A stretch of 64,000 bases of DNA from Bacteroidetes bacterium GWF2_35_48 (GTDB lineage Bacteria; Bacteroidota; Bacteroidia; Bacteroidales; GWF2-35-48). The notes under the pieces are model-generated. The model worked only from the letters and a program-made list of their open reading frames with translations, had not been told where the DNA came from and did not search any database. The stretch covers positions 11,628 to 75,627 of the forward strand of contig MEOG01000132.1 of assembly GCA_001769125.1 (NCBI GenBank). The letters are read 5' to 3'. How positions within the stretch are numbered: position 1 is the first letter of the stretch; every line of letters starts with the position of its first letter. Shown piece by piece: positions 1 to 64,000 of this stretch. The translations under genes were made by a program, and so were the position numbers.

Positions 1-178
1 TTTTGAAAATTTTTTTGAAAAGCGCATGCAGCGTACCATGAGAATAGTTAGTGTTTTCGCTGTGCAGCGCATATTTACCCATTGATAATACTACTTCTAA
101 AACAGGATTAACAGGGCTACGCGTTATTTCAATTCTAACAGGATATAAATAACTTAATATACGAGATAATTTTATCAT
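1..178 (-). CDS. 5' part of a gene running off the window start; tentatively a spermidine-synthase-like methyltransferase N-terminus
   Basis: Manual minus-strand translation from ATG (176-178) gives MIKLSRILSYLYPVRIEITRSPVNPVLEVVLSMGKYALHSENTNYSHGTLHALFKKIFK, open to position 1. The LEV..G...L.S.NTNYS.G.LH pattern resembles, from memory, Bacteroidota spermidine-synthase-like proteins. Below the 60-aa cutoff of the ORF track. Confidence 0.35.
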   Translation of the reverse strand, partial: MIKLSRILSYLYPVRIEITRSPVNPVLEVVLSMGKYALHSENTNYSHGTLHALFKKIFK

Positions 179-439
179 TAAAATTTATGAGAATTTTCAC
201 AAATATAAGAGTTTTGTAACGTATTTTATATAAAACCTCTTTCGTTTGATTTGTTTTTTCCTGAAACGCTTTTTAATCGAAGGATGAGTCAATTCCGAAA
301 TTATCTCTCGCTGATTTTTATGTATTGATAATCAAAAAAATATATATCTGCGAAAGCCTGCCTGCATGCCAAGCTTTGCCTGTCCCGTTTAGCAGTGGTT
401 GAGCTCTGCGGAAAAATAATAAAAATAAAATCACCTAAA

Positions 440-472
440 TTGTTACACGCTCAAATTATTTTTGTATATTTG
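440..472 (+). promoter_or_regulatory. Candidate Bacteroidota sigma-A promoter (-33 TTG, -7 TATATTTG) for the 519-5171 gene
   Basis: TATATTTG at 465-472 matches the TAnnTTTG -7 consensus. TTG at 440-442 lies about 22 nt upstream. The box is ~47 nt upstream of the ATG at 519. Confidence 0.4.
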
Positions 473-518
473 TAATTCCAAATACCCAAACGATTCAATA
501 TATTAACTTTTACAAGCC

Positions 519-3500
519 ATGTTAACACAGAAACATATCTATCTGCTGATATTTATAATATTGGCAATAACAGCATCAGGACAGAATATTGGAATTAATG
601 ATAATGGAGACAATCCAGATGCAAGTGCTATGCTTGATGTAAAATCGAATGCCGGAAACCGCGGTCTTCTGATTCCGAGAGTAGCCTTAACTGCAACAAA
701 TGTAGCTGGTCCAATTGCATTACCGACAACATCTTTACTCGTATATAATACTGCTACTGCCGGTATTTCACCAAATAATGTTGTGCCGGGCTATTATTAC
801 AATTCAGGTACTCCGGCAGCCCCTAACTGGGTACGATTTGCTGCTGCCGGCGGCGGGAGTTTAGGTGATGCATGGACAATACTTGGCAATACTGGAACTG
901 CGGTAGCAACAAATTTTATAGGGACAATAGACAATATTAGTCTGGTATTTAGGACATTCAATTCGGAACAAATGCGATTGCAGAGCAGCGGTCAACTAAC
1001 AATCGGAGCCACTACAGCAGGAGGGAAGTTAGATGTTCATCAAACAGCAAGCAACGATGTTTTACGACTTACTAATTATGGAAACACTAATGATATAAGA
1101 TTAAGAAGGACGCAAGGAACCCAAGCTTCGCCAACAGCAACTTCTGCTACCAGTACTATTTTAGGAAGGATTTATGGAGAAGGTTATAATGGAAGTGGTT
1201 TTACAAATGCTGCTGCTATGAGTATGTTAACCGACGGAGTTGGAGGGACTTCTACGGATATGCCGGGAAGAATAGAATTCTATACAACACCCGATGGTTC
1301 GGGAACATTAGCAGAACGTATGCGAATTACCAATGCGGGTTTTGTCGGAATTAATATGACGCCAACCATGCAATTAGATGTCATCAATGCCTCAACAACC
1401 GGAGGTGATGCAACAATACGAGGCGCATCAACTGGCAATGGAGCAGTTTATGGAGTTTTAGGAACTATTTCTTCTACAACCACCAATGCAGCAGGTGTAA
1501 GCGGACAATCGAGCGGAGCCAGCGGACAGGTGTTTGGCGTTTTCGGAACCATTTCTGCATCCAACGCTACTACTAATGCGGCGGGTGTGAGAGGTTATGT
1601 GGGAGCAAGTACCGGCAATGTGTGTGGCGTTTTCGGTGAAAGCGATGCAACAGGAACATTATCTGCAGGGGTTCGTGGTTTAGCAACAGGAAACAACGGT
1701 AAAGGTATTTTTGGACAAAATACATCCACAGGAACAGGCTCTCAATATGGTGTATATGGTGAAAAAACAGGAGCCACAGGAACGGGGACAGGCTATGGTG
1801 TATATGGTGCTGCAACAGGGACTGCTACAACAAATTATGGCGTTTATGGTACGGCTTCCGGCGGTACAACCAACTGGGCCGGGTATTTTAGCGGAAATGT
1901 TGCACTTACCGGAGCATTATCTGCTAACGGTAGTGTGGGAACAGCGGGTTATGTCCTCACATCCAACGGAGCAGGGGCAGCCTACTGGGCGGCAGCCAGC
2001 GGCGGTGTTTCCGGCAGCGGTGCGGCAACAAGAGTTGCATTCTGGGACGGTGCAAGCAGTTTAAGCAGTAACGCAAATTTATATTGGGATAATACAAACA
2101 TCAGGTTGGGAATAGGAACTGCCGGAGCAGGATTATATAAATTACATATTAAAAACATTGTAGCTGCAACACAGGCTGAAGCTTATATTGAGATGAACCA
2201 GACAGGAACACTAAACACGTTCAAACCAGGCCTCAGAATTTATAATTCCAATAATGTTGCTAATGCCGAAGTAGGCATTTCGTTATTATGTGCGAATGGA
2301 TATGGCGTTAATCTTAAATCTATTCAGGGAAGCAGAAACCTTGCCCTTGTGGGCGATGACGGTCAAACATATCATACTTTCGATGCAGATTATTATTATG
2401 TAGGCAGGTCTGCTGCTGTTAATAATTATCAGGCTGCAAATACAGTAAGGTTAAGTAATGGATATAGTTTTGGCGGTGCAGCAAATTATTTATACATTAC
2501 TGATGGTAGTAGTACGGCAAGGGTAGGTATTAACACTGCAAATCCCGGTGCTGCCTTGGAAGTTAACGGTCAGGTAAAAATTACAGGCGGAACACCCGGC
2601 TTAAATAAAGTTTTAACTTCTGATGCAGCAGGTTTGGCTTCGTGGCAAAATGCTACAGGTGGTACAAATTACTGGACTGATGATGGAACATATATCTACC
2701 CCAATACCAGCACAAATGGGAGTTATTATGTGTATGATTCTCATACTGCGTCCGGTTCTAAGCTTTATATTGATGGATATTCATATTCAGAAGCAAATGT
2801 TGCACTGATTAAAGCTATAAAAACAGGAAATTCTGCTACAACTACAGGACACAGCGCAATTTTTGGTCAATCTGATAATTATGGAGGTTCAAATGTTGGC
2901 AAAGATGTATCAAGCAGGGGTGTTTGTGGATATACAAATGCCGGATCATCTCCTTACACATGGGGTGTAGCAGGTTACAGGGTTGACAATGGTGGAGGAC
3001 CTACGGCAGGTGTTATGGGAGCGGTTAGTGATGCTGCAAGTCCAACTGCATGGGGAGCATTAGGATTTCAGGATGCTTCATCTAATGAATATGCAGGATA
3101 TTTTAACGGTGTAATTAAAATTACAGGAGGTAGTCCGGGTGCAGGAAAAGTTTTAACATCTGATGCTACAGGTGGTGCGACATGGGCAGCCGGCGGCGGT
3201 GGTGTTTCCGGCAGCGGTACATTAGATTATATTCCTTTATGGACACCAAACGGAACTACTCTTGGAAATTCCCGCTTCATGCAGCCTAATGCAAACACAA
3301 CATGTCTAAATAACACATATTCCTCGCAAAGCTGTGCTGTTTCTATTTATCCTGTAAATACAAGTACCAAATGGGCTTTTGACGCCTCTTCGCTGTATGG
3401 AAGCACGACAAGCGGAACAGGTTGGCAATATGCTAACGCAGGTGGTGGCGGGGTTATGGGGATACTCGAAACAGCGGGATCATACAAAGTGGGTGTTTTA

Positions 3501-5171
3501 GGCTTAATATATACTACTGGGAATGAAAATACCGCAGGCGTAATCGGATGTAATGAGGCTCAAACATATTTTGGCGCACTTTCAATGTATAAAAATGCAC
3601 TCTGGTATGCAGGTTGGTTTGATGGTGAAGTGGATATTTCATCTAATGCCTCCACCAGAAATACTTTAAATGTTACTGGTGCAGTTTCCAGCCCACAAGC
3701 TATCGGTAAATTTTACAATACTACTACCACTGCTACTGATGCCTGGGGCACTTACGGATACAGCCGCCCACAGGACTATTGGGGCATAGGCGGACAATTC
3801 GAGGGAGGATGGTATGGAGTTAAAGCTATTGTGAATGCTACAGGGAGCAATACATATCATGCTAATCAAGGTTATGTTTCAGGTGCTACCGGTGGAACAA
3901 GCTATGCCTTGGAAGGATTAGCGTCGGGTTCTGGAACAAAATATGGCGGATATTTAACTGCGAGTGGAGCAGGCACAAATTACGGAGTATATGCCAGTGC
4001 AAGTGGTGGGACTACTAACTGGGCAGGGTATTTTAGCGGCAACACTGCCACCACAGGCTATGTTTCCATCACCGGTGTCCAGGACGGTTCCGGAAATCTC
4101 AGGTTCAGCGCGGCAAATCCATATATATCTGCTTCTTCTTATTTTATAGCTCCGGGCGGCGCATACTTTAATAGCGGGGCTGTATATACCGAAGCACAGT
4201 ATCAATGCCGTGGTGGAATACATAATGATAATGCTGCCTACTTAACAGTTGCCGGTGGTACCAGTGGCTATACCTATTTCTCTGGCAATGTTGGTCTTGG
4301 AGTTACAAATCCCAGTTATAAACTACAGGTTGTTGGTAATTCTTATTTTGATGTTGGCACTTATAAGGCTATAGTGGATTATAATGCAGGGGAACCCACA
4401 ATCCATCCTTCTTTAGGTAATTGGGGCTATATCGGTACTTCAAGTTTATATTGGTATCAAATGTATTCTTCTGATTACAATGCATATAATGATTATTATT
4501 ATTTCGACACTTATGATGATCTTTCTTTGTTAAATTCAATTCAAGGCGATACACTTTGGGATCCAATTTTAGGCCATCATGTGATGAAAGCAAATCCTAA
4601 GACAATGCCGCTTTGTGTTACGAATTACAAGGAAACCGGTTTAAATAGCGACTCTAATACCTTTGTGAGTCTCACAAAAATGGATGGTCTCCTGATTGGA
4701 GCATCCCGCCAACTAGACAGAGAAACCCGAGAGCGTGACCATAGGCTGGCCGCACGCACAGATATTATTGCAAAAGCGATAGGTCTAGACTTCAACAATA
4801 TCAATAAAGGGAAAGTAAACCTTAAAATTTCTGACTTTGGTACTATAAAAATGAATGGTAATGAGATGTGGGTTTCATTTTCCGAAGATTTTTCTACACA
4901 GTTGGGAGATAATATACCTATTGTTTCTGTTACACCCAATTGTCCCAGTGTAGTCCTCTGTGTAAGTGAAAAAACTGAAAAAGGCTTTAAGGTAATTGGA
5001 GTTTCCGGAAATGGTGACTTTTCATTCGACTGGATTGCAATGGCAAAGGTAGAAATAATTGTACCCGACTCAGAAGGCATGGAGCAGATTAAAGATGTTT
5101 TTTATCGTAAGTCATTTGATGTTCCGCAAGGAAATTATAAAGTGCTTGATATTTCAGTAAAAAAACAGTAA
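519..5171 (+). CDS. Giant secreted Gly/Thr/Ala-rich fibre or adhesin-like surface protein (1550 aa), tail-fibre-like repeats
   Basis: Signal peptide MLTQKHIYLLIFIILAITASGQ. Repeated GVYG/GxxG blocks. TNWAGYFSGN occurs twice and GKVLTSDA.G.A.W twice. Motif style is shared with the S74 tail-fibre-like ORF at 38024-39373. Single uninterrupted ORF. Confidence 0.8.
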   Translation: MLTQKHIYLLIFIILAITASGQNIGINDNGDNPDASAMLDVKSNAGNRGLLIPRVALTATNVAGPIALPTTSLLVYNTATAGISPNNVVPGYYYNSGTPAAPNWVRFAAAGGGSLGDAWTILGNTGTAVATNFIGTIDNISLVFRTFNSEQMRLQSSGQLTIGATTAGGKLDVHQTASNDVLRLTNYGNTNDIRLRRTQGTQASPTATSATSTILGRIYGEGYNGSGFTNAAAMSMLTDGVGGTSTDMPGRIEFYTTPDGSGTLAERMRITNAGFVGINMTPTMQLDVINASTTGGDATIRGASTGNGAVYGVLGTISSTTTNAAGVSGQSSGASGQVFGVFGTISASNATTNAAGVRGYVGASTGNVCGVFGESDATGTLSAGVRGLATGNNGKGIFGQNTSTGTGSQYGVYGEKTGATGTGTGYGVYGAATGTATTNYGVYGTASGGTTNWAGYFSGNVALTGALSANGSVGTAGYVLTSNGAGAAYWAAASGGVSGSGAATRVAFWDGASSLSSNANLYWDNTNIRLGIGTAGAGLYKLHIKNIVAATQAEAYIEMNQTGTLNTFKPGLRIYNSNNVANAEVGISLLCANGYGVNLKSIQGSRNLALVGDDGQTYHTFDADYYYVGRSAAVNNYQAANTVRLSNGYSFGGAANYLYITDGSSTARVGINTANPGAALEVNGQVKITGGTPGLNKVLTSDAAGLASWQNATGGTNYWTDDGTYIYPNTSTNGSYYVYDSHTASGSKLYIDGYSYSEANVALIKAIKTGNSATTTGHSAIFGQSDNYGGSNVGKDVSSRGVCGYTNAGSSPYTWGVAGYRVDNGGGPTAGVMGAVSDAASPTAWGALGFQDASSNEYAGYFNGVIKITGGSPGAGKVLTSDATGGATWAAGGGGVSGSGTLDYIPLWTPNGTTLGNSRFMQPNANTTCLNNTYSSQSCAVSIYPVNTSTKWAFDASSLYGSTTSGTGWQYANAGGGGVMGILETAGSYKVGVLGLIYTTGNENTAGVIGCNEAQTYFGALSMYKNALWYAGWFDGEVDISSNASTRNTLNVTGAVSSPQAIGKFYNTTTTATDAWGTYGYSRPQDYWGIGGQFEGGWYGVKAIVNATGSNTYHANQGYVSGATGGTSYALEGLASGSGTKYGGYLTASGAGTNYGVYASASGGTTNWAGYFSGNTATTGYVSITGVQDGSGNLRFSAANPYISASSYFIAPGGAYFNSGAVYTEAQYQCRGGIHNDNAAYLTVAGGTSGYTYFSGNVGLGVTNPSYKLQVVGNSYFDVGTYKAIVDYNAGEPTIHPSLGNWGYIGTSSLYWYQMYSSDYNAYNDYYYFDTYDDLSLLNSIQGDTLWDPILGHHVMKANPKTMPLCVTNYKETGLNSDSNTFVSLTKMDGLLIGASRQLDRETRERDHRLAARTDIIAKAIGLDFNNINKGKVNLKISDFGTIKMNGNEMWVSFSEDFSTQLGDNIPIVSVTPNCPSVVLCVSEKTEKGFKVIGVSGNGDFSFDWIAMAKVEIIVPDSEGMEQIKDVFYRKSFDVPQGNYKVLDISVKKQ

Positions 5172-5315
5172 AAAACAGGCGGAGCCCGTTAATTCATCAA
5201 TTCCAAAATAAAGAGTTGAAAAGAGAATAGAAGCGTTGAAAGCAGCAATAGCAGGAGTAAATTACAAATTAATAAATGAGGTATAGTTTTTTAAAGTACA
5301 AATAATGTATAAGCT

Positions 5316-6083
5316 ATGAGAGTTATATTTACAATTTTCCTTATAATTTCTTTTAATATTTCTTTTTCTCAAACAAGCGATGAGGTAAGAATGAATAAAG
5401 AGCAGCTCGAAAAACAAAAACAACAAAATATTGAAGACGCAAGTAAAAAGATGAAAGCAGAATCAGAGGCTAATTATAAAAAGTATCTGGAAGAAAAAGA
5501 AAATGCAAAGAACCAAAATGTACAAAAATATTCATCTACACAAAAAGGCGCAAAAGCAATAGAATCTAATACAAATAATACAGGCAATAATCAGGCATCA
5601 GAAAAAAAGGAAGTTAAAGACAAACCTGATTTCACAAAAATGACAGACAGCGAAAAGGCAGCTTTCGAAAAACAAAAAGAACAAAATGTTGAAGACGCCA
5701 GAAATAAGATGAATGCGGAATCTGAGGCTAAGAATAAAAAATATCTGGGGGAAAAAGAAAATGCAAAGAACCAAAATGTACAAAAATATTCATCTACACA
5801 AAAAGGCGCAAAAGCAATAGACTCAAATACAAATAGTACCGATAATAATCAGGCTTCAGAAAAAAAGGAAGTAAAAGACCAACCTGATTTTTCAAAAATG
5901 ACAGACAGCGAAAAGACAGCTTTTGAAAAACAAAAACAACAAAATGCCGAAGATGCTAGGAAAAAGATGAATGCTGAGTCTGATGCTAATTATAAAAAAT
6001 ACCTGGAAGAACAGGATAATTTAAAGAAGCAGGCTAAACCGAAAAGTTCATCAACAATAATGAATGAAGAAGAAAAAGAATAA
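5316..6083 (+). CDS. Secreted Lys/Glu/Asn-rich tandem-repeat protein (255 aa), function unknown
   Basis: Signal peptide MRVIFTIFLIISFNISFSQ followed by ~2.4 copies of an 86-aa unit (KM.AESEA..KKYL.EKENAKNQNVQKYSSTQKGAKAI.SNTN...NNQASEKKEVKD.PDF.KMTDSEK.AFEKQK.QN.EDA). Confidence 0.7.
   Translation: MRVIFTIFLIISFNISFSQTSDEVRMNKEQLEKQKQQNIEDASKKMKAESEANYKKYLEEKENAKNQNVQKYSSTQKGAKAIESNTNNTGNNQASEKKEVKDKPDFTKMTDSEKAAFEKQKEQNVEDARNKMNAESEAKNKKYLGEKENAKNQNVQKYSSTQKGAKAIDSNTNSTDNNQASEKKEVKDQPDFSKMTDSEKTAFEKQKQQNAEDARKKMNAESDANYKKYLEEQDNLKKQAKPKSSSTIMNEEEKE
5395..6010 (+). repeat. In-frame tandem repeat, 258-bp period, ~2.4 copies
   Basis: atgcaaagaaccaaaatgtacaaaaatattcatctacacaaaaaggcgcaaaagcaatag occurs at 5503 and again at 5761 (offset 258 nt = 86 codons). 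Flanking sequence is also repeated with scattered substitutions. Confidence 0.85.
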
Positions 6084-7553
6084 ATGAAGTTATTTTCAAC
6101 CATATTGTTTAACATTTTTGCTTTTGGCTTATGCGCCCAAGGTCTTGTCATTCAGCCTGGTGCTAACTTAGTATCTAATGGACCGTCTTTGATTATTGTT
6201 GATGGAAACGGAGGCTGGATTAATAATGGCACTGCATCTCTTGTTACAGGCAGCACCAATACTGTAAAATTTGTGGGCAATGCTGCTCAGAATATTGGAG
6301 GCGCCAATTCAACAACTTTTTATAATATTACTGTTGCAAATTCATCAACGGGTCTTGTTCTTGGAAAAAACATCAATGTAAACGGAACCCTATATATGGG
6401 AACCGGTGATTTTGATTTAAAGAGTTTCAATATTGATCTTGGAACAACCGGTTCGCTGAATAATGAATCTGCCACCAGCAGAATAAAAGTTACCCCCATT
6501 CTTACCGATGGAAATGATGGTAAAGTAATTGCAACGCGAACGCTTGTTTCCGGTTTAAATTCTAATATCGCAGGGCTTCGTTTAGATATTAATTCAACAT
6601 CCTACACGGGAGTTAGAACGATTTCAAGGGGGCACCAACAACTTGCAGGCACTGGAGATTTCAGCGCAAATGTAAGCGCTTTGTTATATTATTTATTACC
6701 CGGAATAGGGCAGCTTTCAACAAATAACAGAGTTATAATTAATTATTTTGACGTAGAATTTCAAAACAATACTGTAACTGAAGCGAATATCAGACTTTTT
6801 CAGGAAATTCAGCAGGGAGGCGTGCCTTGGTTTACAAGAATTGCATCTACGGTTAATGCAGGCTCGAATTTAATTAATAGCGATGCAATTGCCTGCCCTT
6901 ACGACACATACGTATGCGATCGTCTCGGCTTGATTACTTTTAACGAATTAATTACCATTGGCAGTAATTACGGAGATCATCCGCTTCCCATTAATTTAGT
7001 TTCGTTCACAACTGTCTGCGATAAAAATAAAGTATTGTTACAGTGGACAACTTCCTCTGAAATCAATAATGACTACTTTACCCTTGAAAAAAGTCCCGAC
7101 TTATATTTCTGGCAGGTAATTGCAACTATTTCCGGGGCAGGAAACAGCAGCTCGCAAAATAATTACATTTGGACAGACGAAGAACCTTACAATGGTATTG
7201 CCTATTACCGTCTTAAACAAACAGATTATAATGGAGATTTCACGTATTCTGCTGTAGTTTCTACAGATTGCGAAACAAAAGTTACAGGAGCTGATTTTTA
7301 TAATTTAATTATTTTCAACAATCCTTATGAAGACGATATTGTAATAACATTTCAGGGGGAAGAAGGACTGCCGTATTCTATATTCCTTATTGACCAACTT
7401 GGAAGAAAATTATACAATAAAATTTCGTATGTTTCAGATGTGTATGAACGTATCAGCATTTCAAAAAACAGCCTTTCAACTGGGATTTATAATATTGTTT
7501 TGTTAAACGAAACAAATATCCATACAAAACAAATTGCAATTATTCGTAAATAG
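6084..7553 (+). CDS. Secreted protein with T9SS C-terminal sorting domain (489 aa)
   Basis: The ATG directly abuts the upstream stop (taaATG). Signal peptide MKLFSTILFNIFAFGLCAQG. C-terminal ~80 aa is a beta-sandwich tail of T9SS type (..GIYNIVLLNETNIHTKQIAIIRK). Confidence 0.75.
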   Translation: MKLFSTILFNIFAFGLCAQGLVIQPGANLVSNGPSLIIVDGNGGWINNGTASLVTGSTNTVKFVGNAAQNIGGANSTTFYNITVANSSTGLVLGKNINVNGTLYMGTGDFDLKSFNIDLGTTGSLNNESATSRIKVTPILTDGNDGKVIATRTLVSGLNSNIAGLRLDINSTSYTGVRTISRGHQQLAGTGDFSANVSALLYYLLPGIGQLSTNNRVIINYFDVEFQNNTVTEANIRLFQEIQQGGVPWFTRIASTVNAGSNLINSDAIACPYDTYVCDRLGLITFNELITIGSNYGDHPLPINLVSFTTVCDKNKVLLQWTTSSEINNDYFTLEKSPDLYFWQVIATISGAGNSSSQNNYIWTDEEPYNGIAYYRLKQTDYNGDFTYSAVVSTDCETKVTGADFYNLIIFNNPYEDDIVITFQGEEGLPYSIFLIDQLGRKLYNKISYVSDVYERISISKNSLSTGIYNIVLLNETNIHTKQIAIIRK

Positions 7554-7675
7554 TCCCTGCAAGAAAACAGCAATTGCTGCGTTACGCTCGTCTTTCACGT
7601 CAGTCATTTACAAAAGTAAACTCCTGACATTCAATTCTCGCAAGCCTTGCACTTGCTATTTTCTTATCAGGCACA
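7554..7675 (+). repeat. Palindromic intergenic element, family 'P-long', copy 1 (MITE/REP-like)
   Basis: Starts at the stop codon of the 6084-7553 gene. Left arm cctgcaagaaaacagcaa (7556-7573) pairs with right arm ttgctattttcttatcagg (7653-7671). Central conserved core agtcatttacaaaagtaaac. Homologous copies at 23921-24070 and 46969-47135. Confidence 0.75.
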
Positions 7676-7924
7676 CACATTGTGAGCAAAAAACATGAGT
7701 TTTCTTGCTGATTAAATAAAAGATTCTTTTAGATTCGCTCTATTCTCTTTAACCACATTTTAACCCCGCTTTCATTTCTTCTTAATGTTGATGTTATATA
7801 TTTGCATGATTCTCTTTTTGCTTTGCCTGAAATTGTTTTTTCAAAACAATTTTTTATTCGAAGTATTACTTTTCGACGGGGCTATTATACTGTAAACGTA
7901 TGATATTTTAACTTTTTCACTTTT

Positions 7925-8008
7925 GTTGCAGGTTGCATGGTGCAGGTTGCATGGTGATTTCGATGCTTCGGCTTGGCTCAGCAACCTCAGGCTCAATCAC
8001 CGTTCAGC
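7925..8008. repeat. Short GC-richer intergenic repeat cluster (gttgcaggttgca x2 plus a ggtgatt..aatcacc hairpin unit)
   Basis: gttgcaggttgcatggtgcaggttgcatggtgatttcgatgcttcggcttggctcagcaacctcaggctcaatcacc. Related units at 24109-24166, 48501-48620, 58197-58250 (inverted) and 61411-61520. Confidence 0.65.
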
Positions 8009-8083
8009 TTACAACTAAAAGGTAAGGGCTTAAGCAATTTGAGTATATATTCCATAAACTTATTCACTAAAAAATAGTGTTAA

Positions 8084-9889
8084 ATGACAAATTTATATAA
8101 TCTATCCAAAAATGAATTACTAAAAGAACTCTGGGCTTCTGATTTTAAAATAAGAGGTATTTTACGGCATTCTGTTAACCTTGCTGATGCGCGAGAAAAA
8201 ATACATCAATACCTTAATACACTTGAACGCCACTATTTCAGCATATATTCAGACAAGAAATTTCAAAAAATTCATATTGTTGAAAGGAACAATGCAAAAG
8301 AATGTATTCGGGTTTTGAAAAATATTATCCGTACAGAAAATGAGAAATTAACAGGCTTTTCTGCATTAAACAAATTATTTAAGCTTGCAAATAGCAATCA
8401 GAATACATTAGAAAAAATTTCAGAAGGTTTTATCGTGGAATTGATTCATTTGTTCAGGGGAATTAATGGTAAATCGGGCATTACAGATTCTGTTTTTATT
8501 CTTGAAGGAACTGATGAAGAAGCATCACAAAAAAGAACTGAAAAGCTTGACGAATATTCACAATATATTTACAAAAGAATATCACGATTTCGTTCGGGTT
8601 TAGCGCCTGAAATGGAAGATAAAAGAAAAAACCTTCAACAAAAAATCATTAATTATTTTAAAGCAACAGAAAGCGATTGGTTCGATTACAAGTGGCAGAT
8701 GCGGCATATTATTAAAGATATGAAAACACTTACCTCGCTTGTAGATTTGAATGAGGAAGAAAAAGCCGGTCTTGAAACTGCAAAAAAATACAACATTCCT
8801 TTTCAGATAACACCTTATTATTTATCACTTTTTAATGAAAAAGGTCTTGATTCAAAAGACAGAGCTGTAAGAACGTTAGTTTTACCATCTAAAAAGTATT
8901 GCAAGAATGTACATGAAAATTCACAGAAGCATAAAGATATGGATTTCATGGGCGAAAAATCAACAAGCCCTATTGAAGGCATTACACGGAGATATCCCCA
9001 TATTTTAATTTTGAAACCGTTTAACTCCTGCCCTCAGATATGCGTGTATTGTCAGCGCAACTGGGAAATTAAAGATATTGCTGACTCAAAATTTTCTTAT
9101 ACTATTTTGAATAATGCGCTTGAATGGATTCATAACAATAAAAATATAACTGAAGTTTTGGTTACAGGCGGCGACCCGCTCTGTCTGGGCAACAAGCAAA
9201 TCGGTGATATCCTTGAAAAACTTTCAAAATTTGACCATATAGAACGGATAAGAATAGGAACCCGTACACTTGTTACTTTGCCTTACAGAATTAACGATAG
9301 CTTTATTGAGCTTCTGAATAAATACAATGTTCCCGGCAGAAGAGAAGTGTGTATTATAACGCATTTTGAGCATTTCACAGAAATAACATCTGACGTTATT
9401 GATGCCGTTTCAAAAATCAGAAAAGCAGGAGTAAGTATTTACAATCAACAAGTATTTACCTATTATAACAGTTTCCGGTATGAAACGGCATATTTAAGAA
9501 AAATGCTGAAATTATCGGGTATTGATCCGTATTATACTTTCAATACAAAAGGGAAAGACGAGACAATAGATTTTCGTGTTCCAATTGCAAGAATAGAACA
9601 GGAGCGCAAAGAAGAAGCGCGGTTTTTACCCGGAATAGTCAGAACCGATGAGCCTGTTTTTAATTTGCCCAAACTTGGAAAATCGCATTTAAGAGCGTGG
9701 CAGGATCATGAGCCAATAATGATTCTCGATTCGGGAGAAAGAATATACCGTTTCTTTCCATGGGAGTCTAAAGTAACAATGGTAGAAGATTATCTTTACA
9801 AAGATGTTCCAATTTACAATTATTTGAAACGATTGCAATCTGATGGAGAAAATATTGAGGAATATGGCTCTATATGGTATTACTTTTGA
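8084..9889 (+). CDS. KamA-family (lysine 2,3-aminomutase-like) radical SAM protein with a ~190-aa N-terminal extension
   Basis: CxxxCxxC cluster motif SCPQICVYCQRNWE. KamA-type N-terminal signature DWFDYKWQMRH...IPFQITPYYLSLF begins only at about residue 197. VLVTGGDPL and YYTFNTKGKDETIDFRVP/LPKLGKSHL are KamA-like C-terminal blocks. Confidence 0.8.
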   Translation: MTNLYNLSKNELLKELWASDFKIRGILRHSVNLADAREKIHQYLNTLERHYFSIYSDKKFQKIHIVERNNAKECIRVLKNIIRTENEKLTGFSALNKLFKLANSNQNTLEKISEGFIVELIHLFRGINGKSGITDSVFILEGTDEEASQKRTEKLDEYSQYIYKRISRFRSGLAPEMEDKRKNLQQKIINYFKATESDWFDYKWQMRHIIKDMKTLTSLVDLNEEEKAGLETAKKYNIPFQITPYYLSLFNEKGLDSKDRAVRTLVLPSKKYCKNVHENSQKHKDMDFMGEKSTSPIEGITRRYPHILILKPFNSCPQICVYCQRNWEIKDIADSKFSYTILNNALEWIHNNKNITEVLVTGGDPLCLGNKQIGDILEKLSKFDHIERIRIGTRTLVTLPYRINDSFIELLNKYNVPGRREVCIITHFEHFTEITSDVIDAVSKIRKAGVSIYNQQVFTYYNSFRYETAYLRKMLKLSGIDPYYTFNTKGKDETIDFRVPIARIEQERKEEARFLPGIVRTDEPVFNLPKLGKSHLRAWQDHEPIMILDSGERIYRFFPWESKVTMVEDYLYKDVPIYNYLKRLQSDGENIEEYGSIWYYF

Positions 9890-9892
9890 TTA

Positions 9893-10678
9893 GTGTTAAG
9901 TTAAATATAATATGACGTATTAAGATAATATTTGTATCTTTGCAAAAAAAATATACAGATATGATAAAATACACCGTGAAATTAACAAAAGCCGAAGTGG
10001 ACGAATTAAATGCAATAATCAATAAAGGTTCTCACGCTTCGCACTCATTTAGGATTGCTTATATTTTATTAAATTGTGATGAGGGTAGGCACTCCAGCAA
10101 AGTAACAAATGAGCAAATAAGTAAAGTCCTGCGAGTAGGGATGAAAACTATTGATAGAGTAAAAAAACGTTTTATTGAAGATGGGTTTGAAGCTGTTTTA
10201 GAAAGGCGACCAACTCAACGCATTTATGAAAAAAAAGTCGATGGAGATATTGAAGCAAAAATAGTAACATTATGTTGTAGTGAACCACCCAAAGGATTTG
10301 CAAAATGGTCATTACGCTTACTTGCAGAAAAGATGGTAGAACTGGAATATATTGAGAATATTTCACATGTAAGCATAGGAAGTGTTTTAAAAAAAACGAA
10401 CTTAAGCCCTGGAAAGTCAAAGGATGGGTAATTCCACCTGAACAGAATAGCGAGTTTGTTGCAAATATGGAACGAGTATTAGATGTTTATAAAAGACCAT
10501 ATAATCCTGATAACCCAGTAGTATGCATGGATGAATCTCCAAAACAATTAATTGAAGAAGGACGCCTTTCAACGGCTATGAGACCGGGTCAGGAAACAAG
10601 AATTGATGCAGTTCAAAACAAAAGATGCAAGAATAAAATTAAAAAAACTTTATCCGTCAATTCATGATTAACTTACAC
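9893..10678 (+). mobile_element. IS630-family insertion sequence, internally deleted derivative (~786 bp)
   Basis: Imperfect terminal inverted repeats: gtgttaagtta (9893-9903) versus taacttacac (10669-10678). The element is flanked by TA (9891-9892) and TA (9679+1000=10679-10680), as expected for IS630/Tc1 TA target duplication. It encodes the N- and C-terminal parts of an IS630 transposase only. Confidence 0.75.
9961..10670 (+). pseudogene. IS630-family transposase remnant: HTH N-terminal part, A8 slippery frameshift site, DDE core deleted
   Basis: The HTH region MIKYTVKLTKAEVDELNAIINKG... runs to an aaaaaaaa run at ~10389-10396. After it the -1 frame reads KKNELKPWKVKGWVIPPEQNSEFVANMERVLDVYKRPYNPDNPVVCMDESPKQL, the IS630 signature. 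Homology breaks near 10608. A third frame then gives the canonical C-terminus FKTKDARIKLKKLYPSIHD*. The catalytic DDE region is missing. Confidence 0.75.
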
Positions 10679-10773
10679 TAGTTAATTTTTTTAATTTATG
10701 ATGGTTTATATAAACCTGAGTGTGTGTATCCCAAATAGAAAACACAACATAGATTTCCTACACTAGCCCATAT

Positions 10774-12399
10774 CTACTTCATATAAGGATAACGGAAATC
10801 AGTTGCAGGTAAAAATGTTTCTTTAATAGTTCTTGGGCTTATCCATCTTAATAGATTTAGATAGCTTCCTGCTTTGTCGTTTGTCCCGGATGCCCTTGCT
10901 CCACCGAATGGTTGTTGTCCGATCATTGCGCCGGATGGTTTATCGTTAATATAAAAATTCCCGGCAGAGTATCTAAGAATTTTACAAGCCTGAATCATGG
11001 CATATTTATCGTTTGAGAAAATCGCTCCTGTCAATGCGTAAGGAGATGTGTTGTCGCATATTATTAATGTTTTTTCATATTCTTTATCTTCATAAACATA
11101 AATGGTTATAACTGGTCCGAAAATTTCTTCTTCCATGGTAATAAAATAGGGATTGGTAGTAACCAAAACTGTTGGTTTGATAAAATAACCGTTGGATTTA
11201 TCGCCTTCTCCCCCTATAAGGATTTCAGCCTCGGAAGAGTTTTTAACTATATGAATATAGTTCATTATTCTGTCGAAAGAATTTTCATCAATAACGGCAT
11301 TTACAAAGTTGTTGAAATCTCTTACATCACCGATTTTCATTTCAGAAACCATTTCAATCATGATTTTCTTTGTTTCATTCCATAAAGATTTTGGAATATA
11401 AACCCTTGATGTCGCAGAACATTTTTGTCCCTGGTACTCAAACCCGCCACGAACAATTGCCACTGCAAGTTCAAGCGGATTGGCGGAATTATGAGCAAAA
11501 ATAAAATCTTTACCACCTGTTTCACCGACAAGTTTCGGGAACGATCTGTACATGCCCACATTATCACTTGTTGTTTTCCATAAAGAGTTAAAAGTTTTGG
11601 TTGATCCTGTAAAATGAATCCCAGCGAGTTCTTTCCTGTTTAAAACAACATTGCTAATTAACGAACCAGAGCCGGGCACAAAATTTATAGCACCATCAGG
11701 CAGCCCTGCTTCATGAAATATTCTCATCAGGTAATAATTCGACAGCAAAGCTGTTGTGGCAGGTTTCCAGACAGTAGTGTTCCCCATCACTGACACGGAA
11801 GCATTGAGATTAGAGGCAATCGCTGTGAAATTAAATGGTGAAATTGTGTAAATGAATCCTTCAAGCGGACGGTATTCAAGCCGGTTAATATTATCAACAC
11901 CTGATGATGGTTGTTCACTATAAATTTGCGAAACATAATATGCATTAAACCTTAAATAGTCAATAACTTCACATGCTGCATCAATTTCAGCTTGAAAAGC
12001 ATTTTTGCCTTGACCGAGCATCGTGGCAGCATTAAGTAAAAATCTATATTTCTTTGAAATGAGGTCAGCTGCTTTATACATGATAGAGGAACGTTCAACC
12101 CAGGAAAGATTCATCCAGCTTTCTTTTGCTTTTAGCGCTTCTGCAACAGCAAGATTTACTTCTTTTTCAGTCGCCAGATGATAGGTTGCAAGAATATGAC
12201 CATGATTATGGGGCATTACGACCGTTCCAGTTTTTCCTGTTTTTATTTCTTTTCCACCGATGATTAACGGGATTTCAATTTGATCTGAACTTTGCCTGTC
12301 AAGTTCTTTTTCAAGCATTTTCCTTTCTACGCTACCGGGCAAATAACCAAGCATTTCTTCATTCTGCGGTTCTTTAAAATGATATACTGCATTATTCAT
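10774..12399 (-). CDS. pruA: L-glutamate gamma-semialdehyde (1-pyrroline-5-carboxylate) dehydrogenase
   Basis: 541-aa aldehyde dehydrogenase. Catalytic blocks LVGETGGKD and EYQGQKCSATSR. N-terminus and length are typical of Bacteroidota PruA. Confidence 0.9.
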   Translation of the reverse strand: MNNAVYHFKEPQNEEMLGYLPGSVERKMLEKELDRQSSDQIEIPLIIGGKEIKTGKTGTVVMPHNHGHILATYHLATEKEVNLAVAEALKAKESWMNLSWVERSSIMYKAADLISKKYRFLLNAATMLGQGKNAFQAEIDAACEVIDYLRFNAYYVSQIYSEQPSSGVDNINRLEYRPLEGFIYTISPFNFTAIASNLNASVSVMGNTTVWKPATTALLSNYYLMRIFHEAGLPDGAINFVPGSGSLISNVVLNRKELAGIHFTGSTKTFNSLWKTTSDNVGMYRSFPKLVGETGGKDFIFAHNSANPLELAVAIVRGGFEYQGQKCSATSRVYIPKSLWNETKKIMIEMVSEMKIGDVRDFNNFVNAVIDENSFDRIMNYIHIVKNSSEAEILIGGEGDKSNGYFIKPTVLVTTNPYFITMEEEIFGPVITIYVYEDKEYEKTLIICDNTSPYALTGAIFSNDKYAMIQACKILRYSAGNFYINDKPSGAMIGQQPFGGARASGTNDKAGSYLNLLRWISPRTIKETFLPATDFRYPYMK

Positions 12400-12735
12400 A
12401 ATAGTTTGTTGTTAAGTGAAATGCTCAAAATAATTTCCCTAAAGTTAAGGATAAATTCTGTAATTTAATTCAGGTATTTGCGGGTAATAAACAATCCGCT
12501 TATCATCAATTTCTTCTTTTTAACCTTGATACCTGTTTTATTATCTTTAAGATTAAGCCTTACTTCAACAAAAAGACCAGTATTTGTTGCTGTATTTTCT
12601 ATAAGTTTTTGAACTGTTTTGTAATCAGAAAATTCAACCTTACAAAAATATCATCAACAAGTTTTTCAACAATTCATAAAATCATTTGTCTGATAAAAAG
12701 GAATTGAGTTTCTTTGAGGCAAGAATTTTTTTGGT

Positions 12736-13857
12736 ATGCTTTTTAAAGAAGTTATTGGACAAAATGAAATTAAAAAACGACTGATACGCTCTGTGAACGA
12801 GGGTCGCATCAGCCATGCGCAGCTTTTTATCGGACCTGTTGGTACCGGTAAACTTTCTCTTGCAATTGCTTATGCACAATACATTTCCTGTGAAAACAAA
12901 CAAGAAAGCGATTCGTGTGGGGAATGCCCTTCCTGCCATAAATACAATAAATTGATTCATCCCGACTTGCATTTTGTTTTTCCTGTAATAAAAAGCGGAT
13001 CAGACAAAGGATTAAGCGATGTCTTTATAGATAAATGGCGTGAAGCAATTCTGGAAAATCCGTATATATCGCCTTCAGAATGGTACAAAAAAATCGGAGC
13101 TGAAAAAAAACAAGCAATAATATATTCAGAAGAGTCGGAAAATATTATTCACAAACTTAATTTCAAAACATTCGAAAGTGAATATAAAATTATGATTATC
13201 TGGCTTGCTGAAAAAATGAATGTACAAGGCGCCAATAAACTTTTAAAAATAATTGAAGAACCACCACCAAAAACCATTTTCATTCTCATTTCCGAAGAAC
13301 CAGACCAACTACTTCAGACAATTCTATCGCGGACACAACTCATAAAACTCCCACGAATTGATGATGAAAGCCTTATGGCAAAACTGAAATCAGATTTTTC
13401 ACTATCGGAAGAAGTAGCTATAAACATTGCCCGCATATCAAATGGCAGTTATAACGATGCATTAAACAATTTTCAATCTTCTGAAGAAACAATTTTCAAT
13501 TTTGAGCAATTTGTTTCAATAATGCGTGCAAGCTATGGATTAAAAATGACTGAAATTCAGAAATGGGTCAGCGATATGGCAGAAATCGGAAGAGGACGGC
13601 AAAAAAACTTTTTCATTTACGCGCTTAGAATGCTTCGTGAAAATTATGTGCAGAATTTAAAAGTAACAAACCTGAATTACATGACAAAAGAAGAACAGGA
13701 ATTTTCAGATAGATTTTCAACTTTTGTACATAGGGGAAATATTGAAGATATTACAAAAGAAATAAACACTGCCATTTTTCATATAGATCGTAACGGAGCC
13801 GCAAGAATTATTTTTACAGATCTGGCACTGAAGCTGCACAGGTTGCTACGACGGTAA
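12736..13857 (+). CDS. holB: DNA polymerase III subunit delta'
   Basis: HAQLFIGPVGTGKLSLAIAYAQYISC Walker-like block, zinc module CGECPSCHK, and SRTQ sensor motif (LSRTQLIKL). Confidence 0.9.
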   Translation: MLFKEVIGQNEIKKRLIRSVNEGRISHAQLFIGPVGTGKLSLAIAYAQYISCENKQESDSCGECPSCHKYNKLIHPDLHFVFPVIKSGSDKGLSDVFIDKWREAILENPYISPSEWYKKIGAEKKQAIIYSEESENIIHKLNFKTFESEYKIMIIWLAEKMNVQGANKLLKIIEEPPPKTIFILISEEPDQLLQTILSRTQLIKLPRIDDESLMAKLKSDFSLSEEVAINIARISNGSYNDALNNFQSSEETIFNFEQFVSIMRASYGLKMTEIQKWVSDMAEIGRGRQKNFFIYALRMLRENYVQNLKVTNLNYMTKEEQEFSDRFSTFVHRGNIEDITKEINTAIFHIDRNGAARIIFTDLALKLHRLLRR

Positions 13858-14145
13858 CCTTGACTTCGACTCCCTGCCTACCGGACAGGCAGGCGCTCAG
13901 TCTACGGTCTAACCTGCAACCTGCAACAACTTTTCAACCTTAGTGAATTTTAGTGTCCTTAGTGACCCTGCCGGCCAAGCACTTTCTTAAAGGGCAGGCT
14001 GGTTAGTGGTAAAATTTAACTCAATATCCAACCTGCAACCTACAACAATATTTCAATCTTAGTGAATCTTAGTGTCCTTAGTGGCTTAGTGGTAAAATTT
14101 AACATTCAACATTCAACATCCAACATCCAACCTGCAACCTAAAGG
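13858..14145. repeat. Mosaic of short intergenic repeat modules: one GC-rich hairpin unit plus two tandem ~110-130 bp 'ctgcaac/cttagtg' units
   Basis: 13858-13908 (ccttgacttcgactccctgcctaccggacaggcaggcgctcagtctacggt) recurs inverted at 48540-48612. Two units have the structure aacctgcaac(n)-cttagtgaa.cttagtgtccttagtg(gcttagtg)gtaaaatttaac-...ccaacctgcaacc, at ~13909-14040 and ~14028-14140. The first is interrupted by a ccctgcc..gggcagg hairpin. A third copy lies at 22003-22112. Confidence 0.8.
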
Positions 14146-16014
14146 CTAAGCCATTTGAGTATAACCATCCCTGCGAACCAATAAAGCTGACTCATAAACA
14201 TCCTGCACATCCTGAATTTTCAAAACCATCAGCGATTTTACAATTCTTTTTGCCACATCGGAAACCGAAAGAATTTTTTCCTGCCCGATACTTAACATTG
14301 CGCTATATTTTTGCTTGTCATCTAATTTATCTGCCATACCCCCGTCAATTATTCCCGGCATGTAATAAATACTTTTCGTCCCATTACTTTGCGCTTCATA
14401 AGAAAAACTGGCTGCAAATCCGTGCAAACCACGCTTTGCCTGCACGTACGCAGAAGAACCTGAAAACTGTGCATCCTCTGCTACCGAACCAACATAAAGA
14501 ATTGTTTGCGAAATTTTTTCTTTTAATTTCTTCGTGATTTTAACAGGAATGTGCTGATTAATTTCTGCCACAAATTTCACTTCTTCTTCACTCACATCTC
14601 CTGCACGCGACAAACTCCCTGTAACAGCGGCTGTATGAATTAAAAAATTAATTTTCTCCGAAAGCAAATTTAAAGAATTCAGGAGTTGCTCAACCTGTTC
14701 TTCTTTGGTGAAATCTGCCTGATAAAAAGTATAGCTTGCTTTCAGTTCTTTTAATTGCGCTTCTAATGCATTTGCTTTTTCGCATCCTGAATTAAAATGG
14801 AGCAAGAGCTGACAGCCTTTTTTAGCAAGTCCCAGTGCTACCGCGGTTCCCAGTGCTCCAGAGCAGCCTGTAACAAATGCAATTTTTCCCTGCATATCTT
14901 TTGTGGCTGCAAATGAATTAGCTTTTTCTTTTAAAGACTTTTGAACTTTATATGTATACGCACCAAATTCCCCTCCCAATCCCGCTGTACCCGTAAGAAT
15001 TTTCATTCCCGGAAGCAGTTTTCCGGATTTTTTCAGCAATGTTAAACCCAATGGAATAGACGCTCCTGAAAGGTTTCCATGATTTAACTGTACCTCCTGA
15101 TATGTTTTTTCAAGCGGAAAATTTAAACTTTCTGCAACACCATGAACAATGGCATTCCCTGTCTGATGCGGTACAAATAAATCAATATCTTCAATGTTCC
15201 ATTCTGCTTTACCCAACACTTCTTTAACAGCAGATACAATATTTACAGTTGCCCTGTTTTTAACGATACCTGCATCCATATATAAATCGCCCTGCTTTGT
15301 TGCCCCCAGAAAATCTATCATCTGCAAATCTTCATGGTTTGTGATGCTTAAAACGCCCTCTGCTTCTGCTCCTTCTTTTCGTGAGAACACAATTGCAGCT
15401 GCTGCATCTGCAAACGTAACAAAGGGAACAAAATCTGTTTTCCGTTGTAAAAGGGCAGACATGACCTCTGTATGCGCTATCACAATATGTTTTGCTTCAG
15501 GATGGCATTTAAAAAATTCAATTGCCCTCTGAATATTTATGTTAGACCCAACGCACGCTGATGTTACGGTTGTTGTAGGGCAAATATTTTCTTCATTTAC
15601 AAAATAACATTTCAGAGTTGCAGCAAGCCCGGGTGCTTGCTCGTGCGGAGTTGCAGTACTTACAAACCATGCATCTATTTCCTCAGAATGTATACCTGAA
15701 TCCTCAAACGCATTTTCAACTGCTCTTACTGCAAGATGCAATGAGTTTTCTGCTGCAGCTAATTTTGTTTTAGTTGGAGGAAAAGGGACTACATGATTCC
15801 GGCTTCTGAAGCCCATTTTGTGTTCTGCAAAATATTTAAAAGGACTTACCCCCGGGTTTGTTTTCAAAAAAGATTGATATGACTTACTCTCTTTTATCCT
15901 GTCGCCAGAAAAATTTCTGAGATATCCATTTCTAACCGCAATTTCAAGATCGTCATTTGTAATAACAAATTTTCCTAATGCGTGTCCAAAGCCTGAAAAT
16001 ATATAGTTTTCCAT
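14146..16014 (-). CDS. Fusion protein: KAS III (FabH-like 3-oxoacyl-ACP synthase III) N-terminal domain plus SDR ketoreductase-like C-terminal domain
   Basis: KAS III triad context: TSACVGSNI (Cys), VPHQTGNAIV (His), LNHGNLSGASIP (Asn). The SDR half has VTGCSGALGTAVA (TGxxxGxG) and YVQAK (YxxxK). I place the start at the ATG (MENYIFSG, 16014) rather than the TTG at 16041 used by the ORF track. Confidence 0.8.
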   Translation of the reverse strand: MENYIFSGFGHALGKFVITNDDLEIAVRNGYLRNFSGDRIKESKSYQSFLKTNPGVSPFKYFAEHKMGFRSRNHVVPFPPTKTKLAAAENSLHLAVRAVENAFEDSGIHSEEIDAWFVSTATPHEQAPGLAATLKCYFVNEENICPTTTVTSACVGSNINIQRAIEFFKCHPEAKHIVIAHTEVMSALLQRKTDFVPFVTFADAAAAIVFSRKEGAEAEGVLSITNHEDLQMIDFLGATKQGDLYMDAGIVKNRATVNIVSAVKEVLGKAEWNIEDIDLFVPHQTGNAIVHGVAESLNFPLEKTYQEVQLNHGNLSGASIPLGLTLLKKSGKLLPGMKILTGTAGLGGEFGAYTYKVQKSLKEKANSFAATKDMQGKIAFVTGCSGALGTAVALGLAKKGCQLLLHFNSGCEKANALEAQLKELKASYTFYQADFTKEEQVEQLLNSLNLLSEKINFLIHTAAVTGSLSRAGDVSEEEVKFVAEINQHIPVKITKKLKEKISQTILYVGSVAEDAQFSGSSAYVQAKRGLHGFAASFSYEAQSNGTKSIYYMPGIIDGGMADKLDDKQKYSAMLSIGQEKILSVSDVAKRIVKSLMVLKIQDVQDVYESALLVRRDGYTQMA

Positions 16015-16077
16015 CAATACTATTTTATAAATATTCCGCAAAATAAGGAAAAATTTTGCAAGCTGTTACCGAAAGCT

Positions 16078-16085
16078 TACTTTTG
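16078..16085 (+). promoter_or_regulatory. Candidate -7 box TACTTTTG upstream of metF
   Basis: Matches the Bacteroidota TAnnTTTG consensus, ~19 nt upstream of the ATG at 16104. Confidence 0.35.
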
Positions 16086-16103
16086 TAGTTTAAAAATTTA
16101 TAT

Positions 16104-17060
16104 ATGAAAATTGTAGACTTACTAAATGCATCTGAAAAAACCCGTTTTTCTTTTGAGCTCCTTCCTCCGCTTAAAGGAAATGACATCAACACTATTTATA
16201 TGACCATTGATCCTTTGCTGGAATTCAATCCTGCTTACATAAATATTACCTATCATCAGGAAGAAATTATTTATAAAAAACACAGCAGCGGATTGCTTGA
16301 AAAAAAAACAGTACGCAAGCGTCCGGGAACCGTAGCAATTTCGGCAGCTATAAAATACAGATTCAAAGATGTGCTTGTAGTTCCCCATATTATCTGCGGC
16401 GGTTTCACAAAGGAAGAAACCGAGAATGCGCTTATAGACCTTGAGTTTCTCGGAATAAACAATATACTGGTAGTGCGTGGCGATCCGGAAAAATCGCAAA
16501 AGGTATTTACTCCTGAACCAGACGGGCACAAGCACTCTGTAGATCTTCTCAAGCAAATTATTTCCATGAATCAGGGAAAATACCTCGACGAAGAATTATT
16601 AAATTCAACACCTACTGATTTCTCGGTTGGCGTTGCAGGTTACCCCGAAAAACATTGCGAAGCGCCTAATATGAATACCGATTTATTTTTCCTCAAACAA
16701 AAAATAAATGCCGGCGCTGAATTTATTGTTACACAAATGTTTTTTGACAATAAAAAATACTTTGACTTTGTTGCAAAATGCAGGGAAATAGGAATCAACG
16801 TGCCCATCATTCCCGGAATAAAACCTCTGTCTGTAAGAAGCCAGATAAGCGCACTGCCTTTTACATTCCACATTGATGTTCCGGAAGATCTCGTAAAAGA
16901 AGTTATAAAATGCAAAGACAATGAAGCAGTAAGACAGGTTGGCGTTGAGTGGACCATCGCTCAATCGAAAGAACTTATCAAATCCGGTGCGCCTGCCGTA
17001 CATTATTTTACAATGGGAAAACCGGATAATATTCAGAAAATAGCAAAGGAAGTGTTTTAA
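16104..17060 (+). CDS. metF: Methylenetetrahydrofolate reductase
   Basis: FSFELLPPLKG N-terminal signature, ~318 aa, with MetF-like blocks (ILVVRGD, GYPEKH, FIVTQMFFD). Confidence 0.9.
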   Translation: MKIVDLLNASEKTRFSFELLPPLKGNDINTIYMTIDPLLEFNPAYINITYHQEEIIYKKHSSGLLEKKTVRKRPGTVAISAAIKYRFKDVLVVPHIICGGFTKEETENALIDLEFLGINNILVVRGDPEKSQKVFTPEPDGHKHSVDLLKQIISMNQGKYLDEELLNSTPTDFSVGVAGYPEKHCEAPNMNTDLFFLKQKINAGAEFIVTQMFFDNKKYFDFVAKCREIGINVPIIPGIKPLSVRSQISALPFTFHIDVPEDLVKEVIKCKDNEAVRQVGVEWTIAQSKELIKSGAPAVHYFTMGKPDNIQKIAKEVF

Positions 17061-17064
17061 TTTT

Positions 17065-17072
17065 TATATTTG
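17065..17072 (+). promoter_or_regulatory. Candidate -7 box TATATTTG upstream of the TPR-PP2C gene pair
   Basis: Matches TAnnTTTG, ~28 nt upstream of the ATG at 17100. Confidence 0.35.
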
Positions 17073-17099
17073 TGCCAACAACAAGAATAAAAACAACTC

Positions 17100-19532
17100 A
17101 TGAAAAACCTATTTCACATTCTGCTGTTTTTACTGTTTTTATCGTCAGTTTTCTCGCAAAAGAATCTTAATTTTTACAAGAAAAAATATTCTTGCAAGTC
17201 TGACACATGCGCAATAAATGCGATGATAGAAGACTATAAAAAAATCAGAAAAATCAATCTGGATTCTGCTGTTCTGATTATAAAAAATGCTCATAAATTT
17301 GCTGAAAAAGTAAATGAAATTAAAACACGTTGCAGCACTACATATTTTCTGGCAGACGCTTTTGCCTATCAGGGAGATTATAAAAACAGTAATTTATATC
17401 TCGACACTGCTTTGTCCATAGCAGAAACAAATAATCTTATAAAACTCAAAGCAGAAATTCTCAATTTATTCGGCATTAATTACTCCGATCAGGGAATGTA
17501 TGAAAAATCGCTGGATTATTACAATCAGGCAAAAAATATTTCTGTACAAAATCATTTCAAAGACATGGAAGCCAAAGCAAACACGAATATTGGTGTTACA
17601 TATTACTTTCTTGGCGACCTTAATAAGGCCATTGAATATTATCTGAAATCACTCTCCATTCTTGAAGAACTAAAAGATTCTGCAAATGTTTCTATCTCCC
17701 TGTCAAATTTAAGTGTATTCTTTCAGGAAAAAGGGCAGTTGGATAAATCTTTGGAAATGCTGCAAAAAGCACTTGTATACACACCGGAATATGAACAGCG
17801 AAACCGTAGTGACGTATATAATAATATGGCGGTGACTTATACTAAAATGAAAAATATTCAGGAAGCTGTTAAATATTACAACCTGACAATTGAGATGAAA
17901 AAACACATCAACGACTATAAAGGAATGGCCATGACTTATCATAATCTGGCAGATATTTATAATAAACAGAACGATTATAATAAAGCTGAAACCTGCGCAC
18001 TGAAAGCCATTGAGCTTGTTTCAGGAAAAGATGTTCCTGCCCACGAAGCAAATTTCTTACGCGGTCTCGCCAATGTATATTTTGAAAAGGGTAAAATAAA
18101 AAAAGCATTACCCTATATTTTAAAAAGCAATGAAATAGCGCTGAAAATAGATAACAAAGCTTTGGTTCGCGATAATTATTTTCTTATTGCCGATATGTAT
18201 CGTGGCATTGGCGATTATAAAAAATCTACAGATTTCATGTTTTTTTTTCAGGCATTAAATGACACTTTGCAGAAAACTGAATTTGCTGAAAATATTGCGG
18301 AGATGGAGGCCAAATATCAAAACGAAAAAAAGCAGAAAGAGATAGAATTGCTTCAGGCTGATAAAAAAAATCAGGAACTCGAAATTGAACGCAGAAAACT
18401 GTTTCAAAAAGCACTTTTCATAGGTCTTGCTATGGCTGTTCTTTTGATAATTGTTGTTACCATCAGCTATTTTCAGAAAAGGAAAGCAAACAGAATTTTA
18501 AAAGAAAAAAATGAAGAGATCAGCCAGCAGAAAGAAGAGATAACTACGCAGCGCGATGAAATCCTTGCAAAAAATGAAATTCTTTCGCAACAAAAGGAAG
18601 AAATAGAAACACAGCGCGATGAAATTCTCCTGAAAAATGAAATGCTGCAACAACAAAATGAAGAAATATCGGCGCAAAGAGATGAAATTGAAGGGCAAAA
18701 ACATATTATCGAAGAAAAAAACAAAGAAGTAATGGACAGCATTCATTATGCTCTTCGGATTCAACGCGCAATATTACCTCACGAAAATCTTCTGAAAAAT
18801 TCTTTGTCCGATTTCTTCATTTTTTACAATCCCCGTGATATTGTAAGCGGCGACTTTTATTGGTTTGCGCACAAAGAAGATTTTCTTCTTGTGGCTGCAG
18901 CAGATTGCACGGGACATGGCGTTCCCGGCGCATTTATGAGCATGCTCGGCATTTCTTTTCTAAATGAAATAATTGAAAAAAATGAAACCTGCTCCTCAAA
19001 TTTCATGCTTGATGAATTAAGAAATCATATTGTTTTTGCACTGCAACAGGGAGATGATAAAACCAATTCTTCCGTCTCATCATCGGTAAAAGACGGAATG
19101 GATATCGCACTTGTGGTCATAAATCTGAAAACAGGACTGCTCCATTTTTCCGGGGCGAATAATCCTGTATATGTGGCATCGCCCCATGGTATGGCATCAT
19201 CGTCCCATGGGACGATGTTACATGCCATAACCCCCGACAAACAACCTATCGGTCTGTATGAGAAAATGGAGCCCTTTACGGTTAAAGAATTACAATTACA
19301 GAAAGGCGACAGCGTGTACCTGTTTTCAGACGGTATTGCAGATCAGTTTGGTGGTCCAAAAGCCGATAGCGGTGGAAAAAAATTCAAATATAGCCGACTG
19401 AAACAATTATTCATAGACAACAATCATTTGTCAATGCAGGAACAAAAGCAAATAATAATATCGGAAATTAGAAAATGGCAAGGTACGCTCGAACAAGTTG
19501 ACGACATGCTCCTAATAGGTCTGAAATACTAA
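17100..19532 (+). CDS. TPR-repeat sensor, single TM helix, E/Q-rich heptad coiled coil, PP2C/SpoIIE-family serine phosphatase (810 aa)
   Basis: Signal/TM N-terminus, ~8 TPR-like repeats, TM helix ALFIGLAMAVLLIIVVTISYF. Three 21-aa repeats follow (EEISQQKEEITTQRDEILAKN and relatives). The SpoIIE/PP2C blocks are DSIHYALRIQRAILP, SGDFYWF, ADCTGHGVPGAFMSMLG and DGIADQFGG. Confidence 0.85.
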   Translation: MKNLFHILLFLLFLSSVFSQKNLNFYKKKYSCKSDTCAINAMIEDYKKIRKINLDSAVLIIKNAHKFAEKVNEIKTRCSTTYFLADAFAYQGDYKNSNLYLDTALSIAETNNLIKLKAEILNLFGINYSDQGMYEKSLDYYNQAKNISVQNHFKDMEAKANTNIGVTYYFLGDLNKAIEYYLKSLSILEELKDSANVSISLSNLSVFFQEKGQLDKSLEMLQKALVYTPEYEQRNRSDVYNNMAVTYTKMKNIQEAVKYYNLTIEMKKHINDYKGMAMTYHNLADIYNKQNDYNKAETCALKAIELVSGKDVPAHEANFLRGLANVYFEKGKIKKALPYILKSNEIALKIDNKALVRDNYFLIADMYRGIGDYKKSTDFMFFFQALNDTLQKTEFAENIAEMEAKYQNEKKQKEIELLQADKKNQELEIERRKLFQKALFIGLAMAVLLIIVVTISYFQKRKANRILKEKNEEISQQKEEITTQRDEILAKNEILSQQKEEIETQRDEILLKNEMLQQQNEEISAQRDEIEGQKHIIEEKNKEVMDSIHYALRIQRAILPHENLLKNSLSDFFIFYNPRDIVSGDFYWFAHKEDFLLVAAADCTGHGVPGAFMSMLGISFLNEIIEKNETCSSNFMLDELRNHIVFALQQGDDKTNSSVSSSVKDGMDIALVVINLKTGLLHFSGANNPVYVASPHGMASSSHGTMLHAITPDKQPIGLYEKMEPFTVKELQLQKGDSVYLFSDGIADQFGGPKADSGGKKFKYSRLKQLFIDNNHLSMQEQKQIIISEIRKWQGTLEQVDDMLLIGLKY

Positions 19533-19537
19533 TACAC

Positions 19538-21982
19538 ATGGTAAATCTGTTGAAAATATCAATTAATTTTCTGCTTCTTTTCTGTTTTTTTATTATTATT
19601 ATTTTTGCAAAAGCAGGCACAACAAAAATTGACAGTTTAGAAAATTTACTGAAATCATCTTCAGATACAAGTCGGCTATCCACCATTATTTTACTTGTTT
19701 GGGAGTACAGAGGGATTAATCCGGACAAAAGTTTATCCTATGCAGAAGAAGGATATCTGCTTGCTGACAAACTAAAACAACCTCTAAAAAAAGGGAAGCT
19801 TTTTAGTCAGGCAGGTAATGTTTATTTAAGATTAGGCAACTTTCATAAAGCACTTGAATATTTCAACAAATCTCTTGTTATTCATAACCGCGAAAAAGAT
19901 ACTTCCGGAATAATGACCTCGCTAGGGAATATTGGAAATTGTTATGGTTATATGGGCGATTATGAAAAAAGTGAAAAGTATCTTTTGCGTTCTGTTGAAA
20001 TTTCAAAAAAATCGGGAATTAAAAAAAACATATCGGCAATACTGGGAAACCTTGCAATTATATATGTTGACAGAGGACAATTCTCCAAAGCATTAGAATA
20101 CTATCAGGCTGCTATAACAGCTTGCGAAGAACAAAACGATCAGAATAATCTTAGCTTTTGTCTGGCAAATATAGGGCAATTATATTACCAGCTTGAAAAT
20201 AACAAGGAAGCTGTATCTTATTTAGAAAAAGCAAGAAAAATTAAAGAAAAACAAAATGATAAAAAAGGTCTCGCCAATATTTATCAAAACCTTGGTGTGG
20301 TAAAACATGCAATGAAGGATACCGCAAAAGCTGTAGAATATTGCTCACGTGCGCTTGCCCTGCGTGAAGAAATAAAAGATATATATGGGCTTGCAGAATC
20401 CTATAATTTCTTTGCTACCCATTCGCTGAATACAGAGAATATAAAAGAAGCAATTGAATTTGCACTGAAAGCTTTGAATTTGCAAGAAAAAATGGACGAT
20501 AAGCCTGGGCTTGTTGACTCGTACCTGACTCTTGGAAAAGCATACAGGAAAAACAATGAACAACAGAAAGCAGTTCAAGCTATTCAAAAAGCGATTGAAA
20601 TCGCTACACCCATAGGTATCAAAAGGCAAATCATTGAAGCAAACAAAGAACTTGCGAGATCTTATTACAAGCTTCACAAATTCAAAGAAGCGTATGACTA
20701 TTTCAATATTTATGCGAATTTGAAGGACTCTATTCTTTCGGAAAACACACAGAAACAAATCGCAGAAATGCAGACAAAATATGAAACAGAAAAAAAAGAA
20801 AAAGAAATTGAATTACTCAATAAAGATAAATTATTGAATGAAACAGAAATAAGAAAACAAACCCTTTTGCGAAATTCATTCATAATTGGATTTGCGCTGC
20901 TATTAATACTTGCTTATCTTCTTTATACACGCTATAAAATTAAAAGAAAAGCAAATGAAGAACTTACTTTAAAAAATCAATTGATTTCCCAACAAAAAGA
21001 AGAAATATCTGCGCAACGTGACGAAATCCTTCTGAAAAATGAAGTATTGCAGCAAGCGAATGAAGAGATTACTACACAACGCGATGAAATTGATTTGCAG
21101 AAAAAAATTATTGAAGAAAAAAATCATGAAGTAATGGACAGTATCCATTACGCACTTCGAATTCAGAATGCCGTTATTCCGGATGAAACAATATTACAGA
21201 TTACTTTTGCAGATTACTTTATTCTCTTCAAACCAAAGGATATTGTTTCCGGTGATTTTTTCTGGTTTGCAAAAAGAAAACAATGGATACTTTTTGCAGT
21301 TGCCGATTGCACCGGACACGGCGTTCCCGGAGCATTCATGAGCATGCTGGGCATTAGCTTTCTTAATGAAATTGTTGCACGCCACGAAGTTCAAACAGCA
21401 GCCGATGCGCTTAATGAATTACGCAATGGAATTATAAAAGCCCTGAAGCAGAATATTTCTATAGGAAATAATAATTCTAAACAGCCATCAATCATAAGAG
21501 ACGGTATGGACATTGCCTTTTGCGCCCTGAATACCGAAACCCTCGAACTGCACTTTGCAGGGGCAAATAATCCCCTTTGGATTATTAAATTTGAAGATTT
21601 GAAAATGAATCAATTTGAAAATGAAATGTCATTATCAAATTTTCAAATTAATCAATCTTCAAATAATATTTTTGAAATCAAAGGAGACAAACAACCCATT
21701 GGTATTCACGAAAAAATGAACCCTTTTACAAATAATAAAATCCAACTTAAAAAAGGAGATATTCTTTATCTTATGAGTGATGGTTTTCAAGATCAATTCG
21801 GCGGTCTTTCAGGAAAAAAATTCATGACCAAAAAACTTAAAACCCTGCTTTCGGATATTTCCACAAAACCCTTGAAGGAGCAATACAGTATTTTAGAAAA
21901 AAAACTTTTCGACTGGCAGAACATTAATGACCAAAAATACCAGCAAACAGATGATATTACTGTTATGGGTATAAAAATATAA
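19538..21982 (+). CDS. Paralogous TPR-TM-heptad-PP2C/SpoIIE phosphatase (814 aa)
   Basis: Same architecture and motifs as the upstream gene (ISQQKEEISAQRDEILLKNEVLQQANEEITTQRDEI; DSIHYALRIQNAVIP; ADCTGHGVPGAFMSMLG). Separated from it by 5 nt. Confidence 0.85.
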   Translation: MVNLLKISINFLLLFCFFIIIIFAKAGTTKIDSLENLLKSSSDTSRLSTIILLVWEYRGINPDKSLSYAEEGYLLADKLKQPLKKGKLFSQAGNVYLRLGNFHKALEYFNKSLVIHNREKDTSGIMTSLGNIGNCYGYMGDYEKSEKYLLRSVEISKKSGIKKNISAILGNLAIIYVDRGQFSKALEYYQAAITACEEQNDQNNLSFCLANIGQLYYQLENNKEAVSYLEKARKIKEKQNDKKGLANIYQNLGVVKHAMKDTAKAVEYCSRALALREEIKDIYGLAESYNFFATHSLNTENIKEAIEFALKALNLQEKMDDKPGLVDSYLTLGKAYRKNNEQQKAVQAIQKAIEIATPIGIKRQIIEANKELARSYYKLHKFKEAYDYFNIYANLKDSILSENTQKQIAEMQTKYETEKKEKEIELLNKDKLLNETEIRKQTLLRNSFIIGFALLLILAYLLYTRYKIKRKANEELTLKNQLISQQKEEISAQRDEILLKNEVLQQANEEITTQRDEIDLQKKIIEEKNHEVMDSIHYALRIQNAVIPDETILQITFADYFILFKPKDIVSGDFFWFAKRKQWILFAVADCTGHGVPGAFMSMLGISFLNEIVARHEVQTAADALNELRNGIIKALKQNISIGNNNSKQPSIIRDGMDIAFCALNTETLELHFAGANNPLWIIKFEDLKMNQFENEMSLSNFQINQSSNNIFEIKGDKQPIGIHEKMNPFTNNKIQLKKGDILYLMSDGFQDQFGGLSGKKFMTKKLKTLLSDISTKPLKEQYSILEKKLFDWQNINDQKYQQTDDITVMGIKI

Positions 21983-22002
21983 ACTCGCTTTTTTGTTAAT
22001 AC

Positions 22003-22112
22003 ACCTGAAACCTGCAACTTTCAACAACTTGTCAACCTTAGTGAACCTTAGTGTCCTTAGTGGCTTAGTGGTAAAATATAACATCCAACCTGTAACCCAT
22101 AACCTGCAACAC
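22003..22112. repeat. Third copy of the 'ctgcaac/cttagtg' intergenic unit
   Basis: The core ccttagtgaaccttagtgtccttagtggcttagtggtaaaatataacatccaacctg is nearly identical to 14057-14110. It is flanked by aacctgcaac motifs. Confidence 0.75.
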
Positions 22113-22191
22113 CCCACTCCCCACCAATTCGCTAATTTCACACAATTAAAAGTTCTTATCCAAGGTTTTTTACAGAACAAATCAAAAAATA

Positions 22192-22199
22192 TTACTTTT
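22192..22199 (+). promoter_or_regulatory. Candidate -7 box TACTTTTG upstream of glnS
   Basis: Matches TAnnTTTG, ~24 nt upstream of the ATG at 22223. Confidence 0.35.
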
Positions 22200-22222
22200 G
22201 TACGAAATTTTTTATAAGCAAA

Positions 22223-23920
22223 ATGGAAATAAAATCAACAGAACCAAAAGAACCCAGAGAAAAAGGGATTCATTTTATTCATCAGATAATAGAAGATGAT
22301 AACAAAACCGGAAAATTCGAACAACGCGTGCATACCCGTTTTCCCCCGGAACCTAATGGTTATCTTCACATCGGGCATGCGAAATCTATATGCCTGAATT
22401 TTGGAACTGCCGCTAAATATGGAGGGCTCACAAATTTACGCTTCGACGATACCAATCCCACAACAGAAGATACCGAATATGTAGATTCTATAAGAGATGA
22501 TATCCGCTGGCTTGGTTTTTCATGGGACGACCGTGAATATTATGCCTCTGATTATTTCGAGCAATTGTATGCATGGGCTGTTGAACTTATTCGAAAAGGA
22601 AAAGCGTATGTTTGTGATATGAGTGCGGAAGAAATGAGCGCGAACCGTGGTAATCCTTCCGTTCCCGGAAAAGAAAGTCCATCGAGAAATCGCAGCGTGA
22701 AAGAGAGTCTGGATTTGTTTGAAGGTATGCGAAAAGGCGAATTTAAAGAAGGTGAAAAAACCCTGCGTGCTAAAATAGATATGGCTTCTCCTAATATGCA
22801 CATGCGCGACCCGGTTATGTATCGAATTATGCACGCACACCATCACCGAACAGGCGACAAATGGTGCATATACCCGATGTACGATTATGCACACGGTCAA
22901 TGCGATTCTATTGAAAAAATAACACACTCGATATGTACGCTTGAATTCGAAGTGCATCGCCCGCTGTACGACTGGTTTGTGAAAGAATTAGGCATCTACG
23001 CTCCGCAGCAGATTGAATTTGCACGCCTCAACCTGAGCTATACGGTTATGAGCAAACGCAAACTTCTGCAATTGGTAAAAGAAAATTATGTCAATGGATG
23101 GGACGATCCACGTATGCCAACTATTTGCGGACTTCGCAGAAGAGGTTACACTCCGGAATCGCTGCGGAATTTTGCTGAAATCATTGGCGTTGCAAAACGC
23201 GATAATGTAATTGATGTTGCATTGCTCGAACATTGTGTACGTGAAGATTTAAACAAAAGGGCTTTTCGTGTTATGGCTGTTTTGAATCCTGTAAAACTTG
23301 TTATAGATAATTATCCGGAAGATACCGTTGAAATGCTTGATGCAATAAATAACCCGGAAGACCCTGAAATGGGAACACGTCAAATACCTTTCTCAAAAGA
23401 AATATATATAGAGAAAGACGATTTCATGGAAAATCCATCCAAAAAATATTACCGTTTATCGCCCGGTGCAGAAGTACGTTTGCGTTATGCCTATTTTGTG
23501 AAATGTACGCATGTTGTAAAAGATTCTGATGGGGAAATTACTGAAATTCATTGCACATTAGATCCCGCTTCACGTGGAGGAAATTCTCCGGATGGCAGAA
23601 AAGTTCAGGGCACCATTCATTGGGTATCTGCAACAAAAGGAGAACAGGCAGAAGTGCGGCTTTATGATCGTCTTTTCGTTAAAGAAAATCCCGATGATGC
23701 AGAAGAGGGAAAAGATTTTAAAGACTATCTGAATGCAGATTCTTTAAAACTTATTACTGCTGTTGTAGAGCCTTATCTGAAAGATGCAGATACAAACATG
23801 AAATACCAGTTTGAACGCATTGGATATTTTTGTTTTGATAAAGATTCATCAACGGAAAAATTAGTTTTCAACAGAACTGTAACACTAAAAGACTCTTGGA
23901 CAAAACAAGCAACAAAATAG
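22223..23920 (+). CDS. glnS: Glutamine--tRNA ligase
   Basis: Class I signatures [12 protein letters not shown] (HIGH) and VMSKRK (KMSKS). FIHQIIEDD and RFPPEPNG are typical of GlnRS. 565 aa. Confidence 0.93.
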
Positions 23921-24070
23921 GTAGTGTTTGCAAGAAAACGCCAACTACTGCGTTACTCTTGTCATGAAAACAGTCATTTACAAAAGTAAACTTCTTGGTT
24001 TTCATGACTTCGAAAGCCTTGTATTTGACGTTTTCTTTATCAAACACATAGTTTTCTTGCGGACACTAGG
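23921..24070 (+). repeat. Palindromic element family 'P-long', copy 2, with a duplicated right end
   Basis: Begins right after the glnS stop. Left arm agtgtttgcaagaaaacgccaa (23923-23944) pairs with ttgacgttttctttatcaaacac (24025-24047). Inner stem is tcatgaaaac/gttttcatga. A second right-end copy tagttttcttgcggacactag lies at 24049-24069. Confidence 0.75.
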
Positions 24071-24108
24071 TATACTAATTACAAGAAAAATGTACGGATA
24101 GATTTGTA

Positions 24109-24166
24109 GCAAGTTGCAGGTTACAGGGTGGTTGAGCGGAGTCGAAACTAACCTGCAACCTGCAAC
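24109..24166. repeat. Hairpin repeat: gttgcaggtta ... taacctgcaac flanking a ggtggttgagcggagtcgaaac core
   Basis: 11-bp inverted arms at 24113-24123 and 24149-24159. The core is related (inverted) to the ..tttcgactccgctcaa.cacc units at 61411-61440. Confidence 0.6.
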
Positions 24167-24201
24167 AATTATATTGTAATTTGTAACCCATTCTTTACAC
24201 A

Positions 24202-25731
24202 ATGTACGAACAGCTAAAAACAATTTTCCTGTACCACGAAGACAGTCCCATGCTGTTCTCTTCTTTCTTTTTCTGGGGCTTTTTCTTTGTTATATATTTA
24301 TTTTATAGTCTTCTTTATAAAAAAAATAACTGGCGAAACATTTATCTTTTTGCCATCAGTTTGTTTTTTTATTACAAATCCGGAGGTTATTTTTTTTCTC
24401 TGCTTATAATTTCAACGCTCGTAGATTATTCGATGGGGATGCTAATCGGCAAATCTACTTCTTCTGCAAAAAAGAAAATCTATTTAATAACAAGTGTAAT
24501 TCTGAATTTATCGCTGCTATTTTATTTCAAATACTCCTATTTCATTATTGATTCCATCAATCAGTTATTTCATACTAATTTTGAAGTTGTGAACCTGCTT
24601 GCAGAATGGACGAATGCGATTGCAGGAACAAATTTTAATGTAAGCGATATTATTTTACCTGTGGGAATTTCTTTTTACACCTTTCAATCACTAAGCTATA
24701 CCATTGATGTGTACAGAGGGAAATTACAACCGGTAAAAAGCATCATAGATTTTGGATTTTTTATTTCATTTTTTCCACAACTCGTGGCAGGACCTATTGT
24801 TCGCGCCTCTGAATTTATTCCGCAGCTTTTACAAAAATATAAATTAACAAAACAACAATTCGGGCATGCCGTTTTTCTTATTCTGAACGGACTTCTGAAA
24901 AAAATGGTAATATCAGATTTTATTTCCATCAATTTTGTGGATCGTATTTTTGAAGACCCGCTTGCTTACACAGGTTTTGAAAATTTAATGGGAGCTTATG
25001 CGTATGCAATTCAGATATATTGTGATTTCTCAGGATACACGGATATCGCTATTGGCGTTGCGCTTCTGCTGGGATTTACATTGCCCATAAATTTTAATTC
25101 TCCCTATAAAGCAACAAACATTACAGATTTCTGGCGACGCTGGCATATATCTCTTTCAACATGGCTCAAGGATTATCTGTATATTTCATTGGGTGGAAAT
25201 AAAAAAGGACGGATACGCACCTATCTGAATTTATTGATAACAATGCTTCTGGGCGGCTTGTGGCATGGTGCCAGCATTAAATTTATTGTATGGGGCGGTT
25301 TGCATGGAGTAGCATTGATGTTTCATAAAATATGGTTGAAAATATCGCCTTTCAAAAAAATAAAATCAGCTTTTTTATATATTTCAGGAAGAATTATTTC
25401 AATAATTATAACCTTTCATTTTGTCGTGCTTACATGGATTTATTTTCGCGCTTTAGACATAGATTCTATTAATATTATTTTCCGCAAAATATTTTACGAT
25501 TTTCAGTGGAACATGGTTCCTCAAATTATCGTATCTTATGCAATGGTTTTTGGATTGCTGCTATTTGCTTTTATCATTCACTGGCTTCCTGCTTCTTTCA
25601 AAGAGTATTACAGGGGCATGTTTATCAAATCGCCGATATACGTGAAAGCGATTACAGTTGTTCTTGCCGTGTTTATTATAATGCAGTTTAAAACATCGGC
25701 TTTGCAGCCTTTTATTTATTTTCAGTTTTAA
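24202..25731 (+). CDS. MBOAT-family membrane O-acyltransferase (AlgI/DltB-like)
   Basis: Multi-pass membrane protein with FYTFQSLSYTIDVYRG, DFWRRWHISLSTWLKDYLYISLGG and the conserved His block GGLWHGAS. Confidence 0.88.
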   Translation: MYEQLKTIFLYHEDSPMLFSSFFFWGFFFVIYLFYSLLYKKNNWRNIYLFAISLFFYYKSGGYFFSLLIISTLVDYSMGMLIGKSTSSAKKKIYLITSVILNLSLLFYFKYSYFIIDSINQLFHTNFEVVNLLAEWTNAIAGTNFNVSDIILPVGISFYTFQSLSYTIDVYRGKLQPVKSIIDFGFFISFFPQLVAGPIVRASEFIPQLLQKYKLTKQQFGHAVFLILNGLLKKMVISDFISINFVDRIFEDPLAYTGFENLMGAYAYAIQIYCDFSGYTDIAIGVALLLGFTLPINFNSPYKATNITDFWRRWHISLSTWLKDYLYISLGGNKKGRIRTYLNLLITMLLGGLWHGASIKFIVWGGLHGVALMFHKIWLKISPFKKIKSAFLYISGRIISIIITFHFVVLTWIYFRALDIDSINIIFRKIFYDFQWNMVPQIIVSYAMVFGLLLFAFIIHWLPASFKEYYRGMFIKSPIYVKAITVVLAVFIIMQFKTSALQPFIYFQF

Positions 25732-25733
25732 AA

Positions 25734-26321
25734 ATGAAAAACAATTATTCCAATACCTCCGCCCTGATTCTCGCTGCCGGCTTATCTCAAAGAATGGGAA
25801 GTCCAAAAGCATTGCTGAAATTTAACGAAACAGAAATTTTTCTCACACAAATTATTAATCAGTTTTTAAATTCAGGAGTTAGCAATATTGTTGTTGTTGT
25901 CAATAAGGAAGTGCATGAATTATTGCAAAAAAAACATCCTGATATATTTCAAAAATGCAAAATATGTATTAATCCGGAACCCGAAAAAGGCAGAAATATT
26001 TCAATAAAAAAAGGCATTGCAGAAATTACCACAGATTATTGTTTTATTCACAATGTGGATAATCCTTTTGTGGATGAAAAAATTGTAAATATTTTATTGC
26101 ATCAAAAAGAAAATGCAGATGTAATAATTCCATGCTATGAAGGAAAAGGAGGGCATCCGGTATTGATAAACAGAAAGGTTATGTATGCAATACATGCAAT
26201 GCCTCAACATCTTTCATTCAGAGATTTTTTAATGCAGTTTAAACCTATGCGTATTGAAACCAATGTGAAATATATTTTAGTGAATATTTCTACTCCAGAG
26301 GATTATAAGCGGTATTTTTGA
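25734..26321 (+). CDS. MobA/MocA-like nucleotidyltransferase family protein
   Basis: N-terminal ALILAAGLSQRMGSPKALL (NTP-transferase glycine-rich loop), ~195 aa. Starts 2 nt after the MBOAT stop. Confidence 0.7.
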   Translation: MKNNYSNTSALILAAGLSQRMGSPKALLKFNETEIFLTQIINQFLNSGVSNIVVVVNKEVHELLQKKHPDIFQKCKICINPEPEKGRNISIKKGIAEITTDYCFIHNVDNPFVDEKIVNILLHQKENADVIIPCYEGKGGHPVLINRKVMYAIHAMPQHLSFRDFLMQFKPMRIETNVKYILVNISTPEDYKRYF

Positions 26322-26393
26322 GTTTCATCTGTATATCGGTCATATTCTCTCAATCGCATAAACCCTTGAGGTCTCATAGTGCCTATCCAAAGG

Positions 26394-26411
26394 AAACCCG
26401 CCGGGGTTTTT
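26394..26411. terminator. Short stem-loop terminator between convergent genes
   Basis: aaaccc-gccg-gggttt followed by a T run (26407-26410). Confidence 0.45.
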
Positions 26412-26426
26412 AGGTGCGGATATTGC

Positions 26427-27749
26427 TCACACATCCTGTATTTCCCCAATCAGCGTAGCAGAGGTAGAGCGCATGATTTTTACCTTTACATAATCTCCAA
26501 TCACCGCACTTTCTTTCGGAAAAACAATTACTTTATTTTGTGAATTCCTTCCGAATAAAAATTCTTTCGATTTTTTAGATGTTCCCTCTATTAGTACTTC
26601 GTAGGTTTTTCCAACATCCTGTTTTTTGCTCTCAGCAGAAAGTTTGTTCTGAAGTGAGATGATTTCACTCAGCCTGCGCGTTTTTATTTCTTCCCCAATA
26701 TTGTCTTTATACTTTCTGGCAGCAAACGTATCAGGTCGTTCGGAGTATTTAAACATAAATGCAAAATCGTACTTTACCCACTCCATCAGAGAGAGCGTTT
26801 CTTTATGATCTTCTTCCGTTTCATCGCAAAAGCCTGTAATAATATCTGTAGAAATAGAACATTCCGGTAAATATTTTTTAATGGAACGAATCCTGTCCAT
26901 ATACCATTCACGGGTGTAGCCACGCTTCATAAGCTCAAGCATTTTTGTGCTTCCTGATTGTACGGGAAGATGAATACTTTTGCAGATATTATCATATTTT
27001 GCCATAACTTCAAGCACCTCATCGGTCATGTCGTGTGGGTAAGATGTAGAAAAGCGCACACGCAACAAAGGATTGGTCTGGGCTACTTTTTCAAGCAATC
27101 CGGCAAAAGAGAGTGTTCCGGTTTTATCTTTCCATGCGTATTTGTCAACATTCTGCCCAAGCAGTGTAACTTCTTTATAGTTGCTATCAACAAGCTCCTG
27201 CGCTTCCCGCAGAATGGTTTGCGGAGAGCGGCTTCGTTCACGACCCCGTGTAAAAGGCACCACGCAAAAAGCGCACATATTGTCGCAGCCCCGCATGATA
27301 GAAACAAAAGCGCTCACACCATTTGTGTCATAACGCACAGGCAAAATATCTTCGTAATTTTCTTCTTTCGATAATTTTACATTAATGGATTTTTTACCCT
27401 GTTCCACTTCTACCAGCATCGAAGGAAGCTCTCTGTATGCATCGGGTCCGACAACAAGGTCTACAATTTTTGATTCTTCAATAAGCTTCTGCTTTAAACG
27501 TTCTGCCATACACCCGATAACGCCAATAATAAGCTCGGGATTTTTTTTACGCGCCAGCCTGAAAACGTCCAAACGCCCCCATACACGGGTTTCTGCATTC
27601 TCGCGAATAGAGCAGGTATTAACAAGAATCACATCCGCCTCATGAATATCTTCGGTGCGCATATACCCATGATCTTTCATCACAGAAACCACCACTTCGC
27701 TGTCTGCCACATTCATCTGGCAGCCATAAGTTTCAATATATAATTTCAA
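26427..27749 (-). CDS. miaB: tRNA-2-methylthio-N6-dimethylallyladenosine synthase
   Basis: MKLYIETYGCQMNVADSE N-terminus, radical SAM CDNMCAFC, C-terminal TRAM domain. The apparent start is TTG (27747-27749), with an in-frame stop 4 codons upstream. Confidence 0.92.
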   Translation of the reverse strand: MKLYIETYGCQMNVADSEVVVSVMKDHGYMRTEDIHEADVILVNTCSIRENAETRVWGRLDVFRLARKKNPELIIGVIGCMAERLKQKLIEESKIVDLVVGPDAYRELPSMLVEVEQGKKSINVKLSKEENYEDILPVRYDTNGVSAFVSIMRGCDNMCAFCVVPFTRGRERSRSPQTILREAQELVDSNYKEVTLLGQNVDKYAWKDKTGTLSFAGLLEKVAQTNPLLRVRFSTSYPHDMTDEVLEVMAKYDNICKSIHLPVQSGSTKMLELMKRGYTREWYMDRIRSIKKYLPECSISTDIITGFCDETEEDHKETLSLMEWVKYDFAFMFKYSERPDTFAARKYKDNIGEEIKTRRLSEIISLQNKLSAESKKQDVGKTYEVLIEGTSKKSKEFLFGRNSQNKVIVFPKESAVIGDYVKVKIMRSTSATLIGEIQDV

Positions 27750-27926
27750 TTCGTTATATTTTTATTTCTGCAAAATTAAACAAAAATGTTGATTCGCGAG
27801 TAAAGGAAAAGCAATCCTGTGAAATATCGCGGGAAAGCAAATGCGGTAGCCATCCCTGACAAGTTTGCGGAATTGATAAATAAATATTCGATTTAGGAGT
27901 AGAAGTAAGATTTAGGATTAAAAAAT

Positions 27927-29252
27927 TTACTTTATCGAAATCACATTTATTTCCACCCTGCGGTTTTTTTCCATTTCGTCTTCTTTGTTTGTCGTGGGAT
28001 AAAGCATGTATTTACTCCCAAAGCCAATTGTTGTCATACGAGTTCTTTCAATACCTTTTTCTTTAAGATAAGTATATATTGCTTGTGCGCGTTGTTCCGA
28101 TAATTTTTGTGACCAGCCTGGTCTTTGCGCTTCCGTTTGTTTAAAAGGGTCGTTCGTATGGCCTTCTATTCGTATCACCATCTTTTTATTTTTTTTCATA
28201 AGCTTATAGAGTGCCTTAACCGATGACATAGACTTAGGAAGAAGCCTTGCCTGGTCTCCATGAAAATTTATTCCGTCAAGCGTATATTTTTTACCGCCCT
28301 TTAATTTCGGAAGCACAACTTTGATATTATTTATCTGATAATTGGCTTTTTTCAGCTCCGCTTTATGTATCTCTTTTATTGATATAAAAGAACTGTCTTC
28401 TGTCATTACCAGATTATAATCTTCATTTAAAAAGACAATTGCTGAAAAATCAAATATACCTGCTTCATTGGTTTTTGTACTTGCAATTTCAACTCCGTTT
28501 TTATCTTCCAGTACTACATTAACATCATTCAGTACTTTATTATTTTCATCTTTAACTTCTCCTGTCAATCTGATTTTATTTTCGTAGCCCAATTCAATAG
28601 TATGCCCCTCGCCATTTGGATGCACATTATCTAAAACAAGATAATAGCGTTCTTTTTTCTTTACCTGTATTGATTTTGAAAACGGACTGCCTTTTCCTGC
28701 GCAAGTAAATTCATCTGTTGCTGCATCTGTGAGCCCGGTAATTTCTGATTTCCCCAAACCGGTACGCGTAATATTTGTACGCACAGGAAGTATTTTGCTC
28801 AATGCAACTTGTTCGCAAAAAGTACTGTCTGTACATTTAAAAAGAATGAAGTCGTAATCGTCGTTTTTATTCTCGGGAGTAATTCTGAAAACCAAATTAC
28901 CATCTTCAAAAACATCAAAATAATACCAGGCAGAATTATGTTCTTTTTCAAAAAAAAACATATCTCTTTGCTTTGAAGATTTTATTTCCAATATTTCGCC
29001 ATGCCTATCAGGAGCAACGGTTGGTCCATATTTTACTGAGATTTTTATCGCATCTTTACAATCAGCGGAAATGGGTTTCAGTTTGAGCGTTTTGTTCTGA
29101 GCGCTTGCAAATGGAACAAACAGTATAAGGATTAACAATGTCAGGAAGCCATCCCCCACCTTTTTCCTATCCGTTTTTTTACGCGATAAACTTATTTTCT
29201 CCTGCTTTTTTTTCTCTTTAGATTCCTCTGTGGGAGCGGTAGTATAAAACAT
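27927..29252 (-). CDS. OmpA-family protein (CarboxypepD_reg-like middle domain, OmpA C-terminal domain) with an arfB-tail-derived N-terminus
   Basis: The C-terminus RIEGHTNDP...SEQRAQAIYTYL...NRRVEINVI is an OmpA-like peptidoglycan-binding domain. I start it at the ATG at 29252 (MFYTTAPTEESKEKKKQEKISLSRKKTDRKKVGDGFLTLLILILFVPFASAQ). The longer ORF-track start at 29438 overlaps the upstream gene. A GTG at about 29144 is an alternative start. Confidence 0.75.
   Translation of the reverse strand: MFYTTAPTEESKEKKKQEKISLSRKKTDRKKVGDGFLTLLILILFVPFASAQNKTLKLKPISADCKDAIKISVKYGPTVAPDRHGEILEIKSSKQRDMFFFEKEHNSAWYYFDVFEDGNLVFRITPENKNDDYDFILFKCTDSTFCEQVALSKILPVRTNITRTGLGKSEITGLTDAATDEFTCAGKGSPFSKSIQVKKKERYYLVLDNVHPNGEGHTIELGYENKIRLTGEVKDENNKVLNDVNVVLEDKNGVEIASTKTNEAGIFDFSAIVFLNEDYNLVMTEDSSFISIKEIHKAELKKANYQINNIKVVLPKLKGGKKYTLDGINFHGDQARLLPKSMSSVKALYKLMKKNKKMVIRIEGHTNDPFKQTEAQRPGWSQKLSEQRAQAIYTYLKEKGIERTRMTTIGFGSKYMLYPTTNKEDEMEKNRRVEINVISIK
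29150..29238 (-). repeat. Direct-repeat copy A of the arfB 3' end (~86% identical by eye to 40762-40849)
   Basis: catcccccacctttttcct.tccg..tttttacgcgataa.cttattttctcctgcttttttttctc.ttagatt..tctgt is shared between the two loci. It contains identical stretches of 26 nt and 19 nt. Confidence 0.85.
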
Positions 29253-29292
29253 TAAGCATGTTGGTAATAATATTTGAAAGATATGATAAAAA

Positions 29293-31101
29293 TTATTTTC
29301 CCACAGGATTTTCAACAACAGGCAATTTTTTTGTAACGGCTCTTTTTTCTTTCTGTAAATCGAGTTCTTCAAATAAAATAGCATCCGGCAAAATGAATGA
29401 AGAGGGGATACCTGCCAGTGGCCAGCGATAAGTGTCATAATTTGATTTTTTCCCTTTTATCAACGTATTGTAAACATATTCCTTATTTGAAAATCCTAAT
29501 GTTTTTTTGAATGATTTAACAGTAAGTCCGCTGATTTCTACTGAACGGACAAGCTCCTCTTTACCGTCTTTCACAGATACTCTGTAAACCTGAAATGGCG
29601 TTGAAACTGCATCTTTCTTTTCCTGCCCTTCACCGCCAAAGAAAATCATTTCGTTTTCTTCGGGAATCCCGGCATTCAGATTTTTTATTTTTCTGACAAT
29701 GTATACATACTCCAAATCTTCTTCTTTTGCAGCAGCAAACATTTTTTTCATTAGTTCATCTTTGGTCATACCTTTGGATGTAGTAAAACTAATAACACCG
29801 GGGCCTGTTACAGTAGAAATACCCCCTCCATTAAAAGTAAACCGCTTATGCCCGTTTGACTGTAAAACTTTTGTTGAAGGCACTCTGTCGTTCAATAAAT
29901 TTTTTAAAACGCCATTGTCAACCAATACAAGTTCTTTATCTGGTTTTACACCTTCTGCATCTATTTCATAAGAACCGACAAGTTTAATACCGTTGTATTC
30001 TTTTAAGCCTGGTATTGCTTTAATGGTAAGGTCTCTTGAAACTAATTTTTTATTTAATAAGGGTTCTATGCCATTATCTTTATACATATCGCCAGCCATT
30101 TGAGCAAGTGTAGGATTGCTTAAAATTGGTTTTCTGTTGCCTACCAGACTTGTTGTTCCACTAAAAAATTTCTGTACTAAAATTTCGGCTGCTGCTTCGC
30201 CTTCAAAAAGTACAGGGCCTGAATATGCCTCTGCAATAACGGGAGCTTTGCGTAATGCTGTAATATTATCAGCCATTGTTTTAATGTCTTTTTTCATAAT
30301 TTCCATTGAAGGTAAATCATTCTGTGAAAGAGTATAATAAAAAACATGATCAGCCAAAGGTTCACCATCGGAAGCCTGTGTTTTTACATACGCTTGTAAA
30401 GCGACAATTACAGCCGGGTATTTTACTTCTGACAAATCTGTATTGGTAAAATACACATCGGCCTGATAAACGAAAATATTTACACCTGATGAAAAAATAT
30501 CATTATAAGTTTTCATGATTGCGGATAATTCTTTTGCCGTGTTTTCGAGCTTGGCTTTATCAATTGTAAAAGTGGGTGATTGCAGTATTAATTTTTGCTG
30601 GGGTGCAGTTGAAAAATCAGCAAGGTTTTTTTCTTCATCAGCTAAATTCTGTTGCTGAATGCTGGAAATTTTTGCTTCGTACTTTGCTGTTGCTGTTTTA
30701 TACCTGTGATCGGTAACTAACCATAAAGCCCTTTTTATGGCGTTCACATCATTACCTAACGGAATGCTCATATCGTCACGCTCCCAAAACCAAATTGTAT
30801 TTTCATCAAGATAGTTATCGCAGGTGCGTGTATTATCACCTACTAATACAGTGTTTTCCTGTTTTCTGAATTGTTTTTCTTCGGAAAGAATTACCGAGCC
30901 AAGCGAAGCGTTTATTTGCAAAGCTTTGGCATCGGCTATCGTGTAACTAATAAAAAAGGGTTTCCTGAGTTTTTCTAATTTCAGGTTTTCAATATTTCTT
31001 TTCAGTTCTTCTTTCATTGCTTTTAAAATGACCGGCTCCTGTGCAGTTGCTATGTTTACTAAGAAACATATCAGACTTGCTATTATCAATATTTTTTTCA
31101 T
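29293..31101 (-). CDS. Exported TldD/PmbA-family protein, PmbA-like partner lacking the HExxxH motif (602 aa)
   Basis: Signal peptide MKKILIIASLICFLVNIATAQE. Overall collinearity with the upstream TldD-like paralogue (FISY..AD, ALW..TD..YK.A, GPVLFEGEAAAE, NGHKRF). No metal-binding His motif seen. Confidence 0.7.
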   Translation of the reverse strand: MKKILIIASLICFLVNIATAQEPVILKAMKEELKRNIENLKLEKLRKPFFISYTIADAKALQINASLGSVILSEEKQFRKQENTVLVGDNTRTCDNYLDENTIWFWERDDMSIPLGNDVNAIKRALWLVTDHRYKTATAKYEAKISSIQQQNLADEEKNLADFSTAPQQKLILQSPTFTIDKAKLENTAKELSAIMKTYNDIFSSGVNIFVYQADVYFTNTDLSEVKYPAVIVALQAYVKTQASDGEPLADHVFYYTLSQNDLPSMEIMKKDIKTMADNITALRKAPVIAEAYSGPVLFEGEAAAEILVQKFFSGTTSLVGNRKPILSNPTLAQMAGDMYKDNGIEPLLNKKLVSRDLTIKAIPGLKEYNGIKLVGSYEIDAEGVKPDKELVLVDNGVLKNLLNDRVPSTKVLQSNGHKRFTFNGGGISTVTGPGVISFTTSKGMTKDELMKKMFAAAKEEDLEYVYIVRKIKNLNAGIPEENEMIFFGGEGQEKKDAVSTPFQVYRVSVKDGKEELVRSVEISGLTVKSFKKTLGFSNKEYVYNTLIKGKKSNYDTYRWPLAGIPSSFILPDAILFEELDLQKEKRAVTKKLPVVENPVGK

Positions 31102-31152
31102 TTTATTTCGATTTAAATTATTAGAAAATGTGTTACAAAATTTATTTATTGG

Positions 31153-32844
31153 TTACGGTCTTTTTAATATAGCTGGTCTGTCTTGTTTTTTATTTTTTCG
31201 TTGTGTTTCTATTTGTTTTACAAATACTGAAGGTGAAACGCAGGTCGTGGGAATACCACCCGATTCAGCCCCGCATGTTCCTGTGAAAACATTATAACTG
31301 TCGCCTGCTGCTGCAATTTGTGAAAACATTGCAAGGGGTGTACCCACAAGGTCAACACCACGAACCAGTTCATCTGGGCGACCGTCAACATAAATTCTGT
31401 AAACTTCTGTCGGCATAACATTAAAAGCATTGGGAATAAAACGACCTGTCATAGTAAAGCCCCCTGTCACATTTGCAAACAGGTAGCCGTATTCTTTGCC
31501 CTGTTTTTTTGCTTCCTCCCTTAACATTTTTTTCAGGTCTTCCATTTTATTGGGTTGAGAGGTTTCTATTATAAGGTTTGATTGCCTTGTTACAGGCTGT
31601 TTACCGTGGGCGGCTCTGCCGTGTCCGTTTGAATTAGAAAATTTTTCAATAGGGCAACGTGACATCAAAAAGCCATTCAGAACTCCTTTATTTACAATAC
31701 TTACTTTTTTGCCTTTTATTCCTTCATCATCGAAAGTATATGAACCGTAAAGATCAAAACCTTTATACTGTTTTATAGAGGGGTCGAAAAATACAGTGAA
31801 ATCAGCAGGCAAAACATTTTCTCCGATTTTCTTTTTAAAAGTCTGTGCATCGCTTTCTTTTTTCATACGGTGCCCTTCAACCCTGTGTCCGAATATTTCA
31901 TGGAAAAATACACCGGCAGATTTGGAAGACAATAAAGCAGGACCTGTAAAAGCATCAACTACCGGCGCAACTTTAAGTTTACCCAATTTTTCAACCATTT
32001 CTTTGATGTCTTTCAAAATCATTTCATCATTTGGTAAATCAGAAGGTTTGTTGGCAAAATACGTTTCATATAAAGGAAGATCCATTCCGTCATCAGCCTG
32101 TATGTTTCCGCTGATGTGAAGCCAGGCATATACCCTGTTTTCAGCGATTGATGAACCTTCTGTTGACACATAATATTTTCTTTCGACAACAAAACGAATT
32201 ACAGATTCGCCTTTATAAATATCTGGATTAGTAAGAAAAACAGCCGAATATTTTTTAAGTTTTTCTTCCCATGCCGATTTATCAAATTTTGTTTCATCGT
32301 CTTTTAAAAGGGGTTCAATATTAACCTCTGCTTTTTCTTCGGAAAAATCGAATGATTTATCTTCTGTTTCAACTTTTACAGCAACATTGGCCTGTACTTT
32401 GGCAAGACGATCGGTAGCTTTGCGATACCCGTCATCAGTTGCAGACCACAATATTTGCTTAATACCCTCTGCCTGATTATCTAAAGGAAATTCAACACCG
32501 TCTGACCAGCCTTCCATCCATCCGCTGTTATCGTCGCGCAACTCATGAAAATTATCAAGTTCGCGGCTGCCAGTCCGAACCATTACCGTAAGAAATCGTT
32601 TGTTCTCAACATCCGACAGTATCAAATTATCGAATGATGTTTTAATATTATAGGTCTTTACTTCATCAATCCTGTAACTGATAAAATAAGGTGCGCCGGG
32701 CTGTTTTTTGAATGCTTCAAAATTCCGGGTTAATTCACCTTTCATAATGTCAATAAGTTTGTCCTGCGCATACGCTGTGATTCCGCCCAGAATCCCTGTA
32801 CTCAATCCTATAAAGGTGAGCAATGCTAAAAAAAAATTTCCCAT
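31153..32844 (-). CDS. Exported TldD-like metallopeptidase (563 aa)
   Basis: Signal peptide ending AYAQD. The TldD-type zinc motif is FHEIFGHRVEGHR. The C-terminal blocks GTCGAESGGIP and SPSVFV are typical of the TldD/PmbA fold. Confidence 0.75.
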   Translation of the reverse strand: MGNFFLALLTFIGLSTGILGGITAYAQDKLIDIMKGELTRNFEAFKKQPGAPYFISYRIDEVKTYNIKTSFDNLILSDVENKRFLTVMVRTGSRELDNFHELRDDNSGWMEGWSDGVEFPLDNQAEGIKQILWSATDDGYRKATDRLAKVQANVAVKVETEDKSFDFSEEKAEVNIEPLLKDDETKFDKSAWEEKLKKYSAVFLTNPDIYKGESVIRFVVERKYYVSTEGSSIAENRVYAWLHISGNIQADDGMDLPLYETYFANKPSDLPNDEMILKDIKEMVEKLGKLKVAPVVDAFTGPALLSSKSAGVFFHEIFGHRVEGHRMKKESDAQTFKKKIGENVLPADFTVFFDPSIKQYKGFDLYGSYTFDDEGIKGKKVSIVNKGVLNGFLMSRCPIEKFSNSNGHGRAAHGKQPVTRQSNLIIETSQPNKMEDLKKMLREEAKKQGKEYGYLFANVTGGFTMTGRFIPNAFNVMPTEVYRIYVDGRPDELVRGVDLVGTPLAMFSQIAAAGDSYNVFTGTCGAESGGIPTTCVSPSVFVKQIETQRKNKKQDRPAILKRP

Positions 32845-32943
32845 TTTGCTATTTTTTAGATAAAATTAATTTGCAAATTACTATTTATAATTTAAAAATG
32901 TACTTCCTCCGAAAAGTATTGCATAATTTTTTTCGGAATGGAC

Positions 32944-34026
32944 TCAAAAATAAAACCTTGTTAAAATCCTGACCTGAGAACCAATTGTTGTGTATGGGTC
33001 TTGACTTCCTTTTATTAATTTTTCATTTTCATAAGATGAGCGACCAAAAGAATAAACAAAATAAACAGAAAATTCTGAACCAATGCTGAAATGATTTCCA
33101 ATTGGAAAATACTCCGCTCCTAATACAGGTGAAACTGAAATATTATACCATACATTTTTCAATTCTAATTTTGGAGTATCAGTATAGATAACTGTATTAT
33201 TTGATGTCCCAAAAATTATTCTCGGCCCAAAATAAATATTTGCCTTTCCCTTCTGAATCATAGGAAAAATACCCAAACCAATATTAAAAGCAGATGATTT
33301 ATACTTTGTTGAAGCAGAAGCACTATCACTTGCTGAAACTTTGGCAAATGAAAAATCAAGTTCCATTCTGAAATGTTCATTAAATGAAATAGGCATTAAT
33401 ATATTTTTCATTGGTGAAGTAACTAAACTATGAGATGCCATAATAAAACCTAAATCTAATAATTGAGCACCTATTCCAAAAACTCTCGGTTCAATAGTTG
33501 ATTTTTTTTCATCTGTTATTTCCTTGACCACTGTTTTCAGTGAAGAAATATCTGCTGTTAATTGTTTAATATTTAAGGTAATTTCATTTGTAGATTGCTT
33601 AATGTCGCCTGATGATTCATTACTTTTAAGTTTATTTACAGCATCAATTAAATCTACCTGATATTTTGATTGTTGTTGATTTACAAGTGTAAGTTGTTCC
33701 ATAAACTTCTTGAATGTTTCATTCATTAAAGAATCTTGTTTTATCATTTTCTTTAATAAATCATTACTGTAATTATTTTGTGCTTCTGATTTTTTGTCCA
33801 TATCAAATTTCTTTGACGGGTTATTTTGTATCTGCATGATATCAGACCTTGAAATTGTTTTAGCAATTCCGTTTTTTTCGCTTAAATCTATATACGTTAC
33901 TGTTTCAGGTGTTTCTTTAGTTATAGTTGCCTGAATCACATTCAAGTTATTGAGAATAATAATTGCATCTTGAGAAAAAGAAGCAAAGCTGATACAGACA
34001 AACGTAAAAATTAACAGTGTTTTCAT
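32944..34026 (-). CDS. Exported protein: small N-terminal beta domain, coiled coil, C-terminal outer-membrane beta-barrel-like domain
   Basis: Signal peptide MKTLLIFTFVCISFASFSQD. Central Q/K/E-rich helical region. C-terminal ~170 aa show alternating hydrophobic beta-strand pattern ending in aromatic ..RILTRFYF, typical of an OM barrel terminus. Confidence 0.6.
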   Translation of the reverse strand: MKTLLIFTFVCISFASFSQDAIIILNNLNVIQATITKETPETVTYIDLSEKNGIAKTISRSDIMQIQNNPSKKFDMDKKSEAQNNYSNDLLKKMIKQDSLMNETFKKFMEQLTLVNQQQSKYQVDLIDAVNKLKSNESSGDIKQSTNEITLNIKQLTADISSLKTVVKEITDEKKSTIEPRVFGIGAQLLDLGFIMASHSLVTSPMKNILMPISFNEHFRMELDFSFAKVSASDSASASTKYKSSAFNIGLGIFPMIQKGKANIYFGPRIIFGTSNNTVIYTDTPKLELKNVWYNISVSPVLGAEYFPIGNHFSIGSEFSVYFVYSFGRSSYENEKLIKGSQDPYTTIGSQVRILTRFYF

Positions 34027-34053
34027 TTTATTAAATTTTTAGTTTTATTAGTT

Positions 34054-35343
34054 TTAATTTTTCACACAGCGAACTGAAAAACCCATATTAGAATAACCAT
34101 TACCACTTGAAATTTCAGTGCTGCCTGAAAATAAAATTTTCCATTTATAAGCAGCATCTGACGACCAAAAATACGCATATTCAGTTAAGTCATTAAAGAA
34201 ACCTGAATAATTACGATTACCTCCCGGCAAGGCTGTAAAATTACTACTATTGTCTGCGCCTGTATTTGGATTTGCCCAATGATAATAACCAGATTCTTTC
34301 ATTTTGCCTCCTGCAACAGCTTTTCCTCCAAGATAATCAATTAATGTTTGCCATTCTGTATTTGTCGGGACATGCCAATCGGTCGGACATATATTTTTAA
34401 TATTATTAACAGCATACCAATTATATAAATGACCATAATCAGTAGAAATATTGTTATAATCGCAATAAGCTCCTGTTGACGAAGTACTCCATGCAGTATT
34501 ATCAGTTATGTTTTGAATTGTTGTGTTATCAGCATATTTTGTTGTTTTTAAATTTGCTTTCATCCAACATTGTGATCCAATTGCAACTACAGGATAAGAA
34601 TTTCCGTCAATATCATATACATCGGAAGGGCATGTTACAGAAACTAAAGTCGTAAAACTTCTTTCAGCTCCATATCCTGTTCCTTTAATATTTGTTGCAA
34701 AAGCCTTCACATAATATGTTGTATTTGGTGCTAACCCTGATAAGTTGCTTGAAAAAATTCCTGTTCCTGTACCATTATTTGTTGGACTGTTTGATATACT
34801 CGGGTTCGGATTCGTGCTGTAACATATACCTCGCGCCGTTATTGAAGAATTGCCATCACTCGATATAGTTCCTCCGCTTATTGCAGTAGTAGATGTTATA
34901 TTTGTTATAGCATTTGTTGTAACTGTTGGTAATGAAATAATAGCATTTGTTGAAAAACTTAATTCATTTCCATAACCTGTGCCTGCACTATTTATAGCAT
35001 AAGCACGAACATAATACGTTTTATTTGATTTTAAACCTGAAAGCTTTACTGAAAAAATCCCGATAGTATCTTTGGGATGCACAGATTTCTTTTTTGTTGT
35101 TGTAGGGTTCTGAATTGTATCAAAGCATACACCCCTTTCTGTAATTTTTTTTCCACGGTCAGAAGAAATATTACCTCCGCAAGTTGCAGTATCAGCACCA
35201 ATACTTGTAACCGCCGAAGTTGTAAGAACAGGAACGGGACCGGTTGCCTCGCCATCATCTGTACTTTCTTTTTCACAGCTTACAAAAAATATTAGCTGAA
35301 CGCTGAATAAAATTACTATACAAAAAATGATTTTTGTTTTCAT
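34054..35343 (-). CDS. Lipoprotein with two Fn3/Ig-like repeats and a FISUMP (Fibrobacter succinogenes major paralogous, C-lectin-like) domain
   Basis: Lipobox LIFFVSC. Two ~95-aa repeats (T.A.TSI....A..GG.ISSD......RG.C......P......KTYYV.A.A.N..GTGYG...SF.T). The FISUMP signature is CWMKANLKTTKY...YGHLYNWYAV...CPTDWHVPTNTEWQTL...GGKMKE...NSSNFTALPGGNR...YAYFWSS...GFSVRCVKN. Confidence 0.85.
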   Translation of the reverse strand: MKTKIIFCIVILFSVQLIFFVSCEKESTDDGEATGPVPVLTTSAVTSIGADTATCGGNISSDRGKKITERGVCFDTIQNPTTTKKKSVHPKDTIGIFSVKLSGLKSNKTYYVRAYAINSAGTGYGNELSFSTNAIISLPTVTTNAITNITSTTAISGGTISSDGNSSITARGICYSTNPNPSISNSPTNNGTGTGIFSSNLSGLAPNTTYYVKAFATNIKGTGYGAERSFTTLVSVTCPSDVYDIDGNSYPVVAIGSQCWMKANLKTTKYADNTTIQNITDNTAWSTSSTGAYCDYNNISTDYGHLYNWYAVNNIKNICPTDWHVPTNTEWQTLIDYLGGKAVAGGKMKESGYYHWANPNTGADNSSNFTALPGGNRNYSGFFNDLTEYAYFWSSDAAYKWKILFSGSTEISSGNGYSNMGFSVRCVKN

Positions 35344-35352
35344 AACATTGTA

Positions 35353-37950
35353 TTATTTATTGTTTTTGCCTACAGTAATTTGTTTTATTATAAGCTCTTT
35401 TGCAGTACAAATTTTTAAATTATAATTACCTGTAGCAAGGCTCTGTAAATTTAATTTGTATGTTTTATTCGTAGCAGTATTTACAATATTATCACTAATT
35501 GTTGATTCAATAATTATCTGACCAAGCATATTGTAAACTTCAATTTTTTGTATTTCCATATCTGAACCATTCTCTATAAAAAGTTCTCCTGTGGTAGGAT
35601 TAGGATAAATTTTAAAAAAATCAGCAATTGTATTTTCTTCAATACCTGTTGCCGGAAGTATTGTAAAATAGGTATTACTGAAATCAAAAATTGAATCAAT
35701 TGAGGCACTTAATATTTTAATTTTATAAACCGAGCCGGAAAATAAATCTGTAGGAATATGCCATGAATAAGTTTGATTTGAAATGTTACATTGACCTATT
35801 GATGTTATAAAAGACGTTCCCTGAAATAGTTCTATATTAGCTGTTCCTGAAATATTTGCTGATGTCCAAGTGATGTTAATTGTTGTATCCATTTTTAAAG
35901 TTTCTCCGCCGTTGGGGTAGGTGATGGTAATTAAAGGAACAGTAGAAGTAACATTTATTGGTACTATACTTGACCATGCACCAATATTATCTTGTGATTT
36001 TGCTTCTATTGTATTGCTACCTGACGATAATGTAACAGAACCTGACCAACTTGTTGTACCTGTCGCATCTTGCCAACTTCCACTATTTACACGGAATTGT
36101 ACTAATGATATACTACCGTCAGGGTCATTTGCTGTTCCTGCTACAGAAATATTTTGTGTTGTAAATGATTGTCCGTTATCTGGAGAACTTATACTAATCG
36201 TAGGGATTTGATTTGATGCGGAATAAGTAACATTGATTGAAACAGGGTTTGACCATGCGCCTGTATTGTCTTGTGATTTTGCTTCTATTGTATTGCTACC
36301 TGACGATAATGTAACAGAACCTGACCAACTTGTTGTACCTGTCGCATCTTGCCAACTTCCACTATTTACACGGAATTGTACTAATGATATACTACCGTCA
36401 GGGTCATTTGCTGTTCCTGCTACAGAAATATTTTGTGTTGTAAATGATTGTCCGTTACTTGGAGAACTAATACTAATCGTAGGGATTTGATTTGATGCAG
36501 TAACCGTTAAAGTTGCATCATTGCTTTGGGCTTGATATTCATTGTTACAATTATTGATTTTACAATTGTAACTACCATTGTCACTAGTAGTGAGATTTGT
36601 TATTGTAAATGAGTTACTTGTTGCTGAAGTATTAATTGGTCCTCCTTGTAAAACATTATCTTTAAACCAAAAGTAAATAAATGGCGGTGTACCATTTACA
36701 GAAACGTTAAATACTACTGTACTACCTGAATTCACTGATTGAGTTTGGGGATGTGTAGCGATTGTTACTGCTGTACAAGATGAATTACAAGCAATAATAT
36801 TATTTTTTGTATTAGTTCTAATTTGAGCCAATAAATTATAAAGATTATTACCAGGACAAGTGGTTGATGCCACATCACGATGCCCCATAACTCTTGGTAA
36901 ATTTTGAGAATTTATACTGGCTGAAGTTGTAGGATCAAAACCACGCCAATCAAACCACCATGCTAATAAATCTTCTAATTTTGATAATTGAACTGTTGTT
37001 GAATTTGTAACGTCAGTATTTCCTAAAAAACAAATCCCTATTGAATATGAATTGTAAGAAGTAGCATGTGCCCCTTGAACATCTTGAGTTGTATTACTAG
37101 GATTGTATCTGCCTTGAAAAATATTACCGTACTTGTCTACAAGGTAATTATAACCTATATCAAGCCATCCATTTGTATTAACATGATAATCCCAATAGCT
37201 TCTTACAATAGAATAGCCATCTGTATATGTATCTGGTGAGGCTCCATGATGCATGATTACATGAGTTGGATATATCACAGTTGGGGTATATGTCGGGTTT
37301 TGACAAGCAGTGAAACTCCCACACCAATCACTCCTTGGTATTATAGATGGCTGTGGGCATCCTCTATTTTTATTTGATTCATTTATAATATCTTTGTTTT
37401 CAAGTTTTTCAAAATTATTTCTATCTGAATTATTTGAAATCATGTCAACTAAATCCACTCTAGTTGTATTTATTTTTTCAGGTGTTAATAAAATAATCTC
37501 ACATTCATTGTATAGCTCTTTATCGCTTAAAAAAATTATATTACTCCAGTATAAATTAGTCGGTGTTTCATTTGGTAAAACTTCACCTTTCACTTCCCTC
37601 CAATCATCCCAATCAAAATTATTTTTTTTAGTCCTATATTTTATTTTAAAAGATTCGGGTACAACATTATCATTTTCACATGACCAACCTACTCCGAAGT
37701 AAGAAAAGGGTACTGGTGATTTAATGTAAAATGAATAACTTCCATCTATATTCCTACTACTTTCTATATTATTATCCCAACTTATTATTACAGCAGGATT
37801 ATTCCTTCTTTTACTGTCGTCAATTACCTTTGTTGGGTAGGGTTTTAAATCAGTTTCTTTAAACTTAAAAGAACTTTGCTGCCCCATTACTCTTACCTGC
37901 ATTGCAATTACGACAATGCACAGAAATAAAATCGTAAAAATCTTTTTCAT
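35353..37950 (-). CDS. T9SS-secreted N-acetylmuramoyl-L-alanine amidase (PGRP/amidase_2 type) with an Ig I-set-like domain and duplicated Ig-like modules (865 aa)
   Basis: Signal peptide. Amidase_2 blocks VIMHHGASPD, GWLDIGYNYLVDKYGNIFQGR, GAHATSYNSYSIGICFLGN and MGHRDVASTTCPG (Zn ligands His/His/Cys). The Ig-like block is GS.VVFNVSV.G..PF.YFWFKDN...SDNGSYNCKI. Two 93-aa tandem modules follow. The T9SS C-terminal domain is FKIYPNPTTGELFIEN...GNYNLKI. Confidence 0.85.
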   Translation of the reverse strand: MKKIFTILFLCIVVIAMQVRVMGQQSSFKFKETDLKPYPTKVIDDSKRRNNPAVIISWDNNIESSRNIDGSYSFYIKSPVPFSYFGVGWSCENDNVVPESFKIKYRTKKNNFDWDDWREVKGEVLPNETPTNLYWSNIIFLSDKELYNECEIILLTPEKINTTRVDLVDMISNNSDRNNFEKLENKDIINESNKNRGCPQPSIIPRSDWCGSFTACQNPTYTPTVIYPTHVIMHHGASPDTYTDGYSIVRSYWDYHVNTNGWLDIGYNYLVDKYGNIFQGRYNPSNTTQDVQGAHATSYNSYSIGICFLGNTDVTNSTTVQLSKLEDLLAWWFDWRGFDPTTSASINSQNLPRVMGHRDVASTTCPGNNLYNLLAQIRTNTKNNIIACNSSCTAVTIATHPQTQSVNSGSTVVFNVSVNGTPPFIYFWFKDNVLQGGPINTSATSNSFTITNLTTSDNGSYNCKINNCNNEYQAQSNDATLTVTASNQIPTISISSPSNGQSFTTQNISVAGTANDPDGSISLVQFRVNSGSWQDATGTTSWSGSVTLSSGSNTIEAKSQDNTGAWSNPVSINVTYSASNQIPTISISSPDNGQSFTTQNISVAGTANDPDGSISLVQFRVNSGSWQDATGTTSWSGSVTLSSGSNTIEAKSQDNIGAWSSIVPINVTSTVPLITITYPNGGETLKMDTTINITWTSANISGTANIELFQGTSFITSIGQCNISNQTYSWHIPTDLFSGSVYKIKILSASIDSIFDFSNTYFTILPATGIEENTIADFFKIYPNPTTGELFIENGSDMEIQKIEVYNMLGQIIIESTISDNIVNTATNKTYKLNLQSLATGNYNLKICTAKELIIKQITVGKNNK
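35940..36498 (-). repeat. Near-identical in-frame tandem duplication, 279-bp period, two copies
   Basis: cttgtgattttgcttctattgtattgctacctgacgataatg... occurs at 35991 and 36270 (offset 279). About 225 nt of each copy differ at only ~3 positions by eye. The encoded unit is ASNQIPTISISSP.NGQSFTTQNISVAGTANDPDGSISLVQFRVNSGSWQDATGTTSWSGSVTLSSGSNTIEAKSQDN.GAWS. Confidence 0.9.
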
Positions 37951-38023
37951 AACCTAAATGTGTTTAATTTTTCCCTACTCTTTTTCGCCACGGCGAAGGA
38001 TTTTCGGGGTTGCTCCTATTCAA
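37951..38023 (-). promoter_or_regulatory. Conserved leader cassette, copy 1 (entire tail-fibre/amidase intergenic spacer)
   Basis: The minus strand reads ATAGGAGCAACCCCGAAAATCC[ttcgccgtggcgaa]AAAGAGTAGGGAAAAATTAAACACATTTAGGTTATGAAAAAG. It is homologous to 39374-39440. Copy 1 carries an extra perfect hairpin, ttcgcc-gt-ggcgaa. Confidence 0.6.
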
Positions 38024-39373
38024 TTATTTTCGGATTGTTTCTAATTTACTTATTTTTAGTTCCAACTCCTCTACCTGTTTTTTCAATGCCTCCAGCTCTT
38101 TAATTTTCTTGTTTAATTCTTTAATTGCAGCTAATGCAACGCCTGCAGGATCAATAGTTGAAATGGCTTTGTCATCATTGCCAAGGTTGAACAGATTATA
38201 AAAATCCTGCGACATTGGTCCGATGTGTTTCACACCCGGTTCGCTTTTGTAGTTCCATACAGTGATTGGCAACAGATCAATTTTTGATAATATATCTTTA
38301 TTGCTGACCTCTGTAAAATTTTCTTTCAACAGTTTATCTGAAGCATTTGTCCATACGCCACCATTAGATAAAAAGGCTCCGTTTGTAACATCAATAACCT
38401 TTCCGGTACCTGACTTTGCGATATATATCATTGAATTTGGATTACTGGAATTATTTTGTTGAATCTCTAAAGTTCTCCCCATCCCGTCGTTAGTTATTAT
38501 CATAGTGTTTGAAGAAGCGCCTGTATTGCTTTGTTGTATCTGGAATGGAATTCCACTGCTTCCTGAATGCCAGATTCCCAATCCGTTTGCCCCGCCTGTT
38601 ATATTCATATAAAAACTGGTTCCATTATAGGGTTGCTCCTGCCGTATCCGGCCTACAACATGCAGTTTGTCAGAAGGGCTTGTTGTGCCTATCCCGACAT
38701 AATTCCCATCATCAAAAATTTGTGATGTGCTTATGGAAGTTGAACCGGAAAATTTAGGTATATAATTAGATGTACCGGAACCGGTAATTCCCGCAGAAAA
38801 GGCTTGATTAACGGCATTCGTTATTCTGCCGAATGAATTTACTGTGATTACAGGTACATTTGTAGTGCTGCCATAAGTTCCGGGAGTAACTCCTGTTGTA
38901 GAATTACTGATTGTATCACCGGAAATTGAAATTCCATTACCTGCAACGTATGTTTGTTCTGTTTCCTTCGCATACAAAGCATACGGCACGCTGAGCAGTT
39001 GGCTTGTTCCCATTTCAACATAATTGCTGCCACCTGCTGCATCGAGTTCCACTTTTACAAAATACGACCCGCCTGCCCAGTTGATGCTTGCGAAACTGCC
39101 GCTTACCACAGCACCACCGCCTATGGCAAGGGTTACCAAGCCGAACTGGTTTGTGGTATCGGTATGTGTTTCGCTATATACAAGTGTTCCGGAAACGCTG
39201 CCCTGTAACAGGCTTATACGGAACGATACATGCTGGTTTGCCAGCACATTGCCCGCTGCATTTCGGGCTATCGCTTGGTATCTGAAGCTTTGTGGCGATT
39301 GGGCAAAGATGTTTTGATTAATTAAAAATGATAAAAAAAATATCAGGGCAATTCTTGTAAAAACCTTTTTCAT
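38024..39373 (-). CDS. Tail-fibre-like surface protein with a C-terminal peptidase S74 intramolecular-chaperone domain (449 aa)
   Basis: Signal peptide. Fibre-like Gly/Ser/Thr-rich region with YIPKFSG.....S.IFDDGNYVGIGTTSP. The C-terminus ASDKLLKENFTEVSNKDILSKIDLLPITVWNYKSEPGVKHIGPMSQDFYNLF...IDPAGVALAAIKELNKKIKELE is the S74 autoproteolytic chaperone signature, followed by a coiled coil. Confidence 0.8.
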   Translation of the reverse strand: MKKVFTRIALIFFLSFLINQNIFAQSPQSFRYQAIARNAAGNVLANQHVSFRISLLQGSVSGTLVYSETHTDTTNQFGLVTLAIGGGAVVSGSFASINWAGGSYFVKVELDAAGGSNYVEMGTSQLLSVPYALYAKETEQTYVAGNGISISGDTISNSTTGVTPGTYGSTTNVPVITVNSFGRITNAVNQAFSAGITGSGTSNYIPKFSGSTSISTSQIFDDGNYVGIGTTSPSDKLHVVGRIRQEQPYNGTSFYMNITGGANGLGIWHSGSSGIPFQIQQSNTGASSNTMIITNDGMGRTLEIQQNNSSNPNSMIYIAKSGTGKVIDVTNGAFLSNGGVWTNASDKLLKENFTEVSNKDILSKIDLLPITVWNYKSEPGVKHIGPMSQDFYNLFNLGNDDKAISTIDPAGVALAAIKELNKKIKELEALKKQVEELELKISKLETIRK

Positions 39374-39440
39374 AACCTTAATGTTTTTAATTTCCCCCTA
39401 CTCTTTACAGGATTTTCGGGTTGCTCCTATTATTTTTTTG
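39374..39440 (-). promoter_or_regulatory. Conserved leader cassette, copy 2 (upstream of the tail-fibre-like gene)
   Basis: The minus strand reads ATAGGAGCAACCCGAAAATCCTGTAAAGAGTAGGGGGAAATTAAAAACATTAAGGTTATGAAAAAG. Homology to copy 1 continues ~17 nt into the CDS (ATGAAAAAG.TTTTTAC). Confidence 0.6.
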
Positions 39441-39566
39441 ATGTCTTATTTATTTTTTATCTCACAAAATATCATCTGTTTTTTCATTTGTCTTATATTT
39501 TGTTAAACCCTTGTTATTTCAATATTTGTTTGATCTTGGTATAGCTGATTTAATTTTATAAAAAAA

Positions 39567-39962
39567 TTATTTGCCTGAAAACATTGTCTCTATTTTTAAT
39601 ATAAATTCTGAAAAAAATATTGGTTTTGATATAAACTTTTTTAGTTCTGTATTCTTAAAATCTGATATATAAGATCTATCTACTATACCTATTATCAGAA
39701 GTTCATTATTATATTCACATATTTGTCTTAATGATTCAAGTCCATTTATTTCTTGAATATCAATGTCTATAAAAACCATATTTATTAATTTGTTTTTTTT
39801 ACAGAATTCAACAGAATTTTTACAGTCAGTTTCTAATATCATTTTTGCTTCTGTTTTTTCTAAAATATCTTTTAACAAATAATAATAATTTTCATCTTGC
39901 GTATTTACCAATAAAATTGTTTTGTCTTTCCAGTTAAAATTGTTTTGTCTTTCTTCTTTCAT
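39567..39962 (-). CDS. Stand-alone receiver-domain protein, atypical acidic pocket
   Basis: Beta1 ILLVNTQDEN replaces the usual DD pair. Putative phospho-acceptor in MVFIDIDIQEINGLE. Conserved Lys-Pro in FISKPI. 131 aa, no output domain. Confidence 0.6.
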   Translation of the reverse strand: MKEERQNNFNWKDKTILLVNTQDENYYYLLKDILEKTEAKMILETDCKNSVEFCKKNKLINMVFIDIDIQEINGLESLRQICEYNNELLIIGIVDRSYISDFKNTELKKFISKPIFFSEFILKIETMFSGK

Positions 39963-40029
39963 TACTGTTAAATATTTCTGCCGATTCTCACGACAATTTT
40001 TGCTTGCTTTACTGAAAGATTGGAAAGTC

Positions 40030-40206
40030 CTATTTTATAATTACAGGCGATAAATCAGTATAAACATAACCTGAAATAGTTGTTGTTACATTATAAAATG
40101 TTATAGTAGTAAGTTTTGGGACTCCTATTTCTTTTTTGCATTTGACAGAGAAAAGAATAGCGCATACAATAAGAAGAGACAAAAAGATTGCAGTTATTTT
40201 TTTCAT
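40030..40206 (-). CDS. Small hypothetical membrane/exported protein (59 aa from the ATG)
   Basis: MKKITAIFLSLLIVCAILFSVKCKKE... has a hydrophobic N-terminus. The only support is the ORF and its position upstream of the receiver gene. The ORF track uses an upstream TTG (40221). Confidence 0.3.
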   Translation of the reverse strand: MKKITAIFLSLLIVCAILFSVKCKKEIGVPKLTTITFYNVTTTISGYVYTDLSPVIIK

Positions 40207-40343
40207 AAGTATGTTTTTCAAATTAAACTGTTAATGCAAAAATATAACTTTTAGTTTAATAAAACAAAATATTTAAACCATAAGTTTATTTATAATAACT
40301 TATAGTGTATAGAATAAATTTACTTATTAAATACATTTACACT

Positions 40344-40724
40344 ATGAATTTAAAAGACCTTGGTAAAAAGATAAGAGTAATGCGGGCAGAAAAGAGCCTG
40401 AGTCAGGAAAATGTTGCAGTAGAGTTAGGAATTTCCACAACTGCATATTCAAAAATAGAAAGAGGCGAAACCAATGTTTCTTTTACCCGCCTGATACAGA
40501 TAGCCGATTTTTTTGGTATGGGATTGATAGAATTTTTAGAAAAGCAGGAAGCGCGACCGTATAAAAATAAAAAAGCAAAACAGGATTCTCAAATTACAGC
40601 CAATGAAGACACATCTGGTTACAATAAAAAACAAGATAACAATTTGAAAAAGGAAATGGTGCAATTACGCGAGTTGCTAAAAGCAAAAGAAGAAATTATT
40701 GAACTTCTGAAAAAAAAGAAATAA
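40344..40724 (+). CDS. XRE-family helix-turn-helix transcriptional regulator with a Lys-rich C-terminal helix
   Basis: LGKKIRVMRAEKSLSQENVAVELGISTTAYSKIERGETNVSFTRLIQIADFFGM is a classic HTH_XRE domain. I use the ATG at 40344 (MNLKDLG) rather than the GTG at 40305. Confidence 0.8.
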   Translation: MNLKDLGKKIRVMRAEKSLSQENVAVELGISTTAYSKIERGETNVSFTRLIQIADFFGMGLIEFLEKQEARPYKNKKAKQDSQITANEDTSGYNKKQDNNLKKEMVQLRELLKAKEEIIELLKKKK

Positions 40725-40753
40725 AGCCTATACACACTAATTGGCAATCTCAC

Positions 40754-41155
40754 TCACTCAACATCCCCCACCTTTTTCCTCTCCGCCTTTTTACGCGATA
40801 AGCTTATTTTCTCCTGCTTTTTTTTCTCCTTAGATTTTTCTGTAGGTTTTGTAGGCTTGCGTTTCTTCTTCTTTTTTAAACATTTTTCAATGAGGATGTA
40901 AAATTTTTCTATGCACTTTTTTTTGTTTTTCAGTTGCGTGCGTTCGGTTTGCGAAACGATACGAATAAAGCCTTCATTTGTGATTGTATCGGCAAGTTTC
41001 TCAAGCAAAATATTTTTTTGTTCCTGCGTTAAAATTTCAGAATCCTCCACATGAAAACGAAGTTCTACTTTCGTAGAAACCTTGTTCACGTTTTGTCCGC
41101 CTGCGCCACTGCTACGGGATGCGCTAAATGTAAATTCTGGTAAAAAATCTTTCAT
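40754..41155 (-). CDS. arfB: Alternative ribosome-rescue factor ArfB (peptidyl-tRNA hydrolase, YaeJ family)
   Basis: GGQ motif in SGAGGQNVNKVSTKVELRF, ~133 aa, with a Lys/Arg-rich C-terminal tail. Confidence 0.9.
   Translation of the reverse strand: MKDFLPEFTFSASRSSGAGGQNVNKVSTKVELRFHVEDSEILTQEQKNILLEKLADTITNEGFIRIVSQTERTQLKNKKKCIEKFYILIEKCLKKKKKRKPTKPTEKSKEKKKQEKISLSRKKAERKKVGDVE
40762..40849 (-). repeat. Direct-repeat copy B (the native arfB 3' end encoding the basic tail)
   Basis: See 29150-29238. It encodes PTEKSKEKKKQEKISLSRKKAERKKVGDVE*, versus PTEESKEKKKQEKISLSRKKTDRKKVGDG.. in copy A. Confidence 0.85.
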
Positions 41156-41234
41156 TGCGTAAAAATTGTTCTTGTATTCTGTTTTAGTTTATAATGCGAA
41201 TTAAGAGTTAAAAGATGATACTTGATAATCAATA

Positions 41235-41325
41235 GCCACAAAGTCACAAAGACACAAAGCTTCACAAAATAAATTTCAATTCATTCCTTCTAATATAGTG
41301 AGACTTTGTGTCTTAGTGGCAAAAC
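41235..41325. repeat. Inverted array of octamer-type repeats (cacaaagN)n forming a long hairpin
   Basis: ccacaaagtcacaaagacacaaagcttcac (41235-41264) is complementary to gtgagactttgtgtcttagtgg (41298-41319), followed by caaaac. This is the same ...GTGG(C/T)AAAA ending as the cttagtg and ctatgtg units elsewhere. Confidence 0.6.
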
Positions 41326-41500
41326 ATATCTGTTCCAACCCTTAATTGGCATTTATAACAAAGATATTATTTTTATTAATGATTTCAAAAGAAGATAAAT
41401 TTAAAATGAAAAATAAATATCACGCTATAAATAATATTTAGCATATTTTTAATTATTATTGTATGGTTATTATTAAACAATAATTCTATAAACTTTGTAA

Positions 41501-43294
41501 ATGAATTTTAGAAATTTTTTCCTTGTCTCTATAATAATGGTTTTGGGTTTCAATGTTGCTTCTCAAACCCTAAAAAAATACTCAGGTGCTTTCCCTCTTT
41601 CTGAACCCTGGTCGCAGGACGCAAAAATAACCTGTTCTTTTTTTGATGAAAAATCAGGAAAAGTGTATGATGGAAAATTTACATTATCTATAGTTGGAAA
41701 AGATAATTTCAAAGGAGTAAGTCAAAATATCACGGGATTTTTTAAAAAAGGATTACGTGATGGGAAGTGGATATTTACGGTATCCTATAATGATTGGAAA
41801 CTAACAGAGAATAACTATTATAAAACAGGCGCATCAACGCTGACCATTAATTACAAATCAGGACTGCCTGATAATTTGTGGAGTTTTTCCGGTTCATATA
41901 AGATTAGACAAAAAACAGAACAAGTAAGCAAGACTGGTTTTACTGCATTTTCAAAAGTTACAAAACAAAATATTAAAATGAATTTTAAAGAGGGGATTTT
42001 AAATACTTTTTTATACGAATCCCTAGGCTTAAATCCTAAAGATGCCATCAGGTACACCTATACATTTGATGAAGCTGGGTTTTTGCAAAATATTGCGAAA
42101 GATATTGAGAGCTCAAAGTCTGATGAAATATGGTACCATGGCTTAGACAAATCTTCTGATGATGAAAAATTGAAAATGGATAAATATTTATATTATTTAA
42201 AAATTGCTGAAGATTCTCTTGCTTATCTTCCTTACTCATACAAAAAGCTTGTATTTCGTGAAAATAAAAAAATTAATGAAAATGATTCCTCTATAAATAT
42301 TTCCAACCTTTTATTGAGAATTTACAATGATATTTTTCTATGGAATGATATTCCCGGAGATTTACATTTTGATACGACAAAATCAAAACAGGATTATCTC
42401 GTGAAACTCACAATGCCCGGATTTTACACAAGAGAGCTGTATAAGCAATCTCCAAAAGAAAAAACACTAAATGCAGAACAAGCAGAAATGTTTAGTAATA
42501 TAAACAAATTGCTTAAATCTGTTCAATCTGTTATCATTGAACCAAAACTCAATAAGTGTTCAAAAATAGAAGCTGCATCTCAGAATTATAGCAGTCTTGT
42601 AAAATATCGCGACACGATTGCTCAGGTGCAGGATAAAATAAATGCGCTTGAAAAATATTACAAAGGTGTTAGCTCATTTAGCAGCTTTCAGGAAGTTTTC
42701 AGTAATACAGAATTTCTGAAAAATATCAGTGAAAAAGACATTTTAAATTATATATTAAATATGATTACATCCATAGAAAAAATTGTTCTGCCCCTGACTA
42801 AAGATATGGAGAAAACTTTGAATGATTTTGAGTATGATTTTTGGCTCAATGAGGGCAACACATCTATGGCGCAGAAAAATTATCCGGCTGCGATGAAAGC
42901 ATTTGAAACGGCTAAAATACTAAAGCCAGAAGAGCAGGAACCGATAACAAAAATCAAAGAACTCACCAGGCGGGAAGCTCTTAAGGGAGCGGAAGACCAG
43001 CGCATGAAAAATTTCAGTTACCTGTCAGAGCATTTCAGAAAAATACCCGTGAATTATAAATCAGGCGAAATTAAAAAACATTTGTACAATGCATATCTGA
43101 TTTTAAAAGAATACATGGTAAGCGAAATGGACAATTCAAAATACGATGCATATCAAAAATTAGAAATCAGTAAACAGGTTATAAAGCTTGTAGATAAAAT
43201 GAATGAATTGCTAAATTCAGATACAGAAGAGCTGGAAAAACAGTTAAAAAAAACAAAAGAACCTGAGAAAATAAAAGAGATATTGGGGATATAA
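41501..43294 (+). CDS. Exported hypothetical protein (597 aa), N-terminal MORN/YwqK-like repeats, C-terminal TPR-like helix pair
   Basis: Signal peptide MNFRNFFLVSIIMVLGFNVASQ. G.YDGKF...GLRDGKWIF motifs. The C-terminus NEGNTSMAQKNYPAAMKAFETAKILKPEE is TPR-like. No confident family assignment. Confidence 0.6.
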   Translation: MNFRNFFLVSIIMVLGFNVASQTLKKYSGAFPLSEPWSQDAKITCSFFDEKSGKVYDGKFTLSIVGKDNFKGVSQNITGFFKKGLRDGKWIFTVSYNDWKLTENNYYKTGASTLTINYKSGLPDNLWSFSGSYKIRQKTEQVSKTGFTAFSKVTKQNIKMNFKEGILNTFLYESLGLNPKDAIRYTYTFDEAGFLQNIAKDIESSKSDEIWYHGLDKSSDDEKLKMDKYLYYLKIAEDSLAYLPYSYKKLVFRENKKINENDSSINISNLLLRIYNDIFLWNDIPGDLHFDTTKSKQDYLVKLTMPGFYTRELYKQSPKEKTLNAEQAEMFSNINKLLKSVQSVIIEPKLNKCSKIEAASQNYSSLVKYRDTIAQVQDKINALEKYYKGVSSFSSFQEVFSNTEFLKNISEKDILNYILNMITSIEKIVLPLTKDMEKTLNDFEYDFWLNEGNTSMAQKNYPAAMKAFETAKILKPEEQEPITKIKELTRREALKGAEDQRMKNFSYLSEHFRKIPVNYKSGEIKKHLYNAYLILKEYMVSEMDNSKYDAYQKLEISKQVIKLVDKMNELLNSDTEELEKQLKKTKEPEKIKEILGI

Positions 43295-43310
43295 AAATTT
43301 AATTTGTGAA

Positions 43311-43665
43311 AGGCTGTAGACCCTCATTATTGTAACCCCAACAGCTTACCTCTGCTAACTAACGGCTGTAGGTCGTGCATTATGGGAACAAACAAACATA
43401 GATTTAAAGTTATCAACCAACTTTCCAGTCATACCTCTTTGTTATATGCAAGCCCTTCAGGCTTGTACTCTGATGAGAACTTTGGTTTTACTATAATGTA
43501 CCCTCTGCGAGGGTGGGGCTTGTTTCTATAAAAAGATGTAGGCTTTAATTATGGGAACAACCACTTCCAAAAAGCTTTGTTGATGCCTGTAGGCACGCAT
43601 TATTGGAACAGTCCTTTACTTCTCAGTTGTTGCTGATACCTGTAGTGTATCCATTATTGAAAGTT
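43311..43665. repeat. Five degenerate copies of a ~25-nt motif CTGTAGnnnnnnCATTAT(T/G)G(G/T)AAC, mostly at 50-53 nt spacing
   Basis: Motif starts near 43314, 43365, 43538, 43588 and 43641. Two small GC hairpins (caagcc-cttca-ggcttg and ccctc-tgcg-agggt) lie in the 173-nt gap between copies 2 and 3. Confidence 0.6.
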
Positions 43666-43705
43666 TTAAACATTCAATAATCTACAAATACAGAGTCAAG
43701 CCCTT

Positions 43706-45739
43706 TTATTTAATTTCCCCGCCATTCATAATATTCTTTTCAGGAGCAACAAAACACAAGCACCCATCACTGTTTTCTGCCATTAAAATCATTCCCTGAG
43801 ATTGAATCCCTTTTATTTCACGCGGTGCAAGGTTCACAAGGATTACCACTTTTTTGCCAATGATTTCTTCGGATGTGTAATATTCTGCAATGCCTGAAAC
43901 CACGCACCGTTTGTCAATTCCTGTATCAATAGTGAGCTTCAGAAGTTTTTTTGTTTTGGCAACTTTTTCTGCTGTAAGTATGGTTCCTGTACGAATATCC
44001 ATTTTTGAAAAATCATCAAAAGAAATATCCTGTTTTTGTGGCTTTGCAATTGCCGCTGCTGCTTCATTATTTTTTTTCGATTGCAGTAATTTATCAACCT
44101 GTGCTTTTATGGCGTCGTCTTCTATTTTTTCAAAAAGTAATGTTGCAGGATTCAGCGCATGTCCGGCTTTTAAATGATATTCTGTTCCTATTTTCTCCCA
44201 CCCTATTTTTTCGATGTTCAAAAGATGCCTCAATTTGTCTGCTGTAAAGGGTAAGAATGGTTCAATCAAAGTAGAAATATTTGCTGCTATTTGCAAGGAT
44301 ATATTCAGAATGGTTTTAACACGCGCTTCATCGGTTTTAATAAGCTTCCAGGGTTCTGTGTCCGCAAGGTATTTATTTCCCCAACGTGCAAGTTCCATGG
44401 CTTCTTTCAGTGCTTCCCTGAAACGATAATTCTCTATACTGTATTCAATATTAGATTTAATTTTTTTTGTTTCTTCCAGCATTTGTTTTTCATAATCTGT
44501 TTCTGCTGTAATTTCCGGTATTTTTCCATCAAAATATTTGTGTGTAAGTACCATGGCTCGGTTCACGAAATTCCCCAAAATAGCGACAAGTTCATTATTG
44601 TTGCGTGCCTGAAAATCTGCCCATGTAAAATCATTGTCTTTTGTTTCGGGCGCATTTGCTGTAAGGGTATAGCGCAACACATCCTGTTTGTCAGGAAAGT
44701 CAACCAAATATTCATGCAGCCATACAGCCCAGTTACGTGAAGTGGAAATTTTATCATTCTCAAGATTCAAAAACTCGTTGGCAGGAACATTCTCCGGAAG
44801 AATATAACTTCCTTCTGCTTTCAAAACTGTCGGGAAAACAATACAATGAAAAACAATGTTGTCTTTACCAATAAAATGAACCAGTTTTGTTTCTTGATCC
44901 TTCCAGTATAATTCCCACTTATCCGTCAGCTCTTTTGTTGCAGAAATATACCCAATAGGCGCATCAAACCAAACATACAGAACTTTTCCTTCAGCGCCTT
45001 CCACGGGAACAGGAACGCCCCAGTCGAGGTCGCGGCTTACAGCGCGGGGTTGCAAGCCCTGATCGAGCCATGATTTGCATTGCCCGTAAACATTGGCTTT
45101 CCATTCTTTATGTTCTTCGAGAATCCACTTCCGCAGCCAGGGCTCATATTTATCAAGAGGTAAAAACCAATGTTTTGTTTCTTTAAGCACAGGCTTACTT
45201 CCACTTAATGTAGATTTAGGGTTTATCAGATCTGTTGCATTCAGCGAAGTTCCGCATTTTTCACATTGATCGCCATACGCGTTTTCATTTCCACAATGCG
45301 GACAAGTTCCCGTAATATATCTGTCTGCAAGAAATTGATTTTCCTCTTCATCAAAATACTGCGCTGTAACTTTTTCAATGAATTCTCCTTTGTCATATAT
45401 CGTTTTAAATATTTCAGAAGCTGTTTCATAATGCACTTTGCTGGTCGTTCTGGAATAAATATCAAAAGAAATTCCAAACTCCTCAAACGATTTTTTTATA
45501 ATTTCATGATAGCGATTCACAACATCCTGAGGCGAAATCCCTTCTTTTTTTGCCTTGATAGTAATGGGAACACCGTGTTCATCGGAACCACCGATAAAAA
45601 GTACATCTTTCCCTCGTAACCGGAGATAACGGCAATAAATGTCTGCCGGCACGTAAACACCGGCTAAATGACCAATATGAATGGGGCCGTTTGCATAAGG
45701 AAGAGCAGAAGTTACCGTATATCTTTTAAAAATTTTCAT
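43706..45739 (-). CDS. metG: Methionine--tRNA ligase with C-terminal tRNA-binding (Trbp111/EMAP-like) domain
   Basis: [18 protein letters not shown] (HIGH), KISTSR (KMSKS variant), zinc knuckle [19 protein letters not shown]-terminal OB-fold block [14 protein letters not shown]. Start at the ATG 45739 (MKIFKRY), not the upstream TTG at 45778. Confidence 0.93.
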
Positions 45740-46062
45740 GTTTTTGTTTTTTTGTATATAATTTTTATAATTTCGCAAAGATATTAATTAACGTTTAATT
45801 TTAAACCCTTGTGAAAATTTGAAAAAAAACAAATTGATTTTTGTTAACAGAATACAAATTTCCCGGTATCAGAAATATATATGAAAAAAAGAACTACTAC
45901 ATATCACAAACAATTTTACGAGAGTCTTGTATTCATAAAGAAAAAAGAATACATACTTTAGATTATTCCGATAAATCGACAAGCATATAATTTACTATAG
46001 TTTTACATTCAAAATTTATTATCTAACACTTTATTTATTTTCATTAATCAAACACTACAATC

Positions 46063-46968
46063 ATGATTAGGCCACCTTATTTAAAAAGAAGAGACACAAT
46101 AGGAATTGTTTCAACAGCAAGAAAAGTTACAGAGGCAGAACTTGCCCCGGCAATTAAGAAATTTCAGGAATGGGGACTAAAGGTTGCCATTGGTAAGAAT
46201 CTTTTTAATGAATACAATCAGTTTGCCGGTACCGACGAAGAAAGGGCAGAAGACTTTCAGGCAATGCTCGACGATCCGAATATCAAAGCTATTGTTTGCG
46301 CACGTGGCGGATACGGCACGATTCGCGTCATGGAAGAACTCAGCTTTTTTAAATTTAAAAAAGATTCCAAATGGATTGTTGGCTATAGCGACATCACAGT
46401 GCTGCACTCCTATATGCAAAAACATTTTTCATGCGAAACGATTCACGCTACCATGCCTCTGAATTTCCCGGAAGATGGCTCTGATAATGAATCTACCGTA
46501 TCGCTGAAAGCTGCTTTGTTCGGAGAACTTCCCGTGCAAAATGCAGCACCTCATGAATTTAACCGAACAGGCGAAACAGGAGGTATTCTTACAGGAGGAA
46601 ATCTGTCTTTAATTTCTAGCTTGAGAGGAACTTATCTGGAAGCGGAAATGAATGGCAGAATTTTGTTCATTGAAGATGTTGATGAATATTTGTATCATAT
46701 TGACCGTATGATGATGAACCTTAAAACCAGCGGTATTCTTGGTGGTTTAAAAGGTATGATTGTTGGTGGTTTTTCAGATATGAAAGACAATACGGTTCCT
46801 TTTGGAAAAACAGCTTATGAAATTATTAAAGACGCTGTTGATGATTTTGATTTTCCTGTTTGTTTTGGTTTTGAAGCCGGACACCTGCCTGTAAATAAAG
46901 CAATGTATATGGGAAGACCTGTAAAGTTGACTATTACAGACGAAGGAGTTGAATTGCGATTTTCGTAA
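46063..46968 (+). CDS. LD-carboxypeptidase (peptidase S66, LdcA/MccF-like)
   Basis: FAGTDEERAEDFQAMLDDPNIKAIVCARGGYG, nucleophile context VGYSDITVLH, and C-terminal FGFEAGH catalytic His block. Confidence 0.85.
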   Translation: MIRPPYLKRRDTIGIVSTARKVTEAELAPAIKKFQEWGLKVAIGKNLFNEYNQFAGTDEERAEDFQAMLDDPNIKAIVCARGGYGTIRVMEELSFFKFKKDSKWIVGYSDITVLHSYMQKHFSCETIHATMPLNFPEDGSDNESTVSLKAALFGELPVQNAAPHEFNRTGETGGILTGGNLSLISSLRGTYLEAEMNGRILFIEDVDEYLYHIDRMMMNLKTSGILGGLKGMIVGGFSDMKDNTVPFGKTAYEIIKDAVDDFDFPVCFGFEAGHLPVNKAMYMGRPVKLTITDEGVELRFS

Positions 46969-47135
46969 TTAGTGCTTGCAAGAAAACGTCAATTTCAACG
47001 TTACGCTCGACCTGAAAAGTAGTCATGTACATTAGTACATTAGTACACTCCTAATTTTCAGGTCTTCGCAAGCATTTCGGCAAGCTCAATGTATCACCTT
47101 GAACTTGACATTTTCTTATCAAGCACTGACACTAA
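46969..47135 (+). repeat. Palindromic element family 'P-long', copy 3
   Basis: Begins immediately after the stop codon. Left arm ttagtgcttgcaagaaaacgtcaa pairs with ttgacattttcttatcaagcact(gacactaa). Inner stem is acctgaaaa/ttttcaggt. The central loop contains gtacattagtacattagtacac. Confidence 0.75.
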
Positions 47136-47170
47136 TTATAAAAGACAGCTTTTTGCTCTTATAACCTAAG

Positions 47171-47222
47171 CCCGTTAAACTTCATTAAATGTATAAATGA
47201 AGAATAGCGGGTTTTTTGTTTT
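47171..47222 (+). terminator. Rho-independent terminator candidate downstream of the LD-carboxypeptidase gene
   Basis: Long imperfect hairpin cccgttaaacttcatt...aaatgaagaatagcggg followed by ttttttgtttt. Confidence 0.55.
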
Positions 47223-47396
47223 CAGTTTGTCAATTGTAGACTGACTGGTTTATCATTTTAAAAATTTTCGCTACGCCCGGTTATATACTTCCCTCTTCTG
47301 ACTTACGTCATTTACAACATTTTTCTCAATTTGCGTAACATCTTTAAAAGATTTTCTCAATTGTTTGAATAAATTCTTTTGCTTGTGTGGATTCCG

Positions 47397-47434
47397 GTAA
47401 TGTAAGGACGATGCACGCATCGTCCTTACATTAC
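47397..47434. repeat. Palindromic hairpin family 'P-short', copy 1 (terminator-like), abutting the FkbM gene stop
   Basis: gtaatgtaaggacgatgc-ac-gcatcgtccttacattac has 18-bp perfect arms. A homologous perfect palindrome lies at 63331-63374. Confidence 0.8.
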
Positions 47435-48177
47435 TACTTTTCTGGAACAAAATAAAAATCTTGCGATAAAGTAAGTTTTTCTTCAGAAGTAATATCGCGC
47501 AATTCGTGAGATTCATTTAGTATTTTTGGAGTATAACCCAGCGACTCGAAAAGGTTTATTACTTTCATTCTATTTTCATTTCCGTTAAGTTCCGATTGCA
47601 CCAACGGCTTAAAGCGTTTCAGCGTTTCCTTCATATTAGAAAAAACTTCGCTTTCGTATCCCTCCACATCGCATTTTACAAAGTCGAGCCGGTTAATATT
47701 TGCAAATAAAACATCTGGCATGCGCATTTCCACATCGAAAAATTTCTGATAATTTTCATTTGCAGATGAAACAACCTTTGTCATTCCATGGTGCAGAAGT
47801 CCGTCTCTTTCGGGCATTCCCATTTTAACATTTTTTTGTTCTCCGCCTAAAGCATAAGGAAAGAGTTCAAGGTTGTTGTGTCCACTTCGTTTCACATTTT
47901 TTTTCCAGATATTATAAAACATAGGGATCGGTTCAACGGCATAAATTCTTCCATTTTCACCTGCAAGATGCGACATCAGGGTGGAGTAATAACCAAGGTT
48001 TGCTCCAATATCAATACAGGTATTTCCGGGTTTTATAATTTTTTTCAGATAAAAAAGCTCGGGATATTGTTTTTTAAGATAACCATGACGAACCATGCTT
48101 AAATAGACTCTACTCGCCAGTTTTATATATCCTTCAATTCCTAAAAATTTTATCAGTATTTTTCTAATCAGCTTCAT
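47434..48177 (-). CDS. FkbM-family SAM-dependent methyltransferase
   Basis: CIDIGANLGYYS (motif I), RIYAVEP, ~247 aa, and FVKCDVEGYE typical of the FkbM family. Confidence 0.8.
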   Translation of the reverse strand: MKLIRKILIKFLGIEGYIKLASRVYLSMVRHGYLKKQYPELFYLKKIIKPGNTCIDIGANLGYYSTLMSHLAGENGRIYAVEPIPMFYNIWKKNVKRSGHNNLELFPYALGGEQKNVKMGMPERDGLLHHGMTKVVSSANENYQKFFDVEMRMPDVLFANINRLDFVKCDVEGYESEVFSNMKETLKRFKPLVQSELNGNENRMKVINLFESLGYTPKILNESHELRDITSEEKLTLSQDFYFVPEK

Positions 48178-48183
48178 TGATTT

Positions 48184-48450
48184 TTAATCTTTTATTTCTT
48201 CAAAATCCACATATTCTCCTGTATTCTTTAAATCATTGCCCTTCTTTTTTGAATCTTTATATTCAATGGTTACATCACCCTCTTTCTTTTTTTTAGCATC
48301 GTTATATGCCTGACCCTGCATGTTTTCAAAGTTTGTTAAAACTTTTTTCGCTAATCGTTTCAGAATAAATGGAAGGAGAAAACGCATTGCCAGTTTAAGC
48401 ACGTAGTAAATTACAATTGCCCAGAATACTATTTTAATAAATGTTTCCAA
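48184..48450 (-). CDS. DUF4834-like small membrane protein
   Basis: N-terminal TM helix FIKIVFWAIVIYYVLKLAMRFLLPFIL and C-terminal GEYVDFEEIKD, which from memory is typical of Bacteroidota DUF4834 proteins. Apparent TTG start. Confidence 0.6.
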   Translation of the reverse strand: METFIKIVFWAIVIYYVLKLAMRFLLPFILKRLAKKVLTNFENMQGQAYNDAKKKKEGDVTIEYKDSKKKGNDLKNTGEYVDFEEIKD

Positions 48451-48500
48451 ATGCGGAGGATGTTATAAGTTTTGTTTTTTTATAATTTTAAATAATAATG

Positions 48501-48620
48501 GGCTGCAGGTTACAAGTTGCAAGTTGCAGGTTTAACCGTAGACTGAGCGCCTGCCTGTCCGCCTGCCTGCCGGCGAGGCAGGGTAGGCAGGGAGTCGAAG
48601 TCAAGGTTGCAGGTTGCAAT
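48501..48620. repeat. Inverted copy of the GC-rich hairpin unit, flanked by gttgcaggt-type motifs
   Basis: The reverse complement reads attgcaacctgcaaccttgacttcgactccctgcctacc[ctgcctcgccggcaggcaggc]ggacaggcaggcgctcagtctacggttaaacctgcaac. This equals 13858-13918 plus a ~21-nt insertion. Confidence 0.8.
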
Positions 48621-48808
48621 TTAAACATTGCCATCATTAATTTAGTTTGCGAAGTTATTATTTTTCTCATAATTATAAAAATTCAATATTCAAATCATAA
48701 GTCCACTCTATTAAGTCTATTTTAGCCACAAAAAGCTCAAAAACATTAAAATTCACTAAATCATATTTTATTTATAATCTTTGGTTTGTGTAATTTCGTG
48801 CGTTCGTG

Positions 48809-48858
48809 TTCCTGCCTGCCGAAGTGGCAGCACAGGTAGGTTAGTGGCAAATTTTGTA
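48809..48858. repeat. Hairpin plus GGTTAGTGGCAAA unit
   Basis: ttcctgcctgccgaagtggcagcacaggtaggttagtggcaaatttt parallels ccctgcc...gggcaggctggttagtggtaaaattt at 13965-14020. Confidence 0.6.
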
Positions 48859-48977
48859 GATAATACTTTTCAACGTATACTCAAACATAAAAATTTCGTC
48901 TGTTTTATTGCCAATCGGAATAAAATATATATTTTAGTAAGTTTTAAACGTATCGAATAAATTAAAGGATTAATACG

Positions 48978-51900
48978 ATGAAATATTTATTTCTTCTGTT
49001 TCTGATACTATCTTTGAGTGGATATACTCAAGTTCAGGAAAATTTCTCTGACGGGGATTTTACAAACAATCCCACATGGAATGGCGATGCTACTGAGTTT
49101 ATTGTAAGTACATCAACATCTATTCCCACGGCTATGAGACCGGGTTTAAGACTCAATGGAAATGCGGCAGGAGGCGTTTCTCATTTATATGTTACGGATA
49201 CCATTTCGAGCATTGATAACTTCCAGTGGGAATTCTGGGTGCGCCTTTCTTTGAATCCTACCAGTACGAACTGTGCGCGCTTTTATTTAGTATCCGACTC
49301 TTCCGATTTTGAAAGCAATTTAAACGGATATTTTATTCAGATTGGAGAATACAGCGATAAAATAGGACTTTGCAAACAAACCGGAACAACTGTTCAGCAA
49401 CTTATTACGGGCACTGTTGCGAATTTGAATGTAACTTCATCGCAAATAAGAATAAAGGTTACCCGCGATAATACAGGTTTGTGGAAATTGTATTCAGACC
49501 CTGTTGGTGGCTCTGTTTATCAGCTTGAGGGCTCTGTAACCGATCTTACTTATAGCAGCTCTTTCTTTTCAGGCATCTTTGCCAAATATACTTCGAGCAA
49601 TTATCAAGGTTTCTTTTTTGATGATATTTATATCGGCGCAATTCCTGTTGATACGACAGCACCTGAAATTGTTTCTGTTACAGTAATATCGCCAACAGCG
49701 CTTGATATTGTCTTTTCCGAACCTGTAGATCTGGCTACAGCAGAAACAAATTCAAATTATTTTGTAACCAATAATGTGGGAAATCCTTCTTCTGCAACCC
49801 GCGATGCGTCTCAGTTCTCATTAGTGCATTTGATTTTTTCCTCGCCTTTTCCTGATGGATTGACAGATACAATTTATGTGTACAATGTTCAGGATTCAGA
49901 GGGCAATGCTATAGATACTATTTCTGAAACCTTCATTTATCAGAGCATACCCACACAATTTTCCGATGCCTTTACTGATGGGAATTTCACTCAAAATCCC
50001 GCTTGGTTTGGAGACGACAGCCTTTTTCTATGTGAACAGATTTCCGGAAATTATCTTCTCCGGCTGAACGGTACAGTTCCAAAAACTGCCTGTCTTTACA
50101 CACAACTCGCGCTACAAGACTCAATGGAATGGCAATTTGATGTACGCGTAAATTTAAGCCCATCAAGCACTACGTATTTAAAAGTATTTCTCGCTTCAGA
50201 TCAAAATAATTTGACAGGCTCATTAAACGGATATTATCTGCAAATGGGCGAATCCAATGCAACCGATGTAGTGCGGCTTTTTAGAATGGACGGTACAACA
50301 CCTGCTGAAATTTGCAGCGGAACAACAAATATTTCTGCACCTTTTTTAATGCGTATTAAAGTAGTAAAACATGCATCAGGCGAATGGAAACTCTATACAG
50401 CTCCTTACGGAGGAACTAATTATTCATTAGAAGCGAGTGGCACAGACGCAACCTACACCGATTTAAATTATTTCGGTTTGCTTTGCAAATACTCTACAAG
50501 CTCGTATGCTAAAGAATTTTATTTTGATAATTTTTATGCAGGTCTAATTGTTCCCGATACGATTCCTCCCTCAATAACATCTGTTTCTATTAGCACTGCA
50601 TCCACTATAGCCGTCCTTTTTTCTGAACCTTTGTTGACAAGCACAGCACAAGACACGGCAAACTATATATTAAATTCCGGCGCCGGAAACCCTGTTTCTG
50701 CTGTTACTGATATTTCAAATCCTGCACTTGTCCATCTTACTTTCGGAAATAATTTTATCGGCAATACGTATTATACACTTACTGTCGAAAATGTTCAGGA
50801 TCTTTCAGGAAATACGATTGCATCTGCTTCTTCCAGCTTTTATTACATTGAAGCTCCTGCTATGGTTTACGATGATTTTTCAGACGGCGATTTTTATTCG
50901 AATCCAACGTGGGAAGGCGATGTTGGAAAATTTATGGTAAACGACCAGCAACGCTTAGAACTTTTTACAATGCTCAGTACAGGATATGATACAGCCTATC
51001 TCTCAACACCCGTGAACATTTCGCTTGACTCAATGGAATGGCAGGTATATATTAAACTTTTGTTTGCCCCTTCGGATAATAATAATTTACGTTATTATCT
51101 GATGTCTGACAATGCAAATCTAAAAAGTTCTCTGAACGGATATTTTTTAAAAATAGGTGAAAACGGCTCCAGCGATGCTATTGAATTATACAGACAAGAT
51201 GGAACAACAACATCTCTTGTTTGCCGCGGGCAAGACGGTTTAATGGGAACAAGCTATCCTTTTGCAAGAATTAAAGTACGGCATAAAACGAATGGAGAAT
51301 GGACAATATATGCAGACACAACAGGAAGCTACAATTTCCAATATCAGGTTTCAGGAAACGACAATACATATAATTTGGAATTATTTAATTTTGGACCCTG
51401 GTGTAAATTCTCGTCTTCTTATGATGAGGAAAAATTTTTCTATGATGATATCTATACCGGACCTTATATAAACGACACAATTTCTCCGGTACTCAACAAC
51501 CTTGTTCTTATTGACAGCACACAACTTCAATTGTATTTCTCGGAAAATATTTCTCCGACAGAAGCTAACAATCTTGCCAATTATTTTGTGAACAGAGGGG
51601 TAGGCAATCCGTTTGTTGCCGAGCAAAGTATATTCAACGGCTCTATCGTGTCTTTGAGGTTTTCTGCGCCATTTAAAGAAGACACAATATATTCAATAAC
51701 CATAAGCAACATAAAAGACTCCGAAGGAAATCTTATTTCAGCGCCCATATCAAAAACATTTTCTTATCACATAACGAAACCTTATGATGTGGTTATTAAT
51801 GAAATTATGTGCGATCCCACACCTGTAGTAACCCTTCCGGAGGTCGAATACATAGAACTTTTTAACCGTACACATTTTGACATAGACATTTCAGGCTGGA

Positions 51901-53420
51901 CTATTACAGTAGGTTCTACAATAAAATCGTTCCCGCAATGTAAAATTTCGGCAGACAGTTTTCTTTTGGTTACCTCTGTAAATAATGAACATTTATTTTC
52001 AGGCTATGGTCGCGCTGTTGGTATGTTATCAAATGATGTGCTTACTAACTCCGGCGCAACCGTGTTGTTGAATGACAATAACGGAGTACTTATTTCAAGC
52101 GTGATTTATTCTGATTCGTGGTATAAGGATAACAACAAAAAAGAAGGAGGTTGGTCGCTTGAACAGATAGACCCATCGAATCCTTGCGGAGGAAGCAATA
52201 ACTGGACTGCTTCCACAAATATAAAAGGTGGTACTCCTAATGCTGTAAATTCAGTCTTTGCAAGCAATCCGGATAATTTAATGCCGGAGCTGGTTCATGC
52301 TGTATTAAATGCAACAAATGACAGCTTGAGGTTGTTTTTTAATGAGCCACTAAAGCAAGGGAGTATTCTTTCCGGCAGTTTTACGCTCAGCAATGGATAC
52401 ACTCCTGTTAGTGCTGCTATAATAGCGCCTGAAAACATTTCAGTAGTTCTTGCATTTACACAAGCATTCCCCGATGGCACAACCTATACCGTAACCGTAA
52501 ACAGCCCTGTTTCAGATTGTGTTGGTAATGTTATCGGAAATGAGAACACTGCAAAATTTGCAGTTGCGCAAACTCTTGCTCCCAATGACCTTGTTATTAA
52601 TGAAATTCTTTTCAACCCGATTGAACCGGCTGTAGATTTTGTGGAAATTTATAACCGCTCCAACAAAGTATTGAATTTTAAAGACGCACGTATAGCTTCA
52701 CGCAAAACAGATTTATCGTTAAATACTCCTTATGATATTGCAAAAGACGGTCGTTTGATTTTTCCCGGCGAATACTTTGTTCTTACAACAAATCCAAGCA
52801 CTGTAAAAAATCAGTATTATACAGAAAATCCTAAAAATTTCATAACAATAACAACGCTTCCTTCATTTGCCAATACATCCGGAGAAGCTGTGGTTGTTGA
52901 TAAATCTCTCGTTGTGATTGACGATTTTGCATACGATGAAAAAATGCATTACAGCCTGCTTACATCGTTTAAAGGAGTTTCTCTTGAAAGAGTAAATCCG
53001 AACCAGCCCACTGAAGATAATAACAACTGGCATTCTGCCGCGCAAAGTGTGAATTATGGAACTCCTGCCTACAAAAACTCGCAATATCTTGATATCATTC
53101 CGGCTGTAGAAGAAATAAGCCTTTTGCCCGAAGTTTTTTCTCCTGATAATGATGGATACAACGACCGGTTAATGATTTCCTATAAATTTGAACAAACAAA
53201 TTTTACAGCCAATATTACAATTTATGATGCAAAAGGAAGGCTTGTGAAAAAATTAGTTAAAAACGAACTTCTGGCAACAGAAGGCTTTTTTGTATGGGAC
53301 GGATTAAATGAATCAAACAACAAAGCAGATATTGGAATTTATTTGGTTTTTGTAGAAGTTTTTGATCTTGACGGGAAAGTAAAACAATATAAAAAAACAT
53401 GTGTTTTGGCTAGTCTGTAG
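48978..53420 (+). CDS. Giant secreted modular protein (1480 aa): four ~300-aa modules, two lamin-tail-domain (LTD)-like modules, T9SS type-B-like C-terminal domain
   Basis: Signal peptide. A module is repeated four times (F.DGDF..NP.W.GD...F.V...; ME/FQWEF.V.L...S..N..R.YL.SD...L...LNGY.L..GE; W.LY....G...Y; SbsA-Ig-like DT..P.I.SV..). The LTD motifs are VINEIMCDP..VEYIELFNRT..DISGW and VINEILFNPIEPAVDFVEIYNRS. The C-terminus is EVFSPDNDGYNDRL.I.Y. Confidence 0.8.
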   Translation: MKYLFLLFLILSLSGYTQVQENFSDGDFTNNPTWNGDATEFIVSTSTSIPTAMRPGLRLNGNAAGGVSHLYVTDTISSIDNFQWEFWVRLSLNPTSTNCARFYLVSDSSDFESNLNGYFIQIGEYSDKIGLCKQTGTTVQQLITGTVANLNVTSSQIRIKVTRDNTGLWKLYSDPVGGSVYQLEGSVTDLTYSSSFFSGIFAKYTSSNYQGFFFDDIYIGAIPVDTTAPEIVSVTVISPTALDIVFSEPVDLATAETNSNYFVTNNVGNPSSATRDASQFSLVHLIFSSPFPDGLTDTIYVYNVQDSEGNAIDTISETFIYQSIPTQFSDAFTDGNFTQNPAWFGDDSLFLCEQISGNYLLRLNGTVPKTACLYTQLALQDSMEWQFDVRVNLSPSSTTYLKVFLASDQNNLTGSLNGYYLQMGESNATDVVRLFRMDGTTPAEICSGTTNISAPFLMRIKVVKHASGEWKLYTAPYGGTNYSLEASGTDATYTDLNYFGLLCKYSTSSYAKEFYFDNFYAGLIVPDTIPPSITSVSISTASTIAVLFSEPLLTSTAQDTANYILNSGAGNPVSAVTDISNPALVHLTFGNNFIGNTYYTLTVENVQDLSGNTIASASSSFYYIEAPAMVYDDFSDGDFYSNPTWEGDVGKFMVNDQQRLELFTMLSTGYDTAYLSTPVNISLDSMEWQVYIKLLFAPSDNNNLRYYLMSDNANLKSSLNGYFLKIGENGSSDAIELYRQDGTTTSLVCRGQDGLMGTSYPFARIKVRHKTNGEWTIYADTTGSYNFQYQVSGNDNTYNLELFNFGPWCKFSSSYDEEKFFYDDIYTGPYINDTISPVLNNLVLIDSTQLQLYFSENISPTEANNLANYFVNRGVGNPFVAEQSIFNGSIVSLRFSAPFKEDTIYSITISNIKDSEGNLISAPISKTFSYHITKPYDVVINEIMCDPTPVVTLPEVEYIELFNRTHFDIDISGWTITVGSTIKSFPQCKISADSFLLVTSVNNEHLFSGYGRAVGMLSNDVLTNSGATVLLNDNNGVLISSVIYSDSWYKDNNKKEGGWSLEQIDPSNPCGGSNNWTASTNIKGGTPNAVNSVFASNPDNLMPELVHAVLNATNDSLRLFFNEPLKQGSILSGSFTLSNGYTPVSAAIIAPENISVVLAFTQAFPDGTTYTVTVNSPVSDCVGNVIGNENTAKFAVAQTLAPNDLVINEILFNPIEPAVDFVEIYNRSNKVLNFKDARIASRKTDLSLNTPYDIAKDGRLIFPGEYFVLTTNPSTVKNQYYTENPKNFITITTLPSFANTSGEAVVVDKSLVVIDDFAYDEKMHYSLLTSFKGVSLERVNPNQPTEDNNNWHSAAQSVNYGTPAYKNSQYLDIIPAVEEISLLPEVFSPDNDGYNDRLMISYKFEQTNFTANITIYDAKGRLVKKLVKNELLATEGFFVWDGLNESNNKADIGIYLVFVEVFDLDGKVKQYKKTCVLASL

Positions 53421-53507
53421 AATCGTTCCATGGAACGATTGTACAGTACAAATCAAAAATTTTAAATTCCAAAAAAATAAAATCAATAAATAATATCATA
53501 AATCATC

Positions 53508-54386
53508 GTGGATAATTTCGATACACCTTTATCAATCTCAGAAGAAGATTTGAAGCGTTTTATTGAAGCAATAAAAACAGCTTCTACGTATGATTTTTCT
53601 GAGTATTCAGAGAAATCGCTTATGCGAAGGTTAGAAAAAGTTCTTTCTGACAATCAGATGGAAATTTCCGGTTTTATAGACCGCCTCAAGCAGGATACAT
53701 CTTTTCTTGAAAAAACCATAAAAGATATTACGGTTAATACCACAGAGCTTTTCAGGGATCCTACTGCTTGGCACATGTTAAAATACAATGTACTGCCACT
53801 GATAGCGCAAAATGACGAAATCAATATCTGGCATGCAGGATGTTCTACCGGACAGGAAGTATATTCAATGATGATTATGCTTAATGAAATGGGCTTGCTG
53901 AACAAAACAAACATTTATGCATCAGACCTGAATTCTGATGTTATTGAAACAGCAAAAAAAGGCGTTTACAAATACAGATTTAATCTTTTATACCTTGATA
54001 ATTTCGATAAGGTTTTAAAAGAAAATCCCCACGACCCGGGCAATAAAGCAGAAGTGTCTTACTCAAAATATTTTGATATTAATAAAGTGAAAGACACTAT
54101 TTCCATGAATAGCTTCCTGCAGAAAAAACCTCTGTACAAAAAACACGATCTTGTTACAGAACCTAATCCTTTTCCTGGTGTGGCTTATGACCTTATTCTA
54201 TGCAGAAATGTAATTATCTATTTTAATTATAATTTACAGAATAAAGTTTTCAGTTTGTTTTTTAACAATATTAAAATAAACGGAGCGCTATTGCTGGGAA
54301 TGCATGAATCAATGCTGGGGCCTATTTCATCAAGATTTGAAAAGAAAGGCCAATTGTATATAAAAAGTAAAAAACTGAACCCCTGA
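53508..54386 (+). CDS. cheR: CheR-type protein-glutamate O-methyltransferase
   Basis: N-terminal helical domain followed by TELFRDPTAW, the SAM-binding block INIWHAGCSTGQEVYSMMIML, and DLILCRNVIIYF. GTG start, with an in-frame TAA three codons upstream. Confidence 0.8.
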   Translation: MDNFDTPLSISEEDLKRFIEAIKTASTYDFSEYSEKSLMRRLEKVLSDNQMEISGFIDRLKQDTSFLEKTIKDITVNTTELFRDPTAWHMLKYNVLPLIAQNDEINIWHAGCSTGQEVYSMMIMLNEMGLLNKTNIYASDLNSDVIETAKKGVYKYRFNLLYLDNFDKVLKENPHDPGNKAEVSYSKYFDINKVKDTISMNSFLQKKPLYKKHDLVTEPNPFPGVAYDLILCRNVIIYFNYNLQNKVFSLFFNNIKINGALLLGMHESMLGPISSRFEKKGQLYIKSKKLNP

Positions 54387-54393
54387 TATTCAC

Positions 54394-55224
54394 ATGTACG
54401 GTTTTAATTTAACAGATCAGGATTTAAACAAACTGACATTTAGACTGAAAGAATTATGCGATGTGGATTACAGCAATTATGCTAAATCTGCTTTTCGCAT
54501 AAGCCTTAACTCTTTTATGCAAAGCCATGCTATTTATTCTATTGACGAACTTATTTTTCGGCTGGCAAAAGATCCTCTTCTGGCAGAATTTATGATAAAA
54601 GATATTGCTATTGAAGATTCAGAAGCATTCAGGGATACACTTGTCTGGAAGATTATCCGCTTTGATATTATCAAAGAATTGTATGAAAAAAGGGAAGAAA
54701 AATTAAGGATATGGATTCCCGGTTGTACTACAGGAGACGAATTGTATTCTTTGTGTATTTTGTTGAAAGAAAATTTTTTCATGGATAAGGTGGAGCTAAT
54801 GGCTTCCAGTATCAGCGAGAAATATATTGAGCTGATTAAAACAGGCATGTTCAGTATTAAAAAAAGCGAAATCAATCAGGCAAATTATTTACGCTATAAA
54901 GGAAAAGCAGATTTTAAAAACTACTATACTGTAAGCGGAAACAAAGCGCACTGGGATACTTCTCTGATTGAACAGGTTCGTTTTTTGCCAGCCCGTACCC
55001 TGTTTAAATCGCCCCCTGAAAATATTCAGTTTATTTTTTTCAGGAACAGAATGCTTTATTATAATTATCATCTGCAATTACAATTGTTGAACACATTTTA
55101 CCAATGCTTCAGCAATGATGGATTTCTTATTCTTGGAGCAAAAGAAACACTTTCAAATTTTAACATGAAAGCAAAATATGCTACTGTAAATGAAAACGAA
55201 AGTGTTTACAAAAAAATCTCATAA
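54394..55224 (+). CDS. Second, more divergent CheR-like methyltransferase
   Basis: EAFRDTLVW, LRIWIPGCTTGDELYSLCILL, FIFFRNRMLYY. Same architecture as the upstream gene but lower conservation. Confidence 0.7.
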   Translation: MYGFNLTDQDLNKLTFRLKELCDVDYSNYAKSAFRISLNSFMQSHAIYSIDELIFRLAKDPLLAEFMIKDIAIEDSEAFRDTLVWKIIRFDIIKELYEKREEKLRIWIPGCTTGDELYSLCILLKENFFMDKVELMASSISEKYIELIKTGMFSIKKSEINQANYLRYKGKADFKNYYTVSGNKAHWDTSLIEQVRFLPARTLFKSPPENIQFIFFRNRMLYYNYHLQLQLLNTFYQCFSNDGFLILGAKETLSNFNMKAKYATVNENESVYKKIS

Positions 55225-55240
55225 ATATTTTTTCTGAAAA

Positions 55241-55804
55241 ATGACAAACAAAGCAGTTATCATAGGTGGGTCGGCCGGAAGTTTTCAAGTAGTAATTCGG
55301 ATATTAAGTCAAATTCCGAAATCTTTCCCCTATCCCCTATTCTTGTGCCTGCATAGACTAAAGCATGTCAGGGAGGGATTCGTTGAAGCACTTTCCATTA
55401 AATCAAATATCACTATTTTAGAACCGAATGATAAAGACAGAATCAAGCCCGGCATTGCTTATCTTGCTCCTTCCAATTATCATTTATTAATAGAACCGGA
55501 ATTTCATTTCGCACTATCTTCAGGCGAGCCGATAAACCACTCACGTCCTTCTATTGATTTATCGTTTGCCTCTGCGGCTTATGCTTACAGAAACAATCTT
55601 ACCGGAATAATTTTATCGGGTGCCAACAAAGATGGGGCGTTAGGATTAAAAGCTGTAGCAGATTTTGAAGGAACAACGATTGTTCAGGATCCAAACGATT
55701 GCCAGATTCGCACCATGACAGAATCTGCAATTAAAACAGCAAGGGTTGATCATGTGTTAAGTACAGATCAGATTATTGCTTTTCTGGCAAAAATGACAGG
55801 TTAA
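55241..55804 (+). CDS. cheB: CheB-type methylesterase domain protein without a receiver domain
   Basis: AVIIGGSAGSFQVV (nucleophile Ser block), AYLAPSNYHLLIE, HSRPSIDLSFASAA, GIILSGANKDGALGLKAV. 187 aa, catalytic domain only. Confidence 0.8.
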   Translation: MTNKAVIIGGSAGSFQVVIRILSQIPKSFPYPLFLCLHRLKHVREGFVEALSIKSNITILEPNDKDRIKPGIAYLAPSNYHLLIEPEFHFALSSGEPINHSRPSIDLSFASAAYAYRNNLTGIILSGANKDGALGLKAVADFEGTTIVQDPNDCQIRTMTESAIKTARVDHVLSTDQIIAFLAKMTG

Positions 55805-58161
55805 AATTTTAATCCCACAATCAGAACATCATCTGTCTGCGAATTGGTTCCGCACCATTGATCAAAGGTTTCAGCAAGGATACGCTGCTGTTCTTTTACC
55901 GGGTATTGATGGGTTGCGTTTATCAGTTTTTCCAGCCGCGATAATCCGAATTTGTCCTGCATAGCACCTCCGAACTGATCTGCATATCCATCAGTGAAAA
56001 GATAAATGCAAGTACTCGGAGTAATAATTATTTCGTAATTTTTAAATTCCGGTTTTGATTTGTATGATATAAGTCCGCCAATTGAAAAAATGCTTCCCTT
56101 GATAATATTCAGCTTATTCTCCTGAACTGCATATATTGTCTGATCAGCTCCTGCCACAAGCGCCCGGTTCGTTTTTTTATCAACCATGCAAATAGAAACA
56201 TCCATGCCGTCATCCTGCATATTGTGTTCATCCCGGCCCTGATTCAATAGCTTTATAATTGCTTTATTCATTTTTTCCAGAATGACAGAAGGTGTAAATA
56301 TTTTTTCTTCTTTCACTATCTGATTTAAAATAGTATTTCCAATCATGCTCATCAATGCGCCCGGCACACCATGACCTGTACAATCTGCAATTGCTGCAAT
56401 AAAGCGATCATCATCTCCATAGAACCAATAAAAATCGCCACTTACAACAGCCTTGGGTCTGTAAAAAATAAAATGGTCGGGATTGTGTTTACTTATGTCT
56501 TCATGTCTTGGTAAAATTGCATCTTGAATTAACTTTGCGTATTGAATGCTGTCTTTTAGTAATTCATTTTGCTGATTCAGTTCTTTGTACATAAAATCAA
56601 GGCTGTCGCGCTGCGAAGAAATTTCTTCATTCTGCTGCTTGATTTCTTCATTCTGCTGCCGTATTTCTTCTTCGGCTTCTTTAATGTCTGTTATTTCAGC
56701 TTCAATGGCAACAAGTTTCACTATCTGCTGAGAAGAATTCATTATGGGAGTCAGCGTGGTTTGTATCCAGATAGAAATTCCATATTTATTCGTAGCAGGA
56801 AAAACATAAACCACAGAGCGTTTATTCTCTATACAATCATTAATCAAGTCTGAAACATGCTTGTTATTTTTGTGATCAAGAATGTTGTTACCGCGTTGTT
56901 TAACATATTCCTCTTTTGTGAAACCCCAGAGTTTGCAGAACCCTTCATTTACCCATTCAATATAACCTTCATTATCGGCAATAATAACCGAGTTATCTGT
57001 TTCACGTGCAACAATAGACAGTTTTTCAAGCTCTTTGTTTACGTCTTCCAGATAATCGCGTTGCGATTTCAACTCTTCGTTCTGCTGTTTTATTTCTTCT
57101 TTTTGCTGCTGAATTTCTTCTTCGGCTTCTTTTATTTTGGTTATATCTGTATCAATAATAACAAGCTTTTTAACGCTTCCGTCTTTATTATATGCGGGCG
57201 TCAGTGTTGTTTGCACCCATATTTTTTTGCCTTCCTTTGTTTCCCCCTGACTAGAATAAATAACAGGCATGCGACTTCCGAGACACTCGATAAATGCTTC
57301 CAAAAAATCAGAATGTGCGTTTGCCTTGATAATGTTTGCGCCTTTGGCAGCAATGTATTCATCAAAAGTATAACCATAAAGCTTGGTAAAACCATCGTTT
57401 ACCCATTCAATAATTCCTTCAACAGTTGCAATAGTAACAGCATTGTCTGTTTCACTGGCAACAATGGATAGCTTCTCTAGTTCTTTATTAATTTCCTGTA
57501 ATTTACTTTTTTGTGTTTCCAATTCGGCCTGACTTTTTTCCGAGTCTTCAAGCAAGTGCTGCACTTTTTTATTCGCTTCTTCCTTAAACCTGTATGAGCG
57601 TTCACGCGTAGATTCAAAAACGTAAGATAAAATAGCAACGGCAATATACGAAGCGATAAATCTGAATTTAACACCCGGGGCATATTCGCATATAGATTGT
57701 CTGAAACTATCAATTTCAGGTAAAATATATACGACAATAGCCGCAAGACAAAGAGAAGCGAGTATTAAAAAAAGACCAACTCTTCTTCCAATAATGAAAA
57801 AAGCAGTCGGAGGAAGCACATAAAACCATACAAATCCTGATTTGTCGAATCCTCCATCATACAATAAATAAACAGAAAGGCACAACATTAACACGATTAC
57901 CGAATAGCCCGGAAATATATGGTCTTTGGTACGACGCATGTAGAAAAAAAAGAAAACAAAAATAGAGGCAAAAGAAAACAAAACAATCGCTAAAGTAATT
58001 TTCTCCTGATAAAAATCCATAATACCAAGAAGCAACATAAAAAATATACCAACGGAACTATACAGGTTCACCAGCATAATTTTTCTTGTCTTTTCGTGAT
58101 CAAGAGAATCTTTCGTGTCGCTTGTCGCAAGATTCAGGAAAATGTCTCTATACCTTGCCAT
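55801..58161 (-). CDS. Multi-pass membrane sensor with two PAS domains, E/Q-rich heptad linkers and a C-terminal PP2C/SpoIIE phosphatase (786 aa)
   Basis: About 6 predicted TM helices in the first 190 aa. Two PAS-like blocks (ETDNAVTIATVEGIIEWVNDGFTKLYGYT and ETDNSVIIADNEGYIEWVNEGFCKLWGFT). Linkers AEEEIQQQKEEIKQQNEELKSQRD and AEEEIRQQNEEIKQQNEEISSQRD. PP2C blocks DSIQYAKLIQDAILP, SGDFYWF, ADCTGHGVPGALMSMIG and DGYADQFGG. The stop codon overlaps the cheB stop. Confidence 0.85.
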   Translation of the reverse strand: MARYRDIFLNLATSDTKDSLDHEKTRKIMLVNLYSSVGIFFMLLLGIMDFYQEKITLAIVLFSFASIFVFFFFYMRRTKDHIFPGYSVIVLMLCLSVYLLYDGGFDKSGFVWFYVLPPTAFFIIGRRVGLFLILASLCLAAIVVYILPEIDSFRQSICEYAPGVKFRFIASYIAVAILSYVFESTRERSYRFKEEANKKVQHLLEDSEKSQAELETQKSKLQEINKELEKLSIVASETDNAVTIATVEGIIEWVNDGFTKLYGYTFDEYIAAKGANIIKANAHSDFLEAFIECLGSRMPVIYSSQGETKEGKKIWVQTTLTPAYNKDGSVKKLVIIDTDITKIKEAEEEIQQQKEEIKQQNEELKSQRDYLEDVNKELEKLSIVARETDNSVIIADNEGYIEWVNEGFCKLWGFTKEEYVKQRGNNILDHKNNKHVSDLINDCIENKRSVVYVFPATNKYGISIWIQTTLTPIMNSSQQIVKLVAIEAEITDIKEAEEEIRQQNEEIKQQNEEISSQRDSLDFMYKELNQQNELLKDSIQYAKLIQDAILPRHEDISKHNPDHFIFYRPKAVVSGDFYWFYGDDDRFIAAIADCTGHGVPGALMSMIGNTILNQIVKEEKIFTPSVILEKMNKAIIKLLNQGRDEHNMQDDGMDVSICMVDKKTNRALVAGADQTIYAVQENKLNIIKGSIFSIGGLISYKSKPEFKNYEIIITPSTCIYLFTDGYADQFGGAMQDKFGLSRLEKLINATHQYPVKEQQRILAETFDQWCGTNSQTDDVLIVGLKF

Positions 58162-58196
58162 AATAAGTTTTTAGTTGTTGGTTGGTTAAGTAAAAA

Positions 58197-58250
58197 GGTG
58201 ATTGAGCGAAGCGTCGCACAGAGCTTGCCGAAGTGTCGAAATCCCCTTTT
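58197..58250. repeat. Inverted copy of the ggtgatttcga...gctcaatcacc unit
   Basis: The reverse complement ggggatttcgacacttcggcaagctctgtgcgacgcttcgctcaatcacc parallels 7958-8006. Confidence 0.6.
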
Positions 58251-58257
58251 TAATTTT

Positions 58258-60030
58258 TTAATAAATATCAATATCGTAAGGCAATCTCGCCTGTACTCCT
58301 CTCATGCGAAGAACATTTTGAATGCCTTTATAATATTTATAATTTTCTCCTAATTCCTTACGAATAACCGAAACGCTTGCATCGCCTGAAAGCTGCTCCA
58401 TTATTTGCTCGAAAGGTTCTTTTTGTTCAGGAAGAGATTTTATTCTATAATCCGTGATTTTTGCCATTCGCGCAGCAATTTTAATTGCTTCATTAAGCCC
58501 GCCATACGTATCAATTAATTTAATGCCTAAAGCGTTTTCTCCACTCCAAACTCTTCCTTGTCCTACACTATCAACCTGCTCTTTGGGGATTTTTCTGCCT
58601 TCGCTCACGTGTGTAATAAAAACATCGTAAATCTGTTCCACTTCGTGCTGTATTACATTTCGTTCATCATTCGTCATCGCTCTGAACTGAGTACCAATGT
58701 CAGAATGTGCGTTTGTTTTCACAACATCAACGGTAAGCCCAAGTTTTTCATTCATTAATTTTTTCCCATTAAACATAAGACCAAAAACCCCGATAGAACC
58801 AGTAATTGTTGTAGGACTTGCAATAATCGTGTCAGCAGCGCAGGCAATGTAATAACCCCCCGATGCAGCAACATCTCCCATTGAGGCAATCACGGGTTTT
58901 ACTTTTTTCGTAAGAATCACTTCCCTCAATATTACTTCAGAGGCAAGCGCGCTTCCTCCGGGAGAATTGATTCGCAGCACAACAGCTTTTACGTTTTTGT
59001 CTAAACGGGCTTTACGAATTGCTTCAGAGATGCCGTCGGAGCCAATGGTTTCAGAATCGCCTTTTCCCATATCAATCTGACCGGTTGCATAAATAACAGC
59101 GATTCTATCTTTCGCAATTTTTTTATTCTCATCAATTGTTTTGGGTGCGTTGGTGTATTTTCCGATTGACATAATTTCAAGTTCTTTTTCTGCAGCGATG
59201 CCTGACAATTGCTTCAATTCTGCAATGATTTCATCCTTGTATTTTACTCCGTCTGCCATTTTTAACTCAACGGCAATCTTTGCATTTCTAAGCGTCATGC
59301 TGTCGGCATAAAGGTTGAGGTCTTCAACAGAAATACTTCTTTGCACAGAAACGCCTTTTATAAAATGATCCCAAATAGACTTCATGTAAGTCATGGTTTG
59401 CTCCCTGTTTTCGGGACTCATTTTATCAAGGATAAAAGGTTCAATAGCACTTTTAAATTTCCCATGACGTATTACCTGTGGCTCTATCCCTAACTTTTCA
59501 ATTGCTCCTTTGTAAAACATCAGTTCTGCATTCAAGCCTTTGAATTCTATCAAACCCTGCGGGTTCAGATAAATTTTATCCGCAACGCTTGCCAGATAAT
59601 AGGCTCCCTGTGTGTAATAATCAGCATAGCTGATAATAAATTTTTTGGAAGTTTTAAAATCGAGAAGCGCATTTCTTATTTCTTCGATTGTAGCTGGACC
59701 TGCTTCTACAGCACTCACATCAAGATAAATTCCTTTAATATTCGGATCTGATTTCGCCTTTTCGAGGTTTTCTAAAATATCTGTCAGACCGAGTTTTGTT
59801 TCAGGCTTCATAGATAAAAGACTCATACCCTCAAAAGGATTATTGGAAGCCCTATCTGTAATTTCTTTGTCGAGCTTGATATGAAGAACTGTATTTTCTT
59901 TGACGAAAACCTGTTTGTCTTTGGTTGAAGAAACTATTGCAGAAATAATTCCGAAAAAAATCAATACCAGAATAATTGTTGAAATAAAAATTCCGGTAAT
60001 TGTTGCCAACATGTATTTTAAAAATTTCAT
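58258..60030 (-). CDS. sppA: Signal peptide peptidase SppA, 67K type
   Basis: N-terminal TM helix. Two ClpP/crotonase-like halves. Catalytic Ser block VLRINSPGGSALASE and SMGDVAASGGYYIA. Start at the ATG 60030 (MKFLKY), two codons inside the TTG-initiated ORF. Confidence 0.9.
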   Translation of the reverse strand: MKFLKYMLATITGIFISTIILVLIFFGIISAIVSSTKDKQVFVKENTVLHIKLDKEITDRASNNPFEGMSLLSMKPETKLGLTDILENLEKAKSDPNIKGIYLDVSAVEAGPATIEEIRNALLDFKTSKKFIISYADYYTQGAYYLASVADKIYLNPQGLIEFKGLNAELMFYKGAIEKLGIEPQVIRHGKFKSAIEPFILDKMSPENREQTMTYMKSIWDHFIKGVSVQRSISVEDLNLYADSMTLRNAKIAVELKMADGVKYKDEIIAELKQLSGIAAEKELEIMSIGKYTNAPKTIDENKKIAKDRIAVIYATGQIDMGKGDSETIGSDGISEAIRKARLDKNVKAVVLRINSPGGSALASEVILREVILTKKVKPVIASMGDVAASGGYYIACAADTIIASPTTITGSIGVFGLMFNGKKLMNEKLGLTVDVVKTNAHSDIGTQFRAMTNDERNVIQHEVEQIYDVFITHVSEGRKIPKEQVDSVGQGRVWSGENALGIKLIDTYGGLNEAIKIAARMAKITDYRIKSLPEQKEPFEQIMEQLSGDASVSVIRKELGENYKYYKGIQNVLRMRGVQARLPYDIDIY

Positions 60031-60184
60031 AATCAATAAATATTAAATTAAAATTTGGATTGCTGATATTGCAAAATTAGAAATTAAATTCACCTGTAAA
60101 AATCTGTATGTAAAAATTTGATCTTTTATGAAAAAAATATTCAAAATAAATTACTTTTGCTTTGGAATTTTAATTCATATACTT

Positions 60185-61417
60185 ATGAAATCATTGTTAC
60201 TTTATTCTTTTCTTATAATGGTATTTACCGGAACAATTAATGCGCAGTGTTATCCTGATATGGCGGTAACTGATACTGATAATCCCGGTGAAATTTTTCC
60301 GTTAACCATAACATTTAAACAGGGCATTGGGGCAAACCTAACTTTAACAATTATTCCTCCTCCTACAGCTATTCAGGGGATATACACATTTAACCTCTAT
60401 AAAATTGTAGTTCGAAGTATAGGGAATAAGCCTGCATGGTTGCAGTATGAGCCGAATGCGCCTTATGTTCAAACTGGGTCAATAAATCCCACAACCGGAT
60501 TCGAACTTGTAGTTGGACAAAAATACTGTATGCAGGTTACGGGTGTGCCGGACGGCTCTTTTATTGGCACGGATAGCATGTCTGTAATAGTTGATGCATA
60601 CATTGGAAATGAAACAGATCAGGTACTTCTTGCAGAAAACCAGAATGGCGGATATATTACATTTTCTGTTTGCGCAGAATCGGATACGAATTGCGCACCA
60701 ACTACAGGGGTTGTTTTTCCATGGATATTAACGGTTAAGGAAAATCAGGCACTTAACAACATGCAGGTTTCTCATGTAACGTCTCTACAATACAGGCATC
60801 AGGACAGAAACTACAATATACAGAAAATGGTTCTAAGGTCAATTGAAAACATGCCGTCATGGATGACTTACACATGCAATGCTCCGACTGTAACCACCGG
60901 GTCACAAAATCCGGTTCAGGGTTATGAATTTTTGGTAGGGCAAAAAAACAATGTATTTTTCAACGGAATCCCCGATGCTTCATTTATCGGCAGTGATACG
61001 ATTGACTGGAGGTTTGATGTATATGAAGGAACAGCGTCCGCTCCTACCCTTTTGTTTGAAAATGTATCAGGATATGAAATGCCCCTGCGCATTTGTTTGC
61101 TATCAGATACAAGCTGTCATACAACAGGTGTTAAAGAAATTAATTATTCTGGATTTGCGCTTTCTGAGTTGAATCCAACTCTGTTTTCTTCATTTACAAA
61201 AGTGGCTTTTACTACAAATACGTTCGGGATTATGAGCCTCTCTGTATATGATATTTTAGGCAGTCGAATTTATAACGAAGAAATAAATGCAATGCCGGGA
61301 GAAAATTATTTTTCATTTAACGGAGATAAGCTGAAAGACGGCGCATATTTATATTCTGTTACTGACGGGAAAAGAGTATTGACAGGAAGATTTGTAAAAA
61401 CGGGTGGAGACCGGTGA
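60185..61417 (+). CDS. Secreted protein with an internal ~170-aa duplication and a T9SS C-terminal sorting domain
   Basis: Signal peptide MKSLLLYSFLIMVFTGTINAQ, from the ATG at 60185 (the ORF track starts at 60128). Two homologous modules (...V.RSI.N.P.W..Y..NAP.V.TGS.NP..G.E..VGQK......G.PD.SFIG.D...). C-terminal domain ...LSVYDILGSRIY...GAYLYSVTDGKRVLTGRFVK. Confidence 0.7.
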   Translation: MKSLLLYSFLIMVFTGTINAQCYPDMAVTDTDNPGEIFPLTITFKQGIGANLTLTIIPPPTAIQGIYTFNLYKIVVRSIGNKPAWLQYEPNAPYVQTGSINPTTGFELVVGQKYCMQVTGVPDGSFIGTDSMSVIVDAYIGNETDQVLLAENQNGGYITFSVCAESDTNCAPTTGVVFPWILTVKENQALNNMQVSHVTSLQYRHQDRNYNIQKMVLRSIENMPSWMTYTCNAPTVTTGSQNPVQGYEFLVGQKNNVFFNGIPDASFIGSDTIDWRFDVYEGTASAPTLLFENVSGYEMPLRICLLSDTSCHTTGVKEINYSGFALSELNPTLFSSFTKVAFTTNTFGIMSLSVYDILGSRIYNEEINAMPGENYFSFNGDKLKDGAYLYSVTDGKRVLTGRFVKTGGDR

Positions 61418-61520
61418 TTTCGACTCCGCTCAATCACCGGAAAAACTCCGCTCAATCACCGGGTTGGTACGGTGGCTTCGACTTCGCTCTGCCACCGGGA
61501 AGAACCCACTCAATCACAGT
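61411..61520. repeat. Cluster of ccgctcaatcaccgg-type units; the first hairpin contains the upstream gene's stop codon
   Basis: ccggtgatt-tcgactccgctc-aatcaccgg (61411-61440, 9-bp arms; TGA stop at 61415-61417). It is followed by aaaaactccgctcaatcaccggg, ggtggcttcgacttcgctctgccaccggg and cccactcaatcac. Confidence 0.75.
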
Positions 61521-61569
61521 TTGGGAGGGCTAAATAAATAATAATAAAAATAATAAAAATATATTTCAA

Positions 61570-62025
61570 ATGGATAAAAAAGAATTAAAAGTAAACGCGA
61601 TTAAAGACGGAACAGCCATTGATCATATTCCGGCATCGAAACTTTTCAGAGCAATTACAATTTTAGGTCTTGACACTATTAAAAATCCGATTACTTTCGG
61701 AACAAATCTGGAAAGTAAAATGCTTGGTCAAAAAGCAATCATTAAAATCTCTGATAAATTTTTCAAAGATGATGAAATCAATAAAATTGCGCTGGTTGCA
61801 CCTGAAGCTAAATTAAACATTATCAAAGATTATAATGTTGTAGAGAAAAAAAAAGTAAGTATCCCTGATGAGATAACAGGAATTGTGAAGTGTGTGAATC
61901 CAAAATGTATTACCAATCATGAAAAGATTACTACAAAATTCACTGTTGTATCAAAAAATGAAGTTGCACTGAAATGTCACTATTGCGAAAAAATAACAGA
62001 TCAGAATAATTTTGATTTTATTTAG
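61570..62025 (+). CDS. pyrI: Aspartate carbamoyltransferase regulatory subunit
   Basis: LKVNAIKDGTAIDHIP N-terminal allosteric domain and C-terminal zinc domain CVNPKCITNHE...LKCHYCEK. 151 aa. Confidence 0.9.
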   Translation: MDKKELKVNAIKDGTAIDHIPASKLFRAITILGLDTIKNPITFGTNLESKMLGQKAIIKISDKFFKDDEINKIALVAPEAKLNIIKDYNVVEKKKVSIPDEITGIVKCVNPKCITNHEKITTKFTVVSKNEVALKCHYCEKITDQNNFDFI

Positions 62026-62058
62026 TGTTTATTGCCAGAGCGACTCTAATTTCAAATA

Positions 62059-62130
62059 TCCTCTATGTGCCTATGTGGTTAAAAAAAACATTATCCCCTA
62101 TGTGTTCTATGTGTCTATGTGGTTAAAAAT
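62059..62130 (+). repeat. Two units of (ctatgtgN)n-ggttaaaaa
   Basis: cctctatgtgcctatgtggttaaaaaaaac and cccctatgtgttctatgtgtctatgtggttaaaaat. Same design as cttagtggcttagtggtaaaat (14080, 22060) and ctttgtgtcttagtggcaaaac (41305). Confidence 0.7.
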
Positions 62131-62139
62131 AAATAAACA

Positions 62140-63324
62140 ATGCAAACAAATTTTAAAATACTAATTCTTTTTTTGTTAATCCCTTTTGCATTAAAATCTC
62201 AAAACGACGAAGGGTATAAATTTAAAATTCAGAAACAGATAAAAACCACACCTGTTAAAGACCAATACCGCTCGAGTACATGCTGGAGCTTTTCTTCACT
62301 TGCCATGCTTGAGTCGGAATTGCTTCGTTTGGGAAAAGAAGAAATTGATTTATCTGAAATGTTTGTTGTGAGGCACATATTTGAAGCCAAAGCAGAGATG
62401 TACGTGCGCATGCAGGGGAATATAACTTTTGGCGGAGGCGGTCAGTTTCATGATGTGATGAATGTAATCAAAAAATACGGAATGGTACCAGAGGAAGCGT
62501 ATCCGGGACTGAATTACGGAGAAGAAAAACATGTGCATGCAGAAATAGACGCTGTGCTCAAAGGAATGCTCGATCAGGTTATAAAAAATGAAAATAAAAA
62601 ATTATCTCCCGCTTGGAAAAATGCTGTAACCGGTGTATTAGACGCATATTTCGGAAAACTACCGGAAAGTTTTTCATACAAAGGAAAAAATTATACGCCT
62701 GTTAGTTTTGCAAAAAATATGATAGGAATTAATATTGATGATTATGTAGAAATATCCTCGTTTACACACCATCCTTTTTACGAAAAATTTGCTATTGAAC
62801 TTCCCGATAACTGGTCAATGGGCTCTGTTTACAATGTACCAATTGAAGAAATGGGGCAGATAATAGATAATTCCATCAACAATGGCTACACTATTGGCTG
62901 GGGAAGCGATATAAGCGAAAAAGGCTTTTCGTGGAAAAACGGAGTTGCCATTGTACCAGACAGGGAAAAAGCAGAACTCGCCGGACTTGAGCAGGCAAAA
63001 TGGGACAAAACTTTTAACAAATCTGACGACTTTTTATACACCTTTAAAAATCCCATTCCTGAAAAAAAAATCACACAGGAATTAAGGCAGGAAGCATTTG
63101 ATAACTATCAGACACAAGACGACCACGGGATTCAGATTTGCGGAATTGCAAAAGACCAGACCGGCGCAAAATTCTATTATGTAAAAAACTCTTGGGGCTT
63201 CGGCTCAAATGGGTACGATGGCTACTTTTATGCATCTGAAGCTTATGTGCTTTACAAAACCTCCCTTATGATTGTAAACAAAAAAGGCATTCCGAAAAAT
63301 ATTGCGGATAAGTTGAAGTTGTAA
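62140..63324 (+). CDS. Exported C1-family cysteine aminopeptidase (PepC/bleomycin-hydrolase-like)
   Basis: Signal peptide. Catalytic Cys block DQYRSSTCWSFSSLAMLESE, His block DDHGIQICGIA, and VKNSWG. Confidence 0.85.
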   Translation: MQTNFKILILFLLIPFALKSQNDEGYKFKIQKQIKTTPVKDQYRSSTCWSFSSLAMLESELLRLGKEEIDLSEMFVVRHIFEAKAEMYVRMQGNITFGGGGQFHDVMNVIKKYGMVPEEAYPGLNYGEEKHVHAEIDAVLKGMLDQVIKNENKKLSPAWKNAVTGVLDAYFGKLPESFSYKGKNYTPVSFAKNMIGINIDDYVEISSFTHHPFYEKFAIELPDNWSMGSVYNVPIEEMGQIIDNSINNGYTIGWGSDISEKGFSWKNGVAIVPDREKAELAGLEQAKWDKTFNKSDDFLYTFKNPIPEKKITQELRQEAFDNYQTQDDHGIQICGIAKDQTGAKFYYVKNSWGFGSNGYDGYFYASEAYVLYKTSLMIVNKKGIPKNIADKLKL

Positions 63325-63330
63325 AAAAAA

Positions 63331-63374
63331 ACGGTAATGTATGGACGATGCATGCATCGTCCATACATTACCGT
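63331..63374. repeat. Palindromic hairpin family 'P-short', copy 2: 44-nt perfect palindrome between convergent genes (bidirectional terminator candidate)
   Basis: acggtaatgtatggacgatgca|tgcatcgtccatacattaccgt. Relative to copy 1 the a:t pair in taagga/tcctta is swapped to t:a (tatgga/tccata), which keeps the pairing. It overlaps the last codon and stop of the response regulator. Confidence 0.8.
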
Positions 63375-63742
63375 ACTAATCGCTGTACTTTTTCTAAAAG
63401 GATTGAATTAATGAAAGGTTTGGTAACATAATCTTTTGCGCCTTTTTCGGTAGCTTTTGTTATATGTTCATATTCTGTAAGTGCAGAAACCACAATAACC
63501 GGTATAGTCGAAAAACGTGAATCTTCGTGCATAAAATCAAGAACCTGAAAGCCGTCTATTCCGGGCATAAGCAAGTCGAGTAAAACAAGGTCTATTTTTT
63601 CAGAAGACAATTTTTCAATAGCCTCAAATCCTCCATAAACAGGAATCACGTTAAACTTCGCGTTCTCTAAAATTGCCTGAAGCACCTGAACATTGAAAAA
63701 ATCATCGTCTACGACAAGAACTGTTAAATTGCTTGTATCCAT
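63368..63742 (-). CDS. Single-domain CheY-like response regulator
   Basis: VLVVDDD, DLVLLDLLMPGIDGF, PVIVVSAL, GAKDYVTKPF. All canonical receiver motifs in 124 aa. Confidence 0.9.
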   Translation of the reverse strand: MDTSNLTVLVVDDDFFNVQVLQAILENAKFNVIPVYGGFEAIEKLSSEKIDLVLLDLLMPGIDGFQVLDFMHEDSRFSTIPVIVVSALTEYEHITKATEKGAKDYVTKPFINSILLEKVQRLVR

Positions 63743-63800
63743 AAGTTGAATAAGATTAACCGTAGCAAAAATAAAAAATAATTTTTTAATAACAAATTAC

Positions 63801-63826
63801 AAAAAAGCGGGGTTTCCCGCTTTTTT
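63801..63826. terminator. Bidirectional rho-independent terminator
   Basis: aaaaaa-gcggg-gttt-cccgc-tttttt, directly downstream of the minus-strand stop at 63828-63830. Confidence 0.7.
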
Positions 63827-63827
63827 G

Positions 63828-64000
63828 TTAAATCCATTTTAATATTGAAAAATCCTGCCTGTGCGGCAAGAGGCTGTTTTTCGGAAAAATTCTGAATGCA
63901 AAATCAAATACGCCGGCACTAGTTATAGGAATTTCACAATAATAAGTTACAAAATTATTTTCATCAGAAATCATTTTCATTTCTTCTTTATAAATAATTC
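63828..64000 (-). CDS. 3' end of a gene entering from beyond the window; tentatively the C-terminus of an alpha-glucan phosphorylase family protein
   Basis: Manual minus-strand translation gives ...IIYKEEMKMISDENNFVTYYCEIPITSAGVFDFAFRIFPKNSLLPHRQDFSILKWI*. The G.F.F.FRI.P....LPHRQDF...KW ending resembles, from memory, the C-terminus of DUF3417-type alpha-glucan phosphorylases. Confidence 0.35.
   Translation of the reverse strand, partial: IIYKEEMKMISDENNFVTYYCEIPITSAGVFDFAFRIFPKNSLLPHRQDFSILKWI

Follow-up and report, generated by a model that had tools for sequence, protein, structure and literature searches.

The closest described counterpart of the arrangement reported here is the e14 prophage of E. 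coli K-12, which is flanked by icd and by the icdC C-terminal pseudogene fragment (PMC13626634). There, as at the locus analysed here, 11-15 kb of DNA are enclosed by two directly oriented copies of the 3′ end of a protein gene (PMC13626634). Islands and prophages at the 3′ ends of tRNA and tmRNA genes are similar in that accessory genes lie between direct repeats derived from the 3′ end of a conserved gene with a role in translation. From a different field, the extended signal peptide region (ESPR) of autotransporters and two-partner secretion proteins is a long extension that precedes a classical n/h/c signal peptide and is removed together with it (PMC2805444). Here we describe a repeat of the 3′ end of arfB, the gene of alternative ribosome-rescue factor B, in a 64-kb stretch of DNA (the window) from Bacteroidetes bacterium GWF2_35_48, and we ask whether the genes between the two copies form a mobile island.

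Results

The repeat is a fixed duplication of the end of arfB

A repeat search of the window returned two direct repeats of 85 nt each, copy A and copy B (Table 1), with a start-to-start spacing of 11612 nt and an identity of 90.6% by recount. An earlier reading of the letters alone (the sequence-only reading) had put direct repeats of ∼86% identity at 29150-29238 and 40762-40849; over its 89-nt span the figure is 77/89 (86.5%), and if the comparison is extended to 29246, 82 of 97 positions are identical. The recount also confirmed its identical cores of 26 nt (29191-29216 and 40803-40828) and 19 nt (29150-29168 and 40762-40780), and the spacing agrees with its placing of copy A on the strand of copy B ∼11.5 kb away. 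The substitution pattern follows codons, with six of the eight differences at third codon positions. That reading had further proposed a search for additional att-like copies of the 26-nt core. Exactly two sites were found in the 64 kb, both by a degenerate-codon pattern and by the 26-mer with up to 3 mismatches (0.00 expected for either in shuffles of the window), and scans of metagenome, genome and viral collections with the repeat pattern gave no match. Copies A and B are real paralogues, and the repeat is a real, fixed duplication scar.

Table 1. Features of the arfB/OmpA-family locus (positions in the window)
Feature	Position	Strand	Description
OmpA-family gene	27927..29252	-	441 aa, as gene finders call it in other assemblies
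OmpA-family signal-peptide core and ASA cleavage motif	29100..29150	-	GFLTLLILILFVPFASA/QNK (slash, cleavage site); judged by inspection
Copy A	29150..29234	-	paralogous arfB-tail copy PTEESKEKKKQEKISLSRKKTDRKKVGD, 77/85 identical to copy B
N-terminal extension	29151..29252	-	34 codons, MFYTTAPTEESKEKKKQEKISLSRKKTDRKKVGD; 11 K/R, 6 D/E; Lys-rich
Weak arfB similarity 5′ of copy A	29260..29299	-	23/40, same register
Interval between copies	29293..40724	.	11.4 kb; no recombinase
arfB	40754..41155	-	133 aa, RF-1 domain, GGQ motif, basic C-terminal tail; intact
Copy B	40762..40846	-	native 3′ end of arfB, codons for ...PTEKSKEKKKQEKISLSRKKAERKKVGD

Copy B comprises the last ∼28 codons of arfB, after which VE and the stop codon (40754-40761) end the gene; in the other direction weaker similarity to copy A runs on to ∼40858. 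The arfB product matches PF00472 at 2.2e-18 (Pfam) with GGQ present, and it aligns end to end with 13 ArfBs of 131-143 aa. These alignments include the tails, so the earlier identification of copy B as the native 3′ end of arfB stands. With an RF-1 domain, GGQ and a basic tail of family-typical length, the product is predicted to be an ArfB. One relative in the ArfB cluster is named ArfB by a source.

We retrieved 20 contigs, 10 per border, from 16 sample/assembly accessions. The border copy was present at 100% identity in all 10 contigs for each border, from independent assemblies, the gene order was the same in 20/20, and both copies were spanned by one gap-free 19-kb JGI contig and by one 132-kb scaffold. 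As independent assemblies are identical and single contigs span both copies, the arrangement is no assembly artefact. Neither an empty site nor an alternative junction occurred in these 20 contigs of the species. In the nearest relatives ArfB is 66%, the OmpA-family protein 55% and the XRE regulator 59% identical, and gene order around them does not correspond to that of the locus. As the closest ArfB in the collections is so distant (∼66%) and without synteny, the relatives offered no informative genome for an empty-site comparison.

Copy A lies in the predicted coding start of the OmpA-family gene

Copy A is no free-standing att scar; it forms part of the predicted coding start of the OmpA-family gene. 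Read in the arfB frame, it passes uninterrupted into the OmpA-family ORF and leads into the hydrophobic core of the signal peptide. The 3′ edge of copy A is sharp, at GGGGATG, and has no stop codon, the similarity stopping two codons before the arfB stop, and at the other end weaker similarity to arfB runs on to ∼29246. The stop of the upstream TldD-like gene is followed after 40 nt by an ATG (29250-29252), which precedes the similarity by 4 nt and opens the 441-aa ORF. Eight of 10 retrieved assemblies have the 441-aa call from ATG 29252 (the other two have a 503-aa call and no call). Residues 1-34 are the whole extension, and residues 7-34 correspond to the 85-nt arfB-tail copy. A GTG inside the repeat is an alternative start that would give a family-typical length but an acidic n-region (MGD...).

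The OmpA-family product has a PF00691 C-terminal domain (1.9e-15, Pfam), and by inspection its h-region and ASA/Q motif line up with the signal peptides of homologues; with this domain and a predicted N-terminal Sec signal peptide it would class as an exported OmpA-family protein. The search found 873 homologues, with family homology beginning at query residue ∼36. The 119 homologues listed (of the 873) are mostly 400-425 aa long with short MK-type signal peptides, and none of the 119 carries the 34-residue extension. The other exported proteins of the block all start with a short n-region of the ordinary kind. We considered the extension as an ESPR and rejected this, as a Pfam scan of the ORF including the extension gave no match in residues 1-34 (E <= 0.01) and the sequence is ArfB-tail-like. 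Within 200 nt upstream of the OmpA-family and TldD-like genes no Bacteroidota -7 motif was found, and the intergenic gaps at these genes are 40 and 51 nt, which weakly suggests that copy A may be internal to a transcription unit and not mark the edge of an island.

The interval between the copies has no recombinase

From the copy A side the interval encodes a TldD/PmbA-like pair, a 360-aa protein, a FISUMP lipoprotein and an Amidase_2/Big_7/T9SS-tail protein, followed by a Peptidase_S74 protein, a receiver, a small exported ORF and an XRE regulator, a gene content in which Pfam and the sequence-only reading agree. That reading had seen no integrase in the block. Indeed, Pfam and PHROGs scans found no recombinase or mobility genes among the block proteins, precomputed Pfam annotation showed no recombinase among the genes within 10 kb on each side, and no tRNA or tmRNA was found in the window. 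Intergenic gaps in the block are at most 193 nt. Core genes had been said to lie outside both repeats; this holds on the arfB side, but across the other border one first meets the gene of the exported OmpA-family protein, with copy A itself as its start.

The proposed comparison of block and flanks did not set the block apart, as its borders match the flanks and only middle genes deviate. GC3 is 0.15-0.19 in the genes at 32944-37950 and 39567-39962, that is, in four of the eight block genes, none of them at the borders; these values are below that of every flank gene, while the remaining block genes are like the flanks. Tetranucleotide distance equals that of the flanks at 29-33 kb and 37-41 kb, and only 33-39 kb deviates (z ∼1.9). 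The change in composition does not coincide with the repeat borders, and the block is a mosaic in composition. Matches to phage families were obtained for the XRE, S74 and amidase proteins (repressor-like, tail-fibre-like and endolysin-like PHROGs, respectively). The XRE gene lies 29 nt from arfB. Its best homologue (59%) and the nearest ArfB (66%) come from the same MAG, where the XRE homologue has a housekeeping context; this border gene thus appears to be vertically inherited.

Recombination between the copies would not restore arfB

A modelled crossover in the 26-nt core deletes the block and yields a single 538-aa ArfB::OmpA-family ORF, the in-frame fusion that the earlier reading had foreseen; no free ArfB tail is left and intact arfB is not restored. 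Since a crossover would leave one ArfB::OmpA fusion without a free ArfB tail, we infer that copies A and B are no working att pair. Like an att-bounded element, the locus has the 3′ end of the target gene directly repeated at its two borders; it has no recombinase inside, no stop codon in the distal copy, no restoration of the target by crossover and no composition shift at the repeats. Beyond the repeat itself we have no independent evidence that the interval is a mobile island. A decayed island and a segmental duplication had been called equally possible. Both are still to be reckoned with, but the tests made here lend an island no support, and several points speak against one.

Discussion

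Origin of copy A

On balance we favour the explanation that copy A is a duplicate, non-mobile and specific to this lineage, of the final ∼30 arfB codons, set in frame at the 5′ end of the OmpA-family gene, where it makes a chimeric start. A single local copy-and-insert event (a templated insertion or a short segmental duplication from 11.6 kb off, on the same strand) would have landed in the first codons of the gene; in a variant, the insert would be the remnant of a longer arfB fragment. The protein would then start with a long n-region of net positive charge, and cleavage of the signal peptide at ASA/Q would remove this region as well. Capture of the arfB tail thus probably leaves the mature OmpA-family protein unchanged, so the insertion would have been tolerated as nearly neutral. 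The start codon at ATG 29252 is a predicted one, which counts against this reading, as do the resemblance of 3′-end repeats around ∼11 kb of surface and phage-flavoured genes to a decayed integrative element, the four block genes with GC3 below every flank gene, and a third-position bias (6/8) as in element-borne gene ends such as e14/icd. As the ancestral state is seen in no close relative, the origin is argued from parsimony only.

An old, decayed site-specific integration of the e14/icd type, in which an element bringing its own arfB 3′ end entered arfB, so that copy B would stem from the element and copy A would be the displaced native end, fits the geometry of direct repeats of a conserved gene's 3′ end and has its precedent in e14, between icd and the icdC fragment (PMC13626634). 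A reconstructed attP would have convergent gene ends on its two sides (TldD-like and XRE), and the third-position bias of the copy differences, the atypical GC3 of some block genes and the phage-family matches of the XRE, S74 and amidase proteins are also in its favour. We nevertheless think it unlikely. It would require at least three extra events: loss of the mobility genes, an in-frame deletion (of the native stop, the spacer and the first OmpA-family codons) that created the fusion, and a usable ATG. No integrase or excisionase is present and the gaps of at most 193 nt leave no space for a remnant; copy A is without the stop codon expected of a displaced native end, and excision would not restore arfB. 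Moreover, the block is mosaic with borders typical of the flanks, the XRE gene is apparently vertically inherited, no retrieved contig has an empty site or polymorphism, and a literature search found no report of arfB as an integration target.

Less probable again is that another arfB, formerly full-length, or a piece of at least 150 nt, stood between the TldD-like and OmpA-family genes; its 5′ part would have been deleted or decayed, and copy A would be what remains, the last ∼30 codons having been kept as the translated OmpA-family start. The same-register similarity upstream of copy A is exceeded by 0/90 local shifts and retains the ArfB-invariant FY in frame, and identity is two-tiered, ∼55% upstream of the ATG versus 91% downstream, as selection on the translated part predicts. 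However, this upstream similarity is marginal (p = 0.02 by mononucleotide shuffles over 54 nt, in a window picked post hoc), the segment was not among the top matches in a protein-profile test, and over the 85 nt synonymous change is far from saturation, a misfit with an old duplication unless there was gene conversion. A functional nucleic-acid element kept at both sites (an RNA structure, a regulator-binding site or an antisense target) would account for a short segment highly identical at two loci with exact cores of 26 and 19 nt. It is weakly refuted and we consider it very improbable, as the sense-strand folds, which are not the same in the two copies, do not beat those of shuffled sequence (z = 0.07 and -0.68), a good fold is seen only for the plus strand of copy B (z = -4.2) and is not shared by copy A, and neither copy has an Rfam match even at E <= 1; in addition, there are two copies only, with none in the viral, metagenome or genome collections, and the substitutions follow codons. 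Finally, two bolder ideas, even taken jointly, seem to us a long shot: that the basic, ribosome-binding arfB tail was exapted as a translated, selectively kept leader of an outer-membrane protein, where it might tune translation initiation, targeting or export, perhaps in the way of an ESPR-like extended n-region, or that arfB is an unrecognised hotspot for recombinase-less islands in Bacteroidota.

Significance

The arfB/OmpA repeat opens no long-standing question to test. Direct repeats of gene 3′ ends are routinely read as att sites, and the arfB case serves mainly as a warning and a modest worked example: copy A is part of the coding start of another gene and mobility has no other support, so software that calls islands automatically would probably read too much into these repeats. 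It also illustrates that a short in-frame duplication may be tolerable if it falls within a signal peptide, which is cleaved off afterwards. If the extension proves to be translated, and conserved in relatives sequenced in the future, nature would have supplied a clean example of a signal peptide lengthened by gene-fragment capture.

Comparison with known systems

The likeness to e14/icd goes beyond geometry, as in both cases most differences between the copies are silent or conservative and a crossover makes a chimeric gene (PMC13626634). However, e14 encodes an integrase of its own and excises, and this excision restores a working icd because icdC retains the end of the gene, whereas the arfB locus has no recombinase, its distal copy lacks a stop and a crossover would produce an ArfB::OmpA fusion. 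In contrast to tRNA and tmRNA islands, there is no tRNA or tmRNA in the window and no integrase adjoins either copy; what is repeated is protein-coding sequence, the second copy of which lies inside the coding start of another gene. With the ESPR the locus shares a long N-terminal extension ahead of the signal peptide of an outer-membrane or surface protein, but the ESPR is a conserved family-wide motif while the extension here is confined to one lineage and arfB-derived, so the likeness is in working mode only. In chimeric genes that arise by partial duplication or recombination between paralogues, a piece of one gene likewise codes within another (PMC13626634). Those cases, however, recombine homologous genes, whereas here the tail of an unrelated gene appears to have become the extension of a signal peptide.

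The arfB 3' end is duplicated in the window

A repeat search of the window found a direct repeat pair of 85 nt, start-to-start distance 11612 nt, consisting of the native 3' end of arfB (copy B) and a second copy near the start of an OmpA-family gene (copy A). On recount the copies were identical at 77 of 85 positions, or at 82/97 when the weaker edge to 29246 was included. The sequence-only reading had put the identity at about 86%, in agreement with our 77/89 (86.5%) over its own span, and both identical cores that it described (26 and 19 nt) were found. A codon-degenerate repeat pattern recovered both copies, and there was no third copy in the rest of the 64 kb (0.00 matches expected in shuffles).

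An assembly artefact can be dismissed: at each border, the copy was present at 100% identity in ten contigs that come from independent assemblies (IDBA-type scaffolds, k141 MEGAHIT contigs, JGI and NCBI MAG contigs), and both copies were spanned by one gap-free 19-kb JGI contig and by one 132-kb scaffold. These 20 retrieved contigs of the species, from 16 sample/assembly accessions, showed no alternative junction, and no nucleotide varied in either copy.

The basic tail of ArfB aligned, position by position, with those of 13 further ArfB proteins. Three amino acids differ between the copies, and since both states are present among other ArfB tails, these differences give no call on which copy is native. 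Six of the eight nucleotide differences lie at third codon positions (P = 0.02 versus an even spread); the bias has P = 0.07 if copy A were neutral. The repeat is unlikely to be an RNA or DNA element, as its sense-strand folds were no better than those of shuffles and were unlike between the copies. Neither copy matched an Rfam family, even at E <= 1.

Copy A is the start of an OmpA-family gene

Copies A and B share one strand, and the arfB frame of copy A is open on both sides. A paralogous fragment of the arfB tail thus makes up the 5' end of the OmpA-family gene, where it is translated or at least serves to initiate translation. The predicted start codon, an ATG (29250-29252), is 4 nt upstream of the similarity and 40 nt past the stop codon of the TldD-like gene. 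The frame of copy A continues free of stops into GFLTLLILILFVPFASA|QNK..., where the predicted OmpA-family signal peptide has its hydrophobic core and cleavage motif. Copy A is predicted to be the 5' end of a gene and not a free-standing intergenic scar. The 441-aa ORF from that ATG was called in 8 of 10 retrieved assemblies (the others had a 503-aa call and no call), and an exact database look-up of a 501-aa gene model of the protein returned no record.

A search of 5.8 billion proteins gave 873 homologues of the OmpA-family protein. Among the matches listed (119 of 873), most were 400-425 aa long with short MK-type signal peptides, and their alignments with the window protein began only at residue ~36. 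Its N-terminal 34 residues (MFYTTAPTEESKEKKKQEKISLSRKKTDRKKVGD; 11 K/R, 6 D/E) therefore appear to be a lineage-peculiar, arfB-derived addition. Ordinary short n-regions were seen in all the remaining exported proteins of the block, the ~11.4-kb interval between the copies. One homologue, P0059 (41% identical, N-terminus MMSKISLARFQTLMVFLTLL), has KISLxR and FLTLL in common with the arfB-derived extension and h-region of the window protein. This likeness is probably due to chance; a native KISL-like n-region could also have been a source of microhomology for the capture.

Gene content, relatives and composition of the block

The sequence-only reading had seen in the repeats the footprint of an integrated island, with a segmental duplication as an equal possibility to an old, decayed integration, and with the caveat that the block contained no integrase or excisionase. 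The caveat was borne out: no recombinase, excisionase, transposase or replication/transfer function turned up among the block proteins, all of which were scanned against Pfam and PHROGs. Intergenic gaps within the block were at most 193 nt and thus left no space for a degraded integrase. In the precomputed Pfam annotation, the adjoining 10 kb have metG, an S66 peptidase and a methyltransferase beyond one border, and miaB, an MBOAT protein and glnS beyond the other. There was no tRNA in the window. A literature search on arfB/yaeJ as an integration site found no relevant report. ArfB matches on viral contigs, looked at as a possible sign of prophages next to arfB, reached at most 40% identity over most of the protein and were mostly phage-encoded RF-1-like genes or from high-GC hosts.

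At the arfB border, 29 nt separate the end of the XRE gene from arfB. The database contained just 12 homologues of this gene, of which the best (59%) is in GCA_016212695.1, the MAG that also has the nearest ArfB (66% identical). Its neighbours there and around the next match were housekeeping genes (e.g. der, hemA, uvrA), with no mobile-element genes near either, and the XRE gene looks like a case of vertical descent. The nearest OmpA-family protein was 55% identical (among 119 of 873 matches listed), and the collections held no relative closer than these ArfB and OmpA-family values. By gene context and tblastn of 19 window proteins, no synteny with the window was found around the three closest listed OmpA-family homologues, two ArfBs (the two closest on long contigs) and the two closest XREs. 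ArfB peptide patterns found no relative in the genome collection. The codon-degenerate repeat pattern gave zero matches each in the metagenome, genome and viral collections, which apparently do not include this species.

Comparison with the flanks, a check that the sequence-only reading had suggested, did not bear the island out: the block is a compositional mosaic, with no shift coinciding with the repeats. It is not marked by GC content, and tetranucleotide distances in the border windows (29-33 and 37-41 kb) were the same as in the flanks, with a mild deviation only at 33-39 kb (z ~1.9), due in part to tandem repeats. Four genes had a GC3 of 0.15-0.19 versus 0.23-0.39 in all 30 window genes outside the block, which may reflect separate acquisition or a class of expression of their own. 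GC3 was flank-typical in the TldD/PmbA pair, S74 and XRE genes, including S74 (0.36), which lies between low-GC3 genes.

Other repeats and genes in the window

The Rfam DUF805b RNA motif was matched twice, each time ~20 nt before the ATG of one of two adjacent surface-protein genes (S74, T9SS amidase); a 50-nt repeat comprises the 3' part of the motif and the first six codons of both genes. The amidase gene also contains tandem units encoding Big_7 Ig-like domains. Its product is 772 aa in another same-species assembly versus 865 aa (one unit fewer), and several scaffolds have N gaps or contig ends there. Both TldD/PmbA-like proteins match only the C-terminal PmbA_TldD domain and have N-terminal signal peptides, so export is predicted for both, in contrast to the E. 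coli pair, which is cytoplasmic.

An intergenic element in three copies begins at or just past the stop of plus-strand ORFs. Its consensus fold is one long imperfect hairpin (45 pairs, 11 with compensatory changes across the three copies); it matched no Rfam family at gathering score and may be REP/MITE-like or terminator-like. This AT-rich genome has other dispersed intergenic repeats in the window, namely a GC-rich inverted pair (34.6 kb apart) and a 102-nt family of direct repeats. Two adjacent large genes with 63-nt (21-codon) tandem repeats in common look like paralogous coiled-coil-type repeat proteins.

Window coordinates of the features discussed
Feature	Position	Strand	Description
Copy A	29150-29234	-	repeat of the arfB 3' end
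Copy B	40762-40846	-	native 3' end of arfB
arfB	40754..41155	-	133 aa, RF-1 domain, GGQ motif; copy B is the gene end
OmpA-family gene	27927..29252	-	441-aa call
TldD/PmbA-like pair	29293-32844	-	602 and 563 aa
Low-GC3 genes	32944-37950, 39567-39962		360-aa protein, FISUMP lipoprotein, T9SS amidase, receiver; GC3 0.15-0.19
T9SS amidase gene	35353..37950	-	
Amidase tandem units	35946-36498		279 nt, 95% identical
DUF805b motif	39395-39429	-	39.2 bits, above gathering score
DUF805b motif	37972-38018	-	25.3 bits, below gathering score, 11-nt insert
50-nt repeat	37934-37983, 39357-39406		90% identical
Three-copy element	7550-7690, 23921-24062, 46969-47141	+	~140-170 nt
ORFs before the element	6084..7553, 22223..23920, 46063..46968	+	
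Inverted pair	13882-13927, 48516-48561		46 nt, 93% complementary
102-nt family	13911-14131, 22009-22110		three copies
63-nt tandem repeats	18525-18713, 20990-21115		
Large repeat genes	17100..19532, 19538..21982	+	

Origin of copy A

We favour, with slightly better than even confidence, a non-mobile duplication of the arfB tail. The most economical origin that we can infer is a single local event, in which the tail would have been copied across 11.6 kb of the same strand and inserted into the first codons of the OmpA-family gene; the island route needs several steps (integration, mobility-gene loss, deletion and a usable ATG). The insertion would be nearly neutral if in frame and without stops. 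As the arfB fragment precedes the predicted signal peptidase site ASA|Q, the extension would be cleaved off on export, leaving the mature protein unaltered, and its net-positive charge would suit an n-region. No Bacteroidota -7 motif was found upstream of the TldD-like or OmpA-family genes (a weakly informative scan), and this, together with gaps of 40 and 51 nt, hints weakly at a position of copy A within a transcription unit. Scans for sigma-70 promoters and terminators, with models not applicable to Bacteroidota, stayed at shuffle level.

That the block is an old integrated element which lost its mobility genes seems unlikely to us. The geometry fits, with a reconstructed attP between two convergent gene ends; the third-position bias of the copy differences is also that of element-borne gene ends; the XRE, S74 and amidase proteins match phage families; and the middle block genes are low in GC3. 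However, integration would have to be followed by complete loss of mobility genes and by in-frame deletion of the arfB stop, spacer and original start, and then by a usable ATG. A modelled crossover in the 26-nt core did not restore arfB and gave a single 538-aa ArfB::OmpA-family ORF, the in-frame fusion that the sequence-only reading had suspected. We regard as quite improbable a variant of the non-mobile duplication in which more of arfB is left upstream of copy A. Here, 29260-29299 matches arfB at 23/40 in the same register, a match that no local shift within 45 nt on either side equalled, and the frame preserves the invariant ArfB 'FY'; yet the stretch compared was picked post hoc, the mononucleotide shuffle was marginal (p = 0.02 over 54 nt) and the region did not stand out in a protein-profile test. 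The remaining probability belongs to other explanations.

Comparison with known systems

The duplicated arfB tail is a caution for island calling from gene-end repeats, and a neat example of an in-frame capture tolerated within a signal peptide. An integration of the e14/icd type displaces the native gene end, which becomes the distal copy with its stop codon intact; here, in contrast, the similarity stops sharply two codons before the arfB stop. The e14/icd-icdC case is the textbook parallel for the island reading (PMC13626634). Our case is a new instance of known phenomena, namely gene-fragment duplication, chimeric gene starts and att-like repeats, and not a new kind of system.

What the first reader, a model, noticed from the sequence alone, without database searches (positions are those of the whole stretch)
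53508..58161. Orphan cheR-cheR-cheB methylation module welded stop-to-stop to a PAS-PAS-PP2C membrane sensor with Glu/Gln-rich heptad linkers
Three consecutive plus-strand genes encode two CheR-type methyltransferases and a receiver-less CheB-type methylesterase. No cheA, cheW, MCP or flagellar gene is visible in 64 kb, and the organism looks like a T9SS-bearing Bacteroidota. The cheB stop overlaps (TTAA, 55801-55804) the stop of a convergent 786-aa sensor, so the two transcription units terminate inside each other. In that sensor each PAS domain and the PP2C domain is preceded by an E/Q-dense heptad segment (AEEEIQQQKEEIKQQNEELKSQRD and AEEEIRQQNEEIKQQNEEISSQRD). From memory, fused CheB-CheR-PAS-kinase proteins carry very similar (N/Q)EE(L/I) heptad runs directly after the CheR domain. 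My inference is that these coiled-coil E/Q pairs act as the methyl-accepting and deamidation sites instead of an MCP. That would make a two-enzyme adaptation module tuning a Ser/Thr phosphatase output. I am not aware of such a split, MCP-less CheR/CheB-PP2C circuit having been characterised.
Basis: partly seen in the sequence, partly recalled or inferred. Interest (0 to 1): 0.62.

Follow-up and report, generated by a model that had tools for sequence, protein, structure and literature searches.

The report
Chemotaxis-free CheR/CheB module beside PP2C sensor
An uncultured groundwater Bacteroidales bacterium carries a receptor methylation/demethylation enzyme set that seems to tune phosphatase-type sensors rather than chemotaxis receptors, although its tight junction with the neighbouring sensor gene looks like a species-specific accident.

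Summary
The genes, domains, TTAA stop overlap and both quoted heptad runs are real.

The source is the MAG "Bacteroidetes bacterium RIFOXYA12_FULL_35_11".

**Against the "welded" reading.**
- Orthologues of the sensor sit next to sppA/pyrI, never next to the triad. In one MAG they lie on another contig.
- Four other species of the triad's own clade have unrelated genes downstream of cheB.

**For the underlying idea.**
- In the sister clade, 66 of 68 informative species loci show one co-directional cluster: cheR1-[GAF sensor]-cheR2-cheB-GAF-GAF/PAS/PP2C-SiaB-like-SiaC-ABC.
- The motif EE-hydrophobic-x4-EE-hydrophobic occurs in 51/51 and 72/74 of the two cluster sensors, and in 2 of 2,183 other ORFs.
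- In the window it occurs only in PP2C sensors.
- CheB-REC-PP2C fusions exist in Bacteroidota.
- A Nostoc CheB-CheR-kinase fusion carries six NEEL heptads.

**Corrections.**
- CheR2 lacks the SAM-ribose Asp in 77/77 sequences, so it is probably not a methyltransferase.
- A characterised precedent exists: Bacillus cereus RsbM methylates the signalling helix of RsbK, upstream of the PP2C RsbY.

**Verdict.** This is a new variant of a known kind. Methylation of the adjacent sensor is plausible but unproven.

The parts
53413..53449 (+). Stable hairpin just after the stop of the upstream LTD/Big_5 surface-protein gene. It probably separates that gene from the che triad.
   Evidence: RNA fold gives -18.4 kcal/mol, z = -6.0, with 0 of 200 shuffles as stable. 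The consensus terminator scan did not flag it because no clean U-tract follows.
53508..54386 (+). cheR1: an intact CheR-type protein-glutamate methyltransferase (292 aa, GTG start).
   Evidence: Pfam CheR_N plus CheR. Best PDB match is B. subtilis CheR 5FTW, E 6e-29. The motifs AGCSTGQE, [ST]D[LI]N and CRNV are conserved in 69-70 of 70 orthologues. dN is 0.17-0.18 with saturated dS against L017 and L018.
54394..55224 (+). cheR2: a divergent CheR paralogue (276 aa), probably catalytically inactive.
   Evidence: Pfam hits the CheR SAM domain only. The Asp aligned to the ATDID motif of 5FTW is Ser here and is never Asp or Glu in 77 of 77 orthologues. The first Gly of motif I is variable across the family. 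The gene evolves faster than its neighbours (46-57% aa identity; dN/dS 0.13-0.28 where calculable).
55241..55804 (+). cheB: a receiver-less protein-glutamate methylesterase/glutaminase (187 aa).
   Evidence: Pfam CheB_methylest covers residues 6-181 with no REC domain. GGSAGS Ser11, His38 and Asp131 are invariant in 16 diverse homologues. These are the positions I take, from the CheB literature, to be the Ser-His-Asp triad.
55801..55804 (.). TTAA shared by the two convergent stop codons.
   Evidence: Read directly from the sequence. The junction is present in all same-species contigs L001-L010 where both genes are on the contig. It is absent from every other species examined.
55801..58161 (-). 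A SiaA-type membrane sensor phosphatase: MASE6-PAS-PAS-PP2C (786 aa).
   Evidence: Pfam. NCBIfam SiaA scores 203 bits over aa 488-786, below the 700-bit equivalog cut-off. PDB 6K4E, which I identify from memory as the P. aeruginosa SiaA PP2C domain, matches at E 3.5e-39. The AF2 model has mean pLDDT 84.
57595..58086 (-). MASE6 membrane-embedded sensor module (aa 26-189).
   Evidence: Pfam PF20966, E 2.1e-13. AF2 predicts helices H23-149 and H162 onward.
57136..57444 (-). PAS domain 1 (aa 240-342).
   Evidence: Pfam PAS_9. AF2 predicts a PAS-like alpha/beta fold over this range.
57061..57120 (-). First triple Glu-Glu heptad run, EEIQQQKEEIKQQNEELKSQ (aa 348-367), in the PAS1-PAS2 linker.
   Evidence: Regex and heptad register. 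AF2 predicts a helix over 341-360, then pLDDT falls below 50 up to residue 384.
56704..57000 (-). PAS domain 2 (aa 388-486).
   Evidence: Pfam PAS_3 and PAS. PDB PAS chains match at E 4e-7.
56515..56691 (-). Signalling helix from PAS2 to PP2C (aa 491-549). It holds the second triple Glu-Glu run, EEIRQQNEEIKQQNEEISSQ (aa 498-517, nt 56611-56670).
   Evidence: AF2 predicts one continuous helix H491-549 with pLDDT about 80-85. The bin aa 501-520 is the most conserved 20-aa bin of the part of the protein I profiled (aa 181-780), at 0.89 against a whole-protein mean of 0.64 among 5 orthologues.
55807..56415 (-). PP2C/SpoIIE phosphatase domain (aa 583-785).
   Evidence: Pfam SpoIIE, E 1.9e-17. The motifs DCTGHGVPG, DGMD and DD are invariant or nearly so among 30 family members.
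17100..21982 (+). Two further PP2C sensors (TPR-TM-SpoIIE). Their juxtamembrane helices carry tandem QQ[KN]EEIx[TA]QRDEI units, so they are possible additional substrates.
   Evidence: Pfam, sequences, and one strict-motif hit in the first of the two.

Best explanation
**What it is**
- cheR1-cheR2-cheB is an MCP-independent protein-glutamate methylation/demethylation module of a Bacteroidales-wide family.
- CheR1 is the active methyltransferase.
- CheR2 is a degenerate paralogue, perhaps a substrate-binding partner.
- CheB is a constitutively competent esterase because it has no receiver domain.

**How it most likely works (inferred)**
- The substrates are heptad-spaced Glu-Glu pairs on the signalling helices of sensor proteins whose output is a SiaA-type PP2C phosphatase.
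- Methylation neutralises charge on the coiled coil and biases the helix conformation, which sets phosphatase activity.
- Adaptation would arise because the two enzymes prefer opposite conformations of the helix, so no CheA-to-CheB phosphorylation is needed.

**What is specific to this window**
- In the window's clade the module has no sensor or partner-switch genes adjacent to it, and it probably acts in trans on several PP2C sensors.
- The adjacent MASE6-PAS-PAS-PP2C, with two triple Glu-Glu runs, is a plausible substrate.
- The TTAA stop overlap is a species-specific rearrangement junction, not part of the mechanism.

**Shown versus inferred**
- Shown: domain content, catalytic motifs, conserved synteny, gene fusions and motif distribution.
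- Inferred: the methyl-acceptor sites, the effect on the phosphatase, and the trans action.
For: 1. **Distribution.** At least 589 species-representative genomes encode this stand-alone CheB.
2. **Conserved operon.**
   - 66 of the 68 best loci with at least 4.5 kb downstream have GAF(260 aa)-GAF/PAS/PP2C directly after cheB.
   - 54 loci carry the full set with DUF6272, SiaC and TerB-ABC.
   - Gene ends abut or overlap.
3. **Partner switch.**
   - DUF6272 matches chain A of PDB 6KKO at E 4.6e-12.
   - The SiaC-family protein matches chain C of 6KKO at E 6e-18. From memory, 6KKO is the P. aeruginosa SiaB-SiaC complex.
   - The window sensor's PP2C matches 6K4E at E 3.5e-39.
4. **Helix conservation.**
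   - The helix after the GAF domain is NEE[E/Q]LRQNAEEMRATQEEL in the PP2C sensor, with a bin identity of 0.89 against a protein mean of 0.73.
   - It is QEEEMRQNMEEL.ATQEE in the long GAF protein, at 0.86 against 0.44, by far its most conserved part.
   - The Glu pairs are invariant or nearly so. One of the three heptad-equivalent positions is E in 40, Q in 31 and R in 2 sequences, as I would expect of a deamidation/methylation site.
5. **Motif specificity.** EE[ILMV]x4EE[ILMV] occurs in 51/51 long GAF proteins, 72/74 PP2C sensors and 2/2,183 other ORFs. In the window it occurs only in the sensor (4 hits) and one TPR-PP2C (1 hit).
6. **Fusions.**
   - CheB-REC-PP2C fusions make up most of the 120 listed clusters in Bacteroidota.
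   - In both contexts examined they sit in GAF-PAS-HK / REC / CheR / CheB-REC-PP2C operons.
   - The kinase there carries SEEELRVQQEELMQSN.
7. **In-cis example.** Nostoc CheB-CheR-kinase BBD62782.1 has six NEEL heptads.
8. **Experimental precedent.** RsbM methylates the S-helix of RsbK (PMC4574943).
9. **Enzyme integrity.** CheR1 and CheB keep their catalytic motifs and are under strong purifying selection in the unlinked clade.
10. **Contrast.** The crystallised part of the 6K4E chain has a coiled coil without the tandem EE motif. From memory, P. aeruginosa SiaA has no dedicated CheR.
Against: - No methylation has been observed for any protein of this family.
- A profile HMM built from the sister-clade helix does not detect the window sensor's linkers (no hit at E up to 10). 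The similarity is therefore at pattern level only.
- The linker core AE[E/Q]EIxxQxE[E/K]I is shared by a very large paralogous PAS-PP2C family with many members per genome.
  - Its second site is Lys in about 30% of members.
  - It could therefore be mainly structural.
- The residues after the Glu pairs are Q-Q rather than the small A-S/T residues of the classical MCP consensus.
- The adjacency to this sensor is not conserved.
- No SiaB-like or SiaC-like gene is found in the 64 kb.
- The rest of the genome was not searchable, so MCP/CheA/CheW or a canonical GAF-PP2C cluster elsewhere cannot be excluded.
- At least one Bacteroidota plasmid does carry CheA and CheW.
Confidence: 0.5

Rival explanations
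1. The triad is a real non-chemotaxis CheR/CheB module, but its substrate is encoded elsewhere, for example a GAF-S-helix sensor or a hybrid kinase. The neighbouring MASE6-PAS-PAS-PP2C is then an unrelated gene brought alongside by rearrangement.
For: - Sensor orthologues are syntenic with sppA/pyrI and not with the triad.
- The triad's conserved neighbour is the upstream LTD surface protein.
- Downstream genes differ in every species of the clade.
- One relative (L106) has hybrid kinases downstream instead.
- The sister-clade helix HMM does not hit the window sensor.
Against: - The sensor carries two triple EE-hydrophobic runs. This pattern is otherwise almost confined to CheR/CheB-linked sensors.
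- The run before the PP2C domain is its most conserved profiled segment.
- The hybrid kinases beside the triad in L106 lack the strict motif.
Confidence: 0.27
2. The Glu/Gln-rich linkers are ordinary coiled-coil signalling helices. CheR/CheB acts on some other site or protein, for example the small GAF protein or SiaC.
For: - The linker motif is generic to a huge PAS-PP2C paralogue family.
- DIT.RK.AEE-type PAS C-caps are common (my own knowledge).
- The HMM comparison was not significant.
Against: - In the long GAF protein the helix is about twice as conserved as the rest (0.86 against 0.44).
- The Glu pairs are invariant across 49-73 species, and one position shows an E/Q-only polymorphism.
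- The same motif accompanies CheR/CheB in four independent architectures (PMC4574943).
- The small GAF protein, SiaC and the SiaB-like protein have no such motif.
Confidence: 0.15
3. The triad is the adaptation arm of a conventional chemosensory pathway (MCP, CheA, CheW) encoded elsewhere in the genome.
For: - The genome outside the 64 kb was not searchable.
- A Cytophagales plasmid has PAS protein-CheW-RR-CheA-SpoIIE-CheB-CheR, so che pathways exist in the phylum.
Against: - No CheA, CheW or MCPsignal Pfam hit in the window ORFs scanned.
- No MCP tip motif in the window or in 106 related loci, about 766,000 aa of six-frame ORFs.
- The family's conserved partners are non-MCP proteins.
- CheB lacks the receiver that CheA would phosphorylate.
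- The Persicobacter enzymes are only about 31% identical to CheR1, and the CheB there is annotated as the full-length, receiver-bearing form.
Confidence: 0.08

Closest known systems
Bacillus cereus RsbK-RsbM-RsbY sigma-B module
   Same: - A CheR-type methyltransferase (RsbM) is encoded next to a non-MCP sensor.
- It methylates the signalling helix that follows the sensor's GAF domain.
- The pathway output is a PP2C phosphatase acting in a partner switch (PMC4574943).
   Different: - There the methyl-acceptor is a hybrid histidine kinase, and the PP2C (RsbY) is a separate receiver-coupled protein.
- RsbM has no cognate esterase.
- Here an esterase and a second, degenerate CheR are present.
- In the sister clade the candidate acceptor is the PP2C sensor itself.
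- The partner switch is of the SiaB/SiaC type rather than RsbV/RsbW.
Pseudomonas aeruginosa SiaABCD
   Same: - The sensor's phosphatase domain is SiaA-like (E 3.5e-39 to 6K4E).
- The sister-clade cluster encodes proteins matching both chains of PDB 6KKO, which I recall as the SiaB-SiaC complex.
   Different: - No SiaD diguanylate cyclase is present. A TerB-ABC transporter follows instead.
- No CheR or CheB is known for Sia (my own knowledge).
- The crystallised part of 6K4E lacks the tandem EE heptads.
- No SiaB or SiaC gene is found in this window.
Classical CheR/CheB adaptation of methyl-accepting chemotaxis proteins (E. coli, Salmonella, B. subtilis)
   Same: - Homologous enzymes with intact catalytic motifs.
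- The candidate sites are Glu pairs at 7-residue spacing on a coiled coil, one of them with an E/Q polymorphism.
- The sister-clade site EEMRAT fits the EExxA[ST] consensus as I recall it from the literature.
   Different: - No MCPsignal domain, CheA or CheW was found.
- CheB has no receiver.
- The second CheR is degenerate.
- The output is a Ser/Thr phosphatase.
Fused CheB-CheR-PAS histidine kinases (for example Nostoc sp. HK-01 BBD62782.1)
   Same: Non-chemotaxis CheB and CheR domains occur together with a tandem NEEL heptad helix and PAS domains.
   Different: - There everything is in one polypeptide with a kinase output.
- Here the enzymes are split into three genes and the partner output is PP2C.
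- Function is uncharacterised in both cases.
Bacteroidota CheB-REC-PP2C fusion operons (L103, L104)
   Same: - CheB of the same broad family is physically fused to a PP2C.
- An adjacent CheR and a GAF-PAS kinase with an EE-heptad helix accompany it.
   Different: - There a kinase phosphorylates the receiver of the CheB-PP2C protein, giving feedback as in chemotaxis.
- In the window there is no receiver and no kinase.

Membership tests
CheR protein-glutamate O-methyltransferase | CheR_N plus class-I SAM-binding domain with motif I and the acidic residue that binds the SAM ribose | tested here: met
   This row concerns CheR1. Both Pfam domains are above cut-off. AGCSTGQE, [ST]D[LI]N and CRNV are conserved in 69-70 of 70 orthologues.
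CheR protein-glutamate O-methyltransferase | The same catalytic features, in the second gene (CheR2) | tested here: not met
   The SAM domain is recognised, but CheR_N is below threshold. The acidic post-motif-I residue is S, T, V, Y or C in 77 of 77 sequences. The first Gly of motif I is variable.
CheR protein-glutamate O-methyltransferase | Methylates Glu of a methyl-accepting chemotaxis protein | not testable with these tools
   No MCP was found in the window or in related loci. Enzyme activity needs biochemistry.
CheB methylesterase/glutaminase | Ser-His-Asp catalytic triad in a CheB_methylest domain | tested here: met
   Pfam E 1.1e-46. S11, H38 and D131 are invariant in 16 homologues. 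Assigning them to the triad rests on my knowledge of Salmonella CheB.
CheB methylesterase/glutaminase | N-terminal receiver phosphorylated by CheA (canonical chemotaxis CheB) | tested here: not met
   The protein is 187 aa with no Response_reg hit. Its nearest relatives at 50% clustering are mostly about 190 aa.
Methyl-accepting chemotaxis protein (as a label for the sensor) | MCPsignal domain with the conserved hairpin tip that binds CheA and CheW | tested here: not met
   The sensor's Pfam domains are MASE6, PAS and SpoIIE only. The tip motif regex finds nothing.
SiaA-type PP2C sensor / SiaABC partner switch | PP2C domain of the SiaA lineage with metal-binding motifs | tested here: met
   6K4E matches at E 3.5e-39 over aa 511-786. 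DCTGHG, DGMD and DD are conserved. NCBIfam SiaA scores 203 bits, below the 700-bit equivalog cut-off, so it is a relative and not an equivalog.
SiaA-type PP2C sensor / SiaABC partner switch | Adjacent SiaB kinase and SiaC phosphoprotein | tested here: not met
   phmmer with sister-clade SiaB-like and SiaC proteins finds nothing in the 64 kb. They are present in 54 full sister-clade clusters.
RsbK/RsbM-type methylatable S-helix system | CheR-type gene linked to a non-MCP sensor that carries a heptad Glu-rich signalling helix | tested here: inconclusive
   This is met in the sister clade. In the window the helix motif is present, but the linkage to this sensor is not conserved.
RsbK/RsbM-type methylatable S-helix system | Demonstrated Glu methylation of the helix | not testable with these tools
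   It has been shown only for B. cereus RsbK (PMC4574943).

The most novel reading that the evidence does not exclude
Bacteroidales use SiaA-type PP2C sensor phosphatases as their methyl-accepting receptors.
- One CheR, one pseudo-CheR and a receiver-less CheB would give chemoreceptor-style sensory adaptation to a Ser/Thr partner-switch network, with no CheA, CheW or MCP.
- In the window's clade the unlinked triad would serve a whole repertoire of PP2C sensors in trans, including MASE6, TPR and YfiR-like types, much as one CheR/CheB pair serves many MCPs.
Probability: 0.35. Interest if true: 0.8.

Novelty: new variant of a known kind. Interest (0 to 1): 0.6.

Why it matters
- Reversible glutamate methylation is the textbook memory device of bacterial chemotaxis. 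Outside chemoreceptors, the only characterised case I found is RsbK/RsbM.
- A conserved cluster of about ten genes couples CheR/CheB to a SiaABC-type phosphatase switch. It was present in 66 of the 68 informative Bacteroidales species loci examined, and the CheB family itself occurs in at least 589 species genomes.
- If the coupling is functional, adaptation by methylation is a portable module that can be attached to Ser/Thr phosphatase signalling.
- It would also give a concrete, testable system:
  - defined Glu sites;
  - a candidate pseudo-enzyme partner;
  - natural split, operonic and fused variants.
- For this window specifically, the result warns that a striking stop-to-stop overlap can be a rearrangement scar rather than a functional link.

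Tried and rejected
- **Helix HMM.** I built a profile HMM of the sister-clade helix and searched the window ORFs. It gave no hit to the sensor at E up to 10. I therefore fell back on an explicit regex with counted background.
- **Partner-switch genes in the window.** phmmer with sister-clade SiaB-like, SiaC, small GAF, long GAF, TerB-ABC and the two unknown proteins found only the three PP2C proteins.
- **Terminators.** The consensus terminator scan found nothing at the junction, and promoter-like sites were at shuffle level.
- **Metagenome scan.** A scan for more members of the window's clade returned only 2 distant loci.
- **Literature.**
  - I found no paper on a CheR/CheB-PP2C or CheR/CheB-SiaABC system in Bacteroidota.
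  - PMC3401578 is not held.
- **Ancestry.** An NJ tree of CheB places the unlinked triads as sister to the operonic clade, not nested within it. I therefore could not decide whether the unlinked state is derived.
- **Rejected idea.** I considered that the upstream LTD surface protein is co-transcribed with the triad. A strong hairpin separates them.
- **Not possible.**
  - Scanning the rest of this MAG or the complete genomes CP065006.1 and CP070654.1 for MCP, CheA and CheW.
  - Modelling a CheR-helix complex, because chimeric inputs are not accepted.

Full report
**1.

The four ORFs lie at the stated coordinates. Pfam assigns the following:

| Coordinates | Strand | Domains |
|---|---|---|
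| 53508-54386 | + | CheR_N and CheR |
| 54394-55224 | + | CheR SAM domain only |
| 55241-55804 | + | CheB_methylest only (187 aa, no receiver) |
| 55801-58161 | - | MASE6, two PAS domains, SpoIIE |

- NCBIfam adds that aa 488-786 of the sensor resemble the biofilm phosphatase SiaA. The score is 203 bits, below the equivalog cut-off.
- The stops overlap in GTTAA at 55800-55804.
- The gaps within the triad are 7 and 16 nt.
- Both quoted heptad runs exist. EE-[I/L] triplets start at aa 348, 355 and 362, and at 498, 505 and 512. In the best-scoring heptad phase the hydrophobic residue sits at position a and the Glu pair at f and g.
- An AlphaFold2 model (mean pLDDT 84) makes aa 491-549 one continuous helix from PAS2 into the PP2C domain. 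It makes aa 341-360 helical as well.
- The helix before PAS1 is charged but lacks the EE motif.
- No CheA, CheW, MCPsignal or flagellar family hits any of the 37 window ORFs I scanned, which cover most ORFs of at least 150 aa.
- T9SS sorting domains are present.
- The source record names the organism "Bacteroidetes bacterium RIFOXYA12_FULL_35_11", a groundwater MAG.

**2. The stop-to-stop junction is specific to this species**

All ten contigs that carry the identical CheB come from the same population. They show the same arrangement wherever both genes are on the contig. Beyond that species the two genes separate.

- *Sensor orthologues.*
  - P0122, P0123 and P0124 (59-62% identity, same architecture) lie downstream of the sppA-type peptidase S49, as in the window.
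  - None of them is next to the triad.
  - P0124 is in MAG GCA_016212695.1 on contig JACREX010000176. That MAG's triad is on contig JACREX010000117 (L017).
- *Triad relatives.*
  - CheB of the closest relatives is 72-77% identical.
  - In L017, L018 and L105 the triad follows the same giant LTD/Big_5 surface-protein gene as in the window.
  - Downstream of cheB come, in four species, a secreted protein, an ABC ATPase, MTHFR, and rubrerythrin plus hybrid kinases.
- *Reading.* The window therefore shows two conserved synteny blocks that happen to meet. The 4-nt overlap is best read as a rearrangement junction.
- *Upstream boundary.* A strong hairpin after the upstream gene (-18.4 kcal/mol, z = -6) suggests the triad is its own transcription unit.

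**3. The family context does tie this CheR/CheB set to PP2C sensors**

- The stand-alone CheB is found in at least 589 species-representative genomes, nearly all Bacteroidales MAGs.
- I annotated the best 80 loci with HMMs built from three reference clusters.
- 66 of the 68 loci with enough downstream sequence share one co-directional cluster. Its gene order is:
  1. cheR1
  2. an optional GAF sensor of about 730 aa, present in 41 of 61 loci
  3. cheR2
  4. cheB
  5. a GAF protein of about 260 aa
  6. a GAF/PAS/PP2C sensor of about 875 aa
  7. a DUF6272 protein
  8. a SiaC-family protein
  9. a TerB-ABC transporter
  10. two unknown proteins
- 54 loci carry the full set.
- Gene ends abut or overlap.
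- The DUF6272 protein matches chain A of PDB 6KKO at E 4.6e-12. The SiaC-family protein matches chain C at E 6e-18. From memory, 6KKO is the P. aeruginosa SiaB-SiaC complex.
- The window sensor's PP2C matches 6K4E at E 3.5e-39. I recall this entry as the SiaA phosphatase domain.
- The sister clade thus hard-wires the triad to a SiaABC-type partner switch.
- A neighbour-joining tree places the window's unlinked triads as a monophyletic sister group of the operonic clade. The tree has no support values, so the ancestral state is open.

**4. The Glu-Glu heptads are the common denominator**

*Conservation in the cluster sensors*
- In the cluster's PP2C sensor, the helix after the GAF domain reads NEE[E/Q]LRQNAEEMRATQEEL. 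Its bin identity is 0.89 against a protein mean of 0.73.
- In the long GAF protein it reads QEEEMRQNMEEL.ATQEE. Its bin identity is 0.86 against 0.44, which makes it by far the most conserved part.
- The Glu pairs are invariant or nearly so in 73 and 49 species.
- One of the three heptad-equivalent positions is E in 40, Q in 31 and R in 2 sequences. I would expect this pattern of a deamidation/methylation site.
- EEMRAT fits the classical EExxA[S/T] consensus, as I recall it from the chemoreceptor literature.

*Specificity of the strict pattern EE[ILMV]x4EE[ILMV]*

| Set | Proteins or ORFs with the pattern |
|---|---|
| Long GAF proteins | 51 of 51 |
| Cluster PP2C sensors | 72 of 74 |
| Other ORFs of the 80 loci | 2 of 2,183 (one looks like a fragment of the long GAF protein) |
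| Window | only the sensor (4 hits, two triple runs) and one TPR-PP2C (1 hit) |

*The same motif in three other CheR/CheB contexts*
- The kinase of GAF-PAS-HK / REC / CheR / CheB-REC-PP2C operons in Bacteroidota carries SEEELRVQQEELMQSN.
- The Nostoc CheB-CheR-kinase fusion BBD62782.1 has six consecutive NEEL heptads.
- B. cereus RsbK has an S-helix that is experimentally methylated by the CheR-type RsbM (PMC4574943).

*Contrast*
- The crystallised part of the 6K4E chain has a coiled coil without the tandem EE pattern. From memory, P. aeruginosa SiaA has no dedicated CheR.

**5. Caveats on the helix argument**

- A profile HMM of the sister-clade helix does not detect the window sensor (no hit at E up to 10). 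The resemblance is a pattern, not demonstrable homology of the segment.
- The sensor belongs to a very large Bacteroidota family of PAS-PAS-PP2C proteins.
  - Their N-terminal modules are interchangeable: MASE6, YfiR-like, Reg_prop/Y_Y_Y, TPR, hydrogenase-like, and MASE8-GAF.
  - All share the linker DI[T/S]K[I/L]K.AE[E/Q]EI..Q.E[E/K]I..Q+D.LE..N.ELEKLS.
  - In about 30% of instances the second site has Lys, which cannot be methylated.
- The MASE6 orthologues stand out because they have three EE pairs per run. The run before the PP2C domain is also their most conserved profiled segment, at 0.89 against a mean of 0.64.
- The window's two TPR-PP2C genes carry tandem QQ[KN]EEI.[TA]QRDEI units.
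- If the model is right, many PP2C sensors are substrates, as many MCPs are for one CheR/CheB pair. If it is wrong, this is simply the family's coiled coil.

**6. The enzymes**

- *CheR1.*
  - It keeps every SAM-binding and catalytic motif in 69-70 of 70 orthologues.
  - It carries a conserved insertion of about 25 aa that is absent from B. subtilis CheR.
- *CheR2.*
  - It aligns to the same fold (5FTW, E 2.4e-15).
  - The Asp of the ATDID motif is never Asp or Glu in 77 of 77 sequences. From knowledge of class-I methyltransferases, this residue binds the SAM ribose.
  - The first Gly of motif I drifts.
  - It is probably a pseudo-methyltransferase that was retained for binding.
- *CheB.* The positions I take to be the Ser-His-Asp triad are invariant.
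- *Selection.*
  - In the unlinked clade, CheR1 and CheB have dN of about 0.17-0.18 with saturated dS.
  - CheR2 has dN/dS of 0.13-0.28 where it can be calculated.
  - All three genes are therefore maintained.
- *Relatives.*
  - At 50% clustering, the nearest CheB relatives are mostly stand-alone proteins of about 190 aa.
  - There are occasional fusions to REC-PP2C, REC-kinase or CheR.

**7. Most likely mechanism**

*Shown*
- An intact methyltransferase, an intact receiver-less esterase and a degenerate CheR.
- Family-level genetic coupling to GAF/PAS sensors with PP2C output.
- A helix motif that is specific to those partners.

*Inferred*
- CheR1 methylates, and CheB demethylates, the heptad Glu residues on the dimeric signalling helix.
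- Charge neutralisation shifts helix packing and so sets PP2C activity towards a SiaC-like phosphoprotein.
- Adaptation would rely on conformation-dependent substrate preference, because there is no kinase-to-CheB feedback.
- In this genome the module probably acts in trans. The neighbouring sensor is a candidate substrate only because of its motif, not because of its position.

I put this at about 0.5. The rivals are:

| Rival | Confidence |
|---|---|
| The substrate is encoded elsewhere | 0.27 |
| The helices are purely structural | 0.15 |
| A conventional che pathway exists elsewhere in the genome | 0.08 |

The last rival cannot be dismissed on phylum grounds. A Persicobacter plasmid carries CheW, CheA, SpoIIE, CheB and CheR together.

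**8. Novelty**

- The principle has a characterised precedent in RsbK/RsbM/RsbY: a CheR-type enzyme methylates a non-MCP signalling helix upstream of a PP2C partner switch.
- The following appear to be undescribed:
  - the reversible version, with a CheB;
  - the degenerate second CheR;
  - the PP2C sensor itself as candidate acceptor;
  - the SiaB/SiaC-type switch with an ABC transporter;
  - the cluster's wide conservation in Bacteroidales.
- Eight literature searches found nothing on it.
- I rate it a new variant of a known kind and moderately to highly interesting. The window itself shows only the unlinked form.

Noticed in passing
window 17100-19532 and 19538-21982 (+): Two tandem TPR-TM-SpoIIE sensor phosphatases. 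Their juxtamembrane helices contain three or four tandem QQ[KN]EEIx[TA]QRDEI units. This points to a repeat-expanded signalling helix in the same PP2C family.
   Followed up: partly
window 48978-53420 (+); also L017, L018, L105: A giant LTD/Big_5/CHU_C surface protein (1,480 aa here, 1,887-2,406 residues as stop-to-stop ORFs or called genes in relatives). It is conserved directly upstream of the che triad in four species of the unlinked clade. A strong hairpin at 53413-53449 separates it from cheR1.
   Followed up: partly
window 54394-55224 (+) and 77 orthologues: CheR2 has lost the SAM-ribose Asp in every sequence but is conserved as a gene. This suggests a pseudo-methyltransferase partner of CheR1.
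   Followed up: yes
L011, L013, L015, L019-L096 (sister-clade loci): A conserved cluster of about ten genes: cheR1-[GAF sensor]-cheR2-cheB-GAF-GAF/PAS/PP2C-SiaB-like(DUF6272)-SiaC-TerB/ABC transporter-two unknowns. It has no diguanylate cyclase, so the transporter may be the output of the partner switch.
   Followed up: partly
L103 4218-10818; L104 3802-10827: CheB-REC-PP2C fusion proteins make up most of the 120 clusters listed for Bacteroidota. In the two contexts examined they sit in operons with a GAF-PAS kinase, a single receiver and a CheR. In L103 an ECF sigma factor follows.
   Followed up: partly
L108 (Persicobacter psychrovividus plasmid pPP4): A full che-like cluster with a PP2C in a cultured Bacteroidota: PAS protein-CheW-response regulator-CheA-SpoIIE phosphatase-CheB-CheR. 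CheA and CheW are therefore not absent from the phylum.
   Followed up: no
window 39395-39429 (-): A DUF805b RNA motif (Rfam RF02914, 39.2 bits, E 1.4e-7) lies just upstream of an ORF with a Peptidase_S74 (endosialidase chaperone) domain at 38024-39373.
   Followed up: no
window 519-7553 (+): Three consecutive ORFs of 1,550, 255 and 489 aa have no Pfam match at E up to 1e-4.
   Followed up: no
L025 1476-3037: One sister-clade genome has an extra pair upstream of cheR1, an enlarged DUF6272 protein (394 aa) and a SiaC protein, in addition to the usual pair downstream.
   Followed up: no
window 53508-54386, CheR1 aa ~155-190: A conserved insertion of about 25 aa (YKYRFN..YLDNFDKV.KENP...) relative to B. 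subtilis CheR 5FTW. It may be the element that recognises a non-MCP helix.
   Followed up: no
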